Of a stretch of 64,000 nt of DNA, positions 1 to 64,000 are shown in pieces; the first letter of the stretch is position 1, and each line of letters opens with the position of its first letter. Source of the stretch: Phyllobates terribilis (lineage: Eukaryota). Location of the stretch: the NCBI RefSeq assembly GCF_046119375.1, contig NW_027362769.1:363382001-363446000 (forward strand). Direction: 5' to 3'. The notes under the pieces were generated by a model. That model saw nothing but the letters and a program-made list of their open reading frames with translations, had not been told where the DNA came from and did no database searches. The translations under genes were made by a program, and so were the position numbers.

Positions 1-3000
1 CGGAGCCAGAGAGAGAGCAGGCCGGAGCCAGGGCGAGGGCAGGACAGAGCCAGATTGAGAGCACGCCGGAGCCAAGGCGAGGGCAGGCCAGAGCCAGAGC
101 GAGAGCAGGCAGGTGCCAGGGCGAGAGCAGGCTGGAGCCACAGCGAGGGCAGGCCAGAGCCAGAGCAAGGGCAGGCCAGAGCCAGAGCAAGGGCAGGCCA
201 GAGCCAGAGCAAGGGCAGGCCCGAGCCAGAGCAAGGGCAGGCCAGAGCCAGAGCAAGGGCAGGCCATAGCCAGAGCGAGAGCAGGCCGGTGCCAGGGTGA
301 GAGCAGGCTGGAGTCAGAGCGAGGGCAGGCCAGAGCCAGAGCAAGCTGGAACCAGGGCGAGGGCAGACCGGAGCCAGAGAGACAGCAGGCCGGAGCCAGG
401 GTGAGGGCAGGCCGGAGCTAGAGCGAGAGCAGGCCGGAGCGAGAGCAGGCCGGAGCGAGAGCAGGCCGGAGCCAGGACGAATGCAGGCTGGAGGCAGGAC
501 GAGTGCAGGCAAGAGCTAGAACAGGCTGGAGCAAGGGCGAGAGCATGCCGGAGCCAAGGCGAGGGGAGGCCAGAGCGAGAGCAGGCCGGAGCCAGGGTGA
601 GGGCAGGCCAGAGCGAGTGCAGTCCAGAGCCAGGGCGAGTGCAAACAGTAGCCAGGGAGAGAGCAGGCTAGAGCCAAGGCAAGGGCAGGCCAGAGCCAGA
701 GCGAGCAGGCCGGAGCAAGGGCGAGGGCAGGACGGAGTCAGAGCGAGAGCAAGCCGGAGCCAGGGCGAGGGCAGGCCAGAGCGAGAGCAGTCCGGAGATA
801 GGTCGAGGGCAAGCCGTAGCCAGGGCGAAAGCAGGCCGGAGCCAAGGCGAAGGCAGGTCAGAGCCAGAGCAAGAGTAGGCCGGAGCCAGAGTGATAGCAG
901 GCCGGAGCCAAGGCGAGGGCAGGTAGGAGCGAGAGCAGGCCGGAGCCAAGGCGAGGGCAGGCTGAAGCCATACTGAGAGCAGGCCGGAGCCAGGGCGAGA
1001 GCAGGCCGGAGCCAGGGCGAGAGCAGGTCGGAGCCAGGGCGAGAGTAGGCCGGAGCCAGGGCGAGAGTAGGCCGGAGCCAAGGCGAGTGCAGGCCAGAGC
1101 GAGAGCAGGCCGGAGCCAGGGCGAGAGCAGGCCGGAGCCAGAGCGCGGGCAGGCCGGAGCCAGAGCGTGGGCAGGCAGGAGCCAAGGTGAGGGCTCACCG
1201 GAGCTAGAGCGAGAGCATGCTGGAGCCAGGGCGAGGGCAGGCCAGAGCCAGAGCAGGCTGGAGCAGAAGCGAGGGCAGGCAGGAGCCAAAGCGAGGGCAG
1301 GCAGGAGCCAAAGCGAGAGCAGGCCGGAGCTAAGGCGAGGGCAGGCAGAGCCAGAGCGAGAGCAGGCCAGAGCCAGGGCGAGGGCAGGCCGGAGCCAAGG
1401 CGAGGGCACACCGGAGCTATAGCAAGAGCAGGCCGGAGCCAGAGCGAGGGCAGGCCACAGCGAGAGCTGGCTGGAGCGAGGGCGAGAGCAGGCCGGAGCC
1501 AAAGCGAGGGCAGGCAGGAGCCAAGGCGAGGGCACACCGGAGCTAGAGCGAGAGCAGGCCGGAGCCAGAGCGAGGGCAGGCCAGAGCAAGAGCGAGAGCA
1601 GGCTGGAGCCAAAGCTTCGGCAGGCAGGAGCCAGAGCGAGAGCAGGCTGGAGCCAGGGCGAGCGCAGGCCAGAGCTAAGGCGAGGGCAGGCCGGAGCCAG
1701 AGCGGGAGCAGGCCGGAGCCAGGGCGAGGGCAGGCCGGCGCCAAGGCGAGGGCACATGGAAGCCAGAGCGAGAGCAGGCCGTAGCCAGGGCGAGGACAGA
1801 CCAGAGCCAGAGCGAGAGCAGGCCGGTGCCAGGGCGAGAGCAGGCCGGTGCCAGAGCGAGGGCAGGCCAGAGCGAGAGCAGGCCGGAACCTGGGCAAGGG
1901 CAGGCCGGAGACAGAGAGATAGCACGTCGGAGCAAGGGCAAGGGCTAGCCGGAGCAAGAGCGAGAGCCGGCCGGAGCCAGGGCGAGTGCAAGCCGGAGAC
2001 AGGGCGAGTGCAGGCCTGAGCGAGAGGAGGCTGGAGCCAGGGCGAGAGCAGGCCAGAGCCAGGGCGAGAGCAGGCCAGAGCCAGAGCGAAGGCAGGACAT
2101 AGCCAGAGCGAGAGTAGGCCGGAGCAAGGGAGAGGGCAAGCTGGAGCCAGGGCGAGGGCAGGCCGGAGCTAGAGCAAGAGCAGGTCGGAGCCAGGGCGAG
2201 GGCAGGTCAAAGCGAGAGTAGGCCGGAGCCAGAGAGCGGGTAGGCCGGAGACAGAGCGAGGGCAGACTGGAGACAGGGCGAAGGCAAGACGAAGCGAGGG
2301 CGAGAGCAGGCCGGGGCCAAGACGAAGGCAGGCCAGACCAGAGCTAAATCAGGCCGGAGCCAAGTTGAGGGCAGGCCAGAGCCCCAGAGAGAGCAGGCCA
2401 GAGCGAGAGCAGGCCGGAGCCAAGGCGAGAGCAGGCCGGAGCCAAGGAGATGGCAGGCCAGAGCCAGAGCGAGAGGAGGCCGGAGCCAGGGCGAAGGCAG
2501 GCAGATGCTATGGCTAGGGAAGGCCAGAGCCAGAGAGAGAGCGGGCCGGAGCCAGGGTGAGGGGAGGCCAGAGCGAGAGCAGGCAGTAGCCAGGGCGAGG
2601 GCAGGTCGGAGCCAGACCGAGAGCATGCCGGATCCAGGGCGAGGGCAGGCCGGAGCCAAGGCGAGGGAAGGCCAGAGCCAGAGGGAGAGCAGGACGGGCC
2701 AGGGTGAGGACAGGCCGGAGCCAGAGCGAGAGTAGGCCAGAGCCAGGGCAAGAGCAAGCCGGAGCCAAGGCGAGGGCAGGCTAGAGCCAGAGCGAGATCA
2801 GGCCGGAGCAAGGGCGAGGGCAGGCCAGAGCCAAGGCGAGGGCAGGCTAGAGCCAGACCGACGACAGGACATAGCCAGAGCGAGAGCAGGCCGGAGCCAG
2901 GCCGAGAGAGGGCCGGAGCCAAGGCAAGGGCACACCGGAGCCAGAGCGAGAGCAGGCCGGAGCTAGAGCGAGAGCAGGCCGGAGCCAGAGAAAGAGCAGG

Positions 3001-3236
3001 CCGGAGCCAAGGAGAGGGTAGGCCGGAGAAAGGTCGAGGGCAGGCCGGAGACAGGTCAAGGGCAGGCCGGAGCCAGAGCGAGAGCAGACCAGAGCAAGAG
3101 CGAGAGCAGGCCGGAGCCAGGGCGGGGGCAGGACGGAGCCAGAGCTAGAGCAGGCCGGAGCCAAGGCGAGGGCCGGCCGGAGGTAGAGCGAGAGCAGGCC
3201 GGAGCCAGGGCGAGGGCATGCCAGAGCGAGAGCAAA
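1..3236. repeat. GC-rich satellite built from ~11-bp monomers (GCCGGAGCCAG / GGCGAGGGCAG / AGCGAGAGCAG), ~22-bp higher-order unit; continues off the left edge
   Basis: Continuous degenerate tandem array, very T-poor on the + strand, ending abruptly near 3236. Confidence 0.95.
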
Positions 3237-4329
3237 ACCATATGCAGGCAAAGATAATAGGATGTACAGAAGTAACACCTACCCAATAGCTGGGAGTAGT
3301 ATGGGAAAGACATTGAGTCCTCACTCGGCTTTGCACCAGCGAAATTGTTTGTCATGTTTTGTTTTGTTCTTTCTCATATTGCAGTCACTGATGAAGGTCT
3401 GCTGTGGACTGATATTAAATTATATTTTCTGATGGACATAAGCCTTTGAGTGCCGAGGTTTTCTCTATACATGCCCTGTGATATCATCAGAAAGGTCACT
3501 GTTTTTTTTATGGATCCAATTTTCAATATTAACAAGAAATGAATTTAATAAAAAGACAAAACCCCCTACCTCGTTTTATAATTGTAAGACACACATTTAA
3601 AGAAACCCTTTTATTTTATCTATATTACCTACTGCTCTATGTACTAAAAGAAAACACAGGACTCTTTACTTCCATTCCTGACCGCATTAACCCCTTTACA
3701 ACCCAAGGTGGTTTGCACTTTAATGACCAGGCCAATTTTTACAATTCTGACCACTGTTACTTTATGAGGTAATTACTCTGGAACGCTCAATGGTTCCCCC
3801 TGATTCTGAGATTGTTTTATTGTGACATATTGTACTTCATGATTGTGGTAAAATTTCTTCGATATCACTTGCATTTATTTGTAAAAAAAACGGAAATTTG
3901 GCAAAAATTTAGAAAATTTTACAATTTTCAAAATTTTAATTTTTATGCCCTTAAATCAGAGAGATATGTCACACAAAATAGTTAATAAATAACATTTCCC
4001 ACATGTCTACTTTACATCAGCACAATTTTGGAACCAAATTTTTCTTTTTTATTAGGGAGCTATAAGGGTTAAAAGTTGACCAGCAATTTCTCATTTTTCC
4101 AACAAAATTTACAAAACCATTTTTTTAGGGACCACATCACATTTGATGTCACTTTGATGGGTCTTTATGACAGAAAATACCTAAAAGTGACACCATTCTA
4201 AAAACTGCACCCCTCAAGGTGCTCAAAACCACATTCAAGAACTTTATTAACACCTTCAGGTGCTTCACAGGAATTTTTGGAATGTGGAAGAAAAAAATTA
4301 ATATTTAACTTTTTTCAAAAAATGTTACT

Positions 4330-5450
4330 TTAGGCACAATTTTTTTGATTTTCGCAGGGGTAACAGGAAAAAATGGACCCCAAAATTTGTTGTGCAATTT
4401 TTCCTGAGCATGCAGATACCCCATATGTGGGGAAAAAACACTGTTTGGGCGCACGGCAGGGTTCGGAAGGGAAGGAGCGCCATTTGACTTTTTGAATGTA
4501 AAATTTACTTGAACAATTAGTGGACGCTATGTTTCGTTTGGGGAGCCCCTGATGTGACTAAACAGTGGAAACCGTCCACAAGTGACAACATCTTGGAAAC
4601 TAGACCCCTCAGGGAACTTATCTAGATGTGTGGTGAGCACCTTGAACCCCCTGGTGCTTCACAGAAGTTTATAACAGTGAGCAGTAAAAATAAAATTTTC
4701 ACATTTTTCCCTCAAAAATGTTTTTCAGCCCCCAATTTTGCATTTTCATAAGGGTAACAGGAGGAATTGCACCATGCAGTTTTTTTTGCAATTTCTCCTG
4801 AGTAAGCAGATACCCCATATGTGGGGGAAAACCACTGTTTGGGCGCACGGCAGGGTTCGGAAAGGAAGGAGCGCCATTTGACTTTTTGAATGTAAAATTT
4901 GCTTGAATAATTAGCGGACGCCATGTTGCGTTTGGAGAGCCCCTGATGTGCCTAAACAGTGGAAACCCCCCACATGTGACACCATTTTGGAAACTAGACC
5001 CCTCAGGGAACTTATCTGGATGTGTGGTGAGCACCCTGAACTCCCAAGTGCTTTAAAGAAGTTTATAACATGGAGCCGTGAAAATAAAATCAAACTATTT
5101 CCACAAAAATGATGTTTTAGCACCATTTTTTTTATTTTCACAAGGGTAAGTGGAGAAAATGGACCCCAAAAACTTTTGTGCAATTTCTCCTGAGTACGCC
5201 AATACCCCATATGTGGGGAAAATACAGTGTTTGGGCGCACGGCAGAGTTCAGAAGGGAAGGAGCACTGTGTGACTTTTTGAACGCAAAATTGGCTGGAAT
5301 CGAGAGCGGACGCCATGTCGCGTTTGGAGAGCCCCTGATGTGACTAAATAGTGGAAAGCCCCCACAAGTGACCCCATTATGGAAACTACACCCCTCAAGG
5401 ATTTTATCAAGGGGTACAGCGAACATTTTGAACCCAGAGGTACGACACAG
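4330..5450. repeat. ~393-bp internal tandem repeat, about 3 copies, inside the piggyBac-like element
   Basis: CCCCATATGTGGGG recurs at 4419, 4813 and 5205 with homologous flanks. Confidence 0.85.
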
Positions 5451-5496
5451 AATTTGATAACATTAGGTCATCATATTGAATAAGTTGTCATTAGTC

Positions 5497-5786
5497 TTGA
5501 GCGCAAGTGCTCGCTACTTGAGTTTGCATCGGGTACTCAGGTATGCACCATGTATCGAGGGTGCTCGAGTGACATGCTCGAGTCACCGCCCTCATGTTTC
5601 ACGGCTATTAGACACCCAAAAAAAAACATGCGGGGATCGCTCATGCATGGCAGGCAATCCCCGCAAGGTATTTTTGGCCGCAAAGCATATGGGGCGGAGA
5701 CTCGAGCATGTCACTCGAGCACCCGCGATACTCAGGGCATACCCGAGCACCCGATGCAAACTCAAGTAGCGAGCACTTGCGCTCAA
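5497..5786. mobile_element. MITE with ~90-bp terminal inverted repeats, nested in the piggyBac-like element
   Basis: TTGAGCGCAAGTGCTCGCTACTTGAGTTTGCATCGGG at the left is mirrored by CCCGATGCAAACTCAAGTAGCGAGCACTTGCGCTCAA at the right. Confidence 0.85.
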
Positions 5787-5834
5787 CACCAGTCGCCATA
5801 TCGTCTTCTTTTTTTTTTTACTTTTGAAAAAAAT

Positions 5835-6070
5835 CCCAACCCTAACCCTACCCTAGCCCAACCCTAACTCCAACCCTGGCCCAACCCTAACTCCAACCCT
5901 AACCCTACCCTAACCCCAACCCCAACCCATACCCTAGCCCAACCCTAACCCTAACCCCAACCCTAACCATAGCCCAACCCTAACCCCAACCCTAAGCCTA
6001 ACCCTAGCCCAACCCCAAACCTAGCCCATCCCTAACCCTAACCCTACCACAACCCTAACCCTAACCCTAA
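5835..6070. repeat. Degenerate interstitial telomere-like (CCCTAA)n array
   Basis: Runs of CCCTAA, CCCCAA and CCCTAG hexamers. Confidence 0.9.
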
Positions 6071-8050
6071 AGTTTATATTTTACGCCGTTCCTCGTGCGG
6101 TATAAGTGATTAGACGACTTTATTCTTCGGGTCAGTGCGATTACAGCGATGCCAGAATCATATCGGGATTTCATGATTGACAGCTGTCACACACTAAAAG
6201 ACGCATTTTTTTGTAAAATCTAGTTTTTGCATCGCCATATTTTGAGAGCTATAACTTTTCCATATATTGGCCGACAGAGTCACGTGACATCTTGTTTTTT
6301 GCGGGATGAGTTGACATTTTTATTGGTGCCATTTTCAGGCACGTGACATATTTTGATCGCTCTCTATTCCGATTTTTGGCAGGCAGAATAAACAAAAACC
6401 AACAATTCAGGAATTGTTTTTTTTGTTTTTTTTTTTATGCTGTTCCGCGTGTGGTAAAATTGATAAGGTAGCTTTATTCTTCGGGTCAGTACGTTTACAG
6501 TGGTACCACATTTACATTGTTTGTCTATGTTTTGGCGCTTTTACACAATAAAAGCTATTTTAAAGAAAAAATAATTTTTTTGCATAGCTTTATTCTGAGA
6601 GCTATAACTTTTTTCTTTTTCGGCTGATGGAGCTGTATGGCAGCTTGTTTTTTGCGGGACAAGATGACTTTTTCAGTGGTATCATTATTATTTATATTCG
6701 TCTTTTCGATTGCGTGTTATTCCATTTTTTGTTTGGCAGTATGATGAGAAAGCATTGTTTTTTGCTTCATTTTTTATTTATTTTTTTTACCATGTTCACT
6801 GAAGGGGCTAACTAGTGGGACAGTTTTATAGGTCAGGTCATTCCGGACGCGGCAATACCAAATATGTGTACTTTTATTGGTTTTTTTTGCATAATAATAT
6901 TTATTGATGGGTACATTATACTTTTATTTTTGGTGGATTATTTTTTTATTTTTTTTTCTTCACTTTCTGACACTTTTTTTACTTTTATTCTTTGTCCCAC
7001 TATGGGACTTTCACTTTTTTTATTCTGATCGCCTGTATAGCATAGGGATGGAGCACCAGCCCTGTGCTATTCAGGCTGTCAGCGCTGCAAATGCAGAAGG
7101 TACTTTGGTCATGCACTGTGCATGCCAAAATATCTTCCTGCTGTCTGGTAACCCAGATGTTGTCATGACGACATCGGGTCGTCATGGCAACATCCGGGAA
7201 GCCGCGGCAGACATCGCTGGACGCCGGCAGGAGAGGTGAGTATCCCGATCACCTCCCCTTGCCCCAGCAATGCTACGATCGATTCAGCTGCGACAATCGG
7301 CTGACACCCGGCGGCGATCGCGCCCGCACAGCCTGTGTGTGGGCGCGATCGCAAAGACGTACTAATACGTATCAGGCTCTTAAGTCCCAGGGCGCAGATA
7401 CATATTAGTACGTCTTGAGCTTTAAAGGGGTTAAACTACAACTCCAATGTCAGCCCCTAATTCAATAGGAACCAAAGATCTGAGTACAGAGAATGATAAT
7501 AAAATAATTTGTCCACATAAATGGCAAAACTACCCAAAAATGGAGCCCCATAAAGATGTCCCAACTTGACCTCCCCCACCCACCTAATATCAACTGATCA
7601 TCAGCAATTTCTCATTTAGACAAGGGGTTGTCCTGAAAATGTCTTATTACAGAGTGTTCCCGGCAATCCATGATAAATCCGGTGGATAAACTATAAGTAT
7701 ACCAAAGCCTAAAAGTAAAGAGCTACTTACCTGGACTCATCCTCTTCCAGCTGTCCGGTTATAGTGACACAAGATGGCAGCAGTGTAGAACATTATACAT
7801 TCTATTCCAATTGTGATGTCTATGATGTCATGTGCCTTGTGATGTCATCATAGCTATCACTGTCATTTCAAATTTACAACCGCAAGAAAAAGTTGATTTC
7901 ATTGTTTAAGAAAAAACATGGTGGGTAATTGCAGCCTGTGATTATTTTACATATTGTTATTAATATTTGTCATGTCCTTCACTGCCGCCTCCTGCACAGC
8001 TTTTTATATACTGTTTATTTTAATAATGGACAATTCACAAGCCCTGCATG

Positions 8051-9319
8051 TGACGCGCCCCCTGGGCCATGCTGCGCCGCGCCGCGCATGCGGGGACACC
8101 CGGAGCCGGATCCAACGGGGGTTGTAGTCTCCGAGTGGCGGGGACCCGGTCCGTGCCCAGGGTGGTCAAACCGACAGCAATCTATTTGTAATGTTGTTAT
8201 AGAGTTCGACTACGCCACCCGTTGATTTGCGGTCACAAGGCCGCCGCTGCAAAACAGTCCGCTGAGGCCGGTGGTATATATGTGCAGCTATGGTGGTATA
8301 ACCCCCAACGGGAGAGGTATAGCCTCAGGGCAGCTGGTACGGGAGAAGGGAGTCATAGTGAGAGCGTCCCGGTACCTATGGTGCTGGTGGTGCGATGGAA
8401 CACAGAGACTGATTGCAGCTTTCAATGCTTTACTCACAGTTGTTATTAACGTCAGTCCTGCAGGTGATGACGACCCGAGCCGTGCTGCGTCCACCAGGTG
8501 CGGGACTCGGCCAACTCCCAGGCAGTTCCAGAGCGTGGTCCTGAGCTCCCCTCTCCTCCTTCCTACTGGCCGTCCCCGCCAGGGATCCACCTCTGTCCGG
8601 CTCCCTCGGGCCTTCTGGTGGTAAAACCTTTCCCGGCTTCCCTGACCCTATACGTGGTTTGCCTTCCTGGTGGATATGGCGAGGGGTCGCGCCAAAACTT
8701 GTCCACGACCTCCGGTTCCTGGCTGAGGATATTTGGCCTCCACCAGTTTGGGATCCGGTACCCTGTTCTGCCAACCCTTCACCCGTTAGCTCGTGGGATC
8801 TCAGGGTTCCCTCTTCTCCTGCGTCTCTGGGCCTCTCCTGGCGCTTCTGTTCTTTCTCCTTCCTCTGTCTCTCTGCTTCAGGCCTCCACTCCAGGCCTGA
8901 CTCTGGAGCTGGGCCCGGACTGAGCCACAGCTCCCTGTCAGCCCTCTCTGGCTGAGCTCCTCTCTTAACAGACCCCTGATCCAAGATGGTGCCCCCCTTA
9001 TATACTCCCTTCTGACACCCGAGCCCAGGTGACTAGCACCCAATGGGCTCCTACCTATGCCCAGAGTCCCTCCCCTCTCTGCTCCTACACCACTGGGATG
9101 TTCCTCCCCCCCCCCACTCCAGCCGGGGACAGAAGCTGTCGTACCTGCACATCTATCTGGTGGGAGTACCGTTGGTCTGTCCCCCGGAAATAGGGTGAGT
9201 GTAGTGCATGCAGCTAACTGAGCTCAGTTCCACACTCCATCCTTACCCGGGAGTGGAATACCACACCTCTGGTTCGAGGTGCAATACCCCTGTAGCAGCC
9301 GAGTCCTCGGGGTGCTACA
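8051..9319 (-). repeat. 3' LTR of copy A
   Basis: Direct repeat of 11847-13105; differs by a 12-bp indel, poly-C length and a few substitutions. Confidence 0.95.
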
Positions 9320-9331
9320 TTCCCCCCTGGT
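9320..9331 (-). promoter_or_regulatory. Polypurine tract
   Basis: Minus strand ACCAGGGGGGAA directly precedes TGTAGCAC of the 3' LTR. Confidence 0.8.
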
Positions 9332-9895
9332 AAATCACAGCACGTCCTCGGGCTGGAAAAGAGCAAAACAATATAAAACATACAATAATTTTAAAGTGTA
9401 CACTTGCATGTAAGACATATTAACTGAAAACTCATCCCTTTATGGGAGGTACTCTGTTCTTCTTAACGTTACAGGTATAAAACATTACGAAAACATTATC
9501 AGACTTTCTGCACACTTATAAAATACCATTAAATCTTTTAGCATCATATAAAACTTTTTCATATAAAACATTCTTGACCAACACGTTCTTGATCTCTGGC
9601 CACCGTGCAACTTGTGACCAGGTAAAGTGCAACAGTCTCTAATTTCGTGATAGAAAAAAAACAGTTCTTTATAAAACCAGTAGGGGGCGCTTTAGGAAGC
9701 GCAACTATTTACAGGGTGACCGCTCTCAGTCCTCGGCCAGTGGGGAATAAGGAAGTGGCTGCTCACAGTCCTCAGCCTGGTTAGGGATAGGGGCACACAG
9801 GAAACAGTTCCACGCTAGTCCCAACGGGGACCACACTCCAATTAGCAACAGGTCAGGTACCCTGATGGGTAACTATGTACAGTTTCAGTTACCGT

Positions 9896-11590
9896 TCATT
9901 TGTAACGACGTCCTCCTGCTCCTTCCTGAGGGTAGTCTTCAGACCCGTCCGGGTCCTCTTGGTCTTCCTCATACTGCAACTCCTCCTCAGTCAGCCGGTG
10001 TACGTGGAGGGCGTACGGTCCTTTAGCACACTGATGCCGGGTGAAGGTGACCACATCACCCGGGTAGAGGTCACGTCTACGGTGTCCCTCCGGCAGGTGG
10101 CTCTCAACATCCCTGCGGGTGACAAAGACGTCGCCGGGGGTTCGGTGATCCCGGATAAAGCCCCAGCCGTTCTCCAGTTGAAACTTTATTACGGTCCCGG
10201 TGGCGCGGGGACCGTGGGCCGTACGGGGGTTTCGTCGGGCCCGGCGTTTCTGCTCCGCACTTTGGACCTGCAGCTGTTCCTCGCGGATCCGCCTCTCTCG
10301 CCGTTCTCTCCCAAAGACCTCTAGCTGTTGACGGCAGCACTCCTCACGCCGGGCTGCGGCCGCCCGGGTCTCCTTGGTGAACCCCATGAGGTCCTCACCG
10401 GTCGGGTCCCATGCGAATTGGGCGTCCTCCAACGGGAGCGGGACAATTTTGGCGGGCGCCGGGATCAGAGGCTCACACAGGGGTCGTTCCCTCCGGAGTC
10501 GGGGGTTGATGTACTCCGGTGGCCACACAAAGGGCAGCCCGTCCGGGCTAGTATGCTGCGCGAAGAGATCTTCGCCCAGAGGCAGCACTGTGGAAGTTGA
10601 GGGCGCTGGGGCAGCGGTGCCCGGAGGTACCCGGCCTTGCGTCCAGGCCGGAGGCATCCTCTTTGGGTCCAGGTATGGCACCTTTGGAGAGGAGGGCGCC
10701 GTGGGGGCAGCGGCGCCCGGATGCACCAGGCCTTGCGACCAGGCCGGCGGCACAGTGGAGGTAGAGGGCGCTGTGGAAACCGCGGCGCCCGGGGGTACTC
10801 GGCCTTGCGCCCAGGCCGGTGGCACTTCCTGTTTTGCCACGCTCAGGGTCAAGGGGCGTGGCGTAACAGAGGGCGTGACCGCGGCTCCTGCCGCTTGAGG
10901 CCTAGTTGGGAGCAGTGGCGGTGCGGCAATGGGCTCGGTGAGTATGACTTCGGGCTCTGCGACGGGGAGCTGGGGCAGGCTTACGGCTACTGGGCACGGG
11001 GTGATGACGTCCCCATTACCTGCTTCCATCCTTGCAGCTCCCTCCGCGGCGTCGTCTCCGGCCTTTGTCCCTCCTGCACCATCCTCAGGGGCAGACATGC
11101 CCCACGTTGCGGGTGGCGTCCTCCGCTGGCGGGTTCCAGCCTGCTGGGCCATCTACCTTCTCCATTCGGCCAGTGCTTCTTGCTGTACTCGGGCCATCTT
11201 CCGGGCCAAGGCCTCCAGCGCGGTCTGTGCATGCTCCCGATCTCTGGGGAGTTGTGCTAGGATCCCCACCAGGCCTTCTGGGGTGGCGGCCTGCAACAGG
11301 CTCCGGACCACGGGGTCGGTGCTGCTCGACTCTCCCTCCATCTCCGGGTGCGATCTGTCCAGACTCCTCCAGGCCGCACCCATCTTCTCAGCTTTGTTCT
11401 CTCTCCGCCCCCATTGGGAGTGGTCCCGGGGCAACTTGGTGACTGTCAGTTTCAGGGGCAGCCCCCCCACTCTGATGGACATCTCCATTATTGTAGTCTC
11501 GGCTGGTGGGGGCGGTCTCTTCCTTTGGCGCCACTCTGGGGCCATGCCCACGATGGGAGGTGGTCTCTTGCCACCCTCTGGCACGCCCAT
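9896..11590 (-). pseudogene. LTR-element ORF (~564 codons): helical N-terminus, Pro/Ala-rich repeats, coiled coil, C-terminal cold-shock domain; one in-frame TAG at 11153-11155
   Basis: GTVIKFQLENGWGFIRD..GDVFVTRRDV..LYPGDVVTF..KGPYALHV matches the CSD RNP1/RNP2 pattern of YBX/Lin28 proteins; ORFs 11153..11896 and 9896..11152 are in one frame. Confidence 0.8.
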
Positions 11591-11823
11591 AATGGCGTCC
11601 GCTCTGCCAGGGCGGGAAACCTTCTCAGATGGCGGGAATCGTCTCCTGATGGCGGGAAACTCCGCGGATGGCGGGTAAAGGCTGCAAATGGCGGGCAAAC
11701 GGCGGGAAACGACTCCGGACGGCGTCCGATGGCGGGAACCCTCCGGAATTGGCGGGAGACTTCTTTTTGAGGTACATGTTAACTTTTCTTCAGGCACGCA
11801 GTACCCGGTGGTTGCGGGCACGT

Positions 11824-11842
11824 AATCCTGCCGACTACGCCA
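11824..11842 (-). promoter_or_regulatory. Primer-binding site for tRNA-Ser
   Basis: + strand AATCCTGCCGACTACGCCA equals the 3' end of vertebrate tRNA-Ser plus CCA; 4 nt from the LTR. Confidence 0.9.
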
Positions 11843-11846
11843 AAGT

Positions 11847-13105
11847 TGACGCGCCCCCTGGGCCATGCTGCGCCGCGCCGCGCATGCGGGGGACACCCGG
11901 AGCCGGATCCAACGGGGGTTGTAGTCTCCGAGTGGCGGGGACCCGGTCCGTGCCCAGGGTGGTCAAACCGACAGCAATCTATTTGTAATGTTGTTATAGA
12001 GTTCGACTACGCCACCCGTTGATTTGCGGTCACAAGGCCGCCGCTGCAAAACAGTCCGCTGAGGCCGGTGGTATATATGTGCAGCTATGGTGGTATAACC
12101 CCCAACGGGAGAGGTATAGCCTCAGGGCAGCTGGTACGGGAGAAGGGAGTCATAGTGAGAGCGTCCCGGTACCTATGGTGCTGGTGGTGCGATGGAACAC
12201 AGAGACTGATTGCAGCTTTCAATGCTTTACTCACAGTTGTTATTAACGTCAGTCCTGCAGGTGATGACGACCCGAGCCGTGCTGCGTCCACCAGGTGCGG
12301 GACTCGGCCAACTCCCAGGCAGTTCCAGAGCTCCCCTCTCCTCCTTCCTACTGGCCGTCCCCACCAGGGATCCACCTCTGTCCGGCTCCCTCGGGCCTTC
12401 TGGTGGTAAAACCTTTCCCGGCTTCCCTGACCCTATACGTGGTTTGCCTTCCTGGTGGATATGGCGAGGGGTCGCGCCAAAACTTGTCCACGACCTCCGG
12501 TTCCTGGCTGAGGATATTTGGCCTCCACCAGTTTGGGATCCGGTACCCTGTTCTGCCAACCCTTCACCCGTTAGCTCGTGGGATCTCAGGGTTCCCTCTT
12601 CTCCTGCGTCTCTGGGCCTCTCCTGGCGCTTCTGTTCTTTCTCCTTCCTCTGTCTCTCTGCTTCAGGCCTCCACTCCAGGCCTGACTCTGGAGCTGGGCC
12701 CGGACTGAGCCACAGCTCCCTGTCAGCCCTCTCTGGCTGAGCTCCTCTCTTAACAGACCCCTGATCCAAGATGGTGCCCCCCTTATATACTCCCTTCTGA
12801 CACCCGAGCCCAGGTGACTAGCACCCAATGGGCTCCTACCTATGCCCAGAGTCCCTCCCCTCTCTGCTCCTACACCACTGGGATGTTCCCCCCCCCCCCC
12901 CACTCCAGCCGGGGACAGAAGCTGTCGTACCTGCACATCTATCTGGTGGGAGTACCGTTGGTCTGTCCCCCGGAAATGGGGTGAGTGTAGTGCATGCAGC
13001 TAACTGAGCTCAGTTCCACACTCCATCCTTACCCGGGAGTGGAATACCACACCTCTGGTTCGAGGTGCAATACCCCTGTAGCAGCCGAGTCCTCGGGGTG
13101 CTACA
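11847..13105 (-). repeat. 5' LTR of copy A
   Basis: Direct repeat of 8051-9319, adjacent to the PBS. Confidence 0.95.
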
Positions 13106-13599
13106 CATGTACTGTAGAATATATAGTTAATGGCCTCTGTTGAATGACTAGATGCCTATTAGAGCAATAAGATATACTCTAAGTCTACAATCTTTTGGCT
13201 GAGTCTAAGGGCTCATACTCATCTGCATTTAAATCACACGAGTGCAATCTGATAAAAAAAAAAATTGGATTGCTCTCTGACTCTTGTTATTGAATGATTA
13301 TGTGTTTCTGTGATTTTTTTTTTTTCCCAGCTCGGATCGAACTGAGAAAAAAAAATCACAGCATGCTGCAAGTGGCTGCATATATCAGACGAGACTCGCC
13401 AATGCAAGTCAATGTGTGCGAGAAAAAAAACGCACAGCAAACGGACCATGCTTATGCCATCCACATAATACGCATCTATGTAACACCGTTCAGTGACTGT
13501 GGCGGCATCTCAGCACACAAATCCTGTATCTCAGATCTTTGTCTGGCCTTCTCTTCTGTGTTTTGGCCATCATGCCGACAAGACAAAGGTGATTGGGGT

Positions 13600-13832
13600 A
13601 GGAGACATGCTGGTGAGGGGGTTGTTGGCTGTCGTGATGCTGGTAATGGAGGTGGCTGCCAAGATGCTGGCACTGGAGGTGGCTGCCGTGATGGTGCCAC
13701 TGTAGTTGGTGGTGGCTGCTGTGATGCTGTGACTGGAGGTGGTGGTGATGACTGGTGTGATGCTGGTACTGGAGGTGGTGGTGGTGACTGCCGTGATGCT
13801 GGCACTGGAGGTGGTGGCTGCCGTAATGGTGG
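13600..13832. repeat. Short degenerate GGT/GCT-rich tandem repeat (~30-bp unit)
   Basis: GATGCTGGCACTGGAGGTGGTGGCTGCCGT-type units. Confidence 0.7.
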
Positions 13833-15733
13833 GTCTGCTGAGTGCCCTTCTTGAGGGGTCTAAAGACCGGGTTTTGTTGTCCTCAGAAAGTTGCCACTTT
13901 TCAAGGAATTAAAAGACGGCCATCGGTGAATTTGGTGGCGCAGCGGCAGACAAAACAATTTGGAGGGCAGCCCTGGTGTGCAGACTCAATAAAAAGGGAA
14001 CGTGCCTGAAATAACGGGCCAGGCTTAGACAAAAACTCTCATCATCATCACTCACAGGTATTCCCATGTCACGTACGCCAGTGATGGTGGGGCGGTAGCG
14101 ATGAGGGGAGGTGTCGAGGGGCTGTGGTGTACTGGTGCTCTCCGCAGGCTCTTATTCTTTCTGGCCCCCAGCTCCGGCCTCCATTTCAGATTCCTCTCTG
14201 GCCTCCAGCACCTCCAAGCTACAGGTATTTCCCTTTTTGGTCCAGTCAGATCTGTAAGGTCAGGGATGACAGAGAAAAAAGCATTTTTAATATGCAAAAT
14301 AATAATCAAACCATTACAACAAATAAAACTGAAAAAGATAGCCACTTACGGGTGAAAATCTAGGACTAGGGTCAAAAACTGGAGCCGGTCATAATATAGG
14401 TATGGCCTTTCTTTTTAAGAGCCACATCACCACTGTTCCTACCCTGTTGTCGCTCGCGGCGGCACTGGTCCCGGTAACTGCTCCATAATCTTGTCACTAC
14501 ACCCACTGGAAAGATAAGTGGAAGAGATTATATACAATTTTTATAGGTAAAGGATGCTGTATGTAATAACATGTATAGTGTGTATTCTAATATCACTGCT
14601 AGCAGGGGCTGGCTGGCAAATTTTAGCCTGGGGGCAAGAACACAGCAGTGGTCCATGAGTAGTGGCCCATCCTTAATGGTCGTTTTCCCACAAACAATAG
14701 TATATTTTAATCAATAGATCTTGGAGTAATAATAATTTCCACAATTGGATGTGATATAATAATGTTCCTGTGCGGAGATAATCTTATAAATGTGCCCCTG
14801 CTGTGTACTGTGTAATGGCTGTGTCTGACTGTGCAGGAACATGTTCTGATCATACCACATCTCCTGGGCAGGGGGGGGGGGGAAAGCGGAAACAGGCAGG
14901 ATAGCAGGGGATCACAGAGGATTCTTTTTGTGAGTAAAACATTTCACTGCCTGTTTTTAAACAATATTTTAGCTCAAAGAAAGACTCAGCTGTGATCCCC
15001 TGCTGTAATGTATATATACTCTCTTTATATATAGAAGATTAGTGTGCACACAGTCTGTAGGTCAAGGTGCAGGTACACGGGATGTGGAATCCCCTGAATC
15101 GGCGTAGATTAAATCACCTCACCGCACATTCTAGTTTCAAGATGCAAACTAAAGTCTATTTGAAGACATGCAATTAGACACATTTAAGGTGCAGGGAATA
15201 ATGCAACAGTAAATGAACGTTTTGACCCATCGTTTGCATCTTGAGACTAGAGTGTGCAGTGATTTAATATATGCTATATACTCTTTTGCTTCCTCTCCTG
15301 CCCAGTAGCTGTGGTATGATCAGACCATGTTCCTGCCCAGTCAGACACAGCCATTACACAGTACACAGCAGGGGCACATTAATAACATTATCTCAGTACA
15401 GGGACATTTTATTTAAACACATCCAATTGTGGAAGTTATTATTATTCCAAGATCTATTGATTAAAATATACTTTTGTTCGCAGAAAACCCCTTTAACATG
15501 TTTATTACCAGCTGATTCATAGGCTATATTCACACAAACGTATTGTCTAAGTGCTGCCCGTGGAAAAAAATGACAGCACTTGGTCCAGTTCAGGTGAGCA
15601 TTTAAAAATGGTAATACATAAGCATAATATGTACAATGTCTGACCACTACAAAACGGATTTAGGTTGTTAGAGGTGTAATGCAAGTAATCCAAGGTACGC
15701 TGCGCTTTTCTAGACTCCTAAAAAACAGAGTAA

Positions 15734-16664
15734 GGCTAAGTGCCCACAATGCAGAAATGCTGAGAATTTTTCCTGAGCGTTTCTGCATCTCCCTGGCAGA
15801 AAAAACGAAGTGGATTGTACATGCGTTTTTCCTGCCAGGGACAAGCATAAGTGAAGCGTACTTCACATGCATTTCCGCATGCGGGTTGTCAAGCGCTTTA
15901 CAAGCGATTTTAGCATCACTTGGAAAGTGCTTGACAACTTGGTCACACTATATAAATCCATGCAACCGGTATGGATTTATATAGTGTGACCGTAAAAGAT
16001 TGGAAAAAAATAGAAAATAAATATTATACTTACCTTCTAACGGCCCCTGGTCTCCTTATCCGATGCGTCCGGCCTTCCAGGTGTCTCGCGGTTGTGTAAA
16101 AGGACCTGCCATGATGTCATTTAGTCATGTGACGGGTCAAGCGACCGCCGACGTCAGCAGTCGCGTGACCTGTCACATGACTAAATGACGTCATGGCAGG
16201 TCCTTTTAGACCATCACGAGCTGCCAGGAAGCCAGGACGCATCACTATGGAGACCGGGGGACATCAGATGGTGAGTATAATGTATATTTTTTATTTTAAT
16301 TCTTTTTTTTTTACAGGTGCTATGGTACCCGGGTCTGGAGGAGAGTCTCTTCTTCTCCAAACCCGGGTACCATCTGCACATTGAATCGCTAAATATCCGC
16401 ATGTGCACATCTAGTCATGCGGATATTATGCGATTCAATGCAAGTCAATGGCGGCGAAAACGCTGCAATTACACAAAATAATTGGTAGTGCTGCGGATTT
16501 TTCTGCAATGATAATCCGCAGCGGAAATTTCCGCAGCATGTGCAGAGCACATGCGGATTATCATTAGGAACATAGCAGACCTTCTACCAAGTGTTTTTTA
16601 AGCGTTTCTTCAGCGGAATTGCCATTGCGGAAACGCTTAAAAAACGCATAGTGGGCACACAGCC
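15734..16664. mobile_element. PIF/Harbinger-like MITE
   Basis: TAA | GGCTAAGTGCCCAC ... GTGGGCACACAGCC | TAA; internal inverted repeats. Confidence 0.7.
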
Positions 16665-17430
16665 TAAAGGTGGTCACACATAAGCACAGGTCTGACAGAT
16701 AGATACCTATGAATTATTATTTTGTGTATTATTTCCTACATACTTGATCGAGCAAGTCATCAATGTAAAAGTCAAATCCACATTATAGTATATGATGTAC
16801 GAGTCACTAATTATCATGTGTGTCCCATCTGATGTCTGTGCACACAATGAACATATTATACCACATACAATACAATATACATAGGAGAATATATGACTGA
16901 TATATAGAGATGAACAACTTAATTTGCAGGACCCTGATCCAATGGTCAGATGAATATTCAGTGGCTGCTGGATAGGAGCCCTGACAGCCTCCTACCTGAC
17001 ACCATTCTCTTGCTCTTCCTTTGATTTGTAGCCAGGCACAATGTCATGTATGTGTCACGCCAAAAAGATGACATCATGCAAAGACTATAATCAAAAGAGG
17101 AGTCAGAGATGCCGGCAGGCAGGAGGAGGCTCGCGGGGCTCTGGTCTGGTGGCCACAGACTACTGATGGGACTGTTTGACCAGTGTCCTGAGAATCAATT
17201 CGCTCATCTGTACTGGAATAAGATATATTATGACTACATACATCAGATATTACATACAGAATAGCATGTGACAGTTATATACCACACTATGAGCACAGAC
17301 ATCAGATATTACACCAGTGACATATTATCCTCTGTATAACATTGGATGCCTGTATCAAAGTACATCACATACAGTATACAGCATAATATGTGATGGTATG
17401 CGATATACTGTGATACAGACATCAGATATT

Positions 17431-20400
17431 CATACCTCTCAACTTTTGAAGAACAGAAAGGGGGACAGAAAGAGGCTATGCGCGGCAAATTTTGGTCACG
17501 CCCCTGGTCACACCCCAATCCACGCCCATTTACCATTATCTTTCTCGCCCGTCAGGAGGAGTTGTCAGAGGGGTGCTGGTAGTGAGGGAAATTCAGCAGA
17601 CGGCCGAGACTGCAAGGAGCAGACCCAAATCCAGTACTGTCCACTGTATCCAGGGCAGTTGGGACTAGAGATGAGCAGATGGATTCCGGGGACTCCAGTC
17701 GGGCGTCCAGGTCAGTGCTACCTGGCGGCTGGACTGGAGGCCATGAATCTCTTATCTTCCGGGGCAGTGCGGCGTCATCTGTGAGTCCTGCTCAACTCTT
17801 GTTGGGACCTGAGGATTATTTTTTGTTCCTCATTCACAGTCGGAGCCGCCAGAACTTTCTCATCTTTATGTAGATTCATTATACGACATCTGGCTTTCTT
17901 GTGGTGGCTCTTACTGTATATTGGGGGCTATGCGAGGGCTCATACTGTAGGTAGCTGTGGTGTGTTCTAATACTGTATGTATGGAGTTGTGTGGGGGCTC
18001 ATACTGTATATAGGGGGATGTCAGCATACTTAAATCTGCTCTATATTAAGTGATAATATAAATATACAAAAAAAATAAAATTAATATGTTAATATTAATA
18101 TTGAGCTAAATTAATTTGAACCTATTGGTTCGGGCTCCACAACAGTCACGGTCTCTCATGTGGCCCCTTGGGAACATTAATCTCCCACCCCTGTTCTATT
18201 TCAAAGAGCTATGTTAAAAATCACACAGACATCATACGGACATCATACACACAGCGGGCACAACCATCACACAGACATCATACACACAGCGGGCACAACC
18301 ATCACACAGACATCATACACACAGCGGGCACAACCATCACACAGACATCATACACACAGTGGGCACAACCATCACACGGACATCATACACACAGCATGCA
18401 CAACCATCACATGGACATCATACACACAATGGGCACAACCATCACACAGACATCATACACACAGCATGCACAACCATCACACAGACATCATACACACAGC
18501 GTGCACAACCATCACACGGACATCATACACACAGCGTGCACAACCATCACACGGACATCATACACACAGCGGGCACAACCATCACACGGACATCATACAC
18601 ACAGCGTGCACAACCATCACACAGACATCATACACACAGCGGGCACAACCATCACACAGACATCATACACACAGCGGGCACAACCATCACACAGACATCA
18701 TACACACAGCGGGCACAACCATCACACACATACATCATACACACAGCGGGCACAACCATCACACAGACATCATACACACAGCGAGCATAACTATCACACG
18801 GACATCATACACACAGGGTGCACAACCATCACACGGACATCATACACACAACGAGCACAACCATCACACACACAGCGGGCACAACCATCACACACACATC
18901 ATACACAAAGCGGGCACAACCATCACACACACGTCATACACAGAGCGGGCATGCCATCATACAGACATCATACACACAACGGGCACAACTATCACATGGA
19001 CATCATACACACAGCGTGCACAACCATCACACAGACATCATACACGCAGCATGCACAACCATCACACAGACATCATACATACAGCGGACAAAACCATCAC
19101 ACAGACATCATACACACAGCGGGCACAACCATCACATGGACATCATACACACAGCATGCACAACCATCATACAGACATCATACACACAGAGGGCACAACC
19201 ATCACACAGACATCATACACACAACGGGCACAACCATCACATGGACATCATACACACAGCGAGCATAACTATCACACGGACATCATTCACACATCGTGCA
19301 CAACCATCCCACGCACATCATACACATAACGAGCACAACCATCACACACATACATCATACACACAGCGGGCACAACCATCACACGGACATCATACACACA
19401 ACGGGCACAACCATCACACACACACACATCATACACACAGCGCGCACAGCCATCACACGGACATAATACACACAGCGGTCACAACCATCACACAGACATC
19501 ATACACACAATGAGCACAACAATCACACAGACAACATACACACAGCGAGCACAACCATCACATGGACATCATACACATAATGGGCACAACCATCACACAC
19601 ACACACAGACATCATACACATAGCGTGCACAACCATCACACGGACATCATAAACACAACGGGCACAACCATCACAGGGACATCATACACACAGTGAGCAT
19701 AACTATCACACGGACATCATACACACAGCGTGCACAACCATCACACAGACATCATACACACAACGAGCACAACCATCACACACATACATCATACACACAG
19801 CGGGCACAACCATCACACGGACATCATACACACAACGGGCAAAACCATCACACGGACATCATACACACAGCGAGCATAACCATCACAAGGACATCATACA
19901 CACAACGAGCACAACCATCACAAGGACATCATACACACAACGAGCACAACCATCACACACATACATCATACACACAGCGGGCACAACCATCACACACACA
20001 TCATACACAGAGCGGGCATGCCATCATACAGACATCATACACACAACGGGCACAACTATCACATGGACATCATACACACAACGGGCACAACCATCACACG
20101 GACATCATACACACAACGGGCACAACCATCACACGGACATCATACACAAAGCGGGCACAACCATCACACAGACATCATACACACAGCGGTCACAACCATC
20201 ACATGGACATCATACACACAACGGGCACAACCATTGCACAGACATTATACACACAGCGAGCATAACTATCACATGGACATCATACACACAATGAGCACAA
20301 CCATCACACATACATCATACACACAGCGGGCACAACCATCACACGGACATCATACACACAAAGGGCACAACCATCACACGGACATCATACACACAGCGAG

Positions 20401-21721
20401 CATAACTATCACACGGACATCATACAAACAGCGTGCACAACCATCACACGGACATCATACACACAACGAGCACAACCATCACACACATACATCATACACA
20501 CAGCGGGCACATCCATCACACGGACATCATACACACAGCGAGCACAACCATCACACACATACATCATACACACAGCGGGCACAACCATCACACGGACATC
20601 ATACACACAATGGGCACAACCATCACACGGACATCATACACACAGCGAGCACAACCATCACACACATACATCAGACACAAAGTGGTCACAACCATCACAT
20701 GGACATCATACACACAACGGGCACAACCATCACACGGACATCATACACACAACGAGCACAACCATCACACACATACATCAGACACAAAGTGGTCACAACC
20801 ATCACATGGACATCATACACACAACGGGCACAACCATCACACAGACATCATACACACACCGAGCATAACTATCACACGGACATCATACACACAGCTTGCA
20901 CAACCATCACACGGACATCATACACACAGCGGGCACAATCATCACACGGACATCATACACACAACGGGCACAATCATCACACGGACATCATACACACAAA
21001 GGGCACAACCATAACACAGACATCATACACACAACCGGCACAATTATCACACGGACATCATACACACAACGGTCACAATTATCACACGGACATCATACAC
21101 ACAGCGGTCACGACCATCACACACACACATCATACACACAGCGGGCACAACCATCATACACACAGCGGGCACAACATGACATGTATATATTCACTTCTTC
21201 TCCATCATGTCTCCATTGGCAGTGGTGGGGCCTGGTGTTTGCAATCAGCAGCAGAGGATGGGCTGTACGCAGGAGAGCTGTCAGCCCTGCAGTGTCCCTA
21301 AATCCCCTTCCCATCTCCCCTAGTCCCGACTGCAGAGCTGCTGGTGACTTTGCATGAGCCCCCACCCATCCTGTAATAACAGCAGCTACAGATGGGAGAG
21401 GCTGAGGGTCTCCCCCCTCACCTCAGGACAGCACCTTGTTGTCATGTCCTCCGCAGACTTGGCCCCGCCCCCTGTCCCCTCACCTCCTCATGCTGTGCGG
21501 TCTCTCTGCACAGTAGAATTCCTCTGCACTGATGCCGGGGAGGAGCAGGGAGCGGGAGGCGGAGCTACAAGGAGTCACACACAGCATGGAAAGCCTGCAT
21601 GTCTGGAAAAAAAAAGCCCAGTGCCTAGCAACGCCCCTGCCGGGAGAAGAGCTGAGCCGGGACGGGACTGAGCCCTCAAATCGGGACAGGCCCAGGGAAT
21701 AGGGGAGGGTTGTTAGCTATG
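17431..21721. mobile_element. Probable hAT-like non-autonomous element containing the 35-bp minisatellite
   Basis: CATACCTCTCAAC ... GTTGTTAGCTATG imperfect TIRs, GGGAC subterminal motifs, GATATT on both flanks. Confidence 0.45.
18218..21176. repeat. 35-bp AC-rich minisatellite (CACACAGCGGGCACAACCATCACACAGACATCATA)n, roughly 80 copies
   Basis: Direct reading; His/Thr-rich ORFs cycle through all three frames because 35 is not a multiple of 3. Confidence 0.95.
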
Positions 21722-22464
21722 GATATTATACCAGCCTCCTATTATTCTGTGTATAATATGGGATGTCTGTGCCTATAGTATATATATATTATACCACCTA
21801 CAGGCTAATATGTAACTAGTGCACATTACACCATGAGTACAGACATTAGATATTACACCAGTCACGTATTATCCTCTACAGCTCTTTAATATCTGTGGCG
21901 CTATTGTCCCCGCCGATCCTACCACAGACCGAATAATGCTACTGTCACACGATCAGTATTTTGTCAGTCTTTTTCTTGAGTATTTGGAAGCCAAAACCAG
22001 ATGAGGAGCAATCAGAGAAAAGGTATAATACATACCAGTGCATATATTCTGCATTTATCACTCTCCTGGTTTGGCTTACAAATATGGATAGTGAGACCAT
22101 ATCCTCACATAATCTACCAGCAGCCTGATGGGTGTTATGCCGGGGTCTTAGTGCACAGGACCCGGTCATTACACGGCGTCCATCTACAGCTGGGACATTT
22201 CCTGTGAACACTCGCTCTCCCCTATCACCCGCACGGGTCTGATCCTGAAGATCTCATGTATCAGAATCCAGTTGTTCATCCCAAGATAGTTTGTATTTAT
22301 CATCTGCCACATAATGGATGAGTGGGACCGAACTCAGCATGGGCTGGGGGAGCAGACAAGGCACCAGTATAATTCAGGGGTGAATAAGCAGACACACGGC
22401 CACTGAGGAGTTAAATGGAGGAAATACTTGTATCCGGTATTGGTCGGTGCCTGAGGATGTCTGT

Positions 22465-22875
22465 CAGTCAATTAAAGATGTGTCTGACAGGATATCAAGA
22501 CTCTTCAGACCTACAGATCACTACCCATTCCTGCTAATACATGTGGGGACAAATGACACCGCAAGAAAGGACCTGGAAACCATCTGCAGTGACTTTGAAG
22601 ACTTAGGCAAGAAAGTGAAAGAATTGGGAGCGCAGGTGGTCTTCTCATCCATCCTCCCAGTGGATGGCCATGGAACAATGAGGTGGAATAAGATTCTACA
22701 GGTGAACAACTGGCTACGTCGATGGTGCCGTCAACAAGGATTTGGATTTCTGGATCACGGAATGAATTACCTATACGATGGACTACTTGCTAGAGATGGG
22801 GTGCACCTTACGAAGACTGGAAAACATGTATTTGGAAGTCGCCTTGCTACACTCATCAGAAGAGCTTTAAACTAG
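22465..22875 (+). pseudogene. CR1 ORF1 C-terminal SGNH-esterase fragment
   Basis: LIHVGTND..VVFSSILP..NNWLRRWC..GFGFLDH..DGVHL. Confidence 0.85.
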
Positions 22876-22997
22876 AACAATGTGGGAAGGGAAGCAAAAG
22901 GCCAGAAAAAGCCATACAGCTGACAAATACTATTGAGATCTCTGCTACTGGAAGTGGAAAAGAAGAACAAAGACAAAAAAATCTAAATAATAAAAAT

Positions 22998-25787
22998 ATG
23001 GGAGGAAGAGAAACCAATCACAAACTAAAATGTTTTTATACAAATGCACAAAGCATGGGCAACAAACAAGGAGAATTGGAACTACTAATGCAGGAAAAGG
23101 AATATGATGTCATTGGAATCACTGAAACTTGGTGGGACGATACACATGATTGGAATAAAAGGCTAAAAGGATACAACTTATTTGCAAGAAACAGACTTGA
23201 TAAACGAGGAGGAGGTGTTGCATTGTATGTTAGAAAAGCGTATATCTGCACAGAGATTGAAGCTTCAGAGACTGGGAGTTCTGTGGAAACTGTTTGGGTA
23301 AGAATACAAGGAGAGAACAACGGAAAGGACACCATTGTAGGCATTTACTACAGGCCACCTGGGCAAGCTGAAGATATGGATGAACTCTTTATGTATCAAA
23401 TGACCAAGTTCTCCAAAAAATATGACGTAGTGGTCATGGGAGATTTCAACTATCCAGACATTTGTTGGGAATCTCTCTCAAGTAAAACTAACAGGTCAAG
23501 CAAATTCTTATCCTCTCTTGCTGACAACTTTATCTTCCAAAAGGTAGGGGAGAAAACAAGGGGATCTGCTACTTTGGATCTAATCCTTATAAACAGGGAG
23601 GAAATGGTTGAGGAGGTAAAGGTGGCTGGGACCCTAGGAGGCAGCGATCATGCTATTATAGAATTTTGGATAACTAGAGGAGGAAGACATGTGAAGACTC
23701 AAACTTCAAGGTTAGATTTTAGAAAGGCAGATTTTAAGAGACTCAGAAAGAGAATAGGAGGGATCCAATGGCTGGATGTCCTTAAGGACAAAAATGTCCA
23801 GGAAGGATGGGAAATTTTTAAAAATGAGATTCTCAAAGCACAGTCGTTAACAATCCCGAAAAGTAGGAAGAATGGGAAGCATTTAAGGAAACCAGGATGG
23901 ATGAACACAGAACTTAAACACATGCTAAAAAGAAAGAAAGAAAGGTTTATTAAATGGAAAGAGGGAGGCATATCTAAAGAAGATTATAATGCAGTCTGCA
24001 GATCCTGCAGGGCACGTATCAGGTTAGCTAAAGCTGACAATGAATTAAGGCTTGCAAGAGATGTCAAAAGCAATAAAAAAGGATTTTGGGGGTATGTCAA
24101 AAGTAAAAGAAAAGTCAAAGATGCTATAGGATTTTTACAGGATGAAAATGGAGAAATGGTAAGAGAGGATGTTGAGAAGGCCGAACTTTTTAATTCCTAT
24201 TTTGCATCTGTTTTCTCTCAGAAAGAAAATGTAACATCAACTGATCTTCACTGTCCTTTTAAAGGAATAGAGGAATCCAAGTTATCAGTAAACAGAAAGA
24301 TTGTGAGGGAATATTTAGCTAACTTAAATGAGTTCAAGTCTCCAGGTCCAGATGAATTACACCCCAGAGTACTGAAGGAGATTGTAGAAGAAATTTTAGA
24401 ACCACTCTCCATAATCTTTGAAAATTCTTGGAGAACAGGAGAAGTCCCAGAAGACTGGAGAAGAGCAAATGTTGTTCCTATCTTCAAAAAGGGGAAGAAG
24501 GTGGACCCAGGGAACTATAGGCCGGTGAGTCTGACATCTATACCAGGAAAGATCTTTGAACAAATTATTAAACAACATGTATGTAAGTACATGGATAAGA
24601 ATGAAGTGATTAACCAGAGTCAGCATGGGTTTGTAACTAACAAGTCATGTCAGACTAACTTAATTTCCTTCTATGACAGAATCACTGACTGGGTGGATCA
24701 GGGAAATGCTGTAGATATAGTATATCTTGACTTCAGCAAAGCATTTGACAAAGTATCTCACATCATCCTTATTGAAAAAATGACCAAGTATGCAATGGAC
24801 CAGGCAACTGTTAGGTGGATTCATAACTGGCTTAGTGATCGGACTCAAAGGGTGGTTGTAAATGGCTTCACATCCAGCTGGATGAATGTCTCAAGTGGGG
24901 TACCACAGGGCTCCGTCCTGGGACCTGTATTGTTCAACATCTTTATCAATGATTTAGATGAAGGAATTGAGGGTAAACTGATTAAATTTGCTGATGACAC
25001 AAAGCTAGGAGGGATAGCTAATACTAGAGAAGAGAGAGAGAGGATTCAAAAAGACCTAAATAAACTGGAGCAGTGGGCAGCAACCAACAGAATGGTTTTT
25101 AACAGGGAAAAATGCAAAGTACTACATCTGGGCAATAAAAATGAAAAAAGCATATACAGAATGGGAGGAATAGAGCTAAGCAACAGTACATGTGAAAAAG
25201 ACTTAGGTATACTAATAGATCATAGACTGAACATGAGTCAACAGTGTGATGCAGCAGCAAAAAAGGCAAATACAATTCTGGGATGTATTAACAGAAGCAT
25301 ACAGTCTAGATCACGTGAAGTCATTATCGGTCTTTACTCCTCTTTGGTCAGACCTCATCTGGAATACTGTGTACAGTTTTGGGCACCACATTTTAAAAAA
25401 GACATCGACAAACTGGAGCAAGTTCAGAGAAGAGCGACCAGAATGGTGACTGGTCTGCAAACCATGTCCTATGAGGAACGGTTGCAGGATTTGGGAATGT
25501 TTAGCTTGCAAAAAAGAAGACTGAGAGGAGACTTAATAGCTGTCTACAAATATGTCAAGGGCTGTCACATTGTAGAAGGATCATCTTTATTCTCATTTGC
25601 ACAAGGAAAGACTAGAAGCAATGGGATGAAACTAAATGGGAGGAGACACAGATTAGATATTAGAAAAAACTTTTTGACAGTTAGGGTGATTAATGAGTGG
25701 AACAGGCTGCCACGAGAGGTGGTGAGTTCCCCTTCAATGGACGTCTTCAAACAGAGGCTGGACAGACATCTGTCTGAGATGATCTAG
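22998..25787 (+). CDS. CR1 ORF2: apurinic-like endonuclease plus reverse transcriptase (929 aa)
   Basis: TNAQS, GITETW, YYRPP, GDFN, SDHA; YRPVSL, QHGF, LDFSKAFD, GVPQGSVLGP, FADD. Confidence 0.95.
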   Translation: MGGRETNHKLKCFYTNAQSMGNKQGELELLMQEKEYDVIGITETWWDDTHDWNKRLKGYNLFARNRLDKRGGGVALYVRKAYICTEIEASETGSSVETVWVRIQGENNGKDTIVGIYYRPPGQAEDMDELFMYQMTKFSKKYDVVVMGDFNYPDICWESLSSKTNRSSKFLSSLADNFIFQKVGEKTRGSATLDLILINREEMVEEVKVAGTLGGSDHAIIEFWITRGGRHVKTQTSRLDFRKADFKRLRKRIGGIQWLDVLKDKNVQEGWEIFKNEILKAQSLTIPKSRKNGKHLRKPGWMNTELKHMLKRKKERFIKWKEGGISKEDYNAVCRSCRARIRLAKADNELRLARDVKSNKKGFWGYVKSKRKVKDAIGFLQDENGEMVREDVEKAELFNSYFASVFSQKENVTSTDLHCPFKGIEESKLSVNRKIVREYLANLNEFKSPGPDELHPRVLKEIVEEILEPLSIIFENSWRTGEVPEDWRRANVVPIFKKGKKVDPGNYRPVSLTSIPGKIFEQIIKQHVCKYMDKNEVINQSQHGFVTNKSCQTNLISFYDRITDWVDQGNAVDIVYLDFSKAFDKVSHIILIEKMTKYAMDQATVRWIHNWLSDRTQRVVVNGFTSSWMNVSSGVPQGSVLGPVLFNIFINDLDEGIEGKLIKFADDTKLGGIANTREERERIQKDLNKLEQWAATNRMVFNREKCKVLHLGNKNEKSIYRMGGIELSNSTCEKDLGILIDHRLNMSQQCDAAAKKANTILGCINRSIQSRSREVIIGLYSSLVRPHLEYCVQFWAPHFKKDIDKLEQVQRRATRMVTGLQTMSYEERLQDLGMFSLQKRRLRGDLIAVYKYVKGCHIVEGSSLFSFAQGKTRSNGMKLNGRRHRLDIRKNFLTVRVINEWNRLPREVVSSPSMDVFKQRLDRHLSEMI

Positions 25788-27599
25788 TGAATCCTGCTTT
25801 GAGCAGGGGGTTGGACCAGATGACCCAGGAGGTCCCTTCCAACTCTACCATTCTATGATTCTATGATTCTATGATTGGCTGATCACAGATCCGTTGGTGA
25901 TTTTGAAATTCCCGCTCAATCGTTGTTCTTTGTCCTCCGGATTATTTATTAACGACTCCTGTTAATAGCGGAGATCGCAATTTGAGCAATCCGGTCTGGG
26001 GGCAGCTCTACCCCGCTGAGAATACAGGGTCCTCTCCTCCAGAGCGGTCTGCCCCCGAACAAATGTGATCGTTCTCCTGATCGGCAGGTGGAGGATGTGC
26101 CGCCCTTGTTATTATTCTGGGAGGTTATTAACCTTTTGAGGCCGCCATCCATCCGAGACTCCAGTGCCCAGGACGCGGTCATCACACAGACGTCCGTATT
26201 CCGGCTACACAGGGCGTCCATCCAGCTGCCTCATACGGACACATTCCCTGCGAGTATTCGCTGCCTCTACAACACAATCGTATCTGATCCTGTTAATATC
26301 AAGATCAACACATTCATCTGACTGCAGTATGATAGGATTTCTGCTGTGTATTAATCGCAGCACAGAGAGCTATGTACTGTGTGCACAGAGGTATCTATCA
26401 TGTATGACATTGCTGCAGAGTTATGACTTGGTGACAGATTGCAAATGTCAGAAACTTCTTACTGCTGTCCATGTTTCTGCTGTATCATTTATTCTCTACA
26501 ATCTGCATTAGAAACATAATTTATTATACATATAATGATAGAAAAGGATCCAGAACCAAGATCTCATCTCATCCGTCTTCCTGATTGAGCCCAGCCGCTA
26601 ATATCTCCCCATATCCTGCAGGAACAACAACCTGTAAGAGGCGGCAGCTGCACTGACAGCACAGAGGCCACTTCTCCCCGGGGAGACTTCATCTTCTTAC
26701 AATCAGATTGGTGATCGGAGCTCTCTGCACTTCCGCAGTGATTTCATCTTATAGTATATTAACACTTTTCTTTCCAGACTACTAAAGTTCTCTGATCTTT
26801 AATGGACTTACTATTTTCATCGTTGTTATTATACAGATGGAGATTGATGTTCAGATCTGAGTCTTATTGTTTGTTTTCTCAATGTGTCACCGAGATCCCC
26901 TATATTCGTTATACATCGCTACATCTGGTATTAGAGGATGTTATCTAGAGATTGTATTGGGATATTTCTCCTCTTAACAAGGGATTCATTGTTCTCCTCT
27001 TCATTCTTGGAGCTTCTACATGTGGATATATTGCCCGAGAGCCGCCCGTCCTGACACTGGATAAAGGGGAGGAGGACAAGTGAAAGAGCAGAAGAACGAG
27101 CAGTAACGGAGCAGGAATCTATAGAAAAGGAATAAAGCTCCTGTGAGGGTGTGATGACCGATAACCTAACTGCATGTCTGACCTATGGGATCCGGACAAC
27201 AGTGTAATTATCTGAGCAATCTGCAATACATGATCGTACATGTCCTGTCACACACTTCCTCCCTGTAGCTGTACAATTGATCTGTACATGAATTACTGGA
27301 TTAAACTACTAGATGATCGGGGGGATATGGTGGGTCAAAGCAGAATTGGTCTTCCCTGAAATATCGCATGTAGGATGCGTCCCTGGCTAGTATATCGTAT
27401 AAAGGGAGGTCAGACACACGGGGCACATCACAGCTTTTGGCTGATTCACTCTATATATCTATGAAAGGAAACCGAAGCATCCCTGACCCCGGGTCTTGTA
27501 TTATAGAAAGCGGAGACTGCTCAACTAAAATCTCCAGACTCCTGTATGGGATGTAAACGACCAATATAAGTCGGTCATAGAACCTCGTGTTATATGGGG

Positions 27600-28225
<626 letters not shown>

Positions 28226-28259
28226 GCGCCGCTCCTCCACATCTGTCCGAACAACCAAA

Positions 28260-28275
28260 GGCTCTTCTAAGAGCC
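28260..28275 (+). terminator. Histone 3' stem-loop of H2A
   Basis: GGCTCT-TCTA-AGAGCC followed by ACCAC. Confidence 0.92.
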
Positions 28276-29123
28276 ACCACATCCTCCTTGTAAGAGCCGG
28301 CACCGCTGATAGCAGGCGATGGTCCACACTATATAGAGAGAACAACACGATCTATTCTATGTTCTACTGTATGATTTACTATAGATCAGAAATGTAAAGC
28401 ATTAAATAGGTTGATCCTGCTATATTTTGTAGCGCAGATACTAATTTTAGTCACCCGGCTAATAGAGAGTTAAACGGTGGAGAAAACACTTGTATCTGGT
28501 ATTGGTTGGCGCCTGCTGAGATGTCTGTAATTGGTGGTTTTGAGTTTCCCGCGCAATCTTTCTTTGTGCGTCGGATTATTACCCGCCCCTCTGCTTGTAG
28601 CGGAGATCGCAATCTGAGCAATGCGGTCTGAGCACAGCTCTACCCCTCTGAGAATACAGCGCAGAGCAGCTTTCCCCGAACACGGTAATGGTTCTTATCG
28701 AAAAGAGGATGGTTCTCCACTAATCATTTATGTGAGGTCATGAACCTTCAGCGGCCTCCATATACACTGAGCCTGATACAAGCCCCGTCCTCAATCACAG
28801 GATCTTATGTTTCCATTCTGTAAGCAGCACTCGGAACATCACTACTGATGGGAGCAGTTGCGCATCTTGTATTAAAGAAAGCTGATACTGCTTCCATAAC
28901 TCGGGATATCTACAGATTGCTGTAAGGAACGCAATCAGCCCGTCAAATACTATACATCACTCCAACCACAACAAACTCATCCCTTCAGTGCAAGTATCCT
29001 CAGTTATCAATGAGTGAACATTTTAACTCATGAACAGCGTATAAAGCTTGTACTGGCATTCACACAAGCACAGGGATTGTTACTCCAACAGGAGATTGTA
29101 GCCTCTCACTTAGAAGATGTGGT

Positions 29124-29139
29124 GGCTCTGAAAAGAGCC
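29124..29139 (-). terminator. Histone 3' stem-loop of H4
   Basis: Minus strand GGCTCTTTTCAGAGCC ACCAC. Confidence 0.95.
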
Positions 29140-29171
29140 TTTGGGTTGTCAGGATGGAGCAGAGAACACAA

Positions 29172-29700
<529 letters not shown>

Positions 29701-30639
29701 TATATATGTTTTACCTGTGATGAGAAATGTTTCAGAAACAGTCTATAAATAAAAGTGCAGACACGACACCAGCTGCAAGTGATCTACACTTCATATAGAA
29801 GCTTCAGATCACTGTTGAATATACCTGTAACGGCACTGACAGTGATTAACCCCCACTTCCATCATATTCGTAACATGCTATTCACTAATGTCCAGGAAGG
29901 GTCATTTCCGCACCTTACTACTCCCCTCATCATCCCTTGCATTCTGTACAATCTACATGGGACATTCTGGCTGCTCCCGTCGACTAATCTATAGGATCCT
30001 GACTGAGCTCTGACATTTCTAAGATGGGCTTGTCACTTCAGATAGAATTGCTCTTGGGGTGCGGTGATGTGAGGAGGATTGTGGCAGCCAGGATTATTGC
30101 CTCTTCTAAGGACAGTGCAGGGAGGAAGCCGCGGTCAGCAGCACTGCTCCGATACTGACACCAGCTCATAAGCCGGGAATCCCCTCAGTTTGGCTTACAG
30201 AGGGTCTCTTCCTGCAAACGATAATGGCAGGACAGTACTGTTATCAATTGGGAACAGAATTATAAAACTTAATATTTTGCCACCACTGGGATTTTCCGCT
30301 CATCAGAAATGACAATATTTACTTTCTCCTAATAACACTTGTATTGTAATTGTCAGAGATCATAAAACTCAGATATCACTTGTTTCTTCATATGAAGATT
30401 TGCATTTAGAGAACATTTGTTATTTTCATGTAGAAGATAATGACAACAGCTCAGGTCAAATAAAAAAAGGAACCGTATAAATAACAAAATCACTGAGCAG
30501 CTGATTGATTCTCATTCCAGTGGTCCCATATCCAATGGAGAATACACTGTGATCTGGAAGGTGACTACATGAATGTGCTCAGTGGAGTTTATCTATAGAC
30601 CGGACACTTCTCTTCACAGCAGAAGTAGTAACACAATTA

Positions 30640-30740
30640 CATGTAGAAGCTGCGGAAACTACAAGGAGCGGGAAATTCAAACTCCCTAACGTCCTGTGTT
30701 CAGCCAATCAGCAGAGGAAGGGGAGGAGCTAATGTTAATA
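30640..30740 (+). promoter_or_regulatory. Orphan inverted duplicate of the distal H4 promoter with no gene
   Basis: Reverse complement of ~29605-29700, then joins H2A-upstream-like sequence (GAAGTTCCCGCT..GCTGATGGCTTTT). Confidence 0.75.
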
Positions 30741-31376
30741 GTTACCGAATAGGAAGTTCCCGCTAAGGGGCTGATGGCTTTTTCTGTCCTTCTGTATCAC
30801 GTAGTTTCAGGACTGTCGGATATCAGGAAATTTGCTTGTGTTGAGCGATCAATGGTCTCTTGGTTCCATACAGGAATTTCTATCATTTTCCAGGATCCAG
30901 GGAACAGTATCCGCTTTCTATAAACACAAAGTGCAGAACTGATTCTAACAATGGTGACTCCATCACACCAGCAATATTCCGAGTGCCGGGAATATAAAGA
31001 AACGAGATACTGCAGTTTACAGAGAACTTTGAAAGAAGGAGGTGGGGATTTTATAAAATGTAGGTTAATATTATCTAGATAAACCTACTACAGAGCTGCA
31101 GAGGATATTAGTCTCTTAATCCTGATACGTTTTCAGGATCAGACCCGTGCGGCTGATAGGAGTCAGCGAGTGTTCACAGGAGATAGCGCTGGATAATGGA
31201 CGTCCTATAATGATCGCATCATATACACCAAGAAATCTGCGCATTTTTTCTAGATTTCTTCACAACACCGTACAGACTCCTAATAGATTATATAAAGATA
31301 TTATTCAATAATCAGGGCAGAGAAGCTGATGTGAGGGATTAGCTCGTTATTATGGAGGGAAAATACTAAAACCCTA

Positions 31377-31690
31377 TGTGTCATATTTGTCTGTACCTAT
31401 GCCTATGGTAGATTGTTTAGTCATATTTGTCTATACCTATGCCTATGGTAGATTGTTTAGTCATATTTGTCTGTACCTATGCCTATGGTAGATTTTTTAG
31501 TCATATTTGTCTGTACCTATGCCTATGGTAGATTTTTTAGTCATATTTGTCTATACCTATGCCTATGGTAGATTTTTAGTCATATTTGTCTGTACCTATG
31601 CCTATGGTAGATTGTTTAGTCATATTTGTCTGTACTTATGCCTATGGTAGATTTTTAGTCATATTTGTCTGTACCTATGCCTATGGTAGA
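31377..31690. repeat. ~39-bp tandem repeat, about 8 copies, in the left MULE TIR
   Basis: GTCATATTTGTCTGTACCTATGCCTATGGTAGATTTTTA; one inverted copy at ~42595-42635. Confidence 0.9.
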
Positions 31691-32351
31691 TTTTTTACAG
31701 TTACAACTCGCTTCTCTGTGTTCCTGAGCTGAGAGAGGCAGGGGGATGTTTTGAGAGTGAGATAAGGCTGGAAGCTAATGTTAATATTGTCTACCTTGAG
31801 ATAGTTTATAAACCCTCCTCTCACACATCCAGGACCCCAGCAACCACAGAATGCAGAGTAAGTGGACATGCTAGCTGGGGCATATCTTACAGAAGTCAAG
31901 CTGCAACACCAGGCTCTCCCATCATCACTTTGGTAAGTATTACGAATAACAGTTTTAAGCTCTGTTTTTTTTATTGGAATAAGTTCATATTAGTGACAGA
32001 AAGTTACTTTCCCAGTTTCATTAAGATTTTTTTAGGGATTCAGTCTTTATGTGCCGCCATATTCTTCCATACCTATGCCTAGAGTGGTTATCATGGTTGG
32101 AAACTGAATAACAGTTTTAAGCTCCGTTTTTTTTTTTATTTGAATAAGTTCATATTAGTACAACAAGGTTATTTTTCCAGTTTCATCAAGATCTTTTTAG
32201 GGATTCAGTCTTTATTTGAATTATAAAGTTGCTATATAGGAATGTATGGGTGTTCAACTTTCTTCCCAAAATAATCTCTGCTAATGGTAACTAGATCTTC
32301 CATCTAAATATAGCACAGTAAATGTTATCTGTCCTCAATCTAGCTTGCCAT

Positions 32352-33459
32352 CAGTGGCGTACCGCCAATGGCGGCAGACCACGCGACTGCTATGGGGCCC
32401 GTGAGCCGGGGGGGGCCCCATAGCAGTCCAGGGGTGGACATACCGCCGGTGCAGCTGCACCGGGGCCTGGAGGGTCATGGGGGCACTTGCCGGGTGGCTA
32501 ATGTTGAGAGGCGGGCAGGGATCGATCCCTGCAGCTCCGCTGCCATGAAAATCTGATCAGATGAGACATCAGTGGTAAGTGCCTGGATGTAAATATTATT
32601 CTGTATCTGCACTGTGTGACTTGGAGTGATAATGTTATCTGTAAAATCCCTTAGGCTGCATTCTCACATTTGTGTGAGAAATGTCCAGATTTTTTTATCG
32701 AATGGTCCATGGACTCGTAGAGTTCTATACATCCATTCACACATCCATGAAAATCATGGATCTGAGAATGAGATCTGTGAGGGTCAGAGAATGTCCTGTT
32801 CTGATCCGATTTTGAGGATTAGAATAGGACATGCTCAATATGTCTGTAAAATAGGGCAGCACACCAACACTGCACACAGATACAAGAATGTAGCCTTATT
32901 ATGTATAGCACAGTCCCTTAGAATATAGTGTATTCACTTATTATGTATAGCACAGTCCCTTAGTATATAATGTACTCACTTATTATGCATAGCACAGTCC
33001 CTTAGTATATAGTGTACTCACTTATTATGTATAGCGTTGTCCTTAATTATTTAGTTTCATCTTTTATTATGTATAACACCCTCCCTTATTACCTACCATC
33101 CCCTCTAGCTCTAGTGGGTCACAGTTAGGGGATCATACTGTGTTGGGTTCAGCATACTTTGCCCTGGGAGTTGAGATGGGGTACAGTAGGGTCATTATAC
33201 TGCTCATGTGGAGGAATTCACCTTGGGCGTATCATTGTGTTTGGGGGGGGGGGGGCACTTTTGTTGGCATCATACCTTATGGGGGCAATGAAAGAGGAAC
33301 CTAGGACTTCAGCAGGAGGAAAATTACTATGTAAAGGCTGGAAAGTTGTGAGATCTGCTCTTCTGTGATCCCGACAATTATTTACATTTTTTTGGGGGGC
33401 GGGGGGGGGGCAATTAGAACTTCTGCTATGGGGCCCCATGATTCCTATGTACGCCCCTG
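32352..33459. mobile_element. hAT non-autonomous element nested in the MULE
   Basis: CAGTGGCGTAC ... GTACGCCCCTG TIRs; 8-bp TSD CTTGCCAT/CATGCCAT (7 of 8 match). Confidence 0.8.
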
Positions 33460-34019
33460 CATGCCATATAATAAATGGCTCCATACAATGTAGCTGCCTC
33501 TGCTGAAGTCAAGTTTTCACTTCCAGGATGGATGATAATTCTTCGGTTTGGGTTTGTTGGGGATAAAACTTGGAGTACTGTACTGGTAGCTGCAAACGTT
33601 GGACCTCTGCACGGTCTGTCAAATTTTCTTCATGCCACCGGTAGGAAAGTGCTTTAAGCCGGCATGGTTGTTGACCTTACCATACTCACCCTACTGTCTT
33701 ATACGTTGTCTATTACTATTTACAGTTAAAATGTAGGAATATACAGTATCATAACGGTTATCTAAAGTGCTTCTATTTTAAAGGATATATCTTGTTAGTG
33801 TCTCATACAAAGTATTTGTGGATATGGTGTAAAAGTTACCAACTTTTCTGACATTTCAGAGGATACAATTTCACTAATTTGGAGAAAAGGTCCACTGGAC
33901 AACCCTGCTACATAGGATATTTCTCTTCAGTATGCTTACATTCAAGAACTAACAAAAAGGTAGTATGAAGTTTTGTGTGATTTATGGCTTAGCTTCTTTT
34001 GATACTAATCTTAAGTATA

Positions 34020-34973
34020 TGTGTCGCCCAGGGGATGGGGACTACTCGGAACCCGGGCCTTGTTACTGGGGATGTCGCGGTAGTCGGCTCCCGGGCCCGT
34101 ACTCTGGGCCTCTCTTTAAAAAGGGTGGATGATTATTATATGGAAGTTCGTGACACCACCTGTGGTGTCTGGTGAGGTTCACCAGTGCTGCGGCAGTCCG
34201 CTGAGGCCGATGATAAGGCAGCTCGGTGGTATAGCTCCCCACAGGTGGAGCTAGGCCCCAGGGCAGTGTATGAAGAGGGGAATGCAGGACGGGGAAGCCC
34301 AGTCGGGCCTACGGAAAGACAGGCAAACACACACAGTTCTCTTCAGTACCTTTTACTGATGGAATTCAGGCACATCCCGGAGCGCTGTAGGGTGAAGGGT
34401 GCATTGCCGGATTCTCCCCCAGGGAGCGGGGATAGGGCCTCCCGTTTCCTGCCTTTGTGTGGTAAGTTTCTGACCTGCCTGTAGCTAAGCCTAACTTTGT
34501 CTCTGTCCTGCACTGGCTGAAGTTGTGGTAGGGCCTTCTCTTAGAGTGCACGCTCCCAGCTTGCGGGGCCTATGTGTCTCCTGGCTCTGTTACGTATCAG
34601 CGCTTTAGTGATTCTGAGACCTGTAGTTCTCCAGGGTTTCCAGTTGTACTTTACTGGGTCATAGAGATCCCGGTAACTTCGGACTCGGTGTCCGGTATAA
34701 GTTTCGGGGTGAGCTGGTTAAGCTCCTCTGCCCCCAATGCTACTAACTCTCGACTCGCCTTCGGCCACGCTCGGGCCTTCACTAGGCTACTCACACTAAC
34801 GGCAGCTTGCCACGCTTCACCGCTCTAAACGGCGTCGGCACGCCTTGGGCTCACTTACTTGAGCTCCGGAGTCTGGACTGGGCCTCAGGATTGCTGGAGG
34901 CACAGTTTACCTCACACGGCAACCTGGAACTGCTCTGCACACTTGCTCCTCTCCCTGTGCACTTGGTACCACA
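34020..34973 (-). mobile_element. Solo LTR or LTR fragment related to the cold-shock-domain LTR family, nested in the MULE
   Basis: Begins TGTGTCGCCC; shares CAGTCCGCTGAGGCCG and GCAGCT..GGTGGTATA blocks with the LTR at 8051; right end uncertain. Confidence 0.5.
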
Positions 34974-35092
34974 TTTACTTAAATTTTAAAATTGCTTTTC
35001 ATTTCAGACTGAATTTTATTTTATTGAATCAGCTTTGGCTTCAAGTAGTTTTGAATAATTTAAGATTTCTAATTTTGCATTAAATAATTAAA

Positions 35093-35095
<3 letters not shown>

Positions 35096-35155
<60 letters not shown>
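35096..35155. repeat. (TA)n microsatellite
   Basis: Direct reading. Confidence 0.95.
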
Positions 35156-35163
<8 letters not shown>

Positions 35164-35171
35164 TTATTTAA

Positions 35172-36172
35172 AGAGTAACTATCAATTGTTTTAAATTAAT
35201 ATTTTTATTATGTTAAAAAAATTGAATAGGTCTTCATTATTATTTTTTTTAGTTTTTGTAACTATTCCTACACTAAACTGTCCCTAACGCTGCGTTTTTT
35301 GCTACGTTTTTTTATGCTAATTATGCTAATTTAAAGCAGCAAAGTACAGTACCAGCAAAGTCTATGAGATTTGCAGAATTGCTGTTCACACGCTTGTTCT
35401 TTTTTACCTGCATTTCTTGTTTATTAACTGCTTTTTTCAAAGAATGAACATGTCAAATCTTTGCTGCGTTTTTTGCTGCTTTGCTCCATAGGAAGCAATG
35501 ATAAGGCAAAAACAGAGCAAAAACGCAGCAAACCAACATTTTGCAAGCAGGTCAAAAGTTCATGGTTTTTCCAAAGATTTTTGCTGCTACCTAATTAGCA
35601 TAAAAAACGCAGCAAAAAACGCACCGTGTGAACTTAGCCTAAATCACTCAGTTGCAAAAACGCAACCGACTGTCCCTTGCCAAGCTATCCTCCTAAACCG
35701 TTTTCACATTGAAGACGCTTTAGTACAATGAATGCGCGTCCCCGGGCATCACATGAGTGCTTAGCTCGCTTCTCATGGGAAGAGAGCCAGCGCACCGCTG
35801 TACTGAATGAATGGCAGCCGTGCCATCCCAGGCGCCATGTAATCTACTGCACTGCAACCCCGGGAGACATCTCCTGAGGCTTCAGCGTATATACGTTCTG
35901 TATATAGACCGATGCTGCCTGCGCAGCATGGCTCTGTATACCGCGATGTGCGGGCACTCCGGCGAGGACGCCCACACGTCATCAGCCGGCGTGCACGTGC
36001 ATCCTGGCATTTGTTCAGTTGCGGGATGGCCCAGAAGAGGAGCTTCGTGGATCGACAGGAGTGTAATTAAGAAGTTTTTTATTTTTAAACTGGTCCAAAT
36101 GGGTTCAGGGGGGAGGGGGGGGCCCAAAAAAAAAAAAAAAAGAAAAGAAAAAAGGTAAATGATAGTTGATCT
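35172..36172. mobile_element. Kolobok/T2-type MITE (TTAA flanks), itself carrying nested inserts
   Basis: TTAA-AGAGTAACTATC ... GATAGTTGATCT-TTAA; homologous to 40319-40709. Confidence 0.65.
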
Positions 36173-36266
36173 TTAAATGACTTCTTGTTTTGGTTTTTAT
36201 ATTGTTTGAATTTCTGTATCTTTTTTTCATAATTAAAAAAAAAGTTCTTTACAGGAATTTTGAACA

Positions 36267-39200
36267 ATGGGCATCAAATCTTTGGTAAAGAAAAATAAAA
36301 GAGAATCTACAGTACCAGAGAATGAAGAAATACAAAAAAACCCAGGCAAAAATAAGGACGTGACAAAATTAAGTTCCGAACAAACAGTTTCAGAGACAAC
36401 TAATTCACATTCAACATCAAGATTTTTAGCATTGTCTCTTCCATTTCACAATAAGAAGAAACCAAAAAGTGGTGGAAATTTAAAGAAATGTATATGCACT
36501 GAAGACTTATTGAAAGCTGCTACTAGAGTGTTTGAAAGAAGTCCAAACACTGAAGTGAATTCAAGCGTTAGTAGTGGGAGCTTCTGGTGCAAGCTTGCAG
36601 AAGAAGTAGCGCCAAAAACCAAAACGCACAGAAAAAAACTTATCCGAAATTATAGCTTAGCATGTAGAAACCTCTGGGACACAGATTTCAACTTTAGAGA
36701 ATGTATTATGAAAGTCACCAACAAAGAAAAATGTGAAAAACAAGGAATCCCACGGCAACCTCTTTCTCAAACTATTGGTGAACAAAGTCTGCCTACATTA
36801 AATGAACAAAAACCAGAACTGGAGAATGAAATGAAGAAGGGTTGTGATGACAGCGCTCTTGGTAAATACAACAAGAGTGAAGCAGTGTCTGATGACATGG
36901 AATCATTCACTGGAGACAACAGTTACTGTTCAGAGAAAGGGCTACATGAAAGTAATTCAACTGGTAAGGATGAATTTGTGATTTATGAGCCCAAAAATAT
37001 TACCAATAACAATGTTTACACAAAAATACTGACAAAATTAACACCAACTGAAGCATTTGAGATTCTGAAGAAAGGTGATAAGTGTAGGGTGACCAATTTG
37101 CCACCACTTAATCCACAGCATGGTTATGTGTTTTACTTTTACAAAGAAGGAAAAGCAAGGGATTGCATAGCAGATCAATTGCAGTTTGATTACATCTCCA
37201 GGAATAAGTATACCTTTAAAGGGGAAACATGCTTCAAGGTTATATACAAGCCAAGACACCCACCAGAAGAGGCATGTGAACTTTTTGAAAAGTACATTTT
37301 TAGCCTCGGTCAAACTGATAACAGTTGCAGGCTAATTCAGTACTTTGGAAATCCAAATACAATGCAGCTTAAAGCCCATGGTAATCGCAAACACTACAAG
37401 AACAAGATATTTTTTACTACTGCACCATCAATCATTAAAGAGCAGAGGGAAAACTTATCACAGCCACCCATGAAAGTTTATAAAGCACAGTGTACACGTT
37501 TCATACCTCCACAATATGAAGCTGCTTTAGGACCGCGTGATGTAAAGCAGGCACAAAACAGTGCTATGAGAGAGTGTGTAAAGCGTCGTTTGTGCCAAGA
37601 TGATGTTTATTCCATAGTTGAATTGGAGCGCTTGTTTGGTGGTTTTGTAATGCAGCTAGATGTCCTACATGATTTCTATTGTATCCTTGCAAAAGAAGAA
37701 CTAATAGAAGAAGCGAATACATTTGCAAAACACAAGGACAGCAACTTTAGTTGTGACACAACTTTCGAGTTTGGTGATTTTTATGTGACTACTGTCACAT
37801 TTAACCACCCTGCTTTTCAAAATGCATGTGTAATTTCAATTTTCATATTGATGCACCAAAAGAAAGATGAAGGTACACACAGAAAGTTCTTCAATTTTAT
37901 TTCTGAAAAGTGTCCAGCATTTAACAGCAACATGGTGAAAATCATTACTGACCGTGAAAAGGCAATTACAAACAGTATAGATGCACAGCTTCCCCAGGTT
38001 AAACGATTCCTGTGTTGGAACCACATGAGGAAAGATGTGCAATACTGGACGCAAAGGCATGGTGGACAACAAATGGACAAATTAACATATGAAAGCTGTA
38101 TTTACAGTTTAATGAACAGCAAGACACCAAACGAATATGTAAGTAAGTTAGAAGAACTTAGCCAACATTGGACAGAAGAATTCCTCACTTACTATAAGAA
38201 GCACCTGGAATCAGATATCCTCAATTACTGTGCACGGTGGCTTTTAGAAGAACACAACATGTTCATAGAACCTTCAGGAATAACAACAAATCAAAGTGAG
38301 AGTTTTAATTCTGTGCTAAGAAGACTTCATGATGGGAAAGAAATAAACATGGAAGGTTTTGTTCTGTCTATGTTTTACTTAACTTCTTACTACACAAAGG
38401 AAGTTCTGAGAGGGAGATGTGGACTGGGTAACTTCAACCTGAAAGGAGAGTTCCGGGCTCTTAACCCAGCTGATGTATCATTTCCTGAAGTACTGGTAAC
38501 ACCCGAAAGCTTGGTGGAATTTGTAAAGGAACAAAAACTTGTGATCACAAAAGAAAATGCATGTAAAACAGGAAGCCATCTGCCAAGAAGAACAATGGCA
38601 GAAGGAATTCTCAATACACCAGGTGGTATTGTGTTGGTGCCACAGCAGAAAGTATTCCTTGTTAAAGGTTTTAAAAATGAATCTTACATTGTGCAACTTT
38701 TCCCAAAGACTTCTTGTTCATGTCCATCATCCAGACAGTGTCACCACATTATGGCAGTTCAGCTATCAGTGGGATTGGATCCAAGGGAAGAGACAGATGA
38801 AGGAAATCTAAGCAGGTTGTACAAAAAACAAAGGGGAAAAGGAAAAAGTGGACGGAAGTTCACTTCTAAACCATTATTGACATCTCCAGCCGATGACTCA
38901 ATCCAAAGCATGAATCTAAATAATGGAGACGAGGAGGCAATACTTACAACACAAGTTATGCCAGGATACAGTGCACGAACTGCAAAAATTGTTAAAATAT
39001 CACCACCTGAACCATCCGTAGGTATGTCTAAACTTCATGTCTTAACCACAAAAAAGCTTGTTCCAGCAAGTAAGTCAAAAGCGGTCATTGTGAAAAAGAA
39101 ACTAAATTTGCAAAAGCCTCTGAAAACATCAACCCCAAAACAAAGTATAAGATCAGAGGCAGAGTCACTGAAATACTACAAAACCAGTAGAATGAAGTCA

Positions 39201-40235
39201 ATCAGTGCAATTGCTGAGACACATGCACATAAACTACCAAATGATGTTATCGCTGAAGTGGACCGTATAATGATCAAGAAGATCAACATGGATACTTTAA
39301 GTGGACAGCAGTGGCTGGATGACACAATTATTGATGCATACTTGGCACTACAATGTAGTGTAGCCATGGGGAAAAACCCTCACCTGAAATTTGCCTACAT
39401 TCCATGTAACTTCGTTGAAGCATTTTGCAAGAAGTGGACTAAAAGCAAAACACCCTATCACACTACAATGATACATGGGAAGAGAAACAACATATGGCAC
39501 AAGGATATCATATTAATACCTTGCTATATATTTGGCAACCATTGGGTGCTAACAATAGTAGTGCCAAAATATAGAAGTGTCTATTATATAGACAGCAAGT
39601 ACAGTGCAGAGGATAAGAAAGTTGTACAGGCAGTCCATGTTCTTCTGAAGGTGTTATCCCATTTGTGTGAAGGAGAGCCATATAACAAAACATGGAAATG
39701 GGTGAAGCCAGTTGATGTCCTGATACAGAAGGATGGCTCCAGTTGTGGAGTTTATGTTTGTATCTGCGCACATGTTTTAGCAAATGGGACCACCATTTGA
39801 CTAAACCATGATGAAGTACACAACTTTCGTGATTTTATTTCTACTGAATTACAAGCAGTGGTTCCAGGCACAGTAAAAGTTACCACACTTACTGGTGATA
39901 CAACTGTGACACTCCCAGAAGTAAGTAGTCAGTGGTGGTCAGATGCAGATTTTACACCAACTGTGCAACCAGGACCTCAAAACTTTTGTACTCTTAATTG
40001 GATGACTAATTTATGTAATACAATTTGGGAAGCCAATTCAAGCATCTGTTATGCAGGAGTGAATTGTTGCCAGCCTAATAGAAATGTGTGTGCAACAGAG
40101 GAAGATATGAAAATGGTTTTCTGTGAATTTGCATGCCAAGAATGGTACCACAAAGCATGTGAAGGACTATCTGATAAACAATTACCATCTATGTACAAAT
40201 GCAGAAAATGTCAAAATGCTGAATTTGAGGTGTAA
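36267..40235 (+). pseudogene. MULE transposase - SWIM - Ulp1/C48 protease - PHD finger ORF (1322 codons) with one in-frame TGA at 39798-39800
   Basis: DDE motifs CDTTF, TDREKAI, CWNH, TTNQSESFN; SWIM CSCPSSRQCHH; Ulp1 WLDDTII, NHWVL, YIDS, QKDGSSCG; PHD C..C..FCEFACQEWYHKAC..YKCRKC; 39801-40235 continues in the same frame. Confidence 0.85.
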
Positions 40236-40318
40236 AGTACCTTTTCCTTGTTAGTATGTAACATTATTAAGCAACTTATGTTTTAAGTGTAAACAGAATA
40301 TGTTTGATTTCTTTTTAA

Positions 40319-40709
40319 AGAGTAACTATCAATTTTTTGTTATTAACATTTATTATATATATGAAAAAAATTTTTTTGAATAGGTCTTTTTTTTTATTCT
40401 TACATTTTTCACACATCCTACAATAATCTGTCCCTAAATCACTAGTTTGAAAACATGCAACTAACTGTCCCTCGCTAAACTATTCTCCTAAAGCGTATTC
40501 AGATTGAAGACGTTTTAGGAGAATGAATGCCCGAGGATGCGCGTGCACGCGCATTCCGGCAACTGTTCAATTGCACTTTGGCCCAGAAGAGGAGCTTTGT
40601 GGGCCGACAGGAGGGTAAATAAGAAGTTTTCTTATTTTAAACAGGTTCTAATGGGTAAAGGGGGTAAGGGGATTCTAGAAAACAACCCTTCAAACATGTT
40701 AGTTACTCT
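40319..40709. mobile_element. Kolobok/T2-type MITE
   Basis: TTAA-AGAGTAACTA ... TAGTTACTCT-TTAA. Confidence 0.7.
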
Positions 40710-41019
40710 TTAATATGGTTTTGTCAAGTATTCGTAATCCATTCAGTTGTGTAAATGTTAATTTAAATATTTCTCCAAAATAAAAGTTTTATGTAACTTA
40801 GACTTGATGCTATGTTTTGATTTGTTTTAAATAAGGTTATGTCAATATTCGCAATCCGTTCAGTCATGTAAGTGTTCACTTAATTTTTTTTCTGTAATGA
40901 AAATACTTTTATGTAATTTATACTTCATCATCTGATCTAGGATTCAGCATTCATTTCAAATCTACAGTAACATATATGAGACTTGTGTTTACAACAGACA
41001 GCTTAATTTCGCCTCATAA

Positions 41020-41325
41020 GGGCTCGTTCACACAGACAGCGTTTGCGCGTTTTTTCAGCGCATCCGTCCTGCACTGAAAAAGTGAGCCTATTGTTGTCAA
41101 TGGGCTAGTGCAGACACTACGCTTTTTCTGCGCATCGAACGGATGCGCAGAAAAAAGCGACAGCTTGTCCGTTTTTGCCGCGCAGAACGGACTGCCGCCG
41201 CCTATTTGAATGACTGTGTGAGCTAAAAACCAGCGACACAGTAATTCAGCATGCTTTTCTTATACGCGTGCGCATAAAAAGCGCATGCACATAACGGAGC
41301 CGAAACGGCCAGTGTGAGTGAGCCC
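41020..41325. mobile_element. PIF/Harbinger-like MITE
   Basis: TAA | GGGCTCGTTCACAC ... GTGTGAGTGAGCCC | TTA. Confidence 0.7.
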
Positions 41326-41829
41326 TTAATTTTTTTTAAAATAAAGTAAACTGTATATTTTATTTTATCAGTAAACTGAGATCAGAGAGATTATATAAAT
41401 TAAGAAAACCATTTAAAAAAAAACTGTGCCACTGCCATAGTCTTGTGTGAAAATCAAACAAACAAAAACAAGGGCTTTAAGGCAAAATTTTTCGATAAAG
41501 ATCTACTTAGGGATTCACTGTTTATTTGAAATGTAAAGTTATTATATAAGAATGCATGAATTAACATGGTTGAAAACAGAATTAGATTTTTAAGCTCTGT
41601 TTTTCTTGTTGGAATAAGTTCATATTAATGACAAACTTATTTTCAGAGTTGCATCAAGATCTTCTCAGGGATTCAGTGTGTATTTGAAATTTAAAGTTAC
41701 TAAATAGAAATGTATGGGTTTGCCTTGTTGAAAACACAATTATAGTTTTAACCTCTGCTACTTTATTTTTAAATAGAGTGAAGTGGAAATGAAAAATACA
41801 TTAAAAAAATTCAACTGTAAAAAAAAAAA

Positions 41830-42460
41830 TACCATAGGCCTAGGTATGGCAGAATGTGGCGGCGCATAAAGACTGATTCCCTAAAAAGATCTTAATGAAA
41901 CTTGGAAGATAACCTTGTTGTACTAATATGAACTTATTCCAATAAAAAAAACGGAGCTTAAAACCGTTATTCAGTTTCCAACCATGATAACACACTAGGC
42001 AGAGGTATGGAAGAATATGGCGGCGCATAAAGACTGAATCCCTAAAAAGATCTTAATGAAACTTGGAAGATAACCTTGTTGTACTAATATGAACTTATTC
42101 CAATAAAAAAAACGGAGCTTAAAACCGTTATTCAGTTTTCAACCATGATAACACACTAGGCATAGGTATGGAAGAATATGGCGGCGCATAAAGACTGAAT
42201 CCCTAAAAAGATCTTAATGAAACTTGGAAGATAACCTTGTTGTACTAATATGAACTTATTCCAATAAAAAAAACGGAGCTTAAAACCGTTATTCAGTTTC
42301 CAACCATGATAACACACTAGGCAGAGGTATGGAAGAATATGGCGGCGCATAAAGACTGAATCCCTAAAAAGATCTTAATGAAACTTGGAAGATAACCTTG
42401 TTGTACTAATATGAACTAATTCCAATTAAAAAAAAGGAGCTTAAAACTGTTATTCAGTTT
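41830..42460. repeat. ~158-bp tandem repeat, about 4 copies, in the right MULE TIR
   Basis: Inverted homologues at 31940-32220 (left TIR) and 41500-41760. Confidence 0.9.
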
Positions 42461-42671
42461 CCAAAAAAGTTAACCCCTACATTCATGTATAGCAACTTTA
42501 TGTCAAATAAATACATAAGTAAATAAATTGGTTATTCTGCTTCAAATAGAGTGAAATGGAAAGGAAAACTAAATTAAGAAAATGAAACTGTAAAAAAAAA
42601 CTACCATAGGCATAGGTATAGATAAATGTGGCACATAGGGTTTTAGTATGCACCATTATGGAGGATTTGGT

Positions 42672-42687
42672 GGCTCTGAAAAGAGCC
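42672..42687 (-). terminator. Histone 3' stem-loop of H3
   Basis: Minus strand GGCTCTTTTCAGAGCC ACCAA. Confidence 0.95.
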
Positions 42688-42716
42688 TTTGTGTTAGTCA
42701 GACGTGTAGGACGGAT

Positions 42717-43181
<465 letters not shown>

Positions 43182-43775
43182 TTATACTCCTCTGCTCCTG
43201 TTACCGCGTCATATGAACACGCCCCCTACACTGCATTGATAATATCATAAATTAACATGAGCCGCCAAAACAGGTGTGATATCCGAGACCAATCATTATT
43301 CCCAAAATCATCCCAACGCCCATTAATCCCGCCCTCAAAAAGAGGGGCAGGGTCTCTGTTCACACTCTTTTCTGGCTGCGGATACTGGCACAGGGTCACA
43401 CCATGTCTACATGCGGCTTCTACAGCAAGAGCCGCCGTCGTCACTGTTCTATGTCACCAGTACACGGAGCTGTACAGGGTCTACTCTATCATCAGTCAAA
43501 TCACTGGTTCTCCAATTCTCTCATCGAACTAATAACCGCACACTAATCCTTTCACTAATAAAGACGCAGGTTACAAGTGGTGATTGATTAGGATGATGTA
43601 GATTTCTGTAGGACATCGGCCCCTTCCCTCCATTGATTACACTGATCGGTCACCTGCACTGGTGTGATCGGGACACAGCGCAGCTCTATGCGGAGATGTG
43701 GGGAAAAGCTTATTCATTATAACACTGGAGCCGCTCCCTGTACACACTATAATCTAGAAGCGGCAGCATATACGG

Positions 43776-44400
43776 GCACTGATCATACAGATCTGCCGGG
43801 GACAAGGTGGTGGCACTGATCATACAGCTCTGCAGGGGACAAGGTGGTGGCACTGATCATACAGCTCTGCAGGGGACAAGGTGGTGGCACTGATCATACA
43901 GCTCTGCAGGGGACAAGGTGGTGGTACTGATCATACAGCTCTGCCGGGGACAAGGTGATGGCACTGATCATACAGCTCTGCCAGGGACAAGGTGGTGGCA
44001 CTGATCATACAGCTCAGCCGAGGACAAGGTGGTGGCACTGATCACACAGCTCTACAAGGAACAAGGTGGTGGCACTGGTCACAGCTCTGCCAGGGAAAAG
44101 GTGGTGGCACTGATCAATCAGCTCTGCAGGGTACAAGGTGGTGGCACTGATCATACAGCTCTGAAGGGGACAAGGTGGTGGCACTGATCATACAGCTCTG
44201 CCGGGGACAAGGTGGTGGCACTGATCATACAGCTCTGCAGGGTACAAGGTGGTGGCATTGATAATATAGCTCTGCCGGGACAAGATGATGGCACTGATCA
44301 TACAGCTCTGCAGGGTACAAGGTGGTGGCACTGATCATACAGCTATGAAGGGGACAAGATGATGGCACTGATCATACAGCTCTGCAGGGAACAAGGTGGT
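43776..44400 (-). repeat. 37-bp minisatellite, about 17 copies, containing the H1 cleavage site and U7-binding HDE
   Basis: Minus-strand unit GCCACCACCTTGTCCCCTGCAGAGCTGTATGATCAGT; abuts the H1 stem-loop. Confidence 0.92.
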
Positions 44401-44416
44401 GGATCTGAAAAGAGCC
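44401..44416 (-). terminator. Histone 3' stem-loop of H1 with a C:T mismatch in stem pair 3
   Basis: Minus strand GGCTCTTTTCAGATCC versus consensus ...AGAGCC. Confidence 0.85.
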
Positions 44417-44446
44417 TTTGTGGGGTAATAACAGGGCGGCTTTGGA

Positions 44447-45103
44447 TTATTTCTTAGCTGCGGGCTTCTTGGCTTTAGCTGCCTTCTTAGCAGGACTCTT
44501 GGCAGCTTTGGGTTTAGCAGCTTTCTTAGCCGGACTCTTCGTCACCTTCTTGGGCTTCGGAGCGGCCTTTAGCTTCTTGGGGCTCTTGGCCGCCTTCTTG
44601 GCAGCTGCTGCGGGCTTCTTGGCCTTTTTCGGGCTCTTCTTGGCCGCGGTCGGAGCCTTCTTGGGCTTCTTAGGAGACTTGGCGGCTTTCTTGGCTGCAG
44701 CAGGCTTCTTGGGCTTGGCATCAGCTGCTGACTTCTTCCTGGCCGCTTTGTCCTTAGTCTCCTGCTGCTTCTTGTTCAGCTTGAAGGACCCGGAGGCGCC
44801 GCTGCCCTTCACCTGGAGGAGGGCGCCCTTGGTGACCAGAGACTTGACGGCCAGCTTCAGGCGGCTGTTGTTCTTCTCTACATCGTATCCTCCGGCACAC
44901 AGAGCCTTCTTCAGGGCGGCCAGAGACACCCCACTGCGCTCCTTAGAGGCGGACACGGCTTTCACGATCAGATCGGAGACGCTGGGACCGGAGGGCTTCT
45001 TGCTTTTTTTGACGCCCCCGGCGGCGGATTTTTTCGGCTGCTTCTTGGATTTGGCGGCCGGTTCCGCGGGAGGGGGAGCGGCGGCTGGTGCGGTCTCTGC
45101 CAT
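44447..45103 (-). CDS. H1: Linker histone H1, somatic type, 218 aa (true ATG at 45103)
   Basis: [15 protein letters not shown]; globular domain [39 protein letters not shown]; Lys/Ala/Pro-rich tail with SPKK motifs. Confidence 0.96.
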
Positions 45104-45195
45104 CGTGTGCTGCGGAACTAGAACACAAATATCTCCTGATAGGAAACAAAACACTGAGGCCGGAGCTGGAGGCGCCTGTTATATGTACAGGCTTA

Positions 45196-45603
<408 letters not shown>

Positions 45604-47231
45604 TCAGTCGCTTTTTATCCACCGCTGCCCCGACCTCCTACCTTATCATTGGATGGATCTGAAGCCGCCAATGTGAAGCAGACTTGTGGAAACACCAATA
45701 AGACGCAGCCTACACAGGTCACGTGACTTTTTGTTCATGAGTTTGAAGTTCCCGCTCAGCGGCTGATGGCTTTTCTGTTCTTTGTCTCCATATAACACAA
45801 GGTTCTATGACCGACCTATATCGGGAAAGCAGCTTGTGTTCAGCGATCATTGGTCGTTTACATCCCATACAGGAGTCTGGAGATTTTAGTTGAGCAGTCT
45901 CCGCTTTCTGTAATACAAGACCCGGGGTCAGGGATGCTTCGGTTTCCTTTCATGGATATAAAGAGTGAATAAGCCATCAGCTGGCTATGCTTTGTTGTTC
46001 CCATTATTAAAGAGTGGGTCTCCTATACTGTTATTGCGTATGCAGTAACTATCACTTCCCGGTGCCTGCGCAATGGAACCCTGCGGCGCAGTGCAGAGAG
46101 GGACGGCGCCAGGATGAAGCAAAGCGCGCCTTATGTGAGCGGCACTTTGCTCATGCCCGAGAAGTGAGGTAGAACAGAGCACATCACAGGGCCGTGTGAC
46201 GTGTAGGGCAGTGGGGTAATAAGGTAACTAACCATATAGGCGGATATTTTGGGGAACAATATACAGTTAGGTGGGGATTTATTGGCATCCGGGGGATGCC
46301 AAGCCTGTGGAAAATAGAGTAGATGAAAACACTTTTCTCTGCAATCAAGCCTCTACTATGAGCCATACAGGTATGTATAGATTTTCTTTTCTACAACCTG
46401 TATGCCCATAGTAGAGGTCTGATATCTCCCAGGGGGTGGCAGATTCCCTTAACAGAATGTGTCTGTTGTATTTCAAATAAAGTGTTTACTCTGTGTCTGT
46501 GTGTTTATTTAACTCTTTACTTTACTTTATTTAGGCTTGGTAATGACAGGGTCTGATTGACATTTTGTCATCACCAAACAAAAGAGCTAGGTGTAAGCTA
46601 ATCCAATTCACCCAATTTTCATCAGCATTCCCATTCATGTAATTTCTGGGGCATCTGAAAGCTGTTTTAATATTTTTTTTTATTATATGCTCAATCCCCG
46701 AAGCCCTATCTTTTGTAAAATAACTAAAAATAAAAAACAACCATATCCCTCACATGTCCGCTATCATGACGCAATCCAGATTGTCCCTCGGCGATCCGGG
46801 TCACATCTACAGCAGTGACTTCAGCAATCACTGATGTCACTGCTGTAGAAGACAGCAATGTACACTGACAGGGGTGTAATCACTACTGCCAGTATACATT
46901 GCAGCTGCAAGAGTGAGGTCACTTGGGTTCATAAGCTGAAGATCAGCTGATCAGTCTCGGTGATCTCAGCCTCAGTGGAATGTGGGAACACTAGTGATGA
47001 GCGACCATGCTTGCCACTGCTCGGTACTCGCCGAGCATCTCAGTACTCGAGATGCTGGGAGCTCGCCGAATACTGCATGTTTGGCGCTATTTAGAGCACC
47101 AATCATACAGGGATTGTCTACCACTCACTGTAATGTCACAGCCTTGGTAGATGTGGCATTACCCGACAATTTAGAACAGAAAGAATAGAGCATCACACAT
47201 AGATTAGACAGATAGAAACATGTGAGTCACA

Positions 47232-50200
47232 TCTACTATATAATTGTCTTATCCCATCTGTCTGTCTATCTGTCTGTCTGTCTTTCTGTCTGTCTGTCCT
47301 GGAAATCCCGCGTCGCTCATTGGTCCGGCAGCGGCCAATCAGCGCCGCGGGATTTCTGAAAAAAGATGGCGGCCGTTAGCGGCTCATCTGGCGGACGGAG
47401 GTCAGCGGCGATGCAGCGGGGAGATGAGCGGCGCTAGCAGCACAACTACCCCGACCGGCGCCGCTGACCTCCATGCGGCTAACGTCGGAAGATCAGCGGC
47501 TTGGCCCGCTGATCTCCCGACAGCAAGTGTGAACGGAGGACCGGGGAGCGGTGCCGCCGGTCGGGACGCTTCTGCTGCGAGCAGTCGCTCATCTCCCGGC
47601 TTATCGCAGCAGATGGAGCCTCACAGGCAGCGGCGCTCCCCGGTCCTCGCTAATACGGAGCCGCACAAGCAGCGCCGCTCCCGGGCTCACACTAATACGA
47701 CGCTGATTGGTCGCAGTGGCCATACGCGACCAATCAGCGAGATGGGTGGCAAATTTAAACGCCGCTCTGCTGATTGGTCGCGGTGGCCGGCCGACCGCGA
47801 CCAATCAGCGAGATGGGAGGCAAATTTAAACGCCGCTGTGCTGATTGGTCGCGGCCGGTCACCGCGACCAATCAGCGTGATGACCGGGAAATTTAAACGC
47901 CGCTGTGCTGATTAATCGCGGCCGGCCACAGCGACCAATGAGCGAGATGGGCGGCAAATTTAAACGCCGCTCTGCTGATTGGTCGCGGTGGCCGGGAGTG
48001 ACCAATGAGCGAGATGGGCGGCAAATTTAAACGCCGCTCTGCTGATTGGTCGCGGTGGCCGGGAGTGACCAATGAGCGAGATGGGCGGCAAATTTAAACA
48101 CCGCTCTGCTGATTGGTCACGGTGGCCGGCTACCGCGACCAATCAGCGAGATGGGCGGCAAATTTAAACGCCGCTCTGCTGATTGGTCGCGGTGGCCGGC
48201 CGACCGCGACCAATCAGCGAGATGGGCGGCAAATTTAAACGCCCCACTGCTGATTGGTCGCGGTGGCCGGCCGCGACCAATCAGCGAGATGGGCGGCAAA
48301 TTTAAACGCCGCTCTGCTGATTGGTCGCGGTGGCTGCAGCGACCAATCAGCGAGATGGGAGGCAAATTTAAACACCGCTGTGCTGATTGGTTGCGGTGGC
48401 CGGCCGTGACCAATTAGCGAGATGGGCGGCAAATTTAAACGCCGCTGTGCTGATTGGTCGCGGCCGGCCACCGCGACCAATGAGCGAGATGGGCGGCAAA
48501 TTTAAACGCCGTTCTGCTGATTGGTCGCGGTGGCCGGCCGTGACCAATCAGCAAGATGGGCGGCAAATTTAAACGCCGCTCTGCTGATTGGTCGCGGTGG
48601 CCGGCTACCGCGACCAATCAGCGAGATGGGCAGCAAATTTAAACGCCGCTGTGCTGATTAATCGCGGCCGGCCACCGCGACCAATCAGCGAGATGGGCGT
48701 CAATTTTAAACGCCGCTCTGCTGATTGGTCGCGGCCGGCTACCGCGACCAATCAGCGAGATGGGCGGCAAATTTAAACGCCGCTCTGATGATTAATCGTG
48801 GCCGGCCACCGCGACCAATCAGCGAGATGGGCGGCAAATTTAAACAACGCTCTGCTGATTGGTCGCTGACGCCAGACGCGACCAATCAGCGAGATTGGCG
48901 CCAAATTTATACAACGCTCTGCTTATTGGTCGCGGACGGCAGACGAGTCCAATCAGCGAGATTAGCGCCAAATTTAAACAACGCTCTGCTGATTGGTTGC
49001 GGTGGCCGGCGCAACCAATCAGCGATTTTGGTGCCAATTTGAAACACCGCTCTGCTGATTGTTCGCGGTCGCCGGCCGCGACCAATGAGCAGTATTGGCG
49101 CCAAATTTAAACGCCGCTCTGCTGATTGGTCGCGGTGGCCGGCCGCGACCAATCAGCAAGATGTCCGGCAAATTTAAACGCCGCTCTGCTGATTGGTAGC
49201 GGTGGCCGGCTGCAATTAATCAGCGAGATGGGCGGCAAATTTAAACGCCACTCTGCTCATTGGTCGCGGCCGGCCACCGCGACCAATCAGCGATATCGGC
49301 GGCAAATTTAAACGCCGCTCTGCTGATTGGTCGCGGTGACCGCGACCAATCAGCGTTATGGGCGGCACATTTAAACGCCGCTCTGCTGATTGGTCGCGGT
49401 GGCCGGCCGTCCGCGACCAATCAGCGAGATTGCCGCCAAATTTAAACAACGCTCTGCTGATTAGTCGCGGATGGCAGACGCGACCAATCAGCGAGATTGG
49501 CGCCAAATTTAATCAACGCTCTGCTGATTGGTCGCGGTGGCCGACCGCGACCAATCAGAGAGATGGGCGGCAAATTTAAACGCCGCTCTGCTCATTGGTC
49601 GCGGTGGCCGTCCGCGACCAATCAGCGAGATGGGCGGCACATTTAAACTCCGCTCTGCTGATTGGTCGCGGTGGCCGGCCGTCCGCGACCAATCAGCGAG
49701 ATTGGCGCCATATTTAAACAACGCTCTGCTGATTGGTCGCGGCTGCCAGCCGCGGCCAATCAGCGAGATTGCCGCCAAATTTAAACAACGCTCTGCTGAT
49801 TGGTCGCGTCTGGTGTCAGCGACCAATCAGCGAGATTGGCGCCAAATTTAAACAACGCTCTGCCTATTGGTCGCGGACGGCAGACGCGACCAATCAGCGA
49901 GATTAGCGCCAAATTTAAACAACGCTCTGCTGATTGGTTGCGGTGGCCGGCCGCGACCAATGAGCAGTATTGGCGCCAAATTTAAACCCCGCTCTAATTG
50001 GTCGCGGCCGACGGTCACGACCGATCAGCAATTTTGGTGCCAAATTTAAACAATGCTCTGCTGATTGGTCGCGGTCACCGGCCGCGAACAATCAGCAGTA
50101 TTGGCACAAAATTTAAACCCCGCTCTGCTGATTGGTCGCGGTTACCGGTCACGAATAACCAGCATTATTGGCGACAAATTTAAACACTGCTCTGCTGATT

Positions 50201-50452
50201 AGTCGTGGCCGTGACCAATCACCATTATTGGCGACAAATTTAAATAACGCTCTGCTGATTGGTCCCGGCCGCGACCAATCAGCATTATTGGCGCCAAATT
50301 TAAACCCCGCTCTGCTGATATGGTCGCGGTTGCCGGCCTCGACCAATCAGCGATTTTGGCGCCAAATTTAAATACCGCTCTGCTGATTGCGCCCGGTCGG
50401 CCGCATACCTATTCTAGAATACCCGATGCGTTAGAATCGGGCCACCATCTAG
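47232..50452 (+). mobile_element. Non-autonomous Helitron #1
   Basis: A | TCTACTATAT 5' end; 3' hairpin CCCGAT..ATCGGG then CTAG | T; no TSD. Confidence 0.85.
47700..50400. repeat. ~60-70-bp palindromic tandem array, roughly 40 units, with paired CCAAT boxes around GGCG(G/C)CAAATTTAAA
   Basis: GCGACCAATCAGC-gagatGGGCGGCAAATTTAAACGCCGCtct-GCTGATTGGTCGC. Confidence 0.95.
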
Positions 50453-51299
50453 TATATAATAAGTACAGTGACAGTGTTGGTTACTGTACTTGTCATTTAG
50501 TGTTAAAATAAAGGATTTATTAAAAAAAAAATTGGCGTGGGGTTCCCCGTTATTTTAGTCTCTAGCGGAGGTTAAGCACATGGCTGGGGCAGATGTTTGA
50601 AGCCTGGGAAGGGGGTAATTCCCACGGAGCTTCCCAGGCTACTAATATCAGCCCCCAGCTGAATACCTAGCCTTTACTAGCTATTAAAATGGGGGACATG
50701 AACTCGACTCATCTGGATGCCGTCACAGCCAGACACTGAGGAGCTTCACTGAGGAGCTTCTCAGTGTCTGCGGCATGGCAAACTGGATGGCAGCGTTCTG
50801 CTGCGATCCAGCCTGTCATGTCAATGTAGCAGAGCTAAAGCCATCCTGGGAACCATGGAAAGGTAAGGAATCCTAACCTCTAGTATTAAAACCTTACGTA
50901 TGTAAAGTGACGTAATGTTAATAAGGGATGAGAAGGCCTGAGACCTGGCTAATGGACACCCAGCCATGGAGAAATATACAAATGTAATGTCCAGGTCTAG
51001 GAAAAAGGAAACCACTCCTTTATTTGCAAAGAGTGCAAAAATCCTGAAACCGAAGCCTAAAGAGAAAAAGTGGAAAATAAATGCATGTGCATGCACTGTG
51101 TAGGCCCATGTTCACACTGGCCACCAAACATTCCAGGGGGCATCGTTTTTCTACAAGAGGTGTATATGATTATATTCCAGGCGGATGTTATTTAACGTAA
51201 TGTTAGTATAAAAAATATATAAAACAACTTGCGCTAGTGTATAGGGTATGTGGCAAGAAATAACATTGAAGATGTTAAAAATGTCCAATTTTATTTAAA

Positions 51300-52078
51300 T
51301 ATGTAGGTTACAAGAAGTTAAAAATCATTGCTCGGTATAGAAATTTGAAAAGATTGAAATTTGGACGTGACGCTATCCCAGACATTAACACACAATATCA
51401 CATACGGGAAGGATTAGTTTTTGAAGTTGTGAACGAGGCCATAGCCAGTCCACCACCATCGGACACCCAAATATCAGAGGACAGATTTTCCACCCATCCA
51501 ACACCAGACTATTATCATCAAACACAACTGGATGGCCATAGAGGCACAACAACCAGCCCTCAACCTTCCACTGAAGCTACCTCCCCAATACTTACGCCCA
51601 TTAACACACAAAACCGCTTTGACCCACTGGAAAAAAATTAATGAATACCCTAGCAATAATAATCAATATCCTACCGCCTCCCAAGACAACGGCTTGAGAA
51701 CCAGATCGAACTCTCAACACCCACAAATTAGTAAAAGGGCCAGCAACTCAAATTTTTTTCAGTTGGCCCAAAGAAAAGGCGCCAAAGGGGCTGTAGAGGA
51801 GGGCAATTCTCCAAAAAGAAGAAACAATTAGAAGAGATAAACAGTAAAGGTGATTCTATTTTTAACCTAAGTAAACACAACCTAAAACCCAATGAAATCA
51901 ACCTACTTAATAAGGGCCTGAAGTTTGCCCCTTCGATAGGCCTTAACAAATTTCAGGCCTTTTTTGGAATCAAACAATTCATGAGAAAATTGGCTCTCAA
52001 AAAATATTACATAAAAAAGGAAACCCAAACTCCAACACAGGATCAAGCTAATCCGCCCACTTCATCGTATATACACAC
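51300..52078 (+). pseudogene. Penelope-like retroelement N-terminal fragment
   Basis: From 51849: GDSIFNLSKHNLKPNEINLLNKGLKFAPS..NKF..FMRKLALKKYY, a motif typical of the region upstream of Penelope RT. Confidence 0.7.
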
Positions 52079-53023
52079 CAGGGCCGGCTCCAGGTTTTTG
52101 TGGGCCCCGGGCGAAAGAGTCTCAGTGGGCCCCTTTAACAGATATTATGATTCCAGATGCACCCCTTAAGTGTGTAAGCCCCCCAACATGCAGCATCAGT
52201 CAAATTCTACATGCAAGAGGAATGAAATGCAACAACACCCCCTTACATATGCAAGGCGCCAACATGCAACATAAAGGGTATGTGCACACGGTCAGTAAAC
52301 GCTGCTGATTGGATGCAGCACACTTGCGCTGCGTGCAAACCACATCATTCGATAATACAAGCAAAGTGGATGGGATTTGAAGAAATCCCATGCCCACTAT
52401 GCATCTCCAGGCACCTGCGGATCACCCGCGGATACGGACTTGCGGCGCGTCTTTCCGTCAATTTCTCTTGCGGAGTCGCTAGTCTCCACAAGAGAAATTA
52501 GATCAGTGCAATGTATAGGATGGGGTGAATCCGCATGGTTCAATGAACACATGCGGATTCACCTGCGTGCAGCGCTTTGGACGCAGCATAAAGTATACTG
52601 CGTTCAAAGCGTTGACAGTACAGATGGTGTGCCCATAACTCATTCCCTGTAAAAGCCCCCACAACATGCAACACATGCATGCATCACCCCCTTCCCTGTG
52701 CTAGACCCTCAACATCACCCACTTACATATGCAAGTCCCCAACATGCAACATCACTTCCCTATGCAATTCCCCACAATATGCAGTGCCATGCATGCATCA
52801 CGCCCTTCCCTCTGCTAGACCCTCAACATCACCCACTTATATATGCAAGTCCCCAACATGCAACATCACTTCCCTATGCAATTCCCCACAATATGCAGTG
52901 CCATGCATGCATCACGCCCTTCCCTCTGCTAGACCCTCAACATCACCCACTTATATATGCAAGTCCCCAACATGCAACATCACTTCCCTATGCAATTCCC
53001 CACAATATGCAATGCCATGCATG
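52079..53023 (+). mobile_element. Left part of a hAT-like non-autonomous element with internal ~118-bp repeats; interrupted by LTR copy B
   Basis: Starts CAGGGCCGGCTCCAGG; repeats at ~52660-53020; other end not in the window. Confidence 0.55.
52276..52640. mobile_element. Harbinger-like MITE
   Basis: GGGTATGTGCACAC ... GTGTGCCCATAAC imperfect TIRs. Confidence 0.4.
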
Positions 53024-53344
53024 TGTGGCACCCCTGAGGGTTCGACCGCCACAGGAATGCTGCACTTCTCTAATGGAGTGTAGTGTTCCTCCTCTGAGGT
53101 AAGCCCGGTGTGATGGTCGCGACCCAGCCTTGCATCCAACACCACACTTCTCCACCAGAGGGAGCTAGTATGCACTAGGTGTTGCTCCCCTGGTTACAGG
53201 GAGACTGGGGAACACAAAGTGGTAGGAACCAGTTAGTGGGTGTGGGTGGAGGACTTACAGGTTAGTTACACCTTAAATTTCATATTTAATAGAAAGCCAT
53301 CTTTGATCTTGGTCTGTTGTTCTTCTCTGGTCCTTTGTCTAGCC

Positions 53345-54886
53345 CAGGGGTCCTCAAACTTTTTAAACAGGGGGCCAGTTCACGGTCCCTCAGACCATTG
53401 GAGGGCCGGAATATAGTTTTTAAAAAAAACTATGAACAAATTACTATGCACACTGCACATATCTTATTTTGTAGTAAAAAAAACAATACAGGAACAAATA
53501 CAATATTTAAAATGAAGAACAAGTAAAGTTAAATCAACCGGTATTTCAATAGGTAGGTAACTGTACCCAATAGGCAGCATAGGTCCTCAATAGGCAGGTA
53601 AATGTCCCCAATAGGCAGCATCGGTCCTCAATAGGCAGGTAAATATCCCCAATAGGCAGGTAAATGTCCCCCATAGGCAGGTAAATGTCCCCAATAGGCA
53701 GCATAGGTCCCCAATAGGCAGGTAAATGTACCCAATAGGCAGCATAGGTCCCCAATAGGCAGGTAAATGTCCCCAATAGGCAGCATAGGTCCTCAATGGG
53801 CAGGTAAATGTTCCAAATAGGCAGGCTGTTTCCCCCTTATAATGCCATATGCAGGCTGTTCCACCCCTTATAATGCCCCATGCAGGCTGTTCCCCCCCAT
53901 ATAATGCCCCATGCAGCATGTCACCCCCCCATATAATGCCCCATGCAGCATGTCACCCCCCCATATTATGCCCCATGCAGCATGTCACCCCCCCATATTA
54001 TGCCCCATGCAGCATGTCACCCCCCCATATTATGCCCCATGCAGCATGTCACCCCCCCTATATTATGCCCCATGCAGGATGTCACCCCCCATATAATGCC
54101 CCATGCAGGATGTCACCCCCCATATAATGCCCCATGCAGGATAACACTCCCCTGTCTTTATTATACCCCATGCAGCATGTCACCCCCCACATATAATGCC
54201 CCATGCAGCATGTCACCCCCCATATAATGCCCCATGCAGCATGTCACCCCCCAATATAATGCCACATGCAGCTTGTCACACCCCCCCATATAATGCCACA
54301 TGCAGCATGTCACCCCCCCCATATCATGCCCCATGCAGGATGTTTACCCCCCCCATATTATACCCCTTGCAGCATGTCACCCCCCCATATAATGCCCCAT
54401 GCAGGATGTCACCCCCCATATCATGCCCCATGCAGGATGTCACTTCCCCATATTATACCCCTTGCAGGATGTCACTCCTCCATATAATGACCTATGCCTC
54501 CATACATTAAAAAAAAAAATAAAATCCAATACTCACCTCACTTCTCACCTAATGCCGCTGCCGCTGCCCTACTCTGGTCTGGACTCCAGCGTCGCGGCGG
54601 CGTCGTCCCGCTCTGCGCTGCCTGTGACGGCACTCGGGAGGGCGCGGTGTAAAGACGTCACCGCATCCTCTGACCTGAGACGTCACAGAAAGCGCAGAGC
54701 AGGAAGACAGCGGATCTGCAGAGGCACAGGGAGAGGTAAGTATCCGCCTGCCGGGGCCCTGAGCAAGCGGGGGAGAAGGGCAGGTGCTGACACCGCTCCC
54801 CTCTCCTCCACCCATAGCCCGGCGGGCCGGATAAAAGTCCTCCGCGGGCCGCATGTGGCCCGCGGGCCGTAGTTTGAGGACCCCTG
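53345..54886. mobile_element. hAT/Charlie non-autonomous element inside the LTR, with internal minisatellites
   Basis: Perfect 16-bp TIR CAGGGGTCCTCAAACT; perfect 8-bp TSD GTCTAGCC (53337-53344, 54887-54894). Confidence 0.93.
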
Positions 54887-55935
54887 GTCTAGCCTTTGCT
54901 AGTCTGTCGGCTGTCTCTGTGCGGTCAAAATACTGTGTGTAATGTGACCTCCCTCCGGGAGCGCAGATCCTATGTGGGCCTGCGCCGGTAAGGGACACAG
55001 CCCTCGTACCCTGGACTTGGGACGAGAGGTAGGTTGTAGACAAGTAATGTCTCAACCCGGCCAAGGACCAGGATCAAGAAGGCCCTGGGAGCTTTAGAGT
55101 GTGGCTCCCCAGCAAATGGGTCCCGGGGAGGATGCAGACGGAGCGGAGCACGCCACCTGTCATCGCCTACCTGATCTATTCAGAGGGATTCCGGCTGCAA
55201 GAGGGGTACCGGCCCTCGACACCCGACCTTGTACTCTATGTCCTGGACGGGAAAGCCCGGTTAGGCCCTGAGGATCCCACCGGGCATCGGATGGAGAGGA
55301 ATTGCCACCCGTGCCCTAGTCCTGAGAGGAGCTCAGAGGGAGACCCGGCCTATCTACACACGCACAGACGGGAAAGGGTGAAGTTTATAGTGCAGGAACA
55401 CTCTGGTGTAGGGTCGCTACCGAACACTGGACTTTCTCGGAGGTAGTCGGACCACCGTCCCTGGTGGCCGCAGGACTCCGCGGGGAGCAGGGAGTCGCCT
55501 TCCCGCTGACATCTCTAAGTGAGTAAAGCCTTGGAAGTTCACCCCTATGGCCTCTGGAGTGTTCATTACGCGCCATACCATGCGACGCGGTGCCCGTACT
55601 CCCCGCACTACTACCCCCTCTCTTTCCTGTTTGCCTGCCCTGAGGCCTTGCTCCGCCTGTGGGGAGCAGCGAGAACTTTAGCCGCCATGACACCGGGCCT
55701 CAGCGGACTGCAGCGGCGCTGGTGACCCTTCACCAGGCACCACAGGTGGCGTAGTCGTTAAAATAAGCCACTCAACCCGGACAAGCCCACAGCATCTCTT
55801 TCTAATGTGACGGCCCTGAGCACGGGTCGGGCCTAGGCCACGGCTGCATCCCATCTCTCCATCACAGGGCCCGACACCGAGTCCCCCATCACCCAGGGTA
55901 AAACATGGGTTTCTCTGAGTAGAGGCGTCACAACC

Positions 55936-55953
55936 TGGCGTAGTCGGCAGGAT
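55936..55953 (+). promoter_or_regulatory. Primer-binding site for tRNA-Ser
   Basis: TGGCGTAGTCGGCAGGAT, 3 nt after the LTR end; same as copy A. Confidence 0.9.
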
Positions 55954-56312
55954 CGCGTGCCCGCAGCAAAGGAAGAAGTGCCTATTGCTATCGGGTACTG
56001 TGTGCCTTACACCTTGAACTGTTGTTTACACTTAAAATGGCGCCCGCCCAAGAAGAACAGACGCCATAATGCTGTGAAAAGACTGTCTTTGAACACCTCC
56101 CATCGTGGGCTGGGCTCCCGCTTGGCGCCAAAAAGGTGGACTGCCCCTTCCATCAGAGACTGTCCGCGGGGTAATGCCCGTCAAACTGGATGGGCTGAAC
56201 AAAGGCGGGCCTGTCAGCATTCCGCCCAGGAACCGCCCCGAGAGAGGAGGAAGAAGCAAAACAACAAGGTTCGGCCATTGCAGTTGGAGCTTGGCAGTCA
56301 ACGGAGGCAGAC

Positions 56313-57245
56313 ATGGATGCCTCTGGGGAGCAAGACCACGCATCTACTGAACCCGGTTCAGGCCCTTCACCCGGCAGAGAGCAAGGCGGCAGCGTATTGA
56401 CCCCGGGAGATATTACATTTCTCCAGCAGGAAGCTCCGGAACTCCTAAAAAGGCAGATAGAGGCCCAGGAGGCGGCGACGGCTGCGTGGCGGGAAGAGAT
56501 GCTGCTGCGTATCCGGGACCGCCGTCAAGGAGTAGAGGTCCCAGGACAAGTCGACTCGGTGACAGAGGTCAAGAGCGGCCCAGCGGCGGGTGAGTGTGCA
56601 ACCCCTGCCCTGGCTGCAGAGCCTACCGTGACTATCTTGGACCTCATGTCGGAGTACCTGATTCCCCACGAGGTCACCTGGGAGCAAGCGTTGGCTCCAG
56701 AGCTGCAATCGGCAGCCATGGGTGAGGACCTGCGATGCCGCCCAAACCCTGATTCGGAGGTGCCTGAAGCTGCAGAGGAAACTACCGGCTCCAACCTGGA
56801 CTGGTCCGTGTCTACAGAGGACTCGCAGCAACCCGTTCTAACCCCGCTACCTGCATGGCAGGAACCTGGCCCGAGGCTGAGGATTGGGCCTGGGAAAACT
56901 AGGGAGGCGACCTAATGGGCTTCCCCCGGGAGACCAGGGCTGAAGCGCGGAGGAGGATCCAGTGGTGCAGCGACCAGATATTCCAGCTCGCATGGGAGCA
57001 GCGTCGGCGGGAGCAGCGCTGCGAGCACCTCGAGGTCAGGACCAAAGCTGCAAAAACTCGGGCGCGTCAGGAGGAGGCCACCCGTCCCAGTCCCCGGTAC
57101 GAAGGCCAAGTCGTCCGTTTTCATCGTGAGGCGGGGTGGGGGTTCATCCGGTGTCCCCAGTTCCAAGACGATGTGTTCGTCAGCCGGCGGGAAGTCGAGC
57201 AGCGCCTCAAGAAGGGACACCCCGGTCGGAACCTCTTCCCAGGAG
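56313..57245 (+). pseudogene. Copy B ORF, 5' part, frameshifted; ends in the N-terminal two-thirds of the cold-shock domain
   Basis: AWREEM, GDLMGFPRETRAEARRR and YEGQVVRFHREAGWGFIR..DDVFVSRREV..NLFPG align to copy A. Confidence 0.8.
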
Positions 57246-58329
57246 GAGAGCCAGGCGGAGGTGACCGAGCGGACCGGGAGGACCAGTAGGAGGCGACCGG
57301 AGGGACGAGCGCAAGAGAGCGCTGTGGCAGCGTGCAGTGCCGGCCAGCGGAGGGTGCCAGGTGGTGGTGACCAGGAGGTGATCAGGAGGACCGGTAAGAG
57401 GCGACCGGAGGGACAAGCGCGCTGTGATAGCGTGCAGCGTCCCTAGAGGAGGTGAGTGAGGGGCAGGAGGCCGCGATAAGCGGCCCTACTGAACCCAAGT
57501 GTGTACTGTACTGTATTGTATTTGTATCTGTATTGTAATTGTATTGTATTCCCTAGTCCATATTTAATTGATTACCCCCCCGTCCATATTTAAATTGATT
57601 CCCCTGAACACCCCTGTCCATATTTAACTGATCCCTCTGACCACATTAAATTGACCCCCCGTCCTCATTTAATTGATCCCCGACCACCCCCCGTCCATAT
57701 TAAAGTGATCCCCCTGACCACATTTAAATGATTGACCCCCCCAGCCCATAATTGATTGATCCCCCTTGTCCTATTTAATAGATTCCCCTTGTCCACTTTT
57801 ACTCATCCCCAGTCCCTATCTATTTGCCTTATCCCCCACCATATTTAATTAACCCCTGTCCATAATTAATTGATTGATTCCCCAGACCACAATTAATTAT
57901 TTCCCCAGTCCATATTTATTGATATTATTGATACTTATTGATCCCCAGTCCTTAGTTAATTGACCCACCGTCCATACCTATTTATTTGCTTTACCCCAAA
58001 TCGTATTTAATTAAACCCCCTGTCCATAATTAATTGATTGATTCCCTAGTCCACAATTAATTATTTCCCCAGTTCATACTTATTGATCCCAGTCCATAGT
58101 TAATTGACACACCGTGCATACTTAATTAATCCACCTGACCCACTCAGCTGATCCCCCGTCCATACTTAATTGATACTTAATTGATCCCCCGTCCATACTT
58201 AACTGATCCCGCGCCGATATCTAATCGATACACTTGCACATCCCTAATTGATCCCCGTCCATACTCCTATATATAAATAATTGTGTTTTGTACTTGTACA
58301 TATATACTGACTGTATCCCCATATTTAGA

Positions 58330-59256
58330 ATGACGTCCATGTTGGCCGGAGCCGTGCAGTGTACATCTTGCGCAATGTATGCATTCCCTGAGCTACCGCT
58401 CAGGGATCCATACTGCTGCGAGAGATGTGAGCATATCGTGCACTTGGAAGCCCAAATCCTGGATCTAAGTGCTCAGATAGCGGTACTGAGGAGCATCGAC
58501 AACATGGAACGGAGTTTGCTGCTCACCGAGCAGACACTCAATGGGTCAACACTGGAGGTGGAGCTTAGTGGAGAAGCGCAGGCTGAACAGGCAGGGAGCT
58601 GGGTAACAGTTAGAAGGGATAGAGGGAAGAAATATAGGAAGGCTGGTTCAGAACCGGCATTATTGGAGCACGACAGATCCTCTGACCGCCGGGGGAGTGT
58701 ATGCTCCAGTAATGAGGGGGAGGGGGGAAGTGTAGGGCAGACTAGACAGGTCCTGGTAGTGGGTGACTCTATTATTAGGGGGACAGACAGGGCAATCTGT
58801 CACAAAGACCGGGATCGCCGAACGGTGTGCTGCCTCCCTGGCGCTCGAGTCCGGCACATCGCGGATCAGGTTGACAGGTTACTGGGTGGGGCTGGCGAAG
58901 ACCCAGCGGTCATGGTCCACATTGGCACCAATGACAAAGTGAGTGGTAGATGGAGGGTCCTTAAAAATGATTTCAGGGATCTAGGTAGGAAGCTTAGGGC
59001 AAGGACCTCCAAGGTAGTTTTCTCAGAAATACTACCAATCCCGCGAGCCACACAGGAGCGCCAACGGGAGGTTAGGGAGGTGAATAAGTGGCTAAAGAGT
59101 TGGTGCAAGGCAGAAGAGTTTGGGTTCATGGACAACTGGGCCGACTTCGCTGTCGGCTACAGGCTCTACCGTAGGGACGGGCTGCACCTCAATGGGGAGG
59201 GTGCAGCGGTGCTGGGGAAGAAGATGGCTAATAGGTTGGAGGAGTTTTTAAACTAG
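58330..59256 (+). CDS. CR1 ORF1: zinc finger, coiled coil and SGNH esterase (ATG at 58330)
   Basis: CTSC..CCERC; VVGDSII, CLPGA, HIGTND, DGLHLN. Confidence 0.9.
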   Translation: MTSMLAGAVQCTSCAMYAFPELPLRDPYCCERCEHIVHLEAQILDLSAQIAVLRSIDNMERSLLLTEQTLNGSTLEVELSGEAQAEQAGSWVTVRRDRGKKYRKAGSEPALLEHDRSSDRRGSVCSSNEGEGGSVGQTRQVLVVGDSIIRGTDRAICHKDRDRRTVCCLPGARVRHIADQVDRLLGGAGEDPAVMVHIGTNDKVSGRWRVLKNDFRDLGRKLRARTSKVVFSEILPIPRATQERQREVREVNKWLKSWCKAEEFGFMDNWADFAVGYRLYRRDGLHLNGEGAAVLGKKMANRLEEFLN

Positions 59257-59290
59257 AGATGGGGGGGGAAACCACGGAAATAGGTGGGAT

Positions 59291-62191
59291 GTGAGGCAAG
59301 CAAGGGGGAAGGGGAGAAGTGAATATAATGAGGGTGGAGAGGGGGGTGGGGATAGTACAGTTAGATCGTTAGAGAAGAATAGGATGCTAAATAACCCCAA
59401 AGTTTTATCTTGCATGCTGACCAACGCAAGAAGCCTGACCAATAAGGCGGATGAGCTGCGGGCGCTTATATCGGAGGAGAGGTATGACATCGTAGGTATA
59501 ACAGAGACTTGGCTAGACGATAGCTACGACTGGGCGGTAAATTTAACAGATTATAGTTTATTTAGAAGGGACCGGAAACAGGGGAAGGGCGGAGGAGTCT
59601 GCTTATATGTAAAGTCACGTCTAAAGCCCAGACTAAGGGAAGATATAGGAGAGGGAGAAGAGGGGGTCGAGTCCATGTGGGTAGAGATAGAGGGGGCAAA
59701 AAATAATAATAAAATATTACTGGGGGTCTGCTATAAGCCACCCAATATAACAGAGGAGAATGAGAAACTGCTATTAGGACAAATAGACAAAGTAGCAAAA
59801 CATAATGAGGTGATTGTAATGGGGGACTTCAACTACCCGGATATTGACTGGGAAACAGAAACCTGTAGATCGCAGAAAGGAAAAAGGTTCTTGACAAATA
59901 TCAAGGATAATTATCTCTCCCAACTAGTGCAGGAACCAACGAGAGGGAAGGCAGTGTTGGACTTAATATTGACTAATAGGCCTGATAGAATAACTGAGGT
60001 ACAGATAGGGGGGCACCTAGGTAATAGCGATCATAATATTATCAATTTCAAAATGCCCTTCAGTAGGGTTATCAATAAGGGAACAACTAAAACATTAAAC
60101 TTTAGGAGGGCGAAGTTTGATCAGCTGAAAGAAAACCTTCAACTTATAGACTGGGACAAAGTTCTTAATCAAGGAAATACGAATAGTAAATGGGAAACCT
60201 TCAAAAGAATTCTGAATACTCAGTGCGAGAGGTATATACCGTATGGGAATAAAAGGGCCAGAAATAAGAGGAAACCAATATGGTTGAATAAGAACGTAAA
60301 AGGGGCGTTAAATAGCAAAAAAGAGGCATTCAAGAGATTAAAACAGGAAAACAGTAAGGAGGCACTAATGTGTTACAAGGAAAAAACGAGAACCTGCAAA
60401 AAACAAATAAAAATAGCAAAGGAGGAAACAGAGAGACGTATTGCTAGGGAAAGTAGATCAAATCCCAAACTGTTCTTTACGTATATAAATAGTAAAAGGA
60501 TTAAATCGAATAATATTGGACCGATAAAAAGTGATGAAGGCAAAATCATAAAGAAAGATGAGGATAAAGCTAATCTATTAAATACATTTTTTTCGTCAAC
60601 TTTCACAAAGGAAAAAGAATTAACAGGCGAAATGAGAAGTGACAAGCTTAATCCTCCACTAAGTATGACAAATCTAACCCAAGCTGGGGTACAGAAACGC
60701 CTCAGTAACATTAAAATAAACAAATCACCAGGACCTGATGGCATACACCCACGGGTACTAAGGGAACTAAGTAATGTGATAGACAGACCATTATATCTTA
60801 TATTTAAGGACTCTGTTGAGACTGGGTCTGTACCACTTGATTGGCGACAGGCGAATGTAGTGCCAATATTCAAAAAGGGAGCAAAAAGTATCACCGGAAA
60901 CTATCGGCCGGTGAGTCTGACGTCCGTTGTGGGCAAAATTTTTGAAGGCTTTATTAATGAGGCAATCATGGAGCATCTTGATGCTAATAATCTATTAACC
61001 CCGAACCAACATGGATTCATGAGGAATCGCTCCTGCCAAACAAACCTGATTGACTTCTACGAGGAGGTGAGCTCTCGAGTAGATCAGCGGGAACCAGTGG
61101 ATGTCGTGTATCTCGACTTCTCAAAAGCGTTCGATAGCGTGCCACATAATAGGTTGGTATACAAAATGAGAATGATGGGGCTGGGGGAAAATGTCTGCAA
61201 GTGGGTAGCTAACTGGCTAAAGGATAGAAGGCAGAGGGTGGTTATAAATGGAATATACTCAGATTGGGTAAGCGTCACTAGTGGGGTACCACAGGGGTCT
61301 GTACTAGGCTCAATGTTATTTAATATCTTTATTAACGACATAGTCAACGGGATAAATAGTAAAATATCAATATTTGCAGATGACACAAAGTTATGTAAAA
61401 CAATTAATACAAAAGAGGACAGTGCAGACCTACAGAGGGATTTGGATAAGCTGGGTAGGTGGAGCATTAAATGGCAAATGAGGTTTAACGAGGAGAAATG
61501 TAAGGTCATACATATGGGAAGGAAAAATGGAAGTCACCAGTACTCACTGAATGGGAAATCATTGGGGAATTCAGAGATGGAGAAGGACTTGGGCATCTTG
61601 ATTGATAGCAAACTAAATTGGAGTGCCCAAAGTCAGGCCGCTGCTGTAAGGGCAAACAGGGTAATGGGATGTATCAGAAGAGGTATAGCTGCAAAGGATG
61701 AGAACATTGTTCTTCCACTGTACAAAGCACTGGTCAGACCACACTTGGAATACTGTGCTCAGTTATGGGCCCCAATATATAGAAAGGATATAAATGAGCT
61801 TGAAAAGGTACAAAGGAGGGCAACAAAATTAATAAGGGGAATGGAGGGACTGCAATACCCAGAGAGGTTGGCAAAACTAGGACTATTCAGCCTGGAAAAG
61901 AGAAGGTTGAGGGGGGACATAATAAATGTGTACAAATATGTTAGGGGACAGTATAGAGACCTTGCCCGGGATTTGTTCAAAAGGAGGGATATTACGGTAA
62001 CAAGAGGGCATTCACTAAGACTGGAAGAGAAAAGGTTTCAGCACCAGCATAGGAAGGGGTTCTTTACGGTAAGAGCAGTGAGAATATGGAATTCACTGAG
62101 TGAGGAGACGGTAATGTCGGATTCACTACACCAGTTCAAGCGGGGACTGGATGCTTTTCTAGATACCAGGCAGATTTCTGCATATACTTAA
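59291..62191 (+). CDS. CR1 ORF2: endonuclease plus reverse transcriptase (start codon uncertain)
   Basis: TNARS, GITETW, YKPP, GDFN, SDHN; YRPVSL, QHGF, LDFSKAFD, GVPQGSVLG, FADD; open throughout. Confidence 0.95.
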   Translation: MRQARGKGRSEYNEGGEGGGDSTVRSLEKNRMLNNPKVLSCMLTNARSLTNKADELRALISEERYDIVGITETWLDDSYDWAVNLTDYSLFRRDRKQGKGGGVCLYVKSRLKPRLREDIGEGEEGVESMWVEIEGAKNNNKILLGVCYKPPNITEENEKLLLGQIDKVAKHNEVIVMGDFNYPDIDWETETCRSQKGKRFLTNIKDNYLSQLVQEPTRGKAVLDLILTNRPDRITEVQIGGHLGNSDHNIINFKMPFSRVINKGTTKTLNFRRAKFDQLKENLQLIDWDKVLNQGNTNSKWETFKRILNTQCERYIPYGNKRARNKRKPIWLNKNVKGALNSKKEAFKRLKQENSKEALMCYKEKTRTCKKQIKIAKEETERRIARESRSNPKLFFTYINSKRIKSNNIGPIKSDEGKIIKKDEDKANLLNTFFSSTFTKEKELTGEMRSDKLNPPLSMTNLTQAGVQKRLSNIKINKSPGPDGIHPRVLRELSNVIDRPLYLIFKDSVETGSVPLDWRQANVVPIFKKGAKSITGNYRPVSLTSVVGKIFEGFINEAIMEHLDANNLLTPNQHGFMRNRSCQTNLIDFYEEVSSRVDQREPVDVVYLDFSKAFDSVPHNRLVYKMRMMGLGENVCKWVANWLKDRRQRVVINGIYSDWVSVTSGVPQGSVLGSMLFNIFINDIVNGINSKISIFADDTKLCKTINTKEDSADLQRDLDKLGRWSIKWQMRFNEEKCKVIHMGRKNGSHQYSLNGKSLGNSEMEKDLGILIDSKLNWSAQSQAAAVRANRVMGCIRRGIAAKDENIVLPLYKALVRPHLEYCAQLWAPIYRKDINELEKVQRRATKLIRGMEGLQYPERLAKLGLFSLEKRRLRGDIINVYKYVRGQYRDLARDLFKRRDITVTRGHSLRLEEKRFQHQHRKGFFTVRAVRIWNSLSEETVMSDSLHQFKRGLDAFLDTRQISAYT

Positions 62192-62400
62192 CAATAGAAT
62201 AAAATAGTAGGTTGATACAGGGATTTATTCTGACTGCTGGTTTCAGAGTCGGGAGGGAATTTTTCCTCAGGTGAAGATTGGCCAAATCATTTGGGGTTTT
62301 TGCCCTCCTCTGGATCAACTTTAGCAATTACAGACCTAACAGGTCGAACTTGATGGACGCAAGTCTTTATTCGGCTTTACTAACTATGTGACACCTATGT

Positions 62401-62562
62401 GACACAGTGACTTTCACTTGCCACCAGGGGGAGCGTGGGTGGTACGCCCTGGACGTACACAAAGTGTCCGGGAGCGACGCCACCCCGCGCTCAGCCTCAG
62501 GGGACCGGCTAGCCACCGTCGGGAGGAATGAGCCCTTTCCAAGACGGCAGCCCGAAGTTTAA
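62401..62562 (+). pseudogene. C-terminal remainder of the copy B cold-shock-domain ORF
   Basis: Translates DTVTFTCHQGERGWYALDVHKV..., matching copy A DVVTFTRHQCAKGPYALHVHRL; TAA at 62560-62562. Confidence 0.85.
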
Positions 62563-62962
62563 AGCAGCCCCCGGCTGTTGTTGCAGTTTTGTTTACAAGT
62601 TTAAAAGTTGACTTTTCCTATTATGCTTAATTTCTAACCCGGTTTCTAGAGACACCTGTCCCTGCGGACTAGCAGACAGACTCTTTCCCCCTGTATATAG
62701 TTTGCATCTCCTTAGGTGCTCCATATTGGTTTTATGCAAAACCGCGGATATTCTCTACCTCAAAACCTCAGAAGAAAAACCTGTTAGGGTGGCTCTCCGG
62801 GAGGTCCAACTCTGGATCTGCATGCCTTGCAGCCACCCCAGGGCCAACGTGGAGGGTTTAGGACCGGTCCCTCGCACTTCTGAACTGACTCGGTGTCCTT
62901 GCACTTTACCTGTCTGTCTGCAATAATGTCTCTGGAAAAATGCTAGCACTTTTATAATTTTA

Positions 62963-64000
62963 CTAGATGTTGGCCCGATTCTAACGCATCGGGTATTCTA
63001 GAATAGGTATGCGGCCGACCGGGCGCAATCAGCAGAGCGGTTTTAAAATTTGGCGCCAAAATCGCTGATTGGTCGAGGCTAGCAATCACGACCAATTAGC
63101 AAAGCGGTGTTAAAACTTGGCGCCTATATCGCAGATTGGTCACGGCCGGCGGTCGCGACTAATCAGCAGAGCGGGGTTTAAATTTGGCGCCAATAATGCT
63201 GATTGGTCGCGGCCAGCGAACGTGACCAATCAGCAGAGTGTGGTTTAAATTTGGCGGCAATAATGCTGATTGGTTGCGGCCGGCGGTCGCGACCAATCAG
63301 CAGAGCGTTATTTAAATTTGGCGCCAGTAATGGTGATTGGTTACGGCCGCGACTAATCAGCAGAGCGGTGTTTAAATTTGTCGCCAATAATGCTGGTTAT
63401 TCGTGACCGGTAACCGCGACCAATGAGCAGAGCGGTGTTTAAATATGGTGCCAATATCGCTGATTGGTCGCGGCCGGCCACCACGACCAATTAGCGAAGC
63501 GGTGTTTAAATTTGGCGCCAATATCGCTGATTGGTCACGACAGGTGGTTGCGACTAATCAGCAGAGCGAGGTTTAAATTTGGCCCCAATACTGCTGATTG
63601 GTCGCGGCTGGCGACCAATCAGCAGAGCGGAGTTTACATTTGGCGCCAAAATCGCTGATTGGTCGTGCCCGGCAGTCGCGACCAATCAGCAGAGCAGGGT
63701 TTAAATTTTGCGCCAATACTGCTGATTGTTTGCGGCTGGCGACCGCGACCAATCAGCAGAGCGTTGTTTAAATTTGGCACCAAAATCGCTGATTGGTCGT
63801 GGCCAGCGGTGGCGACCAATCAGCAGAGCGGGGTTTAAATTTGGCGCCAATACTGCTCATTGGTCGCGGCCGGTGACCGCGACCAATCAGCAGAGCGGTG
63901 TTTCAAATTGGCACCAAAATCGCTGATTGGTCGCGGCCGGCCACCGCGTCCAATAAGCAGAGCGTTGTTTAAATTTGGCGCCAATCTCGCTGATTGGTCG
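62963..64000 (-). mobile_element. Non-autonomous Helitron #2 (3' end), same family as #1, runs off the window
   Basis: A | CTAGATGTTGGCCCGATTCTAACGCATCGGG is the reverse complement of the #1 3' end; same CCAAT array follows. Confidence 0.88.

Follow-up and report, generated by a model that had tools for sequence, protein, structure and literature searches.

The window, a 64,000-nt stretch of the genome of the poison frog Phyllobates terribilis (contig NW_027362769.1), carries an LTR retrotransposon oriented along its minus strand (Table 1). A first-pass annotation made from the sequence had described near-identical 1.26-kb LTRs, a CATG duplication, a 19-nt primer site and a polypurine tract, and all of these are found. 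The two LTRs differ by 3 substitutions over 1257 aligned bases, plus 3 indels. Dating from this pair was dropped, as its members are 3 bases apart yet 3-10 from eight same-site paralogous solo LTRs. Three paralogous sites on another contig show a single CATG and no element; sequences that skip the element match these empty paralogous sites and are no proof of polymorphism at this locus. The primer site is presumably of the tRNA-Ser type, and the 330 nt downstream of it contain eight copies of CCCGCC.

Table 1. Features of the element, in positions of the window
Feature	Position	Strand	Remarks
Target-site duplication CATG, left copy	8047-8050	+	
3' LTR	8051-9319	-	1269 nt
Polypurine tract AGGGGGGAA	9320-9328	-	adjoins 3' LTR; same nine purines before the helper's 3' LTR
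Single ORF	9896-11590	-	564 codons; interrupted in this copy
Cold-shock domain PF00313	9998-10201	-	five-stranded barrel, Y-box-length loop
Predicted long charged helix preceding the cold-shock domain	10232-10375	-	model residues 39-86
Pro/Ala linker with 72-nt tandem repeat (PPAW units)	10692-10825	-	unit number and order differ between copies
N-terminal amphipathic segment, conserved	11138-11299	-	no significant Pfam family
In-frame TAG, codon 146	11153-11155	-	splits this copy into 145 + 418 codons
5' leader with CCCGCC repeats	11591-11823	-	candidate packaging signal (putative)
Primer binding site, 19 nt	11824-11842	-	4 nt from LTR; core identical to the helper Gypsy's
5' LTR	11847-13105	-	1259 nt, TGTAGC...GCGTCA ends
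TATATAA and AGTAAA in 5' LTR	LTR positions 317 and 875		motif matches only
Target-site duplication CATG, right copy	13106-13109	+	

The interior holds one ORF, located where gag would be and in sense orientation with the primer site. A Pfam scan of five interior frames yields the cold-shock domain (CSD) alone and no other family, so no gag or pol, just as the first reading had it. That reading of a single frame ending in a CSD stands as to the ORF and its terminal domain, but the frame is not open here, and full-length protein cannot come from this copy itself; among 33 other copies, 16 have it open (at least 530 aa). The domain's score is 33.1 bits (E 5e-8), where the cut-off is 27. Its AlphaFold model (pLDDT 80) has the barrel fold that the proposed structural check looked for, and the Foldseek matches are CspA/YBX barrels. 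The Y-box-type loop was rightly recognized, with YBX1/2 ranked first among solved structures, but the particular motif quoted for it, GHRRRD, is private to this copy: GHRGRD is found in 16 of 16 aligned open-frame copies. Beyond the CSD lies a 34-residue acidic tail. The profile of the N-terminal segment gives a weak match to the TNFR1 death domain (E 0.001, 54 columns); Pfam Death has no match in 18 members, and only 41 Death candidates occur genome-wide. A dimer prediction for the segment scores 0.01, which speaks neither for nor against a dimer. The weakly constrained N-terminus of the ORF has no Atlas match and a low-confidence fold model. Related ORFs are annotated as host genes, either "uncharacterized protein" or "Y-box-binding protein 2-A-like."

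The element is one of a family estimated at roughly 10^4 copies, with sub-families that are 65-75% alike and have the gag/pol-free layout in common; the 5-kb layout is uniform in 39/39 nearest copies. A perfect 4-bp duplication of its own flanks each of 28 copies among the 33 others that could be analysed, and LTR pairs are 2-29 substitutions apart, which bears out the earlier view of a non-autonomous, recently mobile family. Exact patterns for the LTR-primer junction occur 55,762 and 6,007 times, whereas their reversed controls never occur; together with the private duplications, these counts argue that the element structure is not a product of chance. Forty junctions, taken in order of position over the opening 14 Mb of a single contig, lead into gag/pol in 26 cases, a CSD in 10 and neither in 4. 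Seven of the ten CSD copies keep at least 400 open codons before the CSD, and median LTR identity among the CSD copies is 99.8% (n = 9). Derivatives with young LTRs that are non-coding or deleted also exist (L226, L233, L239, L249 and L269), so copies can move without supplying the protein in cis. There is a second, distant CSD-only lineage, whose junction resembles those of other Ser-primer Gypsies. Protein relatives carry the labels of dendrobatid frogs and Bufo, with Ranitomeya and Anomaloglossus also among the genera named; homologue searches with P0125 and P0102 return themselves or one Bufo protein, and nothing else. A CSD tree (26 rows, 74 columns, no YBX row) is mostly unresolved, supports one clade only (lineage E with Bufo, Ranitomeya and Logan proteins, 95/92), and says nothing about how many captures took place.

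The CSD and two helical segments of the protein are under purifying selection, which is strong on the CSD. A codon model applied to 13-23 natural copies per region gives omega values, biased downward by the picking of copies on CSD score and open frame, of 0.12 for the CSD, 0.19 for the 72 codons before it, 0.27 for the N-terminal helix, 0.83 for the linker and 0.90 for the first 83 codons. The corresponding values of 2dlnL against omega = 1 are about 191, 128, 69, 2 and 0.3. Between sub-families, CSD dN ranges over 0.14-0.32 with dS from 0.98 to saturated, and seven CSD columns are invariant over 26 rows, some of them proteins that bear the labels of four frog genera. The neutral outcome for the CSD that the first-pass annotation had allowed for is not seen.

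An autonomous Gypsy with the same LTR ends and primer site had been named as the partner to look for, and one is present. This element, L231, encodes a Gag with a zf-CCHC knuckle (and a below-cut-off PNMA match) and a Pol with RT, RNase H and integrase, typed by Pfam matches and domain order (PR-RT-RH-IN); helper LTR pairs reach 99.9% identity. Across the U5-primer-leader block the window matches L231 at 376/499 positions (75%, E 6e-79), with the final ~285 nt of the 5' LTR, on the U5 side, homologous to the end of the helper LTR. The two elements have in common the purine tract, a TGT(A/G)GCACCCC start, the primer site, the 4-bp duplication and the LTR termini. They differ in having no coding sequence in common and no detectable similarity over most of the LTR (the U3/R side). 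The element protein finds helper Gag by BLASTP at a best E of 2.2, and the element has no blastn or tblastx match to six helper interiors. A Gypsy of the L231 type is likely, to judge from these shared signals, to be the helper that mobilises the element in trans; since the signals are just 75% identical to those of sampled helpers, the actual helper sub-family may be an unsampled one.

Several assignments and other candidate helpers fall away. The absence from the interior of homology to helper Gag or to the six helper interiors compared rules out a deletion derivative of that helper, which had been named as a possible origin, as well as a gag-only element of the TR-GAG type; a LARD or TRIM is ruled out by an interior that consists of a selected ORF of about 565 codons. 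Nor is the element itself an autonomous Ty3/Gypsy, as it lacks the gag and pol that are both present in the helper. Of the SCAN/Gmr1-like elements, 30 loci out of 150 matches were examined; their primer sites are different, their duplications mostly 5 bp long, and their LTRs show no homology. The PNMA family with the best score (20 of 150) offers a similar purine tract and a 4-bp duplication but a different primer site, and Ser-primer Gypsies of the TTACA-ended type (30 of 2,527, 20 extended) have the primer site in common but not U5 or leader. Beyond nested insertions, copies of SCAN, top PNMA and other Ser-primer Gypsies show no cis-signal similarity of the kind seen with L231.

The CCCGCC leader repeat is present 5-7 times in three helpers, 0 times in four other Ser-primer Gypsy copies, and just once in CSD sub-families B and C. 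When U5-leader regions are aligned, the window shares 74-77% identity with three helpers but 64% with sub-families B/C, while sub-family C shares 79-80% with a further two helpers. A single clade of all CSD elements is rejected in this block (p-AU 1.6e-5, for a test group that was fixed once a first tree was known); instead, CSD elements nest twice, separately, among helper lineages. The two nestings suggest that cis-signals were swapped repeatedly.

By profile ranking the CSD is closer to YBX than to Csp, Lin28 or CSDE1 (YBX 58 bits, bacterial Csp 44, Lin28 26). A profile built from own-genome rows only narrows this to 31.6 vs 26.5, a margin of just 5 bits, and single-sequence ranking puts bacterial Csp first; the genome's best Pfam CSD matches are CSDE1-like rather than YBX. 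In YBX proteins the CSD is N-terminal, and a long basic/acidic tail comes after it. That domain order is not kept in the element protein, whose CSD is C-terminal, behind the long helix, and ends in the short acidic tail. As described for the structures of YBX1 and YBX2 (PDB 6ktc, 7f3l), the element domain has the CSD fold, the strand 3-4 loop length, an RNP1 of the form GxGFI, and equivalents of F74 and of F85 in RNP2, all at about 30% identity. The residues described as stacking in YBX1 are W65, F74, F85 and H87 (PMC7498358). The F74 equivalent is invariant and the F85 equivalent is found in at least 90% of 26 rows, but equivalents of W65 and H87 are absent from every element row except one distant relative, which may leave the protein with weak or changed RNA binding. 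Relative to YBX1/YBX2, the domain has gained two successive arginines following RNP2 and a pair of aromatic residues in strand 5.

Non-autonomous elements such as LARD, TRIM, TR-GAG, BARE-2, mouse VL30 and ETn/MusD retain the LTR, primer site, packaging leader and polypurine tract, depend on helpers that have these signals in common with them, and have interiors that are non-coding or gag-derived. The element described here differs in that its gene is host-derived, is under selection and has no relation to those of the helper. The first-pass annotation knew of no LTR family with CSD cargo, which is too broad, as bird endogenous retroviruses are reported to have captured PF00313 more than once, a convergence in which the authors see a sign that the element may profit (PMC12287698). 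Those captures are described as 46 ERV-A/B and ERV-G copies, classified by RT, in which CSD placement varies (PMC12287698); here, in contrast, the CSD gene is the sole gene, RT is absent, the element is probably Gypsy-dependent, copies number about 10^4, and selection has been measured. CSD capture by LTR elements is therefore already published, and what holds is the narrower claim: no report of a CSD-only Gypsy satellite was found in the mostly open literature searched, outside of which lie Repbase and Dfam; Table S6 and Fig. S10 of PMC12287698 could list such elements. Neither "cold shock" nor "CSD" occurs in the main text of a paper on frog LTR elements (PMC4131045). Xenopus 1a11, xretpos(L) and lambda-olt 2-1 are, by their description, likewise frog LTR elements without pol homology; they are expressed in embryos and thought by the authors to have lost the ability to transpose (PMC4585706). 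That description mentions no CSD; here there are young dispersed insertions and a matching helper.

Our preferred reading, to which we give a probability of roughly 0.6, is that the element is a non-autonomous, protein-coding LTR retrotransposon copied by a helper, and that its CSD likely binds the element's own RNA and so favours survival or packaging of that RNA. The class assignment within this reading is very probably right: helper Gag would package satellite RNA through the common U5-primer-leader, helper RT would prime it with the same tRNA, helper integrase would insert it with a 4-bp duplication, and template switching between co-packaged RNAs would have renewed the satellite's cis-signals at least twice. 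For the protein we infer an RNA-binding accessory role. It would be produced in the germ line and act mainly on the RNA that encodes it, because non-coding derivatives exist and would erode any benefit that was purely shared; to this cis-acting role we would give about even odds. The binding surface, probably remodelled relative to YBX1, may make the protein more selective than a generic chaperone.

It is possible, if unlikely, that the protein instead acts in trans, as an anti-silencing or RNA-stabilising factor that guards satellite and helper RNA alike from piRNA or other defences and makes the satellite a partner of the helper and not purely its parasite. Both the helper and the satellite are young and very abundant, the CSD gene has gone along with at least two lineages of helper, the second CSD lineage has its junction like other Ser-primer Gypsies, and bird ERVs are reported to have captured the domain repeatedly (PMC12287698). 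Such a shared benefit is open to non-coding cheaters, however, yet the frame is kept in 7/10 sampled CSD copies, and Pfam scans detect no domain known to touch silencing machinery. Y-box proteins mask mRNA in frog oocytes, and a factor of this kind might store element RNA in the oocyte and hold back its translation until helper proteins can be had. The top rank of YBX1/YBX2 among solved structures would suit that role, as would the high expression of Gypsy RNA reported in the ova of another poison frog (PMC6278860), but the analogy is weakened by the loss of the W65 and H87 equivalents and of the YBX domain order, an acidic tail having replaced the basic/acidic C-terminal one, and we regard masking as improbable.

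CSDs are single-strand chaperones, and the ORF sits at the gag position, in sense with the primer site; the first reading accordingly offered a nucleocapsid substitute, a role that is very improbable for a protein with no similarity to helper Gag or helper interiors and no capsid domain for a nucleocapsid to attach to, when helper Gag owns a CCHC knuckle. That the gene is a passenger, either a neutral host fragment or a frame kept open merely for RNA stability, might be argued from the 17/33 nearest copies that, like this one, are broken or shortened and from the near-neutral linker and first 83 codons, but it is largely refuted by an omega of 0.12, with strong selection on particular domains at a dS near 1, and by the seven invariant columns, and breaks in single copies are expected after insertion.

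The usual view of non-autonomous LTR elements is that they are decayed or non-coding passengers. Returning to the preferred reading of a helper-copied satellite with its own protein, we find here a host-derived gene, RNA-binding by CSD homology, that is strongly selected across near-saturated sub-families while the helpers changed. This makes a testable question of what a retrotransposon's parasite can encode to win packaging or evade silencing and, with the captures reported in bird retroviruses, suggests CSDs as a recurrent accessory of LTR elements. More tentatively, with somewhat less than even odds, hyloid frogs may harbour an ancient and so far undescribed class of LTR elements that behave like satellite viruses. 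Such elements would have no structural or enzymatic gene, a captured and re-engineered Y-box CSD protein would steer or protect their RNA, they would outlast the turnover of helpers by swapping in, time and again, the U5-primer-leader of the Gypsy active at the time, and their copies would make up roughly 1% of a genome of 10 Gb. The finding bears on the genome gigantism of poison frogs and on the annotation of such ORFs as host genes.

The family of LTR elements carrying a cold-shock domain (CSD, Pfam PF00313) is real. The window copy, bordered at both ends by CATG, has an LTR pair that differs by three substitutions in 1257 bases plus three indels. A 19-nt primer site, which we take to be of the tRNA-Ser type, begins 4 nt interior to the 5' LTR, and the purine tract AGGGGGGAA directly adjoins the 3' LTR, all much as the first-pass annotation had described. 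That annotation also proposed a single interior frame ending in a CSD. The domain stands, being the only family found in a Pfam scan of five interior frames (33.1 bits, cut-off 27); the openness of the frame does not, owing to an overlooked in-frame TAG at codon 146 of the window copy.

Coordinates of the window element and of other features in the window
Feature	Position	Strand	Remarks
Whole element	8051-13105	minus
5' LTR	11847-13105	minus	begins TGTAGC, ends GCGTCA
3' LTR	8051-9319	minus	begins TGTAGC, ends GCGTCA
CSD-containing frame	11590-9896	minus
First 83 codons	11342-11590	minus
N-terminal segment	11138-11299	minus	alignment A4
Mutator-like element	36264-39800		1178-codon frame
LINE	22794-25787		endonuclease-RT frame open
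LINE	58252-62191		endonuclease-RT frame open
Tandem arrays	1-3233, 5835-6070, 18216-21156, 47702-50389, 63026-64000

In a structure model of the C-terminal 185 residues (pLDDT 80), a helix of 48 residues and a barrel of five strands are predicted, and Foldseek matches the modelled barrel to the CspA, YBX1/2, Lin28 and Unr domains with similar E-values. The loop following RNP2 has the YBX length, in keeping with the Y-box-type loop first proposed. Profiles place YBX1/2 first, whether built from all 26 rows (58 bits; bacterial Csp 44, Lin28 26) or from 11 own-genome rows (31.6 vs 26.5 bits), while a single-sequence query puts bacterial Csp narrowly on top. From these comparisons, a Y-box origin of the domain is likely. 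Of the YBX1 residues that contact nucleic acid (W65, F74, F85, H87; PMC7498358), the F74 equivalent is invariant and the F85 equivalent nearly so in the element rows, whereas those of W65 and H87 are missing; the element has gained an Arg-Arg and, in strand 5, an aromatic pair. No Pfam family matches the N-terminal segment significantly; its profile bears a weak, tentative resemblance to the death domain of TNFR1 (E 0.001), with four invariant columns aligned.

A DNA search of the 10.6-Gb genome with the CSD region returned 6,594 first-look candidates, of which 40 were scored, and the LTR-interior layout recurs in all 39 places besides the window. A script could delimit 33 of these (six could not be): 28 show a perfect 4-bp duplication, 16 keep one open frame of at least 530 codons, LTR pairs differ by 2-29 bases, and interiors span 1.9-3.2 kb. 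A more distant frog protein used as query gave 89 matches; the 20 fetched define further sub-families B, C and D (DNA identity 65-73%) beside the window's own, A, with a CSD frame in 19, the primer motif in 13, and pol in none of the 20. Exact patterns of LTR end plus primer were counted 55,762 and 6,007 times, their reversed controls never. Taking alternate places among the first 80 in position order for the larger pattern yielded 10 CSD elements, 26 with gag/pol and 4 with neither; among the 10, seven have at least 400 open codons upstream of the CSD and nine have LTR identities of 99.2-100%. The first 30 places for the smaller pattern are CSD-type (23), gag-bearing (6) or other (1). Scaling from these junction samples, all taken at the beginning of a single contig, would very roughly give 18,000 CSD elements; the 44,019 (protein query) and 33,380 (PF00313) first-look candidates are not copy numbers. 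CSD matches lie 3.8 kb apart at C13:252.74 Mb, C9:174.28 Mb and C1:1176-1178 Mb of the P. terribilis genome (G000) and on many unplaced contigs; the spacing suggests tandem LTR-interior-LTR arrays, and the equal match scores seen across unplaced contigs point to segmental amplification.

A further CSD-only lineage (E), whose ends are TTACA, was found at 6 of the 30 places examined for another Ser-primer pattern. Its loci L181-L184 (C1) have LTRs of about 1 kb and a junction like that of other Ser-primer Gypsies, and its CSD clusters with Bufo and R. imitator proteins. Protein relatives, with the source labels Phyllobates terribilis, Ranitomeya variabilis, R. imitator, Anomaloglossus baeobatrachus and Bufo bufo, are annotated as uncharacterised or "Y-box-binding protein 2-A-like". 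In one annotated protein (P0003), part of a CSD element is fused to a nuclease of Harbinger type (precomputed PF04827, PF13359); the annotation probably spans nested elements. Separately, L300-L305 (C1:734.44 Mb) form an intronless, fragmented CSDE1-like retrocopy, matched by host-gene exons at L306-L307 (C2:702.8 Mb).

Between sub-families the CSD shows dN of 0.14-0.32 and dS from 0.98 to saturation. A codon model fitted to natural copies gives an omega of 0.12 for the CSD (23 rows, 74 codons), 0.19 for the 72 codons preceding it and 0.27 for the N-terminal segment; omega is biased low because the rows were selected for their CSD score and an open frame. When omega is held at 1, the log-likelihood of these three regions drops by about 95, 64 and 35 units, respectively, and that of the Pro/Ala linker (omega 0.83) and the first 83 codons (0.90) by about 1 or less. 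Because regions of the same rows contrast and dS is deep, these alignments argue for real protein-level constraint despite the row-choice bias. The first 83 codons, with omega near 1, diverge little at synonymous sites between A and B (dS 0.29, compared with about 1 in other regions), which may reflect recent recombination or an element acting at the RNA level; modelled from a single sequence, this stretch forms a predicted beta-hairpin.

Gypsies bearing SCAN, those of the top PNMA group and others with a Ser primer were rejected as helpers first; the search by junction then turned up Gypsy elements that encode Gag (zf-CCHC, weak PNMA) together with PR-RT-RH-IN. Among 20 extended loci, picked by junction type, 16 have gag or pol, and none of these 16 has a CSD frame among frames longer than 280 codons. 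Their 1-kb LTRs (pairs up to 99.9% identical) are flanked by 4-bp duplications; the primer core and purine tract are those of the window element, and U5, primer site and leader have 376 of 499 bases in common with it, CCCGCC repeats included. The autonomous, Ser-primed Gypsy that was anticipated thus exists in the same genome, and the family, with no gag/pol within, is non-autonomous as proposed. Derivation of the interior by deletion of this helper is rejected: it matches none of six helper interiors, nor does the ORF match helper Gag. In a U5-primer-leader tree (61 rows) the window's group adjoins helpers of the L231 type and sub-families B/C nest in a different helper lineage; a single group of all CSD elements, fixed after the first tree, is rejected (p-AU 1.6e-5). 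Because the ORFs of A, B and C are homologous and their LTRs mostly shared, this is explained most simply by template switching that replaced the U5-leader with those of different helpers and would require co-packaging.

Young non-autonomous elements, non-coding or deleted, also occur (L233, L239, L226, L249, L269); L233 and L239 have helper-type LTRs, and about 300 nt of each is shared (78-81%) with the 3' untranslated region of the CSD element. SCAN-bearing Gmr1-like elements (L080-L083) are flanked by 5-bp duplications and have 661-nt LTRs (identity as high as 100%) around open frames of 1557 codons; shorter relatives (L086-L089, L099) are gag-only.

The DNA on either side of the window element is a segmental repeat. 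Within 4 Mb, eight paralogues of the site (C9 363.8-367.3 Mb, L292-L299) have a solo LTR between these flanks, and three on C11 (L284, L290, L291) are empty, with a single CATG; of the nine C9 sites examined, that in the window alone holds a full element. The insertion is therefore older than the local duplication, and the LTR pair may understate its age. Elsewhere in the window, the Mutator-like element encodes an Ulp1 protease domain with a weak MULE transposase match, the second LINE has a GDSL esterase domain in its upstream frame, and array units are 22-nt, interstitial telomere-like AACCCT, 35-nt and 67-nt (the last in two inverted blocks).

Non-autonomous LTR elements with non-coding or gag-only interiors are known. 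CSD capture has been described in 46 bird ERVs (PMC12287698), and LTR elements without pol, as here, in Xenopus (PMC4585706). In the literature searched, the repeat libraries Repbase and Dfam aside, we found no report of a CSD-only, helper-dependent Gypsy element.

The element is non-autonomous, has a CSD gene under selection and would be copied by the Gag, RT and integrase of its matching autonomous partner. Anti-silencing in trans and oocyte masking are plausible but less probable roles for the protein; the nucleocapsid substitute first suggested is unlikely, as the ORF does not resemble helper Gag, which has its own zf-CCHC. We favour a protein that would bind RNA and act on the RNA of its own element, because long-term selection despite non-coding derivatives needs a gain for copies that encode it or for their close relatives.

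What the first reader, a model, noticed from the sequence alone, without database searches (positions are those of the whole stretch)
31358..42654. 11.3 kb Mutator/Foldback transposon encoding a transposase-SWIM-Ulp1 protease-PHD fusion in a vertebrate
Seen: perfect 9-bp TSD, G-initiated inverted termini, long TIRs made of 39-bp and 158-bp subrepeats, all three DDE residues, a SWIM finger, a complete His-Asp-Cys Ulp1 triad and a PHD finger, with only one nonsense codon in 1322 codons. Established: Ulp1-bearing MULEs are known mainly from plants (KAONASHI-type) and coding MULEs are rare in tetrapods. Inference: a near-intact autonomous element that pairs a putative deSUMOylase with a histone-tail reader, a plausible way to counter SUMO-dependent piRNA/heterochromatin silencing. 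Horizontal transfer from an invertebrate lineage is possible but untested.
Basis: partly seen in the sequence, partly recalled or inferred. Interest (0 to 1): 0.82.

Follow-up and report, generated by a model that had tools for sequence, protein, structure and literature searches.

The report
Young Mutator transposon in a poison frog
This is a real, recently amplified cut-and-paste Mutator-type transposon in a poison-frog genome whose single gene fuses a transposase to a SUMO-protease-like domain and a PHD finger; the fusion is already known from invertebrate Mutator elements, but a young multi-copy one in a tetrapod is unusual.

Summary
The element spans 31358-42654 and is flanked by a perfect 9-bp duplication (ATTATGGAG). 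Its inverted ends start with GG. Its arms are built from a 40-bp unit (8 copies left, 1 right) and a 161-bp unit (about 1.7 left, 3.9 right).

One intron-less frame (36267-40235) encodes, in order:
- a CG-1/WRKY-like DNA-binding domain;
- a DDE transposase (D497, D562, E678, CxxH);
- a SWIM finger;
- a SENP/Ulp1-like protease (H1092, D1109, Q1154, C1160);
- a PHD finger.

A single TGA at 39798 interrupts this frame. Contigs from the same species and from two other coded organisms read a sense codon there, so the stop is not shared by the copies those contigs sample.

The family looks multi-copy. This copy differs at 16 of 4125 bases from the same-species contig. Histone H1 places the host among dendrobatoid frogs.

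The novelty claim is overstated. Ulp1-bearing Mutator elements were reported from hydra and lancelet (PMC2836005). Library proteins whose accession series I recall as invertebrate align across transposase, SWIM and protease; PHD is confirmed only in unnamed relatives. The nearest relatives are at most about 40% identical, so horizontal transfer remains untested, and the anti-silencing role is conjecture.

Verdict: a new vertebrate member of a known kind. It bears on a published question of whether Mutator elements exist in vertebrates at all.

The parts
31349..31357 (.). left copy of the 9-bp target site duplication, ATTATGGAG
31358..31379 (+). left terminus, starts GG, then the shared ATACTAAAACCCTATGTG
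31380..31697 (+). array of 8 copies of a 40-bp unit, each holding TACCTATGCCTA
31944..32215 (+). about 1.7 copies of the 161-bp unit, inverted relative to the right-arm array
32352..33459 (.). nested hAT-like non-autonomous element. The ends are CAGTGGCGTAC and the reverse complement of CAGGGGCGTAC. The flanking 8-mers CTTGCCAT and CATGCCAT match at 7 of 8 positions.
   Evidence: read by eye, family not tested
35156..36119 (+). leader region upstream of the ORF. Three blocks recur at 76-81% identity downstream of the ORF. It contains an extra piece with a very high-copy core at 35602-35640.
   Evidence: (D5, D7, D9)
36267..39800 (+). main ORF of 1177 aa. The N-terminal 246 aa are predicted disordered.
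37005..37421 (+). CG-1 / WRKY-like DNA-binding domain (aa 247-385)
37644..38546 (+). DDE (RNase H-like) MULE transposase core with D497, D562, C583/H586 and E678
38685..38759 (+). SWIM zinc finger (C817, C819, C825, H827)
39309..39797 (+). SENP/Ulp1-like C48 protease domain (W1016, H1092, W1093, D1109, Q1154, C1160)
39798..39800 (+). in-frame TGA, 17 codons after the catalytic Cys. It cuts off the last part of the protease domain and the PHD finger. Contigs laid from three other runs read a sense codon here.
40047..40211 (+). PHD finger with 8 zinc ligands. The first Cys pair has a wide spacing that is typical of this family. The Met and Trp of the WxH motif are kept.
40303..40671 (+). diverged second copy of the upstream leader blocks
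41473..41719 (+). unit-like copies in the opposite orientation to the right-arm array, forming a local hairpin
   Evidence: I9-I11; D4, D6
41835..42464 (-). 3.9 copies of the 161-bp unit: a minisatellite ahead of the 3' terminus
42594..42654 (-). right terminus with one 40-bp unit; its outermost bases are GG
42655..42663 (.). right copy of the target site duplication, ATTATGGAG

Best explanation
This is one copy of a young, multi-copy, single-gene DNA transposon of the Mutator (MULE) superfamily in a dendrobatoid frog. It inserted 8 nt downstream of the stem-loop of a histone H3 gene.

Shown:
- a 9-bp target duplication and G-initiated imperfect inverted ends;
- arms made of 40-bp and 161-bp units that carry TACCTATGCCTA in inward-facing orientation, 9 times on the left and 5 times on the right;
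- an intron-less gene whose product has a CG-1/WRKY-type DNA-binding domain, an RNase H-like DDE core with all catalytic residues, a SWIM finger, a SENP-like cysteine protease with a complete catalytic set, and a PHD finger.

Inferred for transposition:
- the N-terminal domain binds the repeated arm motif;
- the DDE core cuts and rejoins with a 9-bp stagger.

Inferred for the C-terminal module:
- the protease-PHD module is an accessory carried by the transposase itself;
- the PHD finger docks on histone H3 tails, probably H3K4me3;
- the protease removes SUMO or a related modifier from nearby proteins, which favours transposition.

This particular copy has a nonsense codon, not seen in the other copies sampled, that removes the end of the protease domain and the PHD finger. 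Its full-length product therefore cannot be made. Sister copies read a sense codon at that place.
For: Structure and residues.

Superfamily:
- Pfam MULE is above its cutoff in relatives, and Transposase_mut hits 7 of them.
- The fold matches FAR1/FHY3/FRS proteins, the Drosophila NOF-FB protein, K. lactis alpha3, ZSWIM1/3/9, IS256-family transposases, and the solved ISCth4 and Hermes transposases.

DNA-binding domain:
- CG-1 hits in 16 of 61 relatives.
- A profile of the domain hits solved WRKY domains; 5 of the 6 best matches are WRKY.
- The domain model (pLDDT 91) matches CAMTA CG-1 models at TM 0.64.

Protease:
- Best solved matches are SENP1 (1.7e-9), SENP2 and Ulp1, and the fold agrees.
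- The catalytic columns are conserved in 25-27 of 27-29 relatives at about 25-30% identity.
- The QWLDD and HW tryptophans are kept. In Ulp1/SENP structures these clamp the Gly-Gly tail (my knowledge of that literature).

Youth and copy number:
- One 4125-nt contig from a same-species DNA run differs at 16 places and has word depth 112 in a 2.1-Gbase run.
- Other laid pieces range from above 99% to below 90% identity.
- All three other runs with cover at 39798 read a sense codon there.
- Five other coded organisms (B to F) hold 7-54% of the 31-mers.

No second ORF of 100 aa or more carries a domain hit.
Against: - MULE and SWIM fall below Pfam cutoffs in this protein itself.
- The protein departs from near-invariant family residues at four places: P468H, Y496C next to catalytic D497, P521C and P524S. 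Activity is therefore not assured.
- Word depth is not a copy number, and the run's library type is only guessed.
- Transcription is not shown. The RNA-labelled runs could contain DNA, and their depth is only 1-7.
- No other copy's boundaries were seen, so mobility rests on this one TSD plus the spread of copies.
- Nothing tested here shows what the protease cleaves or what the PHD finger binds.
Confidence: 0.85

Rival explanations
1. Anti-silencing module. The PHD finger brings the SENP-like protease to chromatin over the element. There it strips SUMO from the SUMO-dependent heterochromatin machinery (piRNA-guided or KRAB-ZFP/TRIM28/SETDB1-type), which keeps the element expressed.
For: Catalytic residues and Gly-Gly-clamp tryptophans are intact, and the best solved matches are SENP1/2. 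The module is kept across relatives at 25-30% identity. The family is multi-copy and young in a genome group known for TE expansion (PMC6278860). The SUMO dependence of these silencing pathways is my own knowledge, not something tested here.
Against: There is no functional data. The W-x-H tryptophan and the Met resemble H3K4me3 readers, which mark active chromatin rather than silenced chromatin (inference). A full-text search found no paper proposing or testing this role. Many family members lack the module, although many of those are fragments.
Confidence: 0.25
2. Targeting and repair module. The PHD finger tethers the transposase to H3K4me3 or open chromatin and so biases insertion toward active genes. 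The protease acts locally on SUMOylated chromatin or DNA-repair factors to allow integration and gap repair.
For: The PHD finger keeps the Met and the W-x-H Trp in 6 of 7 family members aligned. This copy landed 8 nt past the stem-loop of a histone H3 gene, which is a highly transcribed locus. PMC2836005 suggested a link between TE-borne Ulp1/OTU domains and DNA repair. The preference of plant Mu elements for open chromatin at gene 5' ends is my own knowledge.
Against: Only one insertion site was seen, so no preference can be inferred. The binding specificity of this PHD finger was not tested.
Confidence: 0.3
3. Self-processing protease. The C48 domain cleaves the long fusion protein into separate transposase and accessory parts, as clan CE proteases of some large DNA viruses process polyproteins.
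For: A long disordered linker (aa 861-990) separates the transposase from the protease. A conserved SGRK-x-P motif follows the SWIM finger.
Against: No Gly-Gly motif is present in the linker (read). The linker is poorly conserved. The best matches are SUMO/NEDD8 isopeptidases, not viral processing enzymes.
Confidence: 0.07
4. The element is not recently mobile. Its many near-identical copies arose because an old insertion was co-amplified with a tandemly repeated histone cluster.
For: The copy sits inside a histone cluster, with H4 at 29172-29483, H3 at 42717-43127 and H1 at 44447-45154. No second insertion site was inspected.
Against: Only one copy lies in the 64-kb window. Laid contigs show a spread of identities from above 99% to below 90%, and the 5' leader is heterogeneous between copies, as expected for a dispersed family. 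Related copies occur in at least five other coded organisms.
Confidence: 0.07

Closest known systems
MuDR-type elements with a Ulp1 domain from Hydra and Branchiostoma (Repbase Reports 2008/2009, as cited in PMC2836005)
   Same: An animal Mutator transposase with a C-terminal Ulp1 domain. Figure 1e of that paper aligns Ulp1 and PHD domains of Ginger1 and Mutator transposases. AlphaFold DB clusters hold proteins aligned across query residues from about 260-480 to about 1176.
   Different: The host here is a tetrapod. The sequences of those Repbase entries could not be fetched, so identity and exact domain order were not compared.
Rehavkus group (Repbase; described in PMC6446971)
   Same: [quoted passage not shown] Here the minisatellite is the 161-bp x 3.9 array.
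   Different: Rehavkus is reported only from arthropods and annelids, and no Ulp1 domain is mentioned for it. Sequence relatedness was not testable here.
Foldback / NOF of Drosophila
   Same: Arms built of tandem subrepeats with unequal copy numbers. The fold of the core matches the NOF-FB 120.7 kDa protein P16320, ranked 3 at E 6.5e-13.
   Different: NOF carries no protease or PHD hit that I know of. The match is structural and its TM score is low, at about 0.17.
Plant KAONASHI-type (KI-) MULEs and VANDAL elements
   Same: Mutator elements that carry a Ulp1-like protease domain (PMC2836005).
   Different: The plant Ulp1 is usually a separate gene (my knowledge). Here it is fused in frame to the transposase and followed by a PHD finger, and the lineage is different.
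Ginger1 transposons of Hydra
   Same: A transposase with a C-terminal Ulp1 domain, and in one family Ulp1 plus PHD.
   Different: The Ginger1 catalytic domain is a Gypsy-type integrase, not a MULE. The shared module suggests repeated acquisition or exchange.
SENP1/SENP2/Ulp1 SUMO proteases
   Same: Same fold, same catalytic His-Asp-Cys plus Gln, and the same pair of tryptophans.
   Different: Identity is only 17-22%. The domain lies inside a transposase, and its substrate is unknown.

Membership tests
Mutator / MULE superfamily | DDE transposase of the MULE/IS256 type, with a C/DxxH motif between the second D and the E | tested here: met
   D497, D562, C583-x2-H586 and E678 lie in near-invariant columns. 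Pfam MULE is above its cutoff in relatives. The fold matches FRS, NOF, IS256-family and ISCth4 proteins. In this protein alone MULE scores 22.9 bits against a cutoff of 27.6.
Mutator / MULE superfamily | Target site duplication of about 9 bp (8-11) | tested here: met
   A perfect 9-bp ATTATGGAG lies on both sides. Only one insertion was seen.
Mutator / MULE superfamily | Long terminal or subterminal inverted repeats | tested here: met
   The terminal arms are 56 nt at 89% complementarity, and there are 143-nt inverted units at 88-91%.
Mutator / MULE superfamily | N-terminal WRKY-GCM1-type DNA-binding domain and a SWIM finger after the core | tested here: met
   A profile of the domain hits WRKY4, WRKY1, WRKY45, WRKY33 and WRKY2, with a best E-value of 0.0012. 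It also has CG-1 matches. The SWIM ligands are invariant.
Rehavkus group | PHD finger in the transposase and a minisatellite before the 3' inverted repeat | tested here: met
   PHD scores 25.4 bits against a cutoff of 24. The 161-bp x 3.9 array lies at 41835-42464. The definition is taken from PMC6446971.
Rehavkus group | The transposase clusters with Repbase Rehavkus sequences | not testable with these tools
Foldback elements | Long inverted arms made of tandem subrepeats, with variable copy number between the arms | tested here: met
   The 40-bp unit occurs 8 times on the left and once on the right. The 161-bp unit occurs about 1.7 times on the left and 3.9 times on the right.
Ulp1/SENP (peptidase C48) | His-Asp-Cys triad with an oxyanion Gln, and a domain score above the curated cutoff | tested here: met
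   H1092, D1109, Q1154 and C1160 are present. Pfam scores 53 bits against a cutoff of 20.7. SENP1 matches at 1.7e-9.
Ulp1/SENP (peptidase C48) | Cleaves SUMO (or NEDD8) conjugates or precursors | not testable with these tools
   This needs an enzyme assay.
PHD finger | Cys4-His-Cys3 ligand pattern | tested here: met
   Eight ligands are present in the piece after the TGA (residues 83, 90, 108, 112, 117, 120, 134 and 137 of that piece). The first pair is spaced x6 rather than x2, as in relatives P0001 and P0013. The Pfam score is only just above the cutoff.
Zisupton superfamily (considered) | 8-bp target site duplication (from my memory of Bohne et al. 2012) | tested here: not met
   The TSD here is 9 bp, and the core matches MULE rather than another superfamily. 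A full-text search for Zisupton with Ulp1 found nothing.

The most novel reading that the evidence does not exclude
A transposase-borne, chromatin-tethered deSUMOylase is a counter-defence. The PHD finger positions the SENP-like protease on chromatin, where it dismantles SUMO-dependent transposon silencing. This would have let a Mutator family stay active in a tetrapod germline. The module has been taken up independently by Mutator and Ginger elements.
Probability: 0.15. Interest if true: 0.85.

Novelty: new member of a known kind. Interest (0 to 1): 0.5.

Why it matters
A 2019 survey of Mutator elements found almost none in chordates. It judged the vertebrate Repbase entries mis-identified and asked outright whether MULEs are absent from vertebrates (PMC6446971).

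This element answers that question for a frog. It has an unambiguous MULE transposase with every catalytic residue, a clean 9-bp duplication, many near-identical copies, and relatives in other coded organisms.

Named relatives of the transposase also sit in caecilian and teleost protein sets.

A naturally intact sister copy would be a candidate active DNA transposon of a tetrapod. It would also be a tractable system for asking why unrelated transposases (Mutator, Ginger) keep acquiring SUMO-protease and PHD modules.

Tried and rejected
- Intron hypothesis for the TGA: rejected. Three uninterrupted relatives align through it in one frame, and no splice joints appear in RNA-labelled contigs.
- Second gene: none found. 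No ORF of 100 aa or more elsewhere in the element has a Pfam hit.
- Other copies in the window: none. All tblastn hits lie at 36993-40214 on the + strand.
- Viral vector: a scan of viral contigs found no relative.
- Word-indexed protein search with the family alignment: it returned nothing, which was a wasted search. The first such search found only P0001.
- Tree of the core: the window sequence groups loosely with unnamed sequences, near a clade holding the fish and caecilian proteins. Branches are long and no support values were read, so it says nothing on horizontal transfer.
- Recent capture of the protease from a host SENP: unlikely. The domain is 17-22% identical to SENPs but aligns with the protease of distant family members.
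- Zisupton: rejected on TSD length and core type.
- Earlier-scan index: several notes labelled 'same genome' describe plant-type Mutator elements. That does not fit a frog genome, so I did not rely on them. The look-up by sequence was blank.


Full report
**Anatomy**

The stretch 31358-42654 is bounded by a perfect direct repeat of nine bases, ATTATGGAG, at 31349-31357 and 42655-42663. Both ends begin GG. After three or four mismatches they share ATACTAAAACCCTATGTG in inverted orientation. The terminal arms are 89% complementary over 56 nt.

The arms are unequal mosaics of the same units:
- A 40-bp unit stands eight times on the left (31380-31697) and once on the right.
- A 161-bp unit stands about 1.7 times on the left (31944-32215) and 3.9 times on the right (41835-42464).
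- The right arm also folds on itself, with unit-like copies at 41473-41719 in the opposite orientation.

A 12-mer, TACCTATGCCTA (one mismatch allowed), occurs nine times on the + strand of the left arm and five times on the - strand of the right arm. About 0.3 occurrences are expected in the whole window. I take this 12-mer as the candidate transposase binding site; that is inference.

**The gene**

One ORF, 36267-39800, is open for 1177 codons. It ends in TGA, and the same frame then runs on to TAA at 40233-40235. Three relatives with uninterrupted proteins (P0001, P0013, P0028) align in this single frame from about 37038 to 40214, straight through the TGA. No splice joints were seen in RNA-labelled contigs. 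The gene is therefore intron-less, and the TGA is a true nonsense codon. It lies 17 codons after the catalytic cysteine of the protease.

Pfam gives the following scores:

| Domain | Score (bits) | Cutoff (bits) |
|---|---|---|
| Peptidase_C48 | 53 | 20.7 |
| PHD | 25.4 | 24 |
| MULE | 22.9 | 27.6 |
| SWIM | 17.8 | 19.6 |

The two sub-threshold calls are rescued in three ways:
- Relatives pass the MULE cutoff, and some also hit Transposase_mut.
- In an alignment of 34 to 61 family members the window protein keeps every near-invariant catalytic or ligand residue: D497, D562, C583, H586, E678, C817, C819, C825 and H827, plus H1092, D1109, Q1154 and C1160 in the protease.
- An AlphaFold2 model has pLDDT above 90 over residues 250-750 and high confidence over 1000-1177. 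It matches FAR1/FHY3/FRS proteins, the Drosophila NOF-FB protein, K. lactis alpha3, ZSWIM1/3/9 and IS256-family transposases. Among solved structures it matches the ISCth4 and Hermes transposases for the core and SENP1/2/3/5/7, Ulp1 and NEDP1 for the C-terminal domain.

**The DNA-binding domain**

Residues 247-385 form a four-to-five-stranded sheet domain.
- In 16 of 61 relatives this region hits Pfam CG-1, the DNA-binding domain of CAMTA transcription factors, with a best E-value of 1.8e-11.
- A profile of the domain finds solved WRKY domains; five of the six best matches are WRKY, the best at E 0.0012.
- A domain-only model (pLDDT 91) matches CAMTA-type CG-1 models at TM 0.64, and NAC and WRKY domains more weakly.

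This is the WRKY-GCM1 class of domain expected at the N-terminus of a Mutator transposase. The CG-1 link was not found in the literature library.

**The accessory module**

The protease keeps the His-Asp-Cys triad, the oxyanion Gln and the two tryptophans (QWLDD and HW). In Ulp1/SENP structures those tryptophans clamp the Gly-Gly tail of SUMO; that point rests on my knowledge of the literature. Its best solved matches by sequence are SENP1 and SENP2.

The PHD finger has eight ligands. The first pair is widely spaced, which is typical of this family. It keeps the Met and the W-x-H tryptophan, which in other PHD fingers form part of the methyl-lysine cage (inference).

The catalytic columns of the protease are conserved in 25-27 of 27-29 relatives at only 25-30% identity. 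This argues that the activity matters to the element.

**Host, copies and age**

The neighbours are histone genes:
- H4 at 29172-29483;
- H3 at 42717-43127 on the minus strand;
- H1 at 44447-45154.

The best H1 matches are Ranitomeya variabilis, Phyllobates terribilis, R. imitator and Anomaloglossus at 82-93% identity. The host is therefore a dendrobatoid frog.

Public runs of the same coded organism hold 73-86% of the ORF's 31-mers. Three other organisms hold 52-54%, which corresponds to about 2% divergence. Two more hold 7-17%.

When reads were laid on 35400-40400:
- One DNA run of the same species gave a single 4125-nt contig (36235-40359) with 16 differences and word depth 112 from 2.1 Gbases.
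- Other pieces ranged from above 99% to below 90% identity.

If the genome is of the size reported for a poison frog (6.76 Gb; PMC6278860), that depth points to tens to hundreds of copies. The tool warns that depth is not a copy number.

At 39798, three runs read another letter that makes the codon a sense codon: that DNA run, a DNA run of another organism, and an RNA-labelled run of a third. The stop is therefore not shared by the copies those contigs sample.

RNA-labelled runs cover parts of the ORF at depth 1-12, but contaminating DNA cannot be excluded.

**State of this copy**

Besides the TGA, the copy carries a nested hAT-like element at 32352-33459 with near-matching 8-bp flanks.

The ORF is framed by three blocks of 76-81% direct repeat (35156-36119 against 40303-40671).

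The protein departs from near-invariant family residues at four positions, one of them next to catalytic D497. Only 16 differences separate this copy from the same-species contig over 4125 nt. These departures are therefore probably family-wide in this host, but I did not check whether any of the 16 falls on those four codons.

**What is known**

A profile-free scan of 1.84 billion representatives found 2621 relatives, 164 of them below 1e-30. None was above about 40% identity.

The same architecture (MULE, C48, PHD) occurs uninterrupted in P0001, P0004 and P0013. MULE plus C48 occurs in a spider-mite protein. MULE plus PHD occurs in a teleost protein. A MULE-core protein is shared by two caecilian genera.

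AlphaFold DB clusters list many proteins aligned across transposase, SWIM and protease. Their organism names were hidden. From memory of the accession series they include aphid, Daphnia, mussel, annelid and lancelet.

PMC2836005 states that Ulp1 is encoded in Mutator elements of hydra and lancelet as well as plants. It aligns Ulp1 and PHD domains of Ginger1 and Mutator transposases.

PMC6446971 describes the Rehavkus group as having a 9-bp TSD, a PHD finger and a minisatellite before the 3' repeat, which fits this element's layout. The same paper reports almost no MULEs in chordates and asks whether they are absent from vertebrates.

The architecture is therefore known. The host range and the youth of this family are the news.

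**Mechanism and rivals**

Cut-and-paste transposition by the DDE core, with arm-motif recognition by the N-terminal domain, is well grounded.

For the protease-PHD module I rate two readings about equally:
- chromatin tethering with local deSUMOylation that aids integration or repair;

Self-processing is unlikely, because the linker has no Gly-Gly site.

Amplification by histone-cluster duplication rather than transposition is unlikely given the spread of identities. It was not excluded, because no second insertion site was seen.

Horizontal transfer is untested: no close relative outside the frog runs was found, and none in viral contigs.

Noticed in passing
window 42655-42720 and 31330-31357 (minus strand): The element sits in the 3' processing region of the histone H3 gene (42717-43127, minus strand). 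The stem-loop GGCTCTTTTCAGAGCC is followed by 8 nt and then the target duplication. A purine-rich AACGAGCTAA, possibly the U7-binding element, now lies 11.3 kb away on the other side. This H3 copy may be mis-processed.
   Followed up: partly
window 37005-37421; alignment A3: The N-terminal DNA-binding domain of this Mutator clade is homologous to the CG-1 domain of CAMTA transcription factors. Pfam CG-1 hits 16 of 61 relatives, and the structural match has TM 0.64. The domain also profiles onto WRKY domains. A full-text search found no paper linking CG-1 to transposases. CAMTA's DNA-binding domain may share ancestry with a transposase domain, as FAR1/FHY3 does.
   Followed up: partly
window 32352-33459: A nested hAT-like non-autonomous element of 1108 bp lies inside the Mutator element. 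It has CAG-initiated inverted ends, and its 8-bp flanks match at 7 of 8 positions.
   Followed up: partly
window 35156-36119 and 40303-40671: The leader upstream of the ORF is repeated, at 76-81% identity and with deletions, just downstream of the ORF. The origin is unclear: it could be a tandem duplication of a gene unit or a second lost gene.
   Followed up: no
window 35602-35640: A 39-bp core has very high word depth (513-1740) and many different loose ends in runs of three organisms. It is a fragment of some very abundant repeat.
   Followed up: no
P0014 / P0166 (caecilian proteins): A 518-520 aa protein with the CG-1-like domain and the MULE core, but no SWIM, protease or PHD, is shared at 90% or more by Geotrypetes seraphini and Microcaecilia unicolor. 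It may be a domesticated gene. The Geotrypetes record is named tyrosine--tRNA ligase, which looks like a mis-annotation.
   Followed up: no
L001:3700-6300: The closest full-length relative lies on a marine metagenome contig. It is also followed by degenerate subrepeat arrays, spaced about 160-190 bp apart, with 47-48-bp tandem units near the contig end. Repeat-built arms therefore seem to be a family trait.
   Followed up: partly
window 22998-25787 and 59291-62191: Two long open non-LTR retrotransposon ORFs encode endonuclease plus reverse transcriptase (929 and 966 aa). Both are on the + strand.
   Followed up: no
window ORF residues 468, 496, 521, 524: The frog protein carries H, C, C and S where more than 90% of relatives have P, Y, P and P. 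One of these positions is adjacent to catalytic D497. They could be lineage-specific adaptation or reduced activity.
   Followed up: no

What the first reader, a model, noticed from the sequence alone, without database searches (positions are those of the whole stretch)
31339..42687. The MULE insertion separates the H3 stem-loop from its U7-binding site
Removing the element and one TSD copy rebuilds, on the minus strand, GGCTCTTTTCAGAGCC-ACCAAATCCTCCATAAT-AACGAGCTAA. The last block (31339-31348) resembles the HDE consensus AAAGAGCTG at the expected distance. It now lies 11.3 kb away, and the TIR sequence that replaces it has no GAGCT core. U7-dependent cleavage needs the HDE, so this coding-intact H3 is predicted to be mis-processed or to read through.
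Basis: partly seen in the sequence, partly recalled or inferred. Interest (0 to 1): 0.7.

Follow-up and report, generated by a model that had tools for sequence, protein, structure and literature searches.

The report
Transposon splits histone H3 processing signal
An 11.3-kb jumping gene landed 17 bases behind the hairpin of one intact frog histone H3 gene and pushed its probable RNA-cutting signal 11.3 kb away, which probably spoils this copy's RNA processing but matters little, because uninterrupted H3 copies exist.

Summary
An intact H3.2 gene (42717-43127, minus) ends in a canonical stem-loop (42672-42687). Seventeen nt further on it is interrupted by an 11,296-bp Mutator-like element (31359-42654). 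The element has terminal inverted repeats, a perfect 10-bp target-site duplication (ATTATGGAGG) and an open 1177-aa transposase ORF.

Removing the element and one duplication copy rebuilds stem-loop, 17 nt, then AACGAGCTAA. A contig from an independent DNA run carries this uninterrupted arrangement with a single ATTATGGAGG. It is a paralogue, 25/30 identical in the far flank. Three of four paralogous 3' flanks keep ACGAGCT although their spacers differ. H2A and H1 in the window carry a GAGC core at the same distance, and H4 a related GAGAGGC. The displaced block is therefore very probably the H3 downstream element (HDE).

The functional prediction is reasonable but untested.
- Two possible RNA runs gave no contig on the junction.
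- Pairing energy with the mammalian U7 5' end does not separate the rebuilt site (-8.6 kcal/mol) from the present one (-9.0).
- The neighbouring cluster segment is already degenerate.

Earlier unchecked notes of this scan report other transposon-disrupted H3 copies on other DNA of this genome. This is an ordinary transposon knock-out of a redundant gene's 3' signal. I found no described natural case.

The parts
42717..43127 (-). Intact replication-type histone H3 coding sequence (136 aa, stop codon at 42717-42719)
   Evidence: ORF list. Pfam Histone PF00125, E 8e-49. The translation is a canonical H3.
43179..43186 (-). TATAAATA box about 52 nt upstream of the H3 start codon. An inverted CCAAT lies further upstream, so the promoter looks intact.
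   Evidence: Read directly from the sequence. Function is inferred.
42672..42687 (-). [quoted passage not shown]
   Evidence: Exact pattern match. Rfam RF00032, 35.6 bits. All six pairs form with probability 0.83-1.0 in both the present and the rebuilt context.
42665..42671 (-). ACCAAAT: the 3' flank of the stem-loop, holding the expected cleavage site (after ACCA)
   Evidence: Sequence. The cleavage position is inferred from the mouse H2a substrate, ACCCA//, in PMC5435866.
42655..42664 (.). Target-site duplication, H3-proximal copy (ATTATGGAGG)
   Evidence: The uninterrupted paralogous contig has a single copy (run X2 record 13).
31349..31358 (.). Target-site duplication, distal copy (ATTATGGAGG)
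31359..42654 (+). Mutator-like element, 11,296 bp, apparently autonomous. The ORFs lie on the + strand, antisense to H3.
   Evidence: TIRs (I13), a 10-bp TSD and the ORF domains. Contigs from other copies of the family break off at 42654/42655 into unrelated flanks. The ends occur only once each in this window.
31363..31418 (+). Left terminal inverted repeat
   Evidence: pair I13: 56 nt, 89% complementary to 42594-42649.
42594..42649 (-). Right terminal inverted repeat. It now follows the H3 stem-loop in the pre-mRNA.
   Evidence: pair I13. An 85-nt contig of run X2 is identical to 42570-42654 (record 10).
31380..31697 (+). Subterminal array, 40 bp x 8
   Evidence: Tandem Repeats Finder and motif count.
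41835..42464 (+). Subterminal array, 161 bp x 3.9, inverted relative to 31944-32215
   Evidence: pairs I1-I8.
36267..39800 (+). Open 1177-aa ORF: MULE transposase core, SWIM zinc finger and C-terminal Ulp1 (C48) protease
   Evidence: Pfam: Peptidase_C48 53 bits (above cut-off), MULE 22.9 bits (cut-off 27.6), SWIM 17.8 bits (cut-off 19.6). The ESM Atlas feature neighbours of residues 400-900 are MULE/SWIM clusters, score 0.94.
39858..40235 (+). 125-aa ORF with a PHD finger directly after the transposase ORF
   Evidence: Pfam PHD, 25.4 bits, cut-off 24.
31339..31348 (-). Displaced HDE-like block AACGAGCTAA. It stood 17 nt after the stem-loop before the insertion and is now 11,323 nt from it.
   Evidence: The ACGAGCT core recurs in three of four paralogous H3 flanks. 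H2A and H1 have a GAGC core at +19. Pairing with U7 is weak.
41762..41767 (-). First canonical AATAAA on the H3 read-through strand, 905 nt after the stem-loop, followed by a GT-rich stretch. Candidate poly(A) site for read-through RNA.
   Evidence: Motif scan. Its use is inferred, not shown.

Best explanation
A recently mobile, apparently autonomous Mutator-like transposon inserted into the spacer between the 3' stem-loop of a replication-type histone H3 gene and its histone downstream element (HDE). It duplicated 10 bp of that spacer.

The coding sequence, promoter, stem-loop and cleavage site are untouched. The purine-rich block that paralogous H3 genes keep about 17 nt behind the stem-loop now lies 11.3 kb away, and transposon end sequence without a GAGC core stands in its place.

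U7 snRNP must pair with the HDE at a fixed, short distance from the stem-loop, so transcripts of this copy are predicted to escape U7-dependent cleavage. They would run into the transposon, antisense to its genes. If they end up stable at all, they would be polyadenylated at a cryptic site, the first AATAAA being 905 nt downstream.

Shown: the insertion, its boundaries, the pre-insertion sequence, and recurrence of the block in paralogues. Inferred: that the block is the working HDE, that the gene is transcribed, and that processing fails. Uninterrupted paralogues exist, apparently in many copies, so the event is most likely neutral.
For: - Exact anatomy, TIRs and the stem-loop.
- Intact H3.
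- MULE/SWIM/Ulp1 ORF. The 10-bp duplication lies within the 8-11 bp typical of MULEs (PMC6446971).
- Run X2 contig record 13 carries the uninterrupted form with one ATTATGGAGG and AACGAGCTGA behind it. Further variants read AGACGAGCTGA and GGACGAGCTAAT: the core is kept while the spacers differ.
- Other copies of the element end at 42654/42655 with other flanks.
- In-window H2A and H1 have a GAGC core at +19, H4 has GAGAGGC from +17, and the rebuilt H3 has GAGCT at +21. The background chance of GAGCT in that slot is 0.9%.
- There is no GAGC in the 45 nt now following the stem-loop.
- Literature: the HDE lies about 15 nt past the cleavage site and pairs with the U7 5' end (PMC5435866). The hairpin-HDE distance is critical (PMC1635294). 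U7 acts as a molecular ruler (PMC7026596). In Drosophila, failed processing gives read-through and polyadenylation at cryptic sites (PMC4896052).
Against: - There is no RNA evidence. The two runs guessed to be RNA gave no contig on the junction, and all runs were contigs, which cannot show 3' ends.
- With the human/mouse U7 5' end as a stand-in, the rebuilt site pairs at only -8.6 kcal/mol (38% of background windows do as well) and the present site at -9.0 (33%). Energy alone does not show a loss.
- The in-window H4 is equally weak, so weak HDEs that depend on SLBP seem normal here.
- This copy reads GAGCTAA where the best-supported paralogue reads GAGCTGA, so its HDE may already have been sub-optimal.
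- No contig bridged the insertion junction in independent runs, so presence in other individuals is unknown.
- The recurring core in paralogues could partly reflect recent common descent rather than selection.
Confidence: 0.6

Rival explanations
1. The copy is transcriptionally silent or already on its way to being a pseudogene. It sits in a degenerate, transposon-laden part of a very large histone array, so the insertion has no RNA phenotype at all.
For: - The neighbourhood is degenerate. H1 has a mismatched stem-loop followed by a 37-bp x17 minisatellite.
- A truncated H2A fragment is fused to the H1 promoter.
- No H2B was seen, and LINE and cold-shock-domain ORFs are nearby.
- Uninterrupted paralogous flanks exist at high word depth.
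- Earlier unchecked notes list other transposon-disrupted H3 copies and histone clusters spread over megabases.
- No RNA contig was laid.
Against: The coding sequence is a perfect canonical H3. The TATA box, the CCAAT element and the stem-loop are intact. Silence is not shown either, because the RNA data were uninformative.
Confidence: 0.25
2. The gene is still processed adequately. SLBP on the intact stem-loop, together with weak fortuitous pairing of U7 to the transposon end (CUAAAA with UUUUAG, about 12 nt further downstream than normal), recruits enough U7 snRNP, perhaps with a shifted cleavage site.
For: - The duplex energy of the present sequence (-9.0) equals that of the rebuilt one (-8.6).
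- SLBP stabilises U7 on weak HDEs (PMC5435866; PMC1635294).
- Substrates with 4- or 12-nt insertions are still cleaved in vitro, at shifted sites (PMC7026596).
Against: The pairing is six A-U-rich base pairs outside the CUCUUU core, with no GAGC. It lies at the wrong distance, and the literature says distance is critical. The in vitro insertion substrates had strong HDEs.
Confidence: 0.12
3. AACGAGCTAA is not the working U7-binding site of this H3 family. It is shared among paralogues only because they are recent duplicates, and the resemblance to AAAGAGCTG is coincidental.
For: - Complementarity to the mammalian U7 5' end is weak, with a C where the consensus has A.
- The paralogous contigs are short and closely related (25/30 identity in the flank).
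- One paralogous variant has AAGGAGCC instead.
Against: - The core is kept while the spacers before it differ (CATAATA, CAAG, CTCAGG).
- It sits at the same distance as the GAGC cores of H2A and H1 in the window and the AAAGAG core of mouse H2a.
- The chance of GAGCT in that slot is 0.9%.
- No better candidate lies within 45 nt.
Confidence: 0.1
4. The junction is an assembly artefact that joins an H3 copy to a transposon copy from elsewhere.
For: No contig from the independent runs bridged 42654/42655 with 31 letters on each side. Both sides are multi-copy.
Against: A perfect 10-bp duplication flanks the element exactly at both TIR ends. The distal flank continues the paralogous H3 downstream sequence (25/30 identity to the uninterrupted contig). 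A chimeric join would not produce this. The missing bridge is expected for short contigs of low-coverage runs at repeat borders.
Confidence: 0.02

Closest known systems
Bipartite 3' processing signal of metazoan replication-dependent histone genes (stem-loop bound by SLBP, plus HDE bound by U7 snRNP)
   Same: The stem-loop is canonical and has an ACCA flank. In the rebuilt site a purine-rich GAGCT block starts 17 nt after the stem-loop. That matches the geometry of mouse H2a (AAAGAG from +17) and of the other histone genes in the window.
   Different: In the present DNA the two halves are 11.3 kb apart. The block has only 5 contiguous pairs to the mammalian U7 5' end (AACGAGCUAA against AAAGAGCUGU). 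The frog U7 was not available.
[quoted passage not shown] 1995; H2a+4 and H2a+12 substrates in PMC7026596)
   Same: [quoted passage not shown] The expected outcome is a shifted or lost cleavage.
   Different: Here the change is a natural event of 11,306 bp (element plus one duplication copy), not 4-12 nt. It sits in a chromosomal gene and has no assay behind it.
Read-through and cryptic polyadenylation of histone mRNAs when SLBP, U7 or FLASH is lost (Drosophila mutants, PMC4896052)
   Same: The predicted fate of the transcript is the same: failure of U7-dependent cleavage, transcription past the normal end, and use of a downstream AATAAA.
   Different: Those are trans-acting defects that affect all histone genes. 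This is a cis defect of a single copy. The poly(A) signals here belong to a transposon, and their use is not shown.
Mutator-like elements (MULEs), including plant KI-MULEs that carry a Ulp1 protease domain
   Same: It has terminal inverted repeats with subterminal repeat arrays, a 10-bp target-site duplication, MULE-like and SWIM-like transposase regions (both below Pfam's cut-offs), a Ulp1 C48 domain, and insertion next to a gene.
   Different: The host is a frog. A 2019 survey found no convincing MULE transposase in vertebrates (PMC6446971). The Pfam MULE and SWIM hits are below their curated cut-offs, and the word search for relatives found none.

Membership tests
Replication-dependent histone 3' processing signal | 16-nt stem-loop (6-bp stem, 4-nt loop) with A-rich 5' flank and ACC(C)A 3' flank | tested here: met
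   GGCTCTTTTCAGAGCC at 42672-42687(-), flanked by ACAAA and ACCA. Rfam RF00032, 35.6 bits against a gathering score of 34. Stem pair probabilities are 0.83-1.0.
Replication-dependent histone 3' processing signal | Purine-rich HDE about 15 nt downstream of the cleavage site | tested here: not met
   In the present sequence, positions +15 to +27 read AATGGTGCATACT and no GAGC occurs within 45 nt. In the rebuilt sequence the feature is met: AACGAGCTAA from +18, 69% purine.
Replication-dependent histone 3' processing signal | HDE complementary to the 5' end of U7 snRNA | tested here: inconclusive
   The human/mouse U7 5' end from PMC7026596 served as a stand-in. Energies: rebuilt -8.6, present -9.0, paralogue -11.6, H1 -14.0, mouse H2a -16.9 kcal/mol. 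Background median is -7.7. The frog's own U7 was not available.
Replication-dependent histone 3' processing signal | U7- and SLBP-dependent cleavage giving a non-polyadenylated mRNA | not testable with these tools
   Only contig runs were on offer, and the two possible RNA runs gave no contig.
Mutator superfamily (MULE) | Terminal inverted repeats | tested here: met
   56 nt, 89% complementary. The outermost 4-5 nt differ.
Mutator superfamily (MULE) | Target-site duplication of 8-11 bp | tested here: met
   ATTATGGAGG, 10/10 identical, at both ends. It is single in the uninterrupted paralogue. The range is taken from PMC6446971.
Mutator superfamily (MULE) | MULE-type DDE transposase domain, often with a SWIM zinc finger | tested here: inconclusive
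   PF10551 scores 22.9 bits against a cut-off of 27.6, and PF04434 17.8 against 19.6. The Atlas feature neighbours are MULE/SWIM clusters at 0.94. Catalytic residues were not examined.
Mutator superfamily (MULE) | Several copies at different genomic sites (mobility) | tested here: met
   Contigs of run X2 match the right end up to 42654/42655 and continue into at least two unrelated flanks. One 85-nt contig is identical to this copy's end.

The most novel reading that the evidence does not exclude
The insertion did not simply kill the copy. It converted a replication-dependent H3.2 gene into a polyadenylated gene uncoupled from the cell cycle, one that uses a poly(A) signal supplied by the transposon's subterminal region (AATAAA 905 nt downstream). 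This would be a natural one-step route from a replication-coupled to a replacement-like histone gene. If those sites are skipped, H3-driven read-through in S phase would instead make antisense RNA across an intact vertebrate Mutator transposase and feed its silencing.
Probability: 0.1. Interest if true: 0.55.

Novelty: new member of a known kind. Interest (0 to 1): 0.27.

Why it matters
If RNA data bore it out, this would be a natural, in-genome counterpart of the classic insertion mutants that defined the spacing rule between the histone stem-loop and the U7-binding element. It would also show how single copies in a very large histone array are disabled by transposons while their coding sequence still looks perfect. 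That is a caution for gene counts based on open reading frames alone.

It does not open a new question about histone mRNA processing, and the effect on the animal is probably nil. The transposon itself may be the more notable object. It is an apparently intact Mutator-like element in a vertebrate, where a 2019 survey found none convincing. It is the subject of a separate finding.

Tried and rejected
- **Reads.** One search for runs and one laying on 42440-42716. I kept the stretch to 277 non-coding letters. This avoided the conserved H3 coding sequence (human-like, confounded by paralogues) and the 161-bp repeats. All runs were contigs, the possible RNA runs X9 and X16 gave nothing, and no contig bridged the junction. 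Expression and polymorphism are therefore untested.
- **Relatives of the transposase.** The word-based protein search with residues 400-900 onward found nothing. Exact look-ups of the transposase and of H1 in public assemblies found nothing, so no long paralogous cluster units could be fetched. I did not look up H3, H4 or H2A by exact sequence, because these proteins are shared with human and would have fetched human contigs.
- **U7 pairing energy as a test of HDE loss.** Inconclusive. The rebuilt and present sites score alike, and both lie within the background.
- **Rfam over the whole window.** Only the H4 and H3 stem-loops were found, and no U7 gene.
- **Notes of this scan, searched by words.** Blank. 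By place they gave context only.
- **Literature.** No paper in the searchable library combines the HDE with a natural transposon insertion at that site.
- **Assembly-artefact reading.** Rejected because of the perfect duplication and the matching distal flank.
- **Large profile search and structure prediction for the transposase.** Not run. The element's family is not what this finding turns on.
Full report
**Observation**

The window holds a histone cluster segment: H2A at 27809-28225(+), H4 at 29172-29483(-), H3 at 42717-43127(-) and H1 at 44450-45106(-). The H3 ORF is open and encodes a canonical 136-aa H3. A TATAAATA box stands 52 nt upstream of its ATG, with an inverted CCAAT further up.

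On the minus strand the H3 3' UTR ends in GGCTCTTTTCAGAGCC at 42687-42672. Rfam's histone 3' stem-loop model matches 42648-42692(-) at 35.6 bits, above its gathering score of 34. The hairpin is predicted to form with pair probabilities of 0.83-1.0 whether the transposon end or the rebuilt flank follows it.

After the hairpin come ACCAAATCCTCCATAAT and then GGTGCATACTAAAACCCTATGTG, the end of the inserted element.

**The insertion**

- ATTATGGAGG stands at 31349-31358 and at 42655-42664, immediately outside two 56-nt inverted repeats that are 89% complementary (31363-31418 and 42594-42649).
- The element (31359-42654, 11,296 bp) carries a 40-bp x8 array at the left end and a 161-bp x3.9 array at the right end.
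- It holds an open 1177-aa ORF on the + strand. Pfam gives a Ulp1 C48 protease domain (53 bits) plus MULE (22.9 bits, cut-off 27.6) and SWIM (17.8 bits, cut-off 19.6) hits.
- A PHD-finger ORF follows the transposase ORF.
- The ESM Atlas feature neighbours of residues 400-900 are MULE/SWIM clusters, score 0.94.
- A duplication of 10 bp lies within the 8-11 bp typical of MULEs (PMC6446971).
- The element's ends occur nowhere else in the window.
- In DNA run X2, contigs match the right end up to 42654/42655 and then continue into at least two unrelated flanks. One 85-nt contig is identical to 42570-42654. The family is therefore multi-copy, and at least one other copy shares an identical end.

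**The pre-insertion site**

Removing the element and one duplication copy gives, on the minus strand: stem-loop, ACCAAATCCTCCATAAT, AACGAGCTAATCC. Contig record 13 of run X2 (75 nt, word depth 460) covers 42655-42688 and continues on the far side with ...GAAGCAGATGTGAGGGATCAGCTCGTT.

This contig is the uninterrupted arrangement, with one copy of ATTATGGAGG. Its far side is 25/30 identical to window 31319-31348. It is therefore a paralogous H3 3' flank, not the empty allele of this locus.

**Is the displaced block the HDE?**

Evidence for:
- Other loose ends read, on the minus strand, CCAAATCCTCCA-AGACGAGCTGA, CCAAATCCTC-CTCAGGACGAGCTAAT and CCAAATCCTCC-CACTAAGGAGCC. Three of four paralogous variants keep ACGAGCT while the spacer in front differs.
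- In the window, H2A has AAGAGCC and H1 has AGAGCTG, with GAGC starting at +19. H4 has GAGAGGC from +17.
- The mouse H2a substrate printed in PMC5435866 has AAAGAG from +17. That paper places the HDE about 15 nt past the cleavage site.
- In the rebuilt H3, GAGCT starts at +21. A GAGCT start at +17..+24 occurs in 0.9% of background positions of this window.

Evidence that weakens it: I took the 5' end shared by human and mouse U7 (AGUGUUACAGCUCUUUUAG, Methods of PMC7026596) as a stand-in for the frog's U7 and computed duplex energies with the 45 nt after each stem-loop.

| Site | Duplex energy (kcal/mol) |
|---|---|
| Mouse H2a | -16.9 |
| H1 (nine contiguous pairs) | -14.0 |
| H2A | -12.1 |
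| H3 paralogue (X2 contig) | -11.6 |
| H3, present | -9.0 |
| H3, rebuilt | -8.6 |
| H4 | -8.6 |
| Background median | -7.7 |

- The H1 pairing suggests that the stand-in is adequate.
- The block of this copy is a weak partner, with 5 contiguous pairs and a C where the consensus has A.
- This copy also reads GAGCTAA where the best-supported paralogue reads GAGCTGA.
- The present sequence reaches the same energy through CUAAAA:UUUUAG. Those six A-U-rich pairs lie about 12 nt further downstream than the normal register and outside the CUCUUU core.
- Energy alone therefore does not demonstrate loss of U7 binding. Position, loss of the GAGC core and the paralogue comparison do suggest it.
- Weak HDEs that depend on SLBP are known, for example mouse H1t (PMC1635294).

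**Mechanism**

Established knowledge, not tested here:
- U7 snRNP pairs with the HDE, and SLBP on the hairpin stabilises it (PMC5435866).
- The hairpin-HDE distance is critical (PMC1635294 and its references 13-15).
- The cleavage site is measured from the HDE (PMC7026596).
- In Drosophila, failure of processing gives read-through and polyadenylation at cryptic downstream signals (PMC4896052).

Applied here:
- The mature part of the mRNA is untouched.
- The pre-mRNA has lost its U7 site, so cleavage should fail or be very inefficient.
- Transcription would then enter the element antisense to its ORFs.
- The first AATAAA on that strand lies 905 nt after the hairpin (41767-41762) and is followed by a GT-rich stretch. 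Further signals lie at 1146 and 1308 nt.
- A polyadenylated read-through RNA would probably end in the right subterminal region, before reaching the PHD and transposase ORFs.

**What could not be shown**

- All runs offered were contigs. The two runs guessed to be RNA (X9, X16) gave no contig on the 277-nt stretch. There is therefore no evidence on transcription, 3' ends or read-through.
- No contig bridged the junction in runs X1 or X2. That is expected at the border of two multi-copy sequences in low-coverage runs, but it leaves fixation or polymorphism open.
- I kept the laid stretch off the H3 coding sequence and did not look up H3, H4 or H2A proteins by exact sequence, because these are shared with human.

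**Context**

- The neighbourhood is degenerate. H1 has a G-to-T mismatch in its stem and a 37-bp x17 minisatellite behind it.
- A truncated H2A (about 64 codons) runs into the H1 promoter.
- No H2B was seen, and LINE, cold-shock-domain and other repeat ORFs surround the genes.
- The uninterrupted paralogous contig stands at high word depth, although the tool warns that depth is not a copy number.
- Earlier notes of this scan, which are unchecked AI notes, name the genome as a poison frog with histone clusters spread over megabases. They list other H3 copies disrupted by transposons, so the scan has met this kind of event before on other DNA.
- Loss of one copy is therefore most likely neutral.

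**Comparison and novelty**

The event works like the laboratory insertion mutants between hairpin and HDE, and like the trans-acting processing mutants of Drosophila. Here, however, it is a natural cis lesion of a single copy.

I found no paper in the searchable library that describes a natural transposon insertion between a histone stem-loop and its HDE. The kind of event, a transposon removing a cis signal from a redundant gene, is ordinary.

The element itself may deserve more attention. PMC6446971 found no convincing MULE transposase in vertebrates and asked whether MULEs are really absent there. That belongs to a separate finding on the same stretch.

**Verdict**

| Question | Verdict |
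|---|---|
| Observation | Confirmed |
| Structural interpretation | Supported |
| Functional prediction | Plausible, untested |
| Biological weight | Low |

Noticed in passing
window 31359-42654: The element looks like an intact autonomous Mutator-like transposon in a vertebrate: an open 1177-aa ORF with MULE-like (sub-threshold), SWIM-like (sub-threshold) and Ulp1 C48 regions, plus a PHD ORF. Other copies with an identical 85-nt end stand at other sites. A 2019 survey (PMC6446971) found no convincing vertebrate MULE. The word search for protein relatives found none.
   Followed up: partly
window 45340-45531 (-): A truncated H2A gene. Its first ~64 codons and its own promoter are intact. The homology then breaks off and the sequence runs straight into the CCAAT boxes of the H1 promoter.
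   Followed up: partly
window 43775-44416: The H1 stem-loop has a G-to-T change that breaks one stem pair (GGCTCTTTTCAGATCC). It is followed by a 37-bp x17 minisatellite whose unit contains the AGAGCTGTATGATCAGTGCC block that directly follows the hairpin.
   Followed up: partly
window 27809-29483: H2A(+) and H4(-) converge tail to tail, with stem-loops at 28260-28275 and 29124-29139. The H2A loop reads TCTA, not TTTC, and did not reach the Rfam gathering score. No H2B gene was seen beside H2A.
   Followed up: no
window 58288-62191 (+) and 22998-25787 (+): Two LINE ORF2s with endonuclease and reverse transcriptase domains. The one at 59291-62191 is preceded by an ORF with a GDSL lipase/esterase-like domain (58288-59256), as in CR1/L2-type elements that have an esterase ORF1.
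   Followed up: no
window 9896-11152 (-): A 418-aa ORF with a cold-shock domain inside repeat-like sequence.
   Followed up: no
window 42660-42695, run X2 contigs: Contigs share the stem-loop plus ACCAAATCCTCC at very high word depth (up to about 2,300). They diverge both upstream of the stem-loop (at 42695) and after the spacer. This short 3' module is therefore shared by many gene copies whose surrounding sequence differs.
   Followed up: no

Follow-up and report, generated by a model that had tools for sequence, protein, structure and literature searches.

Two divergent subfamilies of frog LTR elements encode a cold-shock domain protein with signs of purifying selection

The window analyzed here, a 64-kb stretch of frog DNA, is a histone cluster crowded with mobile elements. 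The dispersed histone genes (H2A, H4, H3, H1, and a second H2A; 27752-45603) are heavily interleaved with these elements, and the second H2A ends prematurely after ∼70 codons. Neighboring elements include a Mutator-type transposase that is open for 1178 amino acids and carries a SWIM finger and a C-terminal Ulp1/C48 protease (36264-39800), a CR1-type LINE with an open 997-amino acid RT frame (22384-25787), and two inverted copies (47700-50454 and 62963-64000) of an element that is mostly a 67-bp minisatellite and that we take, by its hallmarks, to be Helitron-like. The window also holds three related LTR sequences: copy A on the minus strand, copy B on the plus strand, and solo LTR C on the minus strand.

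Copy A is complete (8051-13105, minus strand) and has the structure of an LTR retrotransposon, with two TG...CA LTRs of 1259 and 1269 bp (13105-11847 and 9319-8051, respectively), a primer site (11842, minus strand), a purine tract (9331-9321), and a CATG target duplication. Its LTRs differ by 3 substitutions over ∼1255 bases, which corresponds to an age of ∼0.5 My at the rate quoted in 10.1101/2023.11.06.565769. Copy A is young, and its frame of 564 codons (11590-9896) contains a single stop (11152-11150); because it is young yet broken, the broken copy was either recently made or moved in trans. Half or more of the words sampled from copy A were present in 8 of 22 runs, among the runs listed. 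Solo LTR C (34020-34973, minus strand) belongs to a third related subfamily and is 79% identical to the LTR of B over 118 nt by blastn.

The 5' LTR of copy B (53024-55931, plus strand) has TG...CA ends and is directly preceded by CATG. That CATG abuts both A (13106-13109 and 8047-8050) and B (53020-53023) hints at a target preference. The LTR is interrupted by a non-coding insert of 1542 nt (53345-54886) with terminal inverted repeats, internal minisatellites, and an 8-nt target duplication (53337-53344 and 54887-54894); the insert is of hAT type, presumably hAT/Charlie as judged from its hallmarks, and the LTR has a net length of 1358 bp once insert and duplication are subtracted. An 18-nt primer binding site (55936-55953, plus strand) and a conserved leader block (56043-56260, plus strand) precede a frame that is now in pieces. 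The first piece (56316-56915, plus strand) starts at the ATG at 56316, is broken near 56855, and consists of a W-R helix (56403-56528, plus strand) and an otherwise variable linker. The second (56873-57244, plus strand) contains an in-frame stop (56900-56902) and encodes the AW..GxDLMGF block, a long charged helix, and the 5' three quarters of a cold-shock domain (CSD).

Within this CSD lies a full-length CR1-type LINE (57246-62400, approximate ends, plus strand) with 5' repeats, a 334-amino acid esterase frame, and a 979-amino acid endonuclease/RT frame. This LINE, unrelated to copy B, makes up over half of the span 53024-62562, and the two CR1-type LINEs of the window (997- and 979-amino acid RT frames) belong to different subfamilies. 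The 3' end of the CSD and a C-terminal tail with its terminal stop follow (62401-62562, plus strand), and then a 3' UTR block that is common to copy A (62686-62765, plus strand, 69% identical). The 3' UTR is interrupted by the second copy of the Helitron-like element (62963-64000, minus strand), whose 67-bp minisatellite continues past the window end. No second copy of the LTR of B occurs within the window, and the LTR-retrotransposon features of copy B inside it are the 5' LTR and the primer site only. With a stop, a frame break, and three nested insertions, copy B itself is dead.

Several likenesses between A and B that the first-pass annotation had proposed were confirmed. The LTRs start similarly (TGTGGCACCC and TGTAGCACCC), the length of ∼1.36 kb given for the LTR of B is within 8% of those of A, and the 18-nt primer site, which we take to match tRNA-Ser, is identical in the two copies (A 11842, minus strand; B 55936). 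Both elements also have the same order of leader, helix, linker, helix, CSD, and 3' UTR, with no space for pol. Two other claims, that A and B are DNA-divergent and alike only as protein and that only three blocks are kept, all at the protein level, did not hold as stated. By blastn, A and B are 62% identical over 357 nt of the LTR, 63% over 224 nt of the leader, 62% over 350 nt of the coding block, and 69% over 80 nt of the 3' UTR, and the leader is a fourth block that is conserved as nucleic acid. Although its translated match reaches E = 2e-6, its pN/pS of 1.03 gives no codon signature, and the leader is probably a cis element. Folding of the leader was nothing unusual when compared with shuffled sequences (z of -0.18 and -0.58), and an Rfam scan returned nothing above the gathering score.

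Each LTR also contains an inner primer-like motif, an 11-nt one in B (55747-55757, plus strand) and others at 12014, 8217, and ∼34158, located 140-190 nt from the LTR end and ∼50 nt downstream of a 13-nt motif common to LTRs A, B, and C. The inner motif of solo LTR C (∼34158) is unlike that of A and B.

Between A and B, a gap-free alignment of 124 codons (tblastn E = 4e-27, 46% identity) covers the AW..GxDLMGF block, long helix, and CSD, and 23 further codons align past the CR1 insertion, from 62401, so the earlier statement that this helix and the CSD are kept was correct; the blastn diagonal agrees for the 124-codon part. Over the 147 ungapped codons, identity at codon positions 1, 2, and 3 is 91, 95, and 58, respectively (p = 2.7e-6), and pN/pS is 0.54 (bootstrap 0.42-0.67). 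The estimates of dN (0.50) and dS (about 1.8) give a dN/dS of about 0.28, a rough value because dS is near saturation, with the sign of the effect beyond doubt. In the other two frames of the block pN/pS is 1.26 and 1.37 and stops are more frequent, and the third-position excess of change is present in the helix part and in the CSD part separately. The ends of the block were picked by protein similarity. Based on these comparisons, purifying selection on the helix and CSD frame since the split of A and B is supported; as it was measured along the deep A-B path only, it does not follow that the protein is needed today.

Non-coding blocks of A and B are also 62-69% alike, which speaks for chance or a nucleic-acid constraint, rather than protein selection, as the cause of the similarity, and such a constraint does hold for the leader. 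For the helix and CSD we regard this explanation as very improbable, since the third-position deficit is confined to the CSD frame, 124 codons lack indels, and fold and family are conserved; the codon-position test rules out a nucleic-acid-only reading of this block. The proposal of one ancestral open reading frame under selection stands for the helix and CSD block and is weak for the W-R helix. No ungapped match between the N-terminal parts scores higher than this segment, said earlier to be kept as a WRxxM helix; its score is reached by 33 of 200 shuffles when it is taken alone and by 7 of 1000 when its register may differ by at most 10 codons from that of the leader. Identity by codon position (19, 15, and 15 of 42) gives no codon signature. 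The W-R helix is thus probably homologous in A and B, with no sign of selection.

The structure of a 417-amino acid part of copy A was modeled. In the model the N-terminal half is disordered, and a single 48-residue helix (residues 259-306), rich in Arg, Lys, and Glu, precedes the CSD, with pLDDT mostly 80-96 for helix and CSD; what the first-pass annotation had called a coiled coil is a single helix in this model, which may or may not pair with itself or a partner. Pfam identifies the CSD (PF00313) in copy A at 33.1 bits (cut-off 27, E = 5e-8) and in the 5' piece of copy B at 19 bits (E = 0.0013), which, as a fragment, falls under the cut-off. Fold matches of the copy A model include CspA, YBX1, and YBX2 (TM 0.89 for CspA and 0.77 for YBX1, by target length), and the model, with its five-stranded OB barrel, is that of a cold-shock domain. 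In a profile search of solved structures, Y-box CSDs are nearest (E = 4e-14), followed by bacterial ones (7e-10) and LIN28 (6e-5). A match of the helix of one relative, P0003, to a gag N-terminal helix was insignificant (E = 0.17).

Like YBX1 and YBX2, the nearest solved relatives by profile, the frog element CSD has a long loop after RNP2, and it retains the RNP1 aromatics and the RNP2 Phe. FRGY2 is a frog Y-box protein, and the Trp and His of the Y-box face serve in RNA binding. The element protein is not a Y-box protein proper: its CSD is ∼32% identical to those of Y-box proteins, the β1 Trp and the RNP2 His of the aromatic face are replaced in both A and B, the tail is short, a long helix stands ahead of the domain, and an RR motif has been added that is found in every aligned member except one. 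Neither the fold nor a tree (32 rows, 76 columns, no named Y-box row; 4 of 28 branches starred) singles out a donor of the CSD. Support of HIV RNA metabolism by YB-1 is described in PMC6040738.

We mapped contigs from three DNA runs, which represent two samples, to window positions 54896-57330. Copy B is a member of a multi-copy family, with 11,063-12,154 contig pieces per run on these 2.4 kb, mostly 90-99% alike, and the second subfamily that had been proposed is supported in this sense. Contig depth for LTR, leader, and frame is in a ratio of ∼15:6:1; such depth cannot rank the parts of an element, and we give no weight to the possible hint that LTR and leader also occur in other elements. 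Whether family copies keep the stop of B had been raised as a check, and it is missing from nearly all covering contigs in all three runs: the depth differing from the window at 56900 is 20146 of 20184, 22546 of 22553, and 26155 of 26155. Because nearly all covering depth differs there, this stop is private to B. The frame break also fits a private change, a weaker case than the stop, with a length difference in 528 of 1613, 15 of 625, and 337 of 2277 of a thin contig cover. Among the 40 of 271 differences that were listed, 9 of 11 near-fixed ones in the coding stretch of B fall at codon positions 1-2, which is consistent with neutral decay of B.

An annotated Phyllobates terribilis protein, P0001 (431 amino acids, 60% identical), reads open across the place of the stop in A; because of this, and because the stop of B is not shared, we infer a single ancestral frame. 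Relatives were sought with an unfiltered search (the best 150 of 167 matches listed) and with a profile search. Thirteen proteins scored at least 70 bits against the profile, the next one scored 58, and 8 of the 13 had helped build the profile. Eleven of the 13 are named, 8 from Phyllobates, Ranitomeya, and Anomaloglossus and 3 from Bufo bufo; none of the 13 comes from Xenopus, salamanders, or fish. The relatives, which are known as annotated proteins, are thus from dendrobatoid frogs and, more distantly, Bufo, and repeats are seldom covered by gene annotation. For the 238-amino acid first piece of copy B, no annotated relative of 130-417 amino acids was found. Divergent CSD proteins of a second group, of Bufo type (P0106, P0112, P0204, P0208, and P0088/P0151), have the same RR motif, and some of them are labeled 'Y-box-binding protein 2-A-like'; the group probably also represents mobile-element genes.

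RefSeq/GenBank gene models for relatives exist in several frogs, which would suit a domesticated or captured frog gene family under host selection, with the LTR copies as passengers. We consider this quite improbable, as four of these models are fused to unrelated genes (R3HCC1, a transposase, an astacin, and a serine protease), as scattered mobile copies would give, and as the relatives have low identity and form no one-to-one orthologue set, while B is multi-copy.

Fifteen metagenome loci were retrieved with a search pattern for the junction of LTR end and primer site; as the pattern was built from that junction, it tells the nature of elements that have it and leaves room for its use by other lineages. 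Long frames lie downstream in 13 of the 15 loci, and a CSD lies in none. The two loci scanned with Pfam, L012 and L008, encode a PNMA gag followed by RT-RNase H-integrase, and PNMA is assigned to Barthez in PMC3670739. The inner primer-like motif also occurs in L008, L012, and L015 (3 of the 15 loci), 55-86 nt before the true site, and LTRs of over 1 kb are noted for some Barthez families in PMC11117352. In the frames of A and B that were scanned, Pfam finds a CSD alone, with no gag or pol, none of 35 gag- or pol-side frames of the fetched loci matches the window at E 0.01, and the junction pattern has no match in viral contigs. Because the two scanned junction loci are PNMA-gag Gypsy elements and A and B lack gag-pol, the best reading of the frog copies is that of non-autonomous elements within the Barthez/PNMA-type Gypsy lineage. 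They share with that type the LTR end and the 18-nt primer site; in contrast to it they lack gag, protease, RT, and integrase, have a single CSD gene, and show no DNA similarity (A, B, or C) to the fetched autonomous loci; no helper from this frog was found.

Two other identities were rejected. An autonomous Gypsy/Barthez element is contradicted by the missing PNMA gag and PR-RT-RH-IN and by the 35 frames above, and an endogenous retrovirus by scanned frames without gag, pol, or env and by the result in viral contigs.

We give about an even chance to the reading that A and B represent two old, multi-copy subfamilies of non-autonomous Gypsy elements in which one sense-strand gene stands in the place of gag-pol and encodes a protein that acts on its own RNA. 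The established part of it comprises the anatomy, the multi-copy nature of B, purifying selection on helix and CSD since the A/B split, and the CSD fold. The LTR would drive a genomic RNA, and priming and copying of this RNA would fall to an autonomous helper that has the same primer site. The protein, in which a disordered linker and a long charged helix are predicted ahead of a Y-box-like CSD bearing a basic RR patch, would bind chiefly the RNA from which it is made and either stabilize or mask it in the germ line or steer it into helper particles. An element that borrows its enzymes would keep such a gene because the benefit would act in cis. Counting against this reading are the broken state of both window copies, the youth of A, the replaced Trp and His of the Y-box face, and the lack of DNA likeness to any fetched locus.

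The broken window copies, together with selection seen only along the deep A-B path, also suit the main rival, a relic accessory gene: the CSD would have been selected in an autonomous Gypsy ancestor, A and B would be deletion derivatives, and the gene would now be decaying. CSDs do occur alongside full gene sets in bird retroviruses, according to PMC12287698. We consider a relic rather unlikely. A and B share one layout, free of gag and pol and similarly spaced relative to leader and 3' UTR, P0001 has an open frame of 431 amino acids, and no gag- or pol-fused relative was found among 66 matches of 187-2000 amino acids (8000 candidates scored), a search to which a separate frame is invisible.

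Another possibility is a counter-defense in trans: the protein could bind small RNAs, tRNA fragments, or single-stranded cDNA to the benefit of the entire lineage including the helper. In solved relatives the CSD binds single-stranded DNA as well as RNA, one young copy has a stop, and the LTRs contain a second primer-like motif; in a high-copy family, however, a shared good should decay, and we hold this to be unlikely. Keeping to a non-autonomous Gypsy element whose protein acts in cis, we advance more tentatively, short of an even chance, a broader picture: an old, diverse, and very abundant class of non-autonomous LTR elements of hyloid frogs would have swapped gag-pol for a captured, cis-acting, Y-box-like RNA-binding protein, and these Gypsy satellites with their own packaging or masking factor would have contributed to the giant genomes of poison frogs.

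Mammalian MaLR elements are protein-coding non-autonomous LTR elements, with LTRs, a primer site, one frame of their own, and borrowed enzymes. The frog elements are of another lineage, and their frame, in contrast, encodes a recognizable host-type nucleic-acid-binding domain. The closest published case is that of bird endogenous retroviruses, likewise LTR elements with a host-type CSD; PMC12287698 describes 46 of them and several captures. These are retroviruses found through RT, whereas in the frog elements the CSD is the sole gene, the lineage looks like Gypsy, and selection was measured between subfamilies. Capture of a CSD by LTR elements is therefore already published for birds, and for frogs our literature search found no report of LTR elements with a CSD gene, although a Repbase/Dfam entry is possible; term searches within PMC6278860, 10.1101/2023.11.06.565769, and PMC12822217 returned no mention of such elements.

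Non-autonomous LTR elements are usually regarded as non-coding passengers. Here, one such lineage has retained, across subfamilies with near-saturated silent sites, a gene of host type for nucleic-acid binding that was under selection, which suggests that passengers of this kind can bring a working tool with them and, together with the bird retroviruses, speaks for LTR elements having recruited cold-shock domains repeatedly. With one gene and many natural copies, the frog elements would be a simple system for the role of a CSD in LTR elements. They also put a name to part of the unclassified repeat mass in poison-frog genomes and account for several odd gene models in frog annotation, either fused or labeled 'Y-box-like'.
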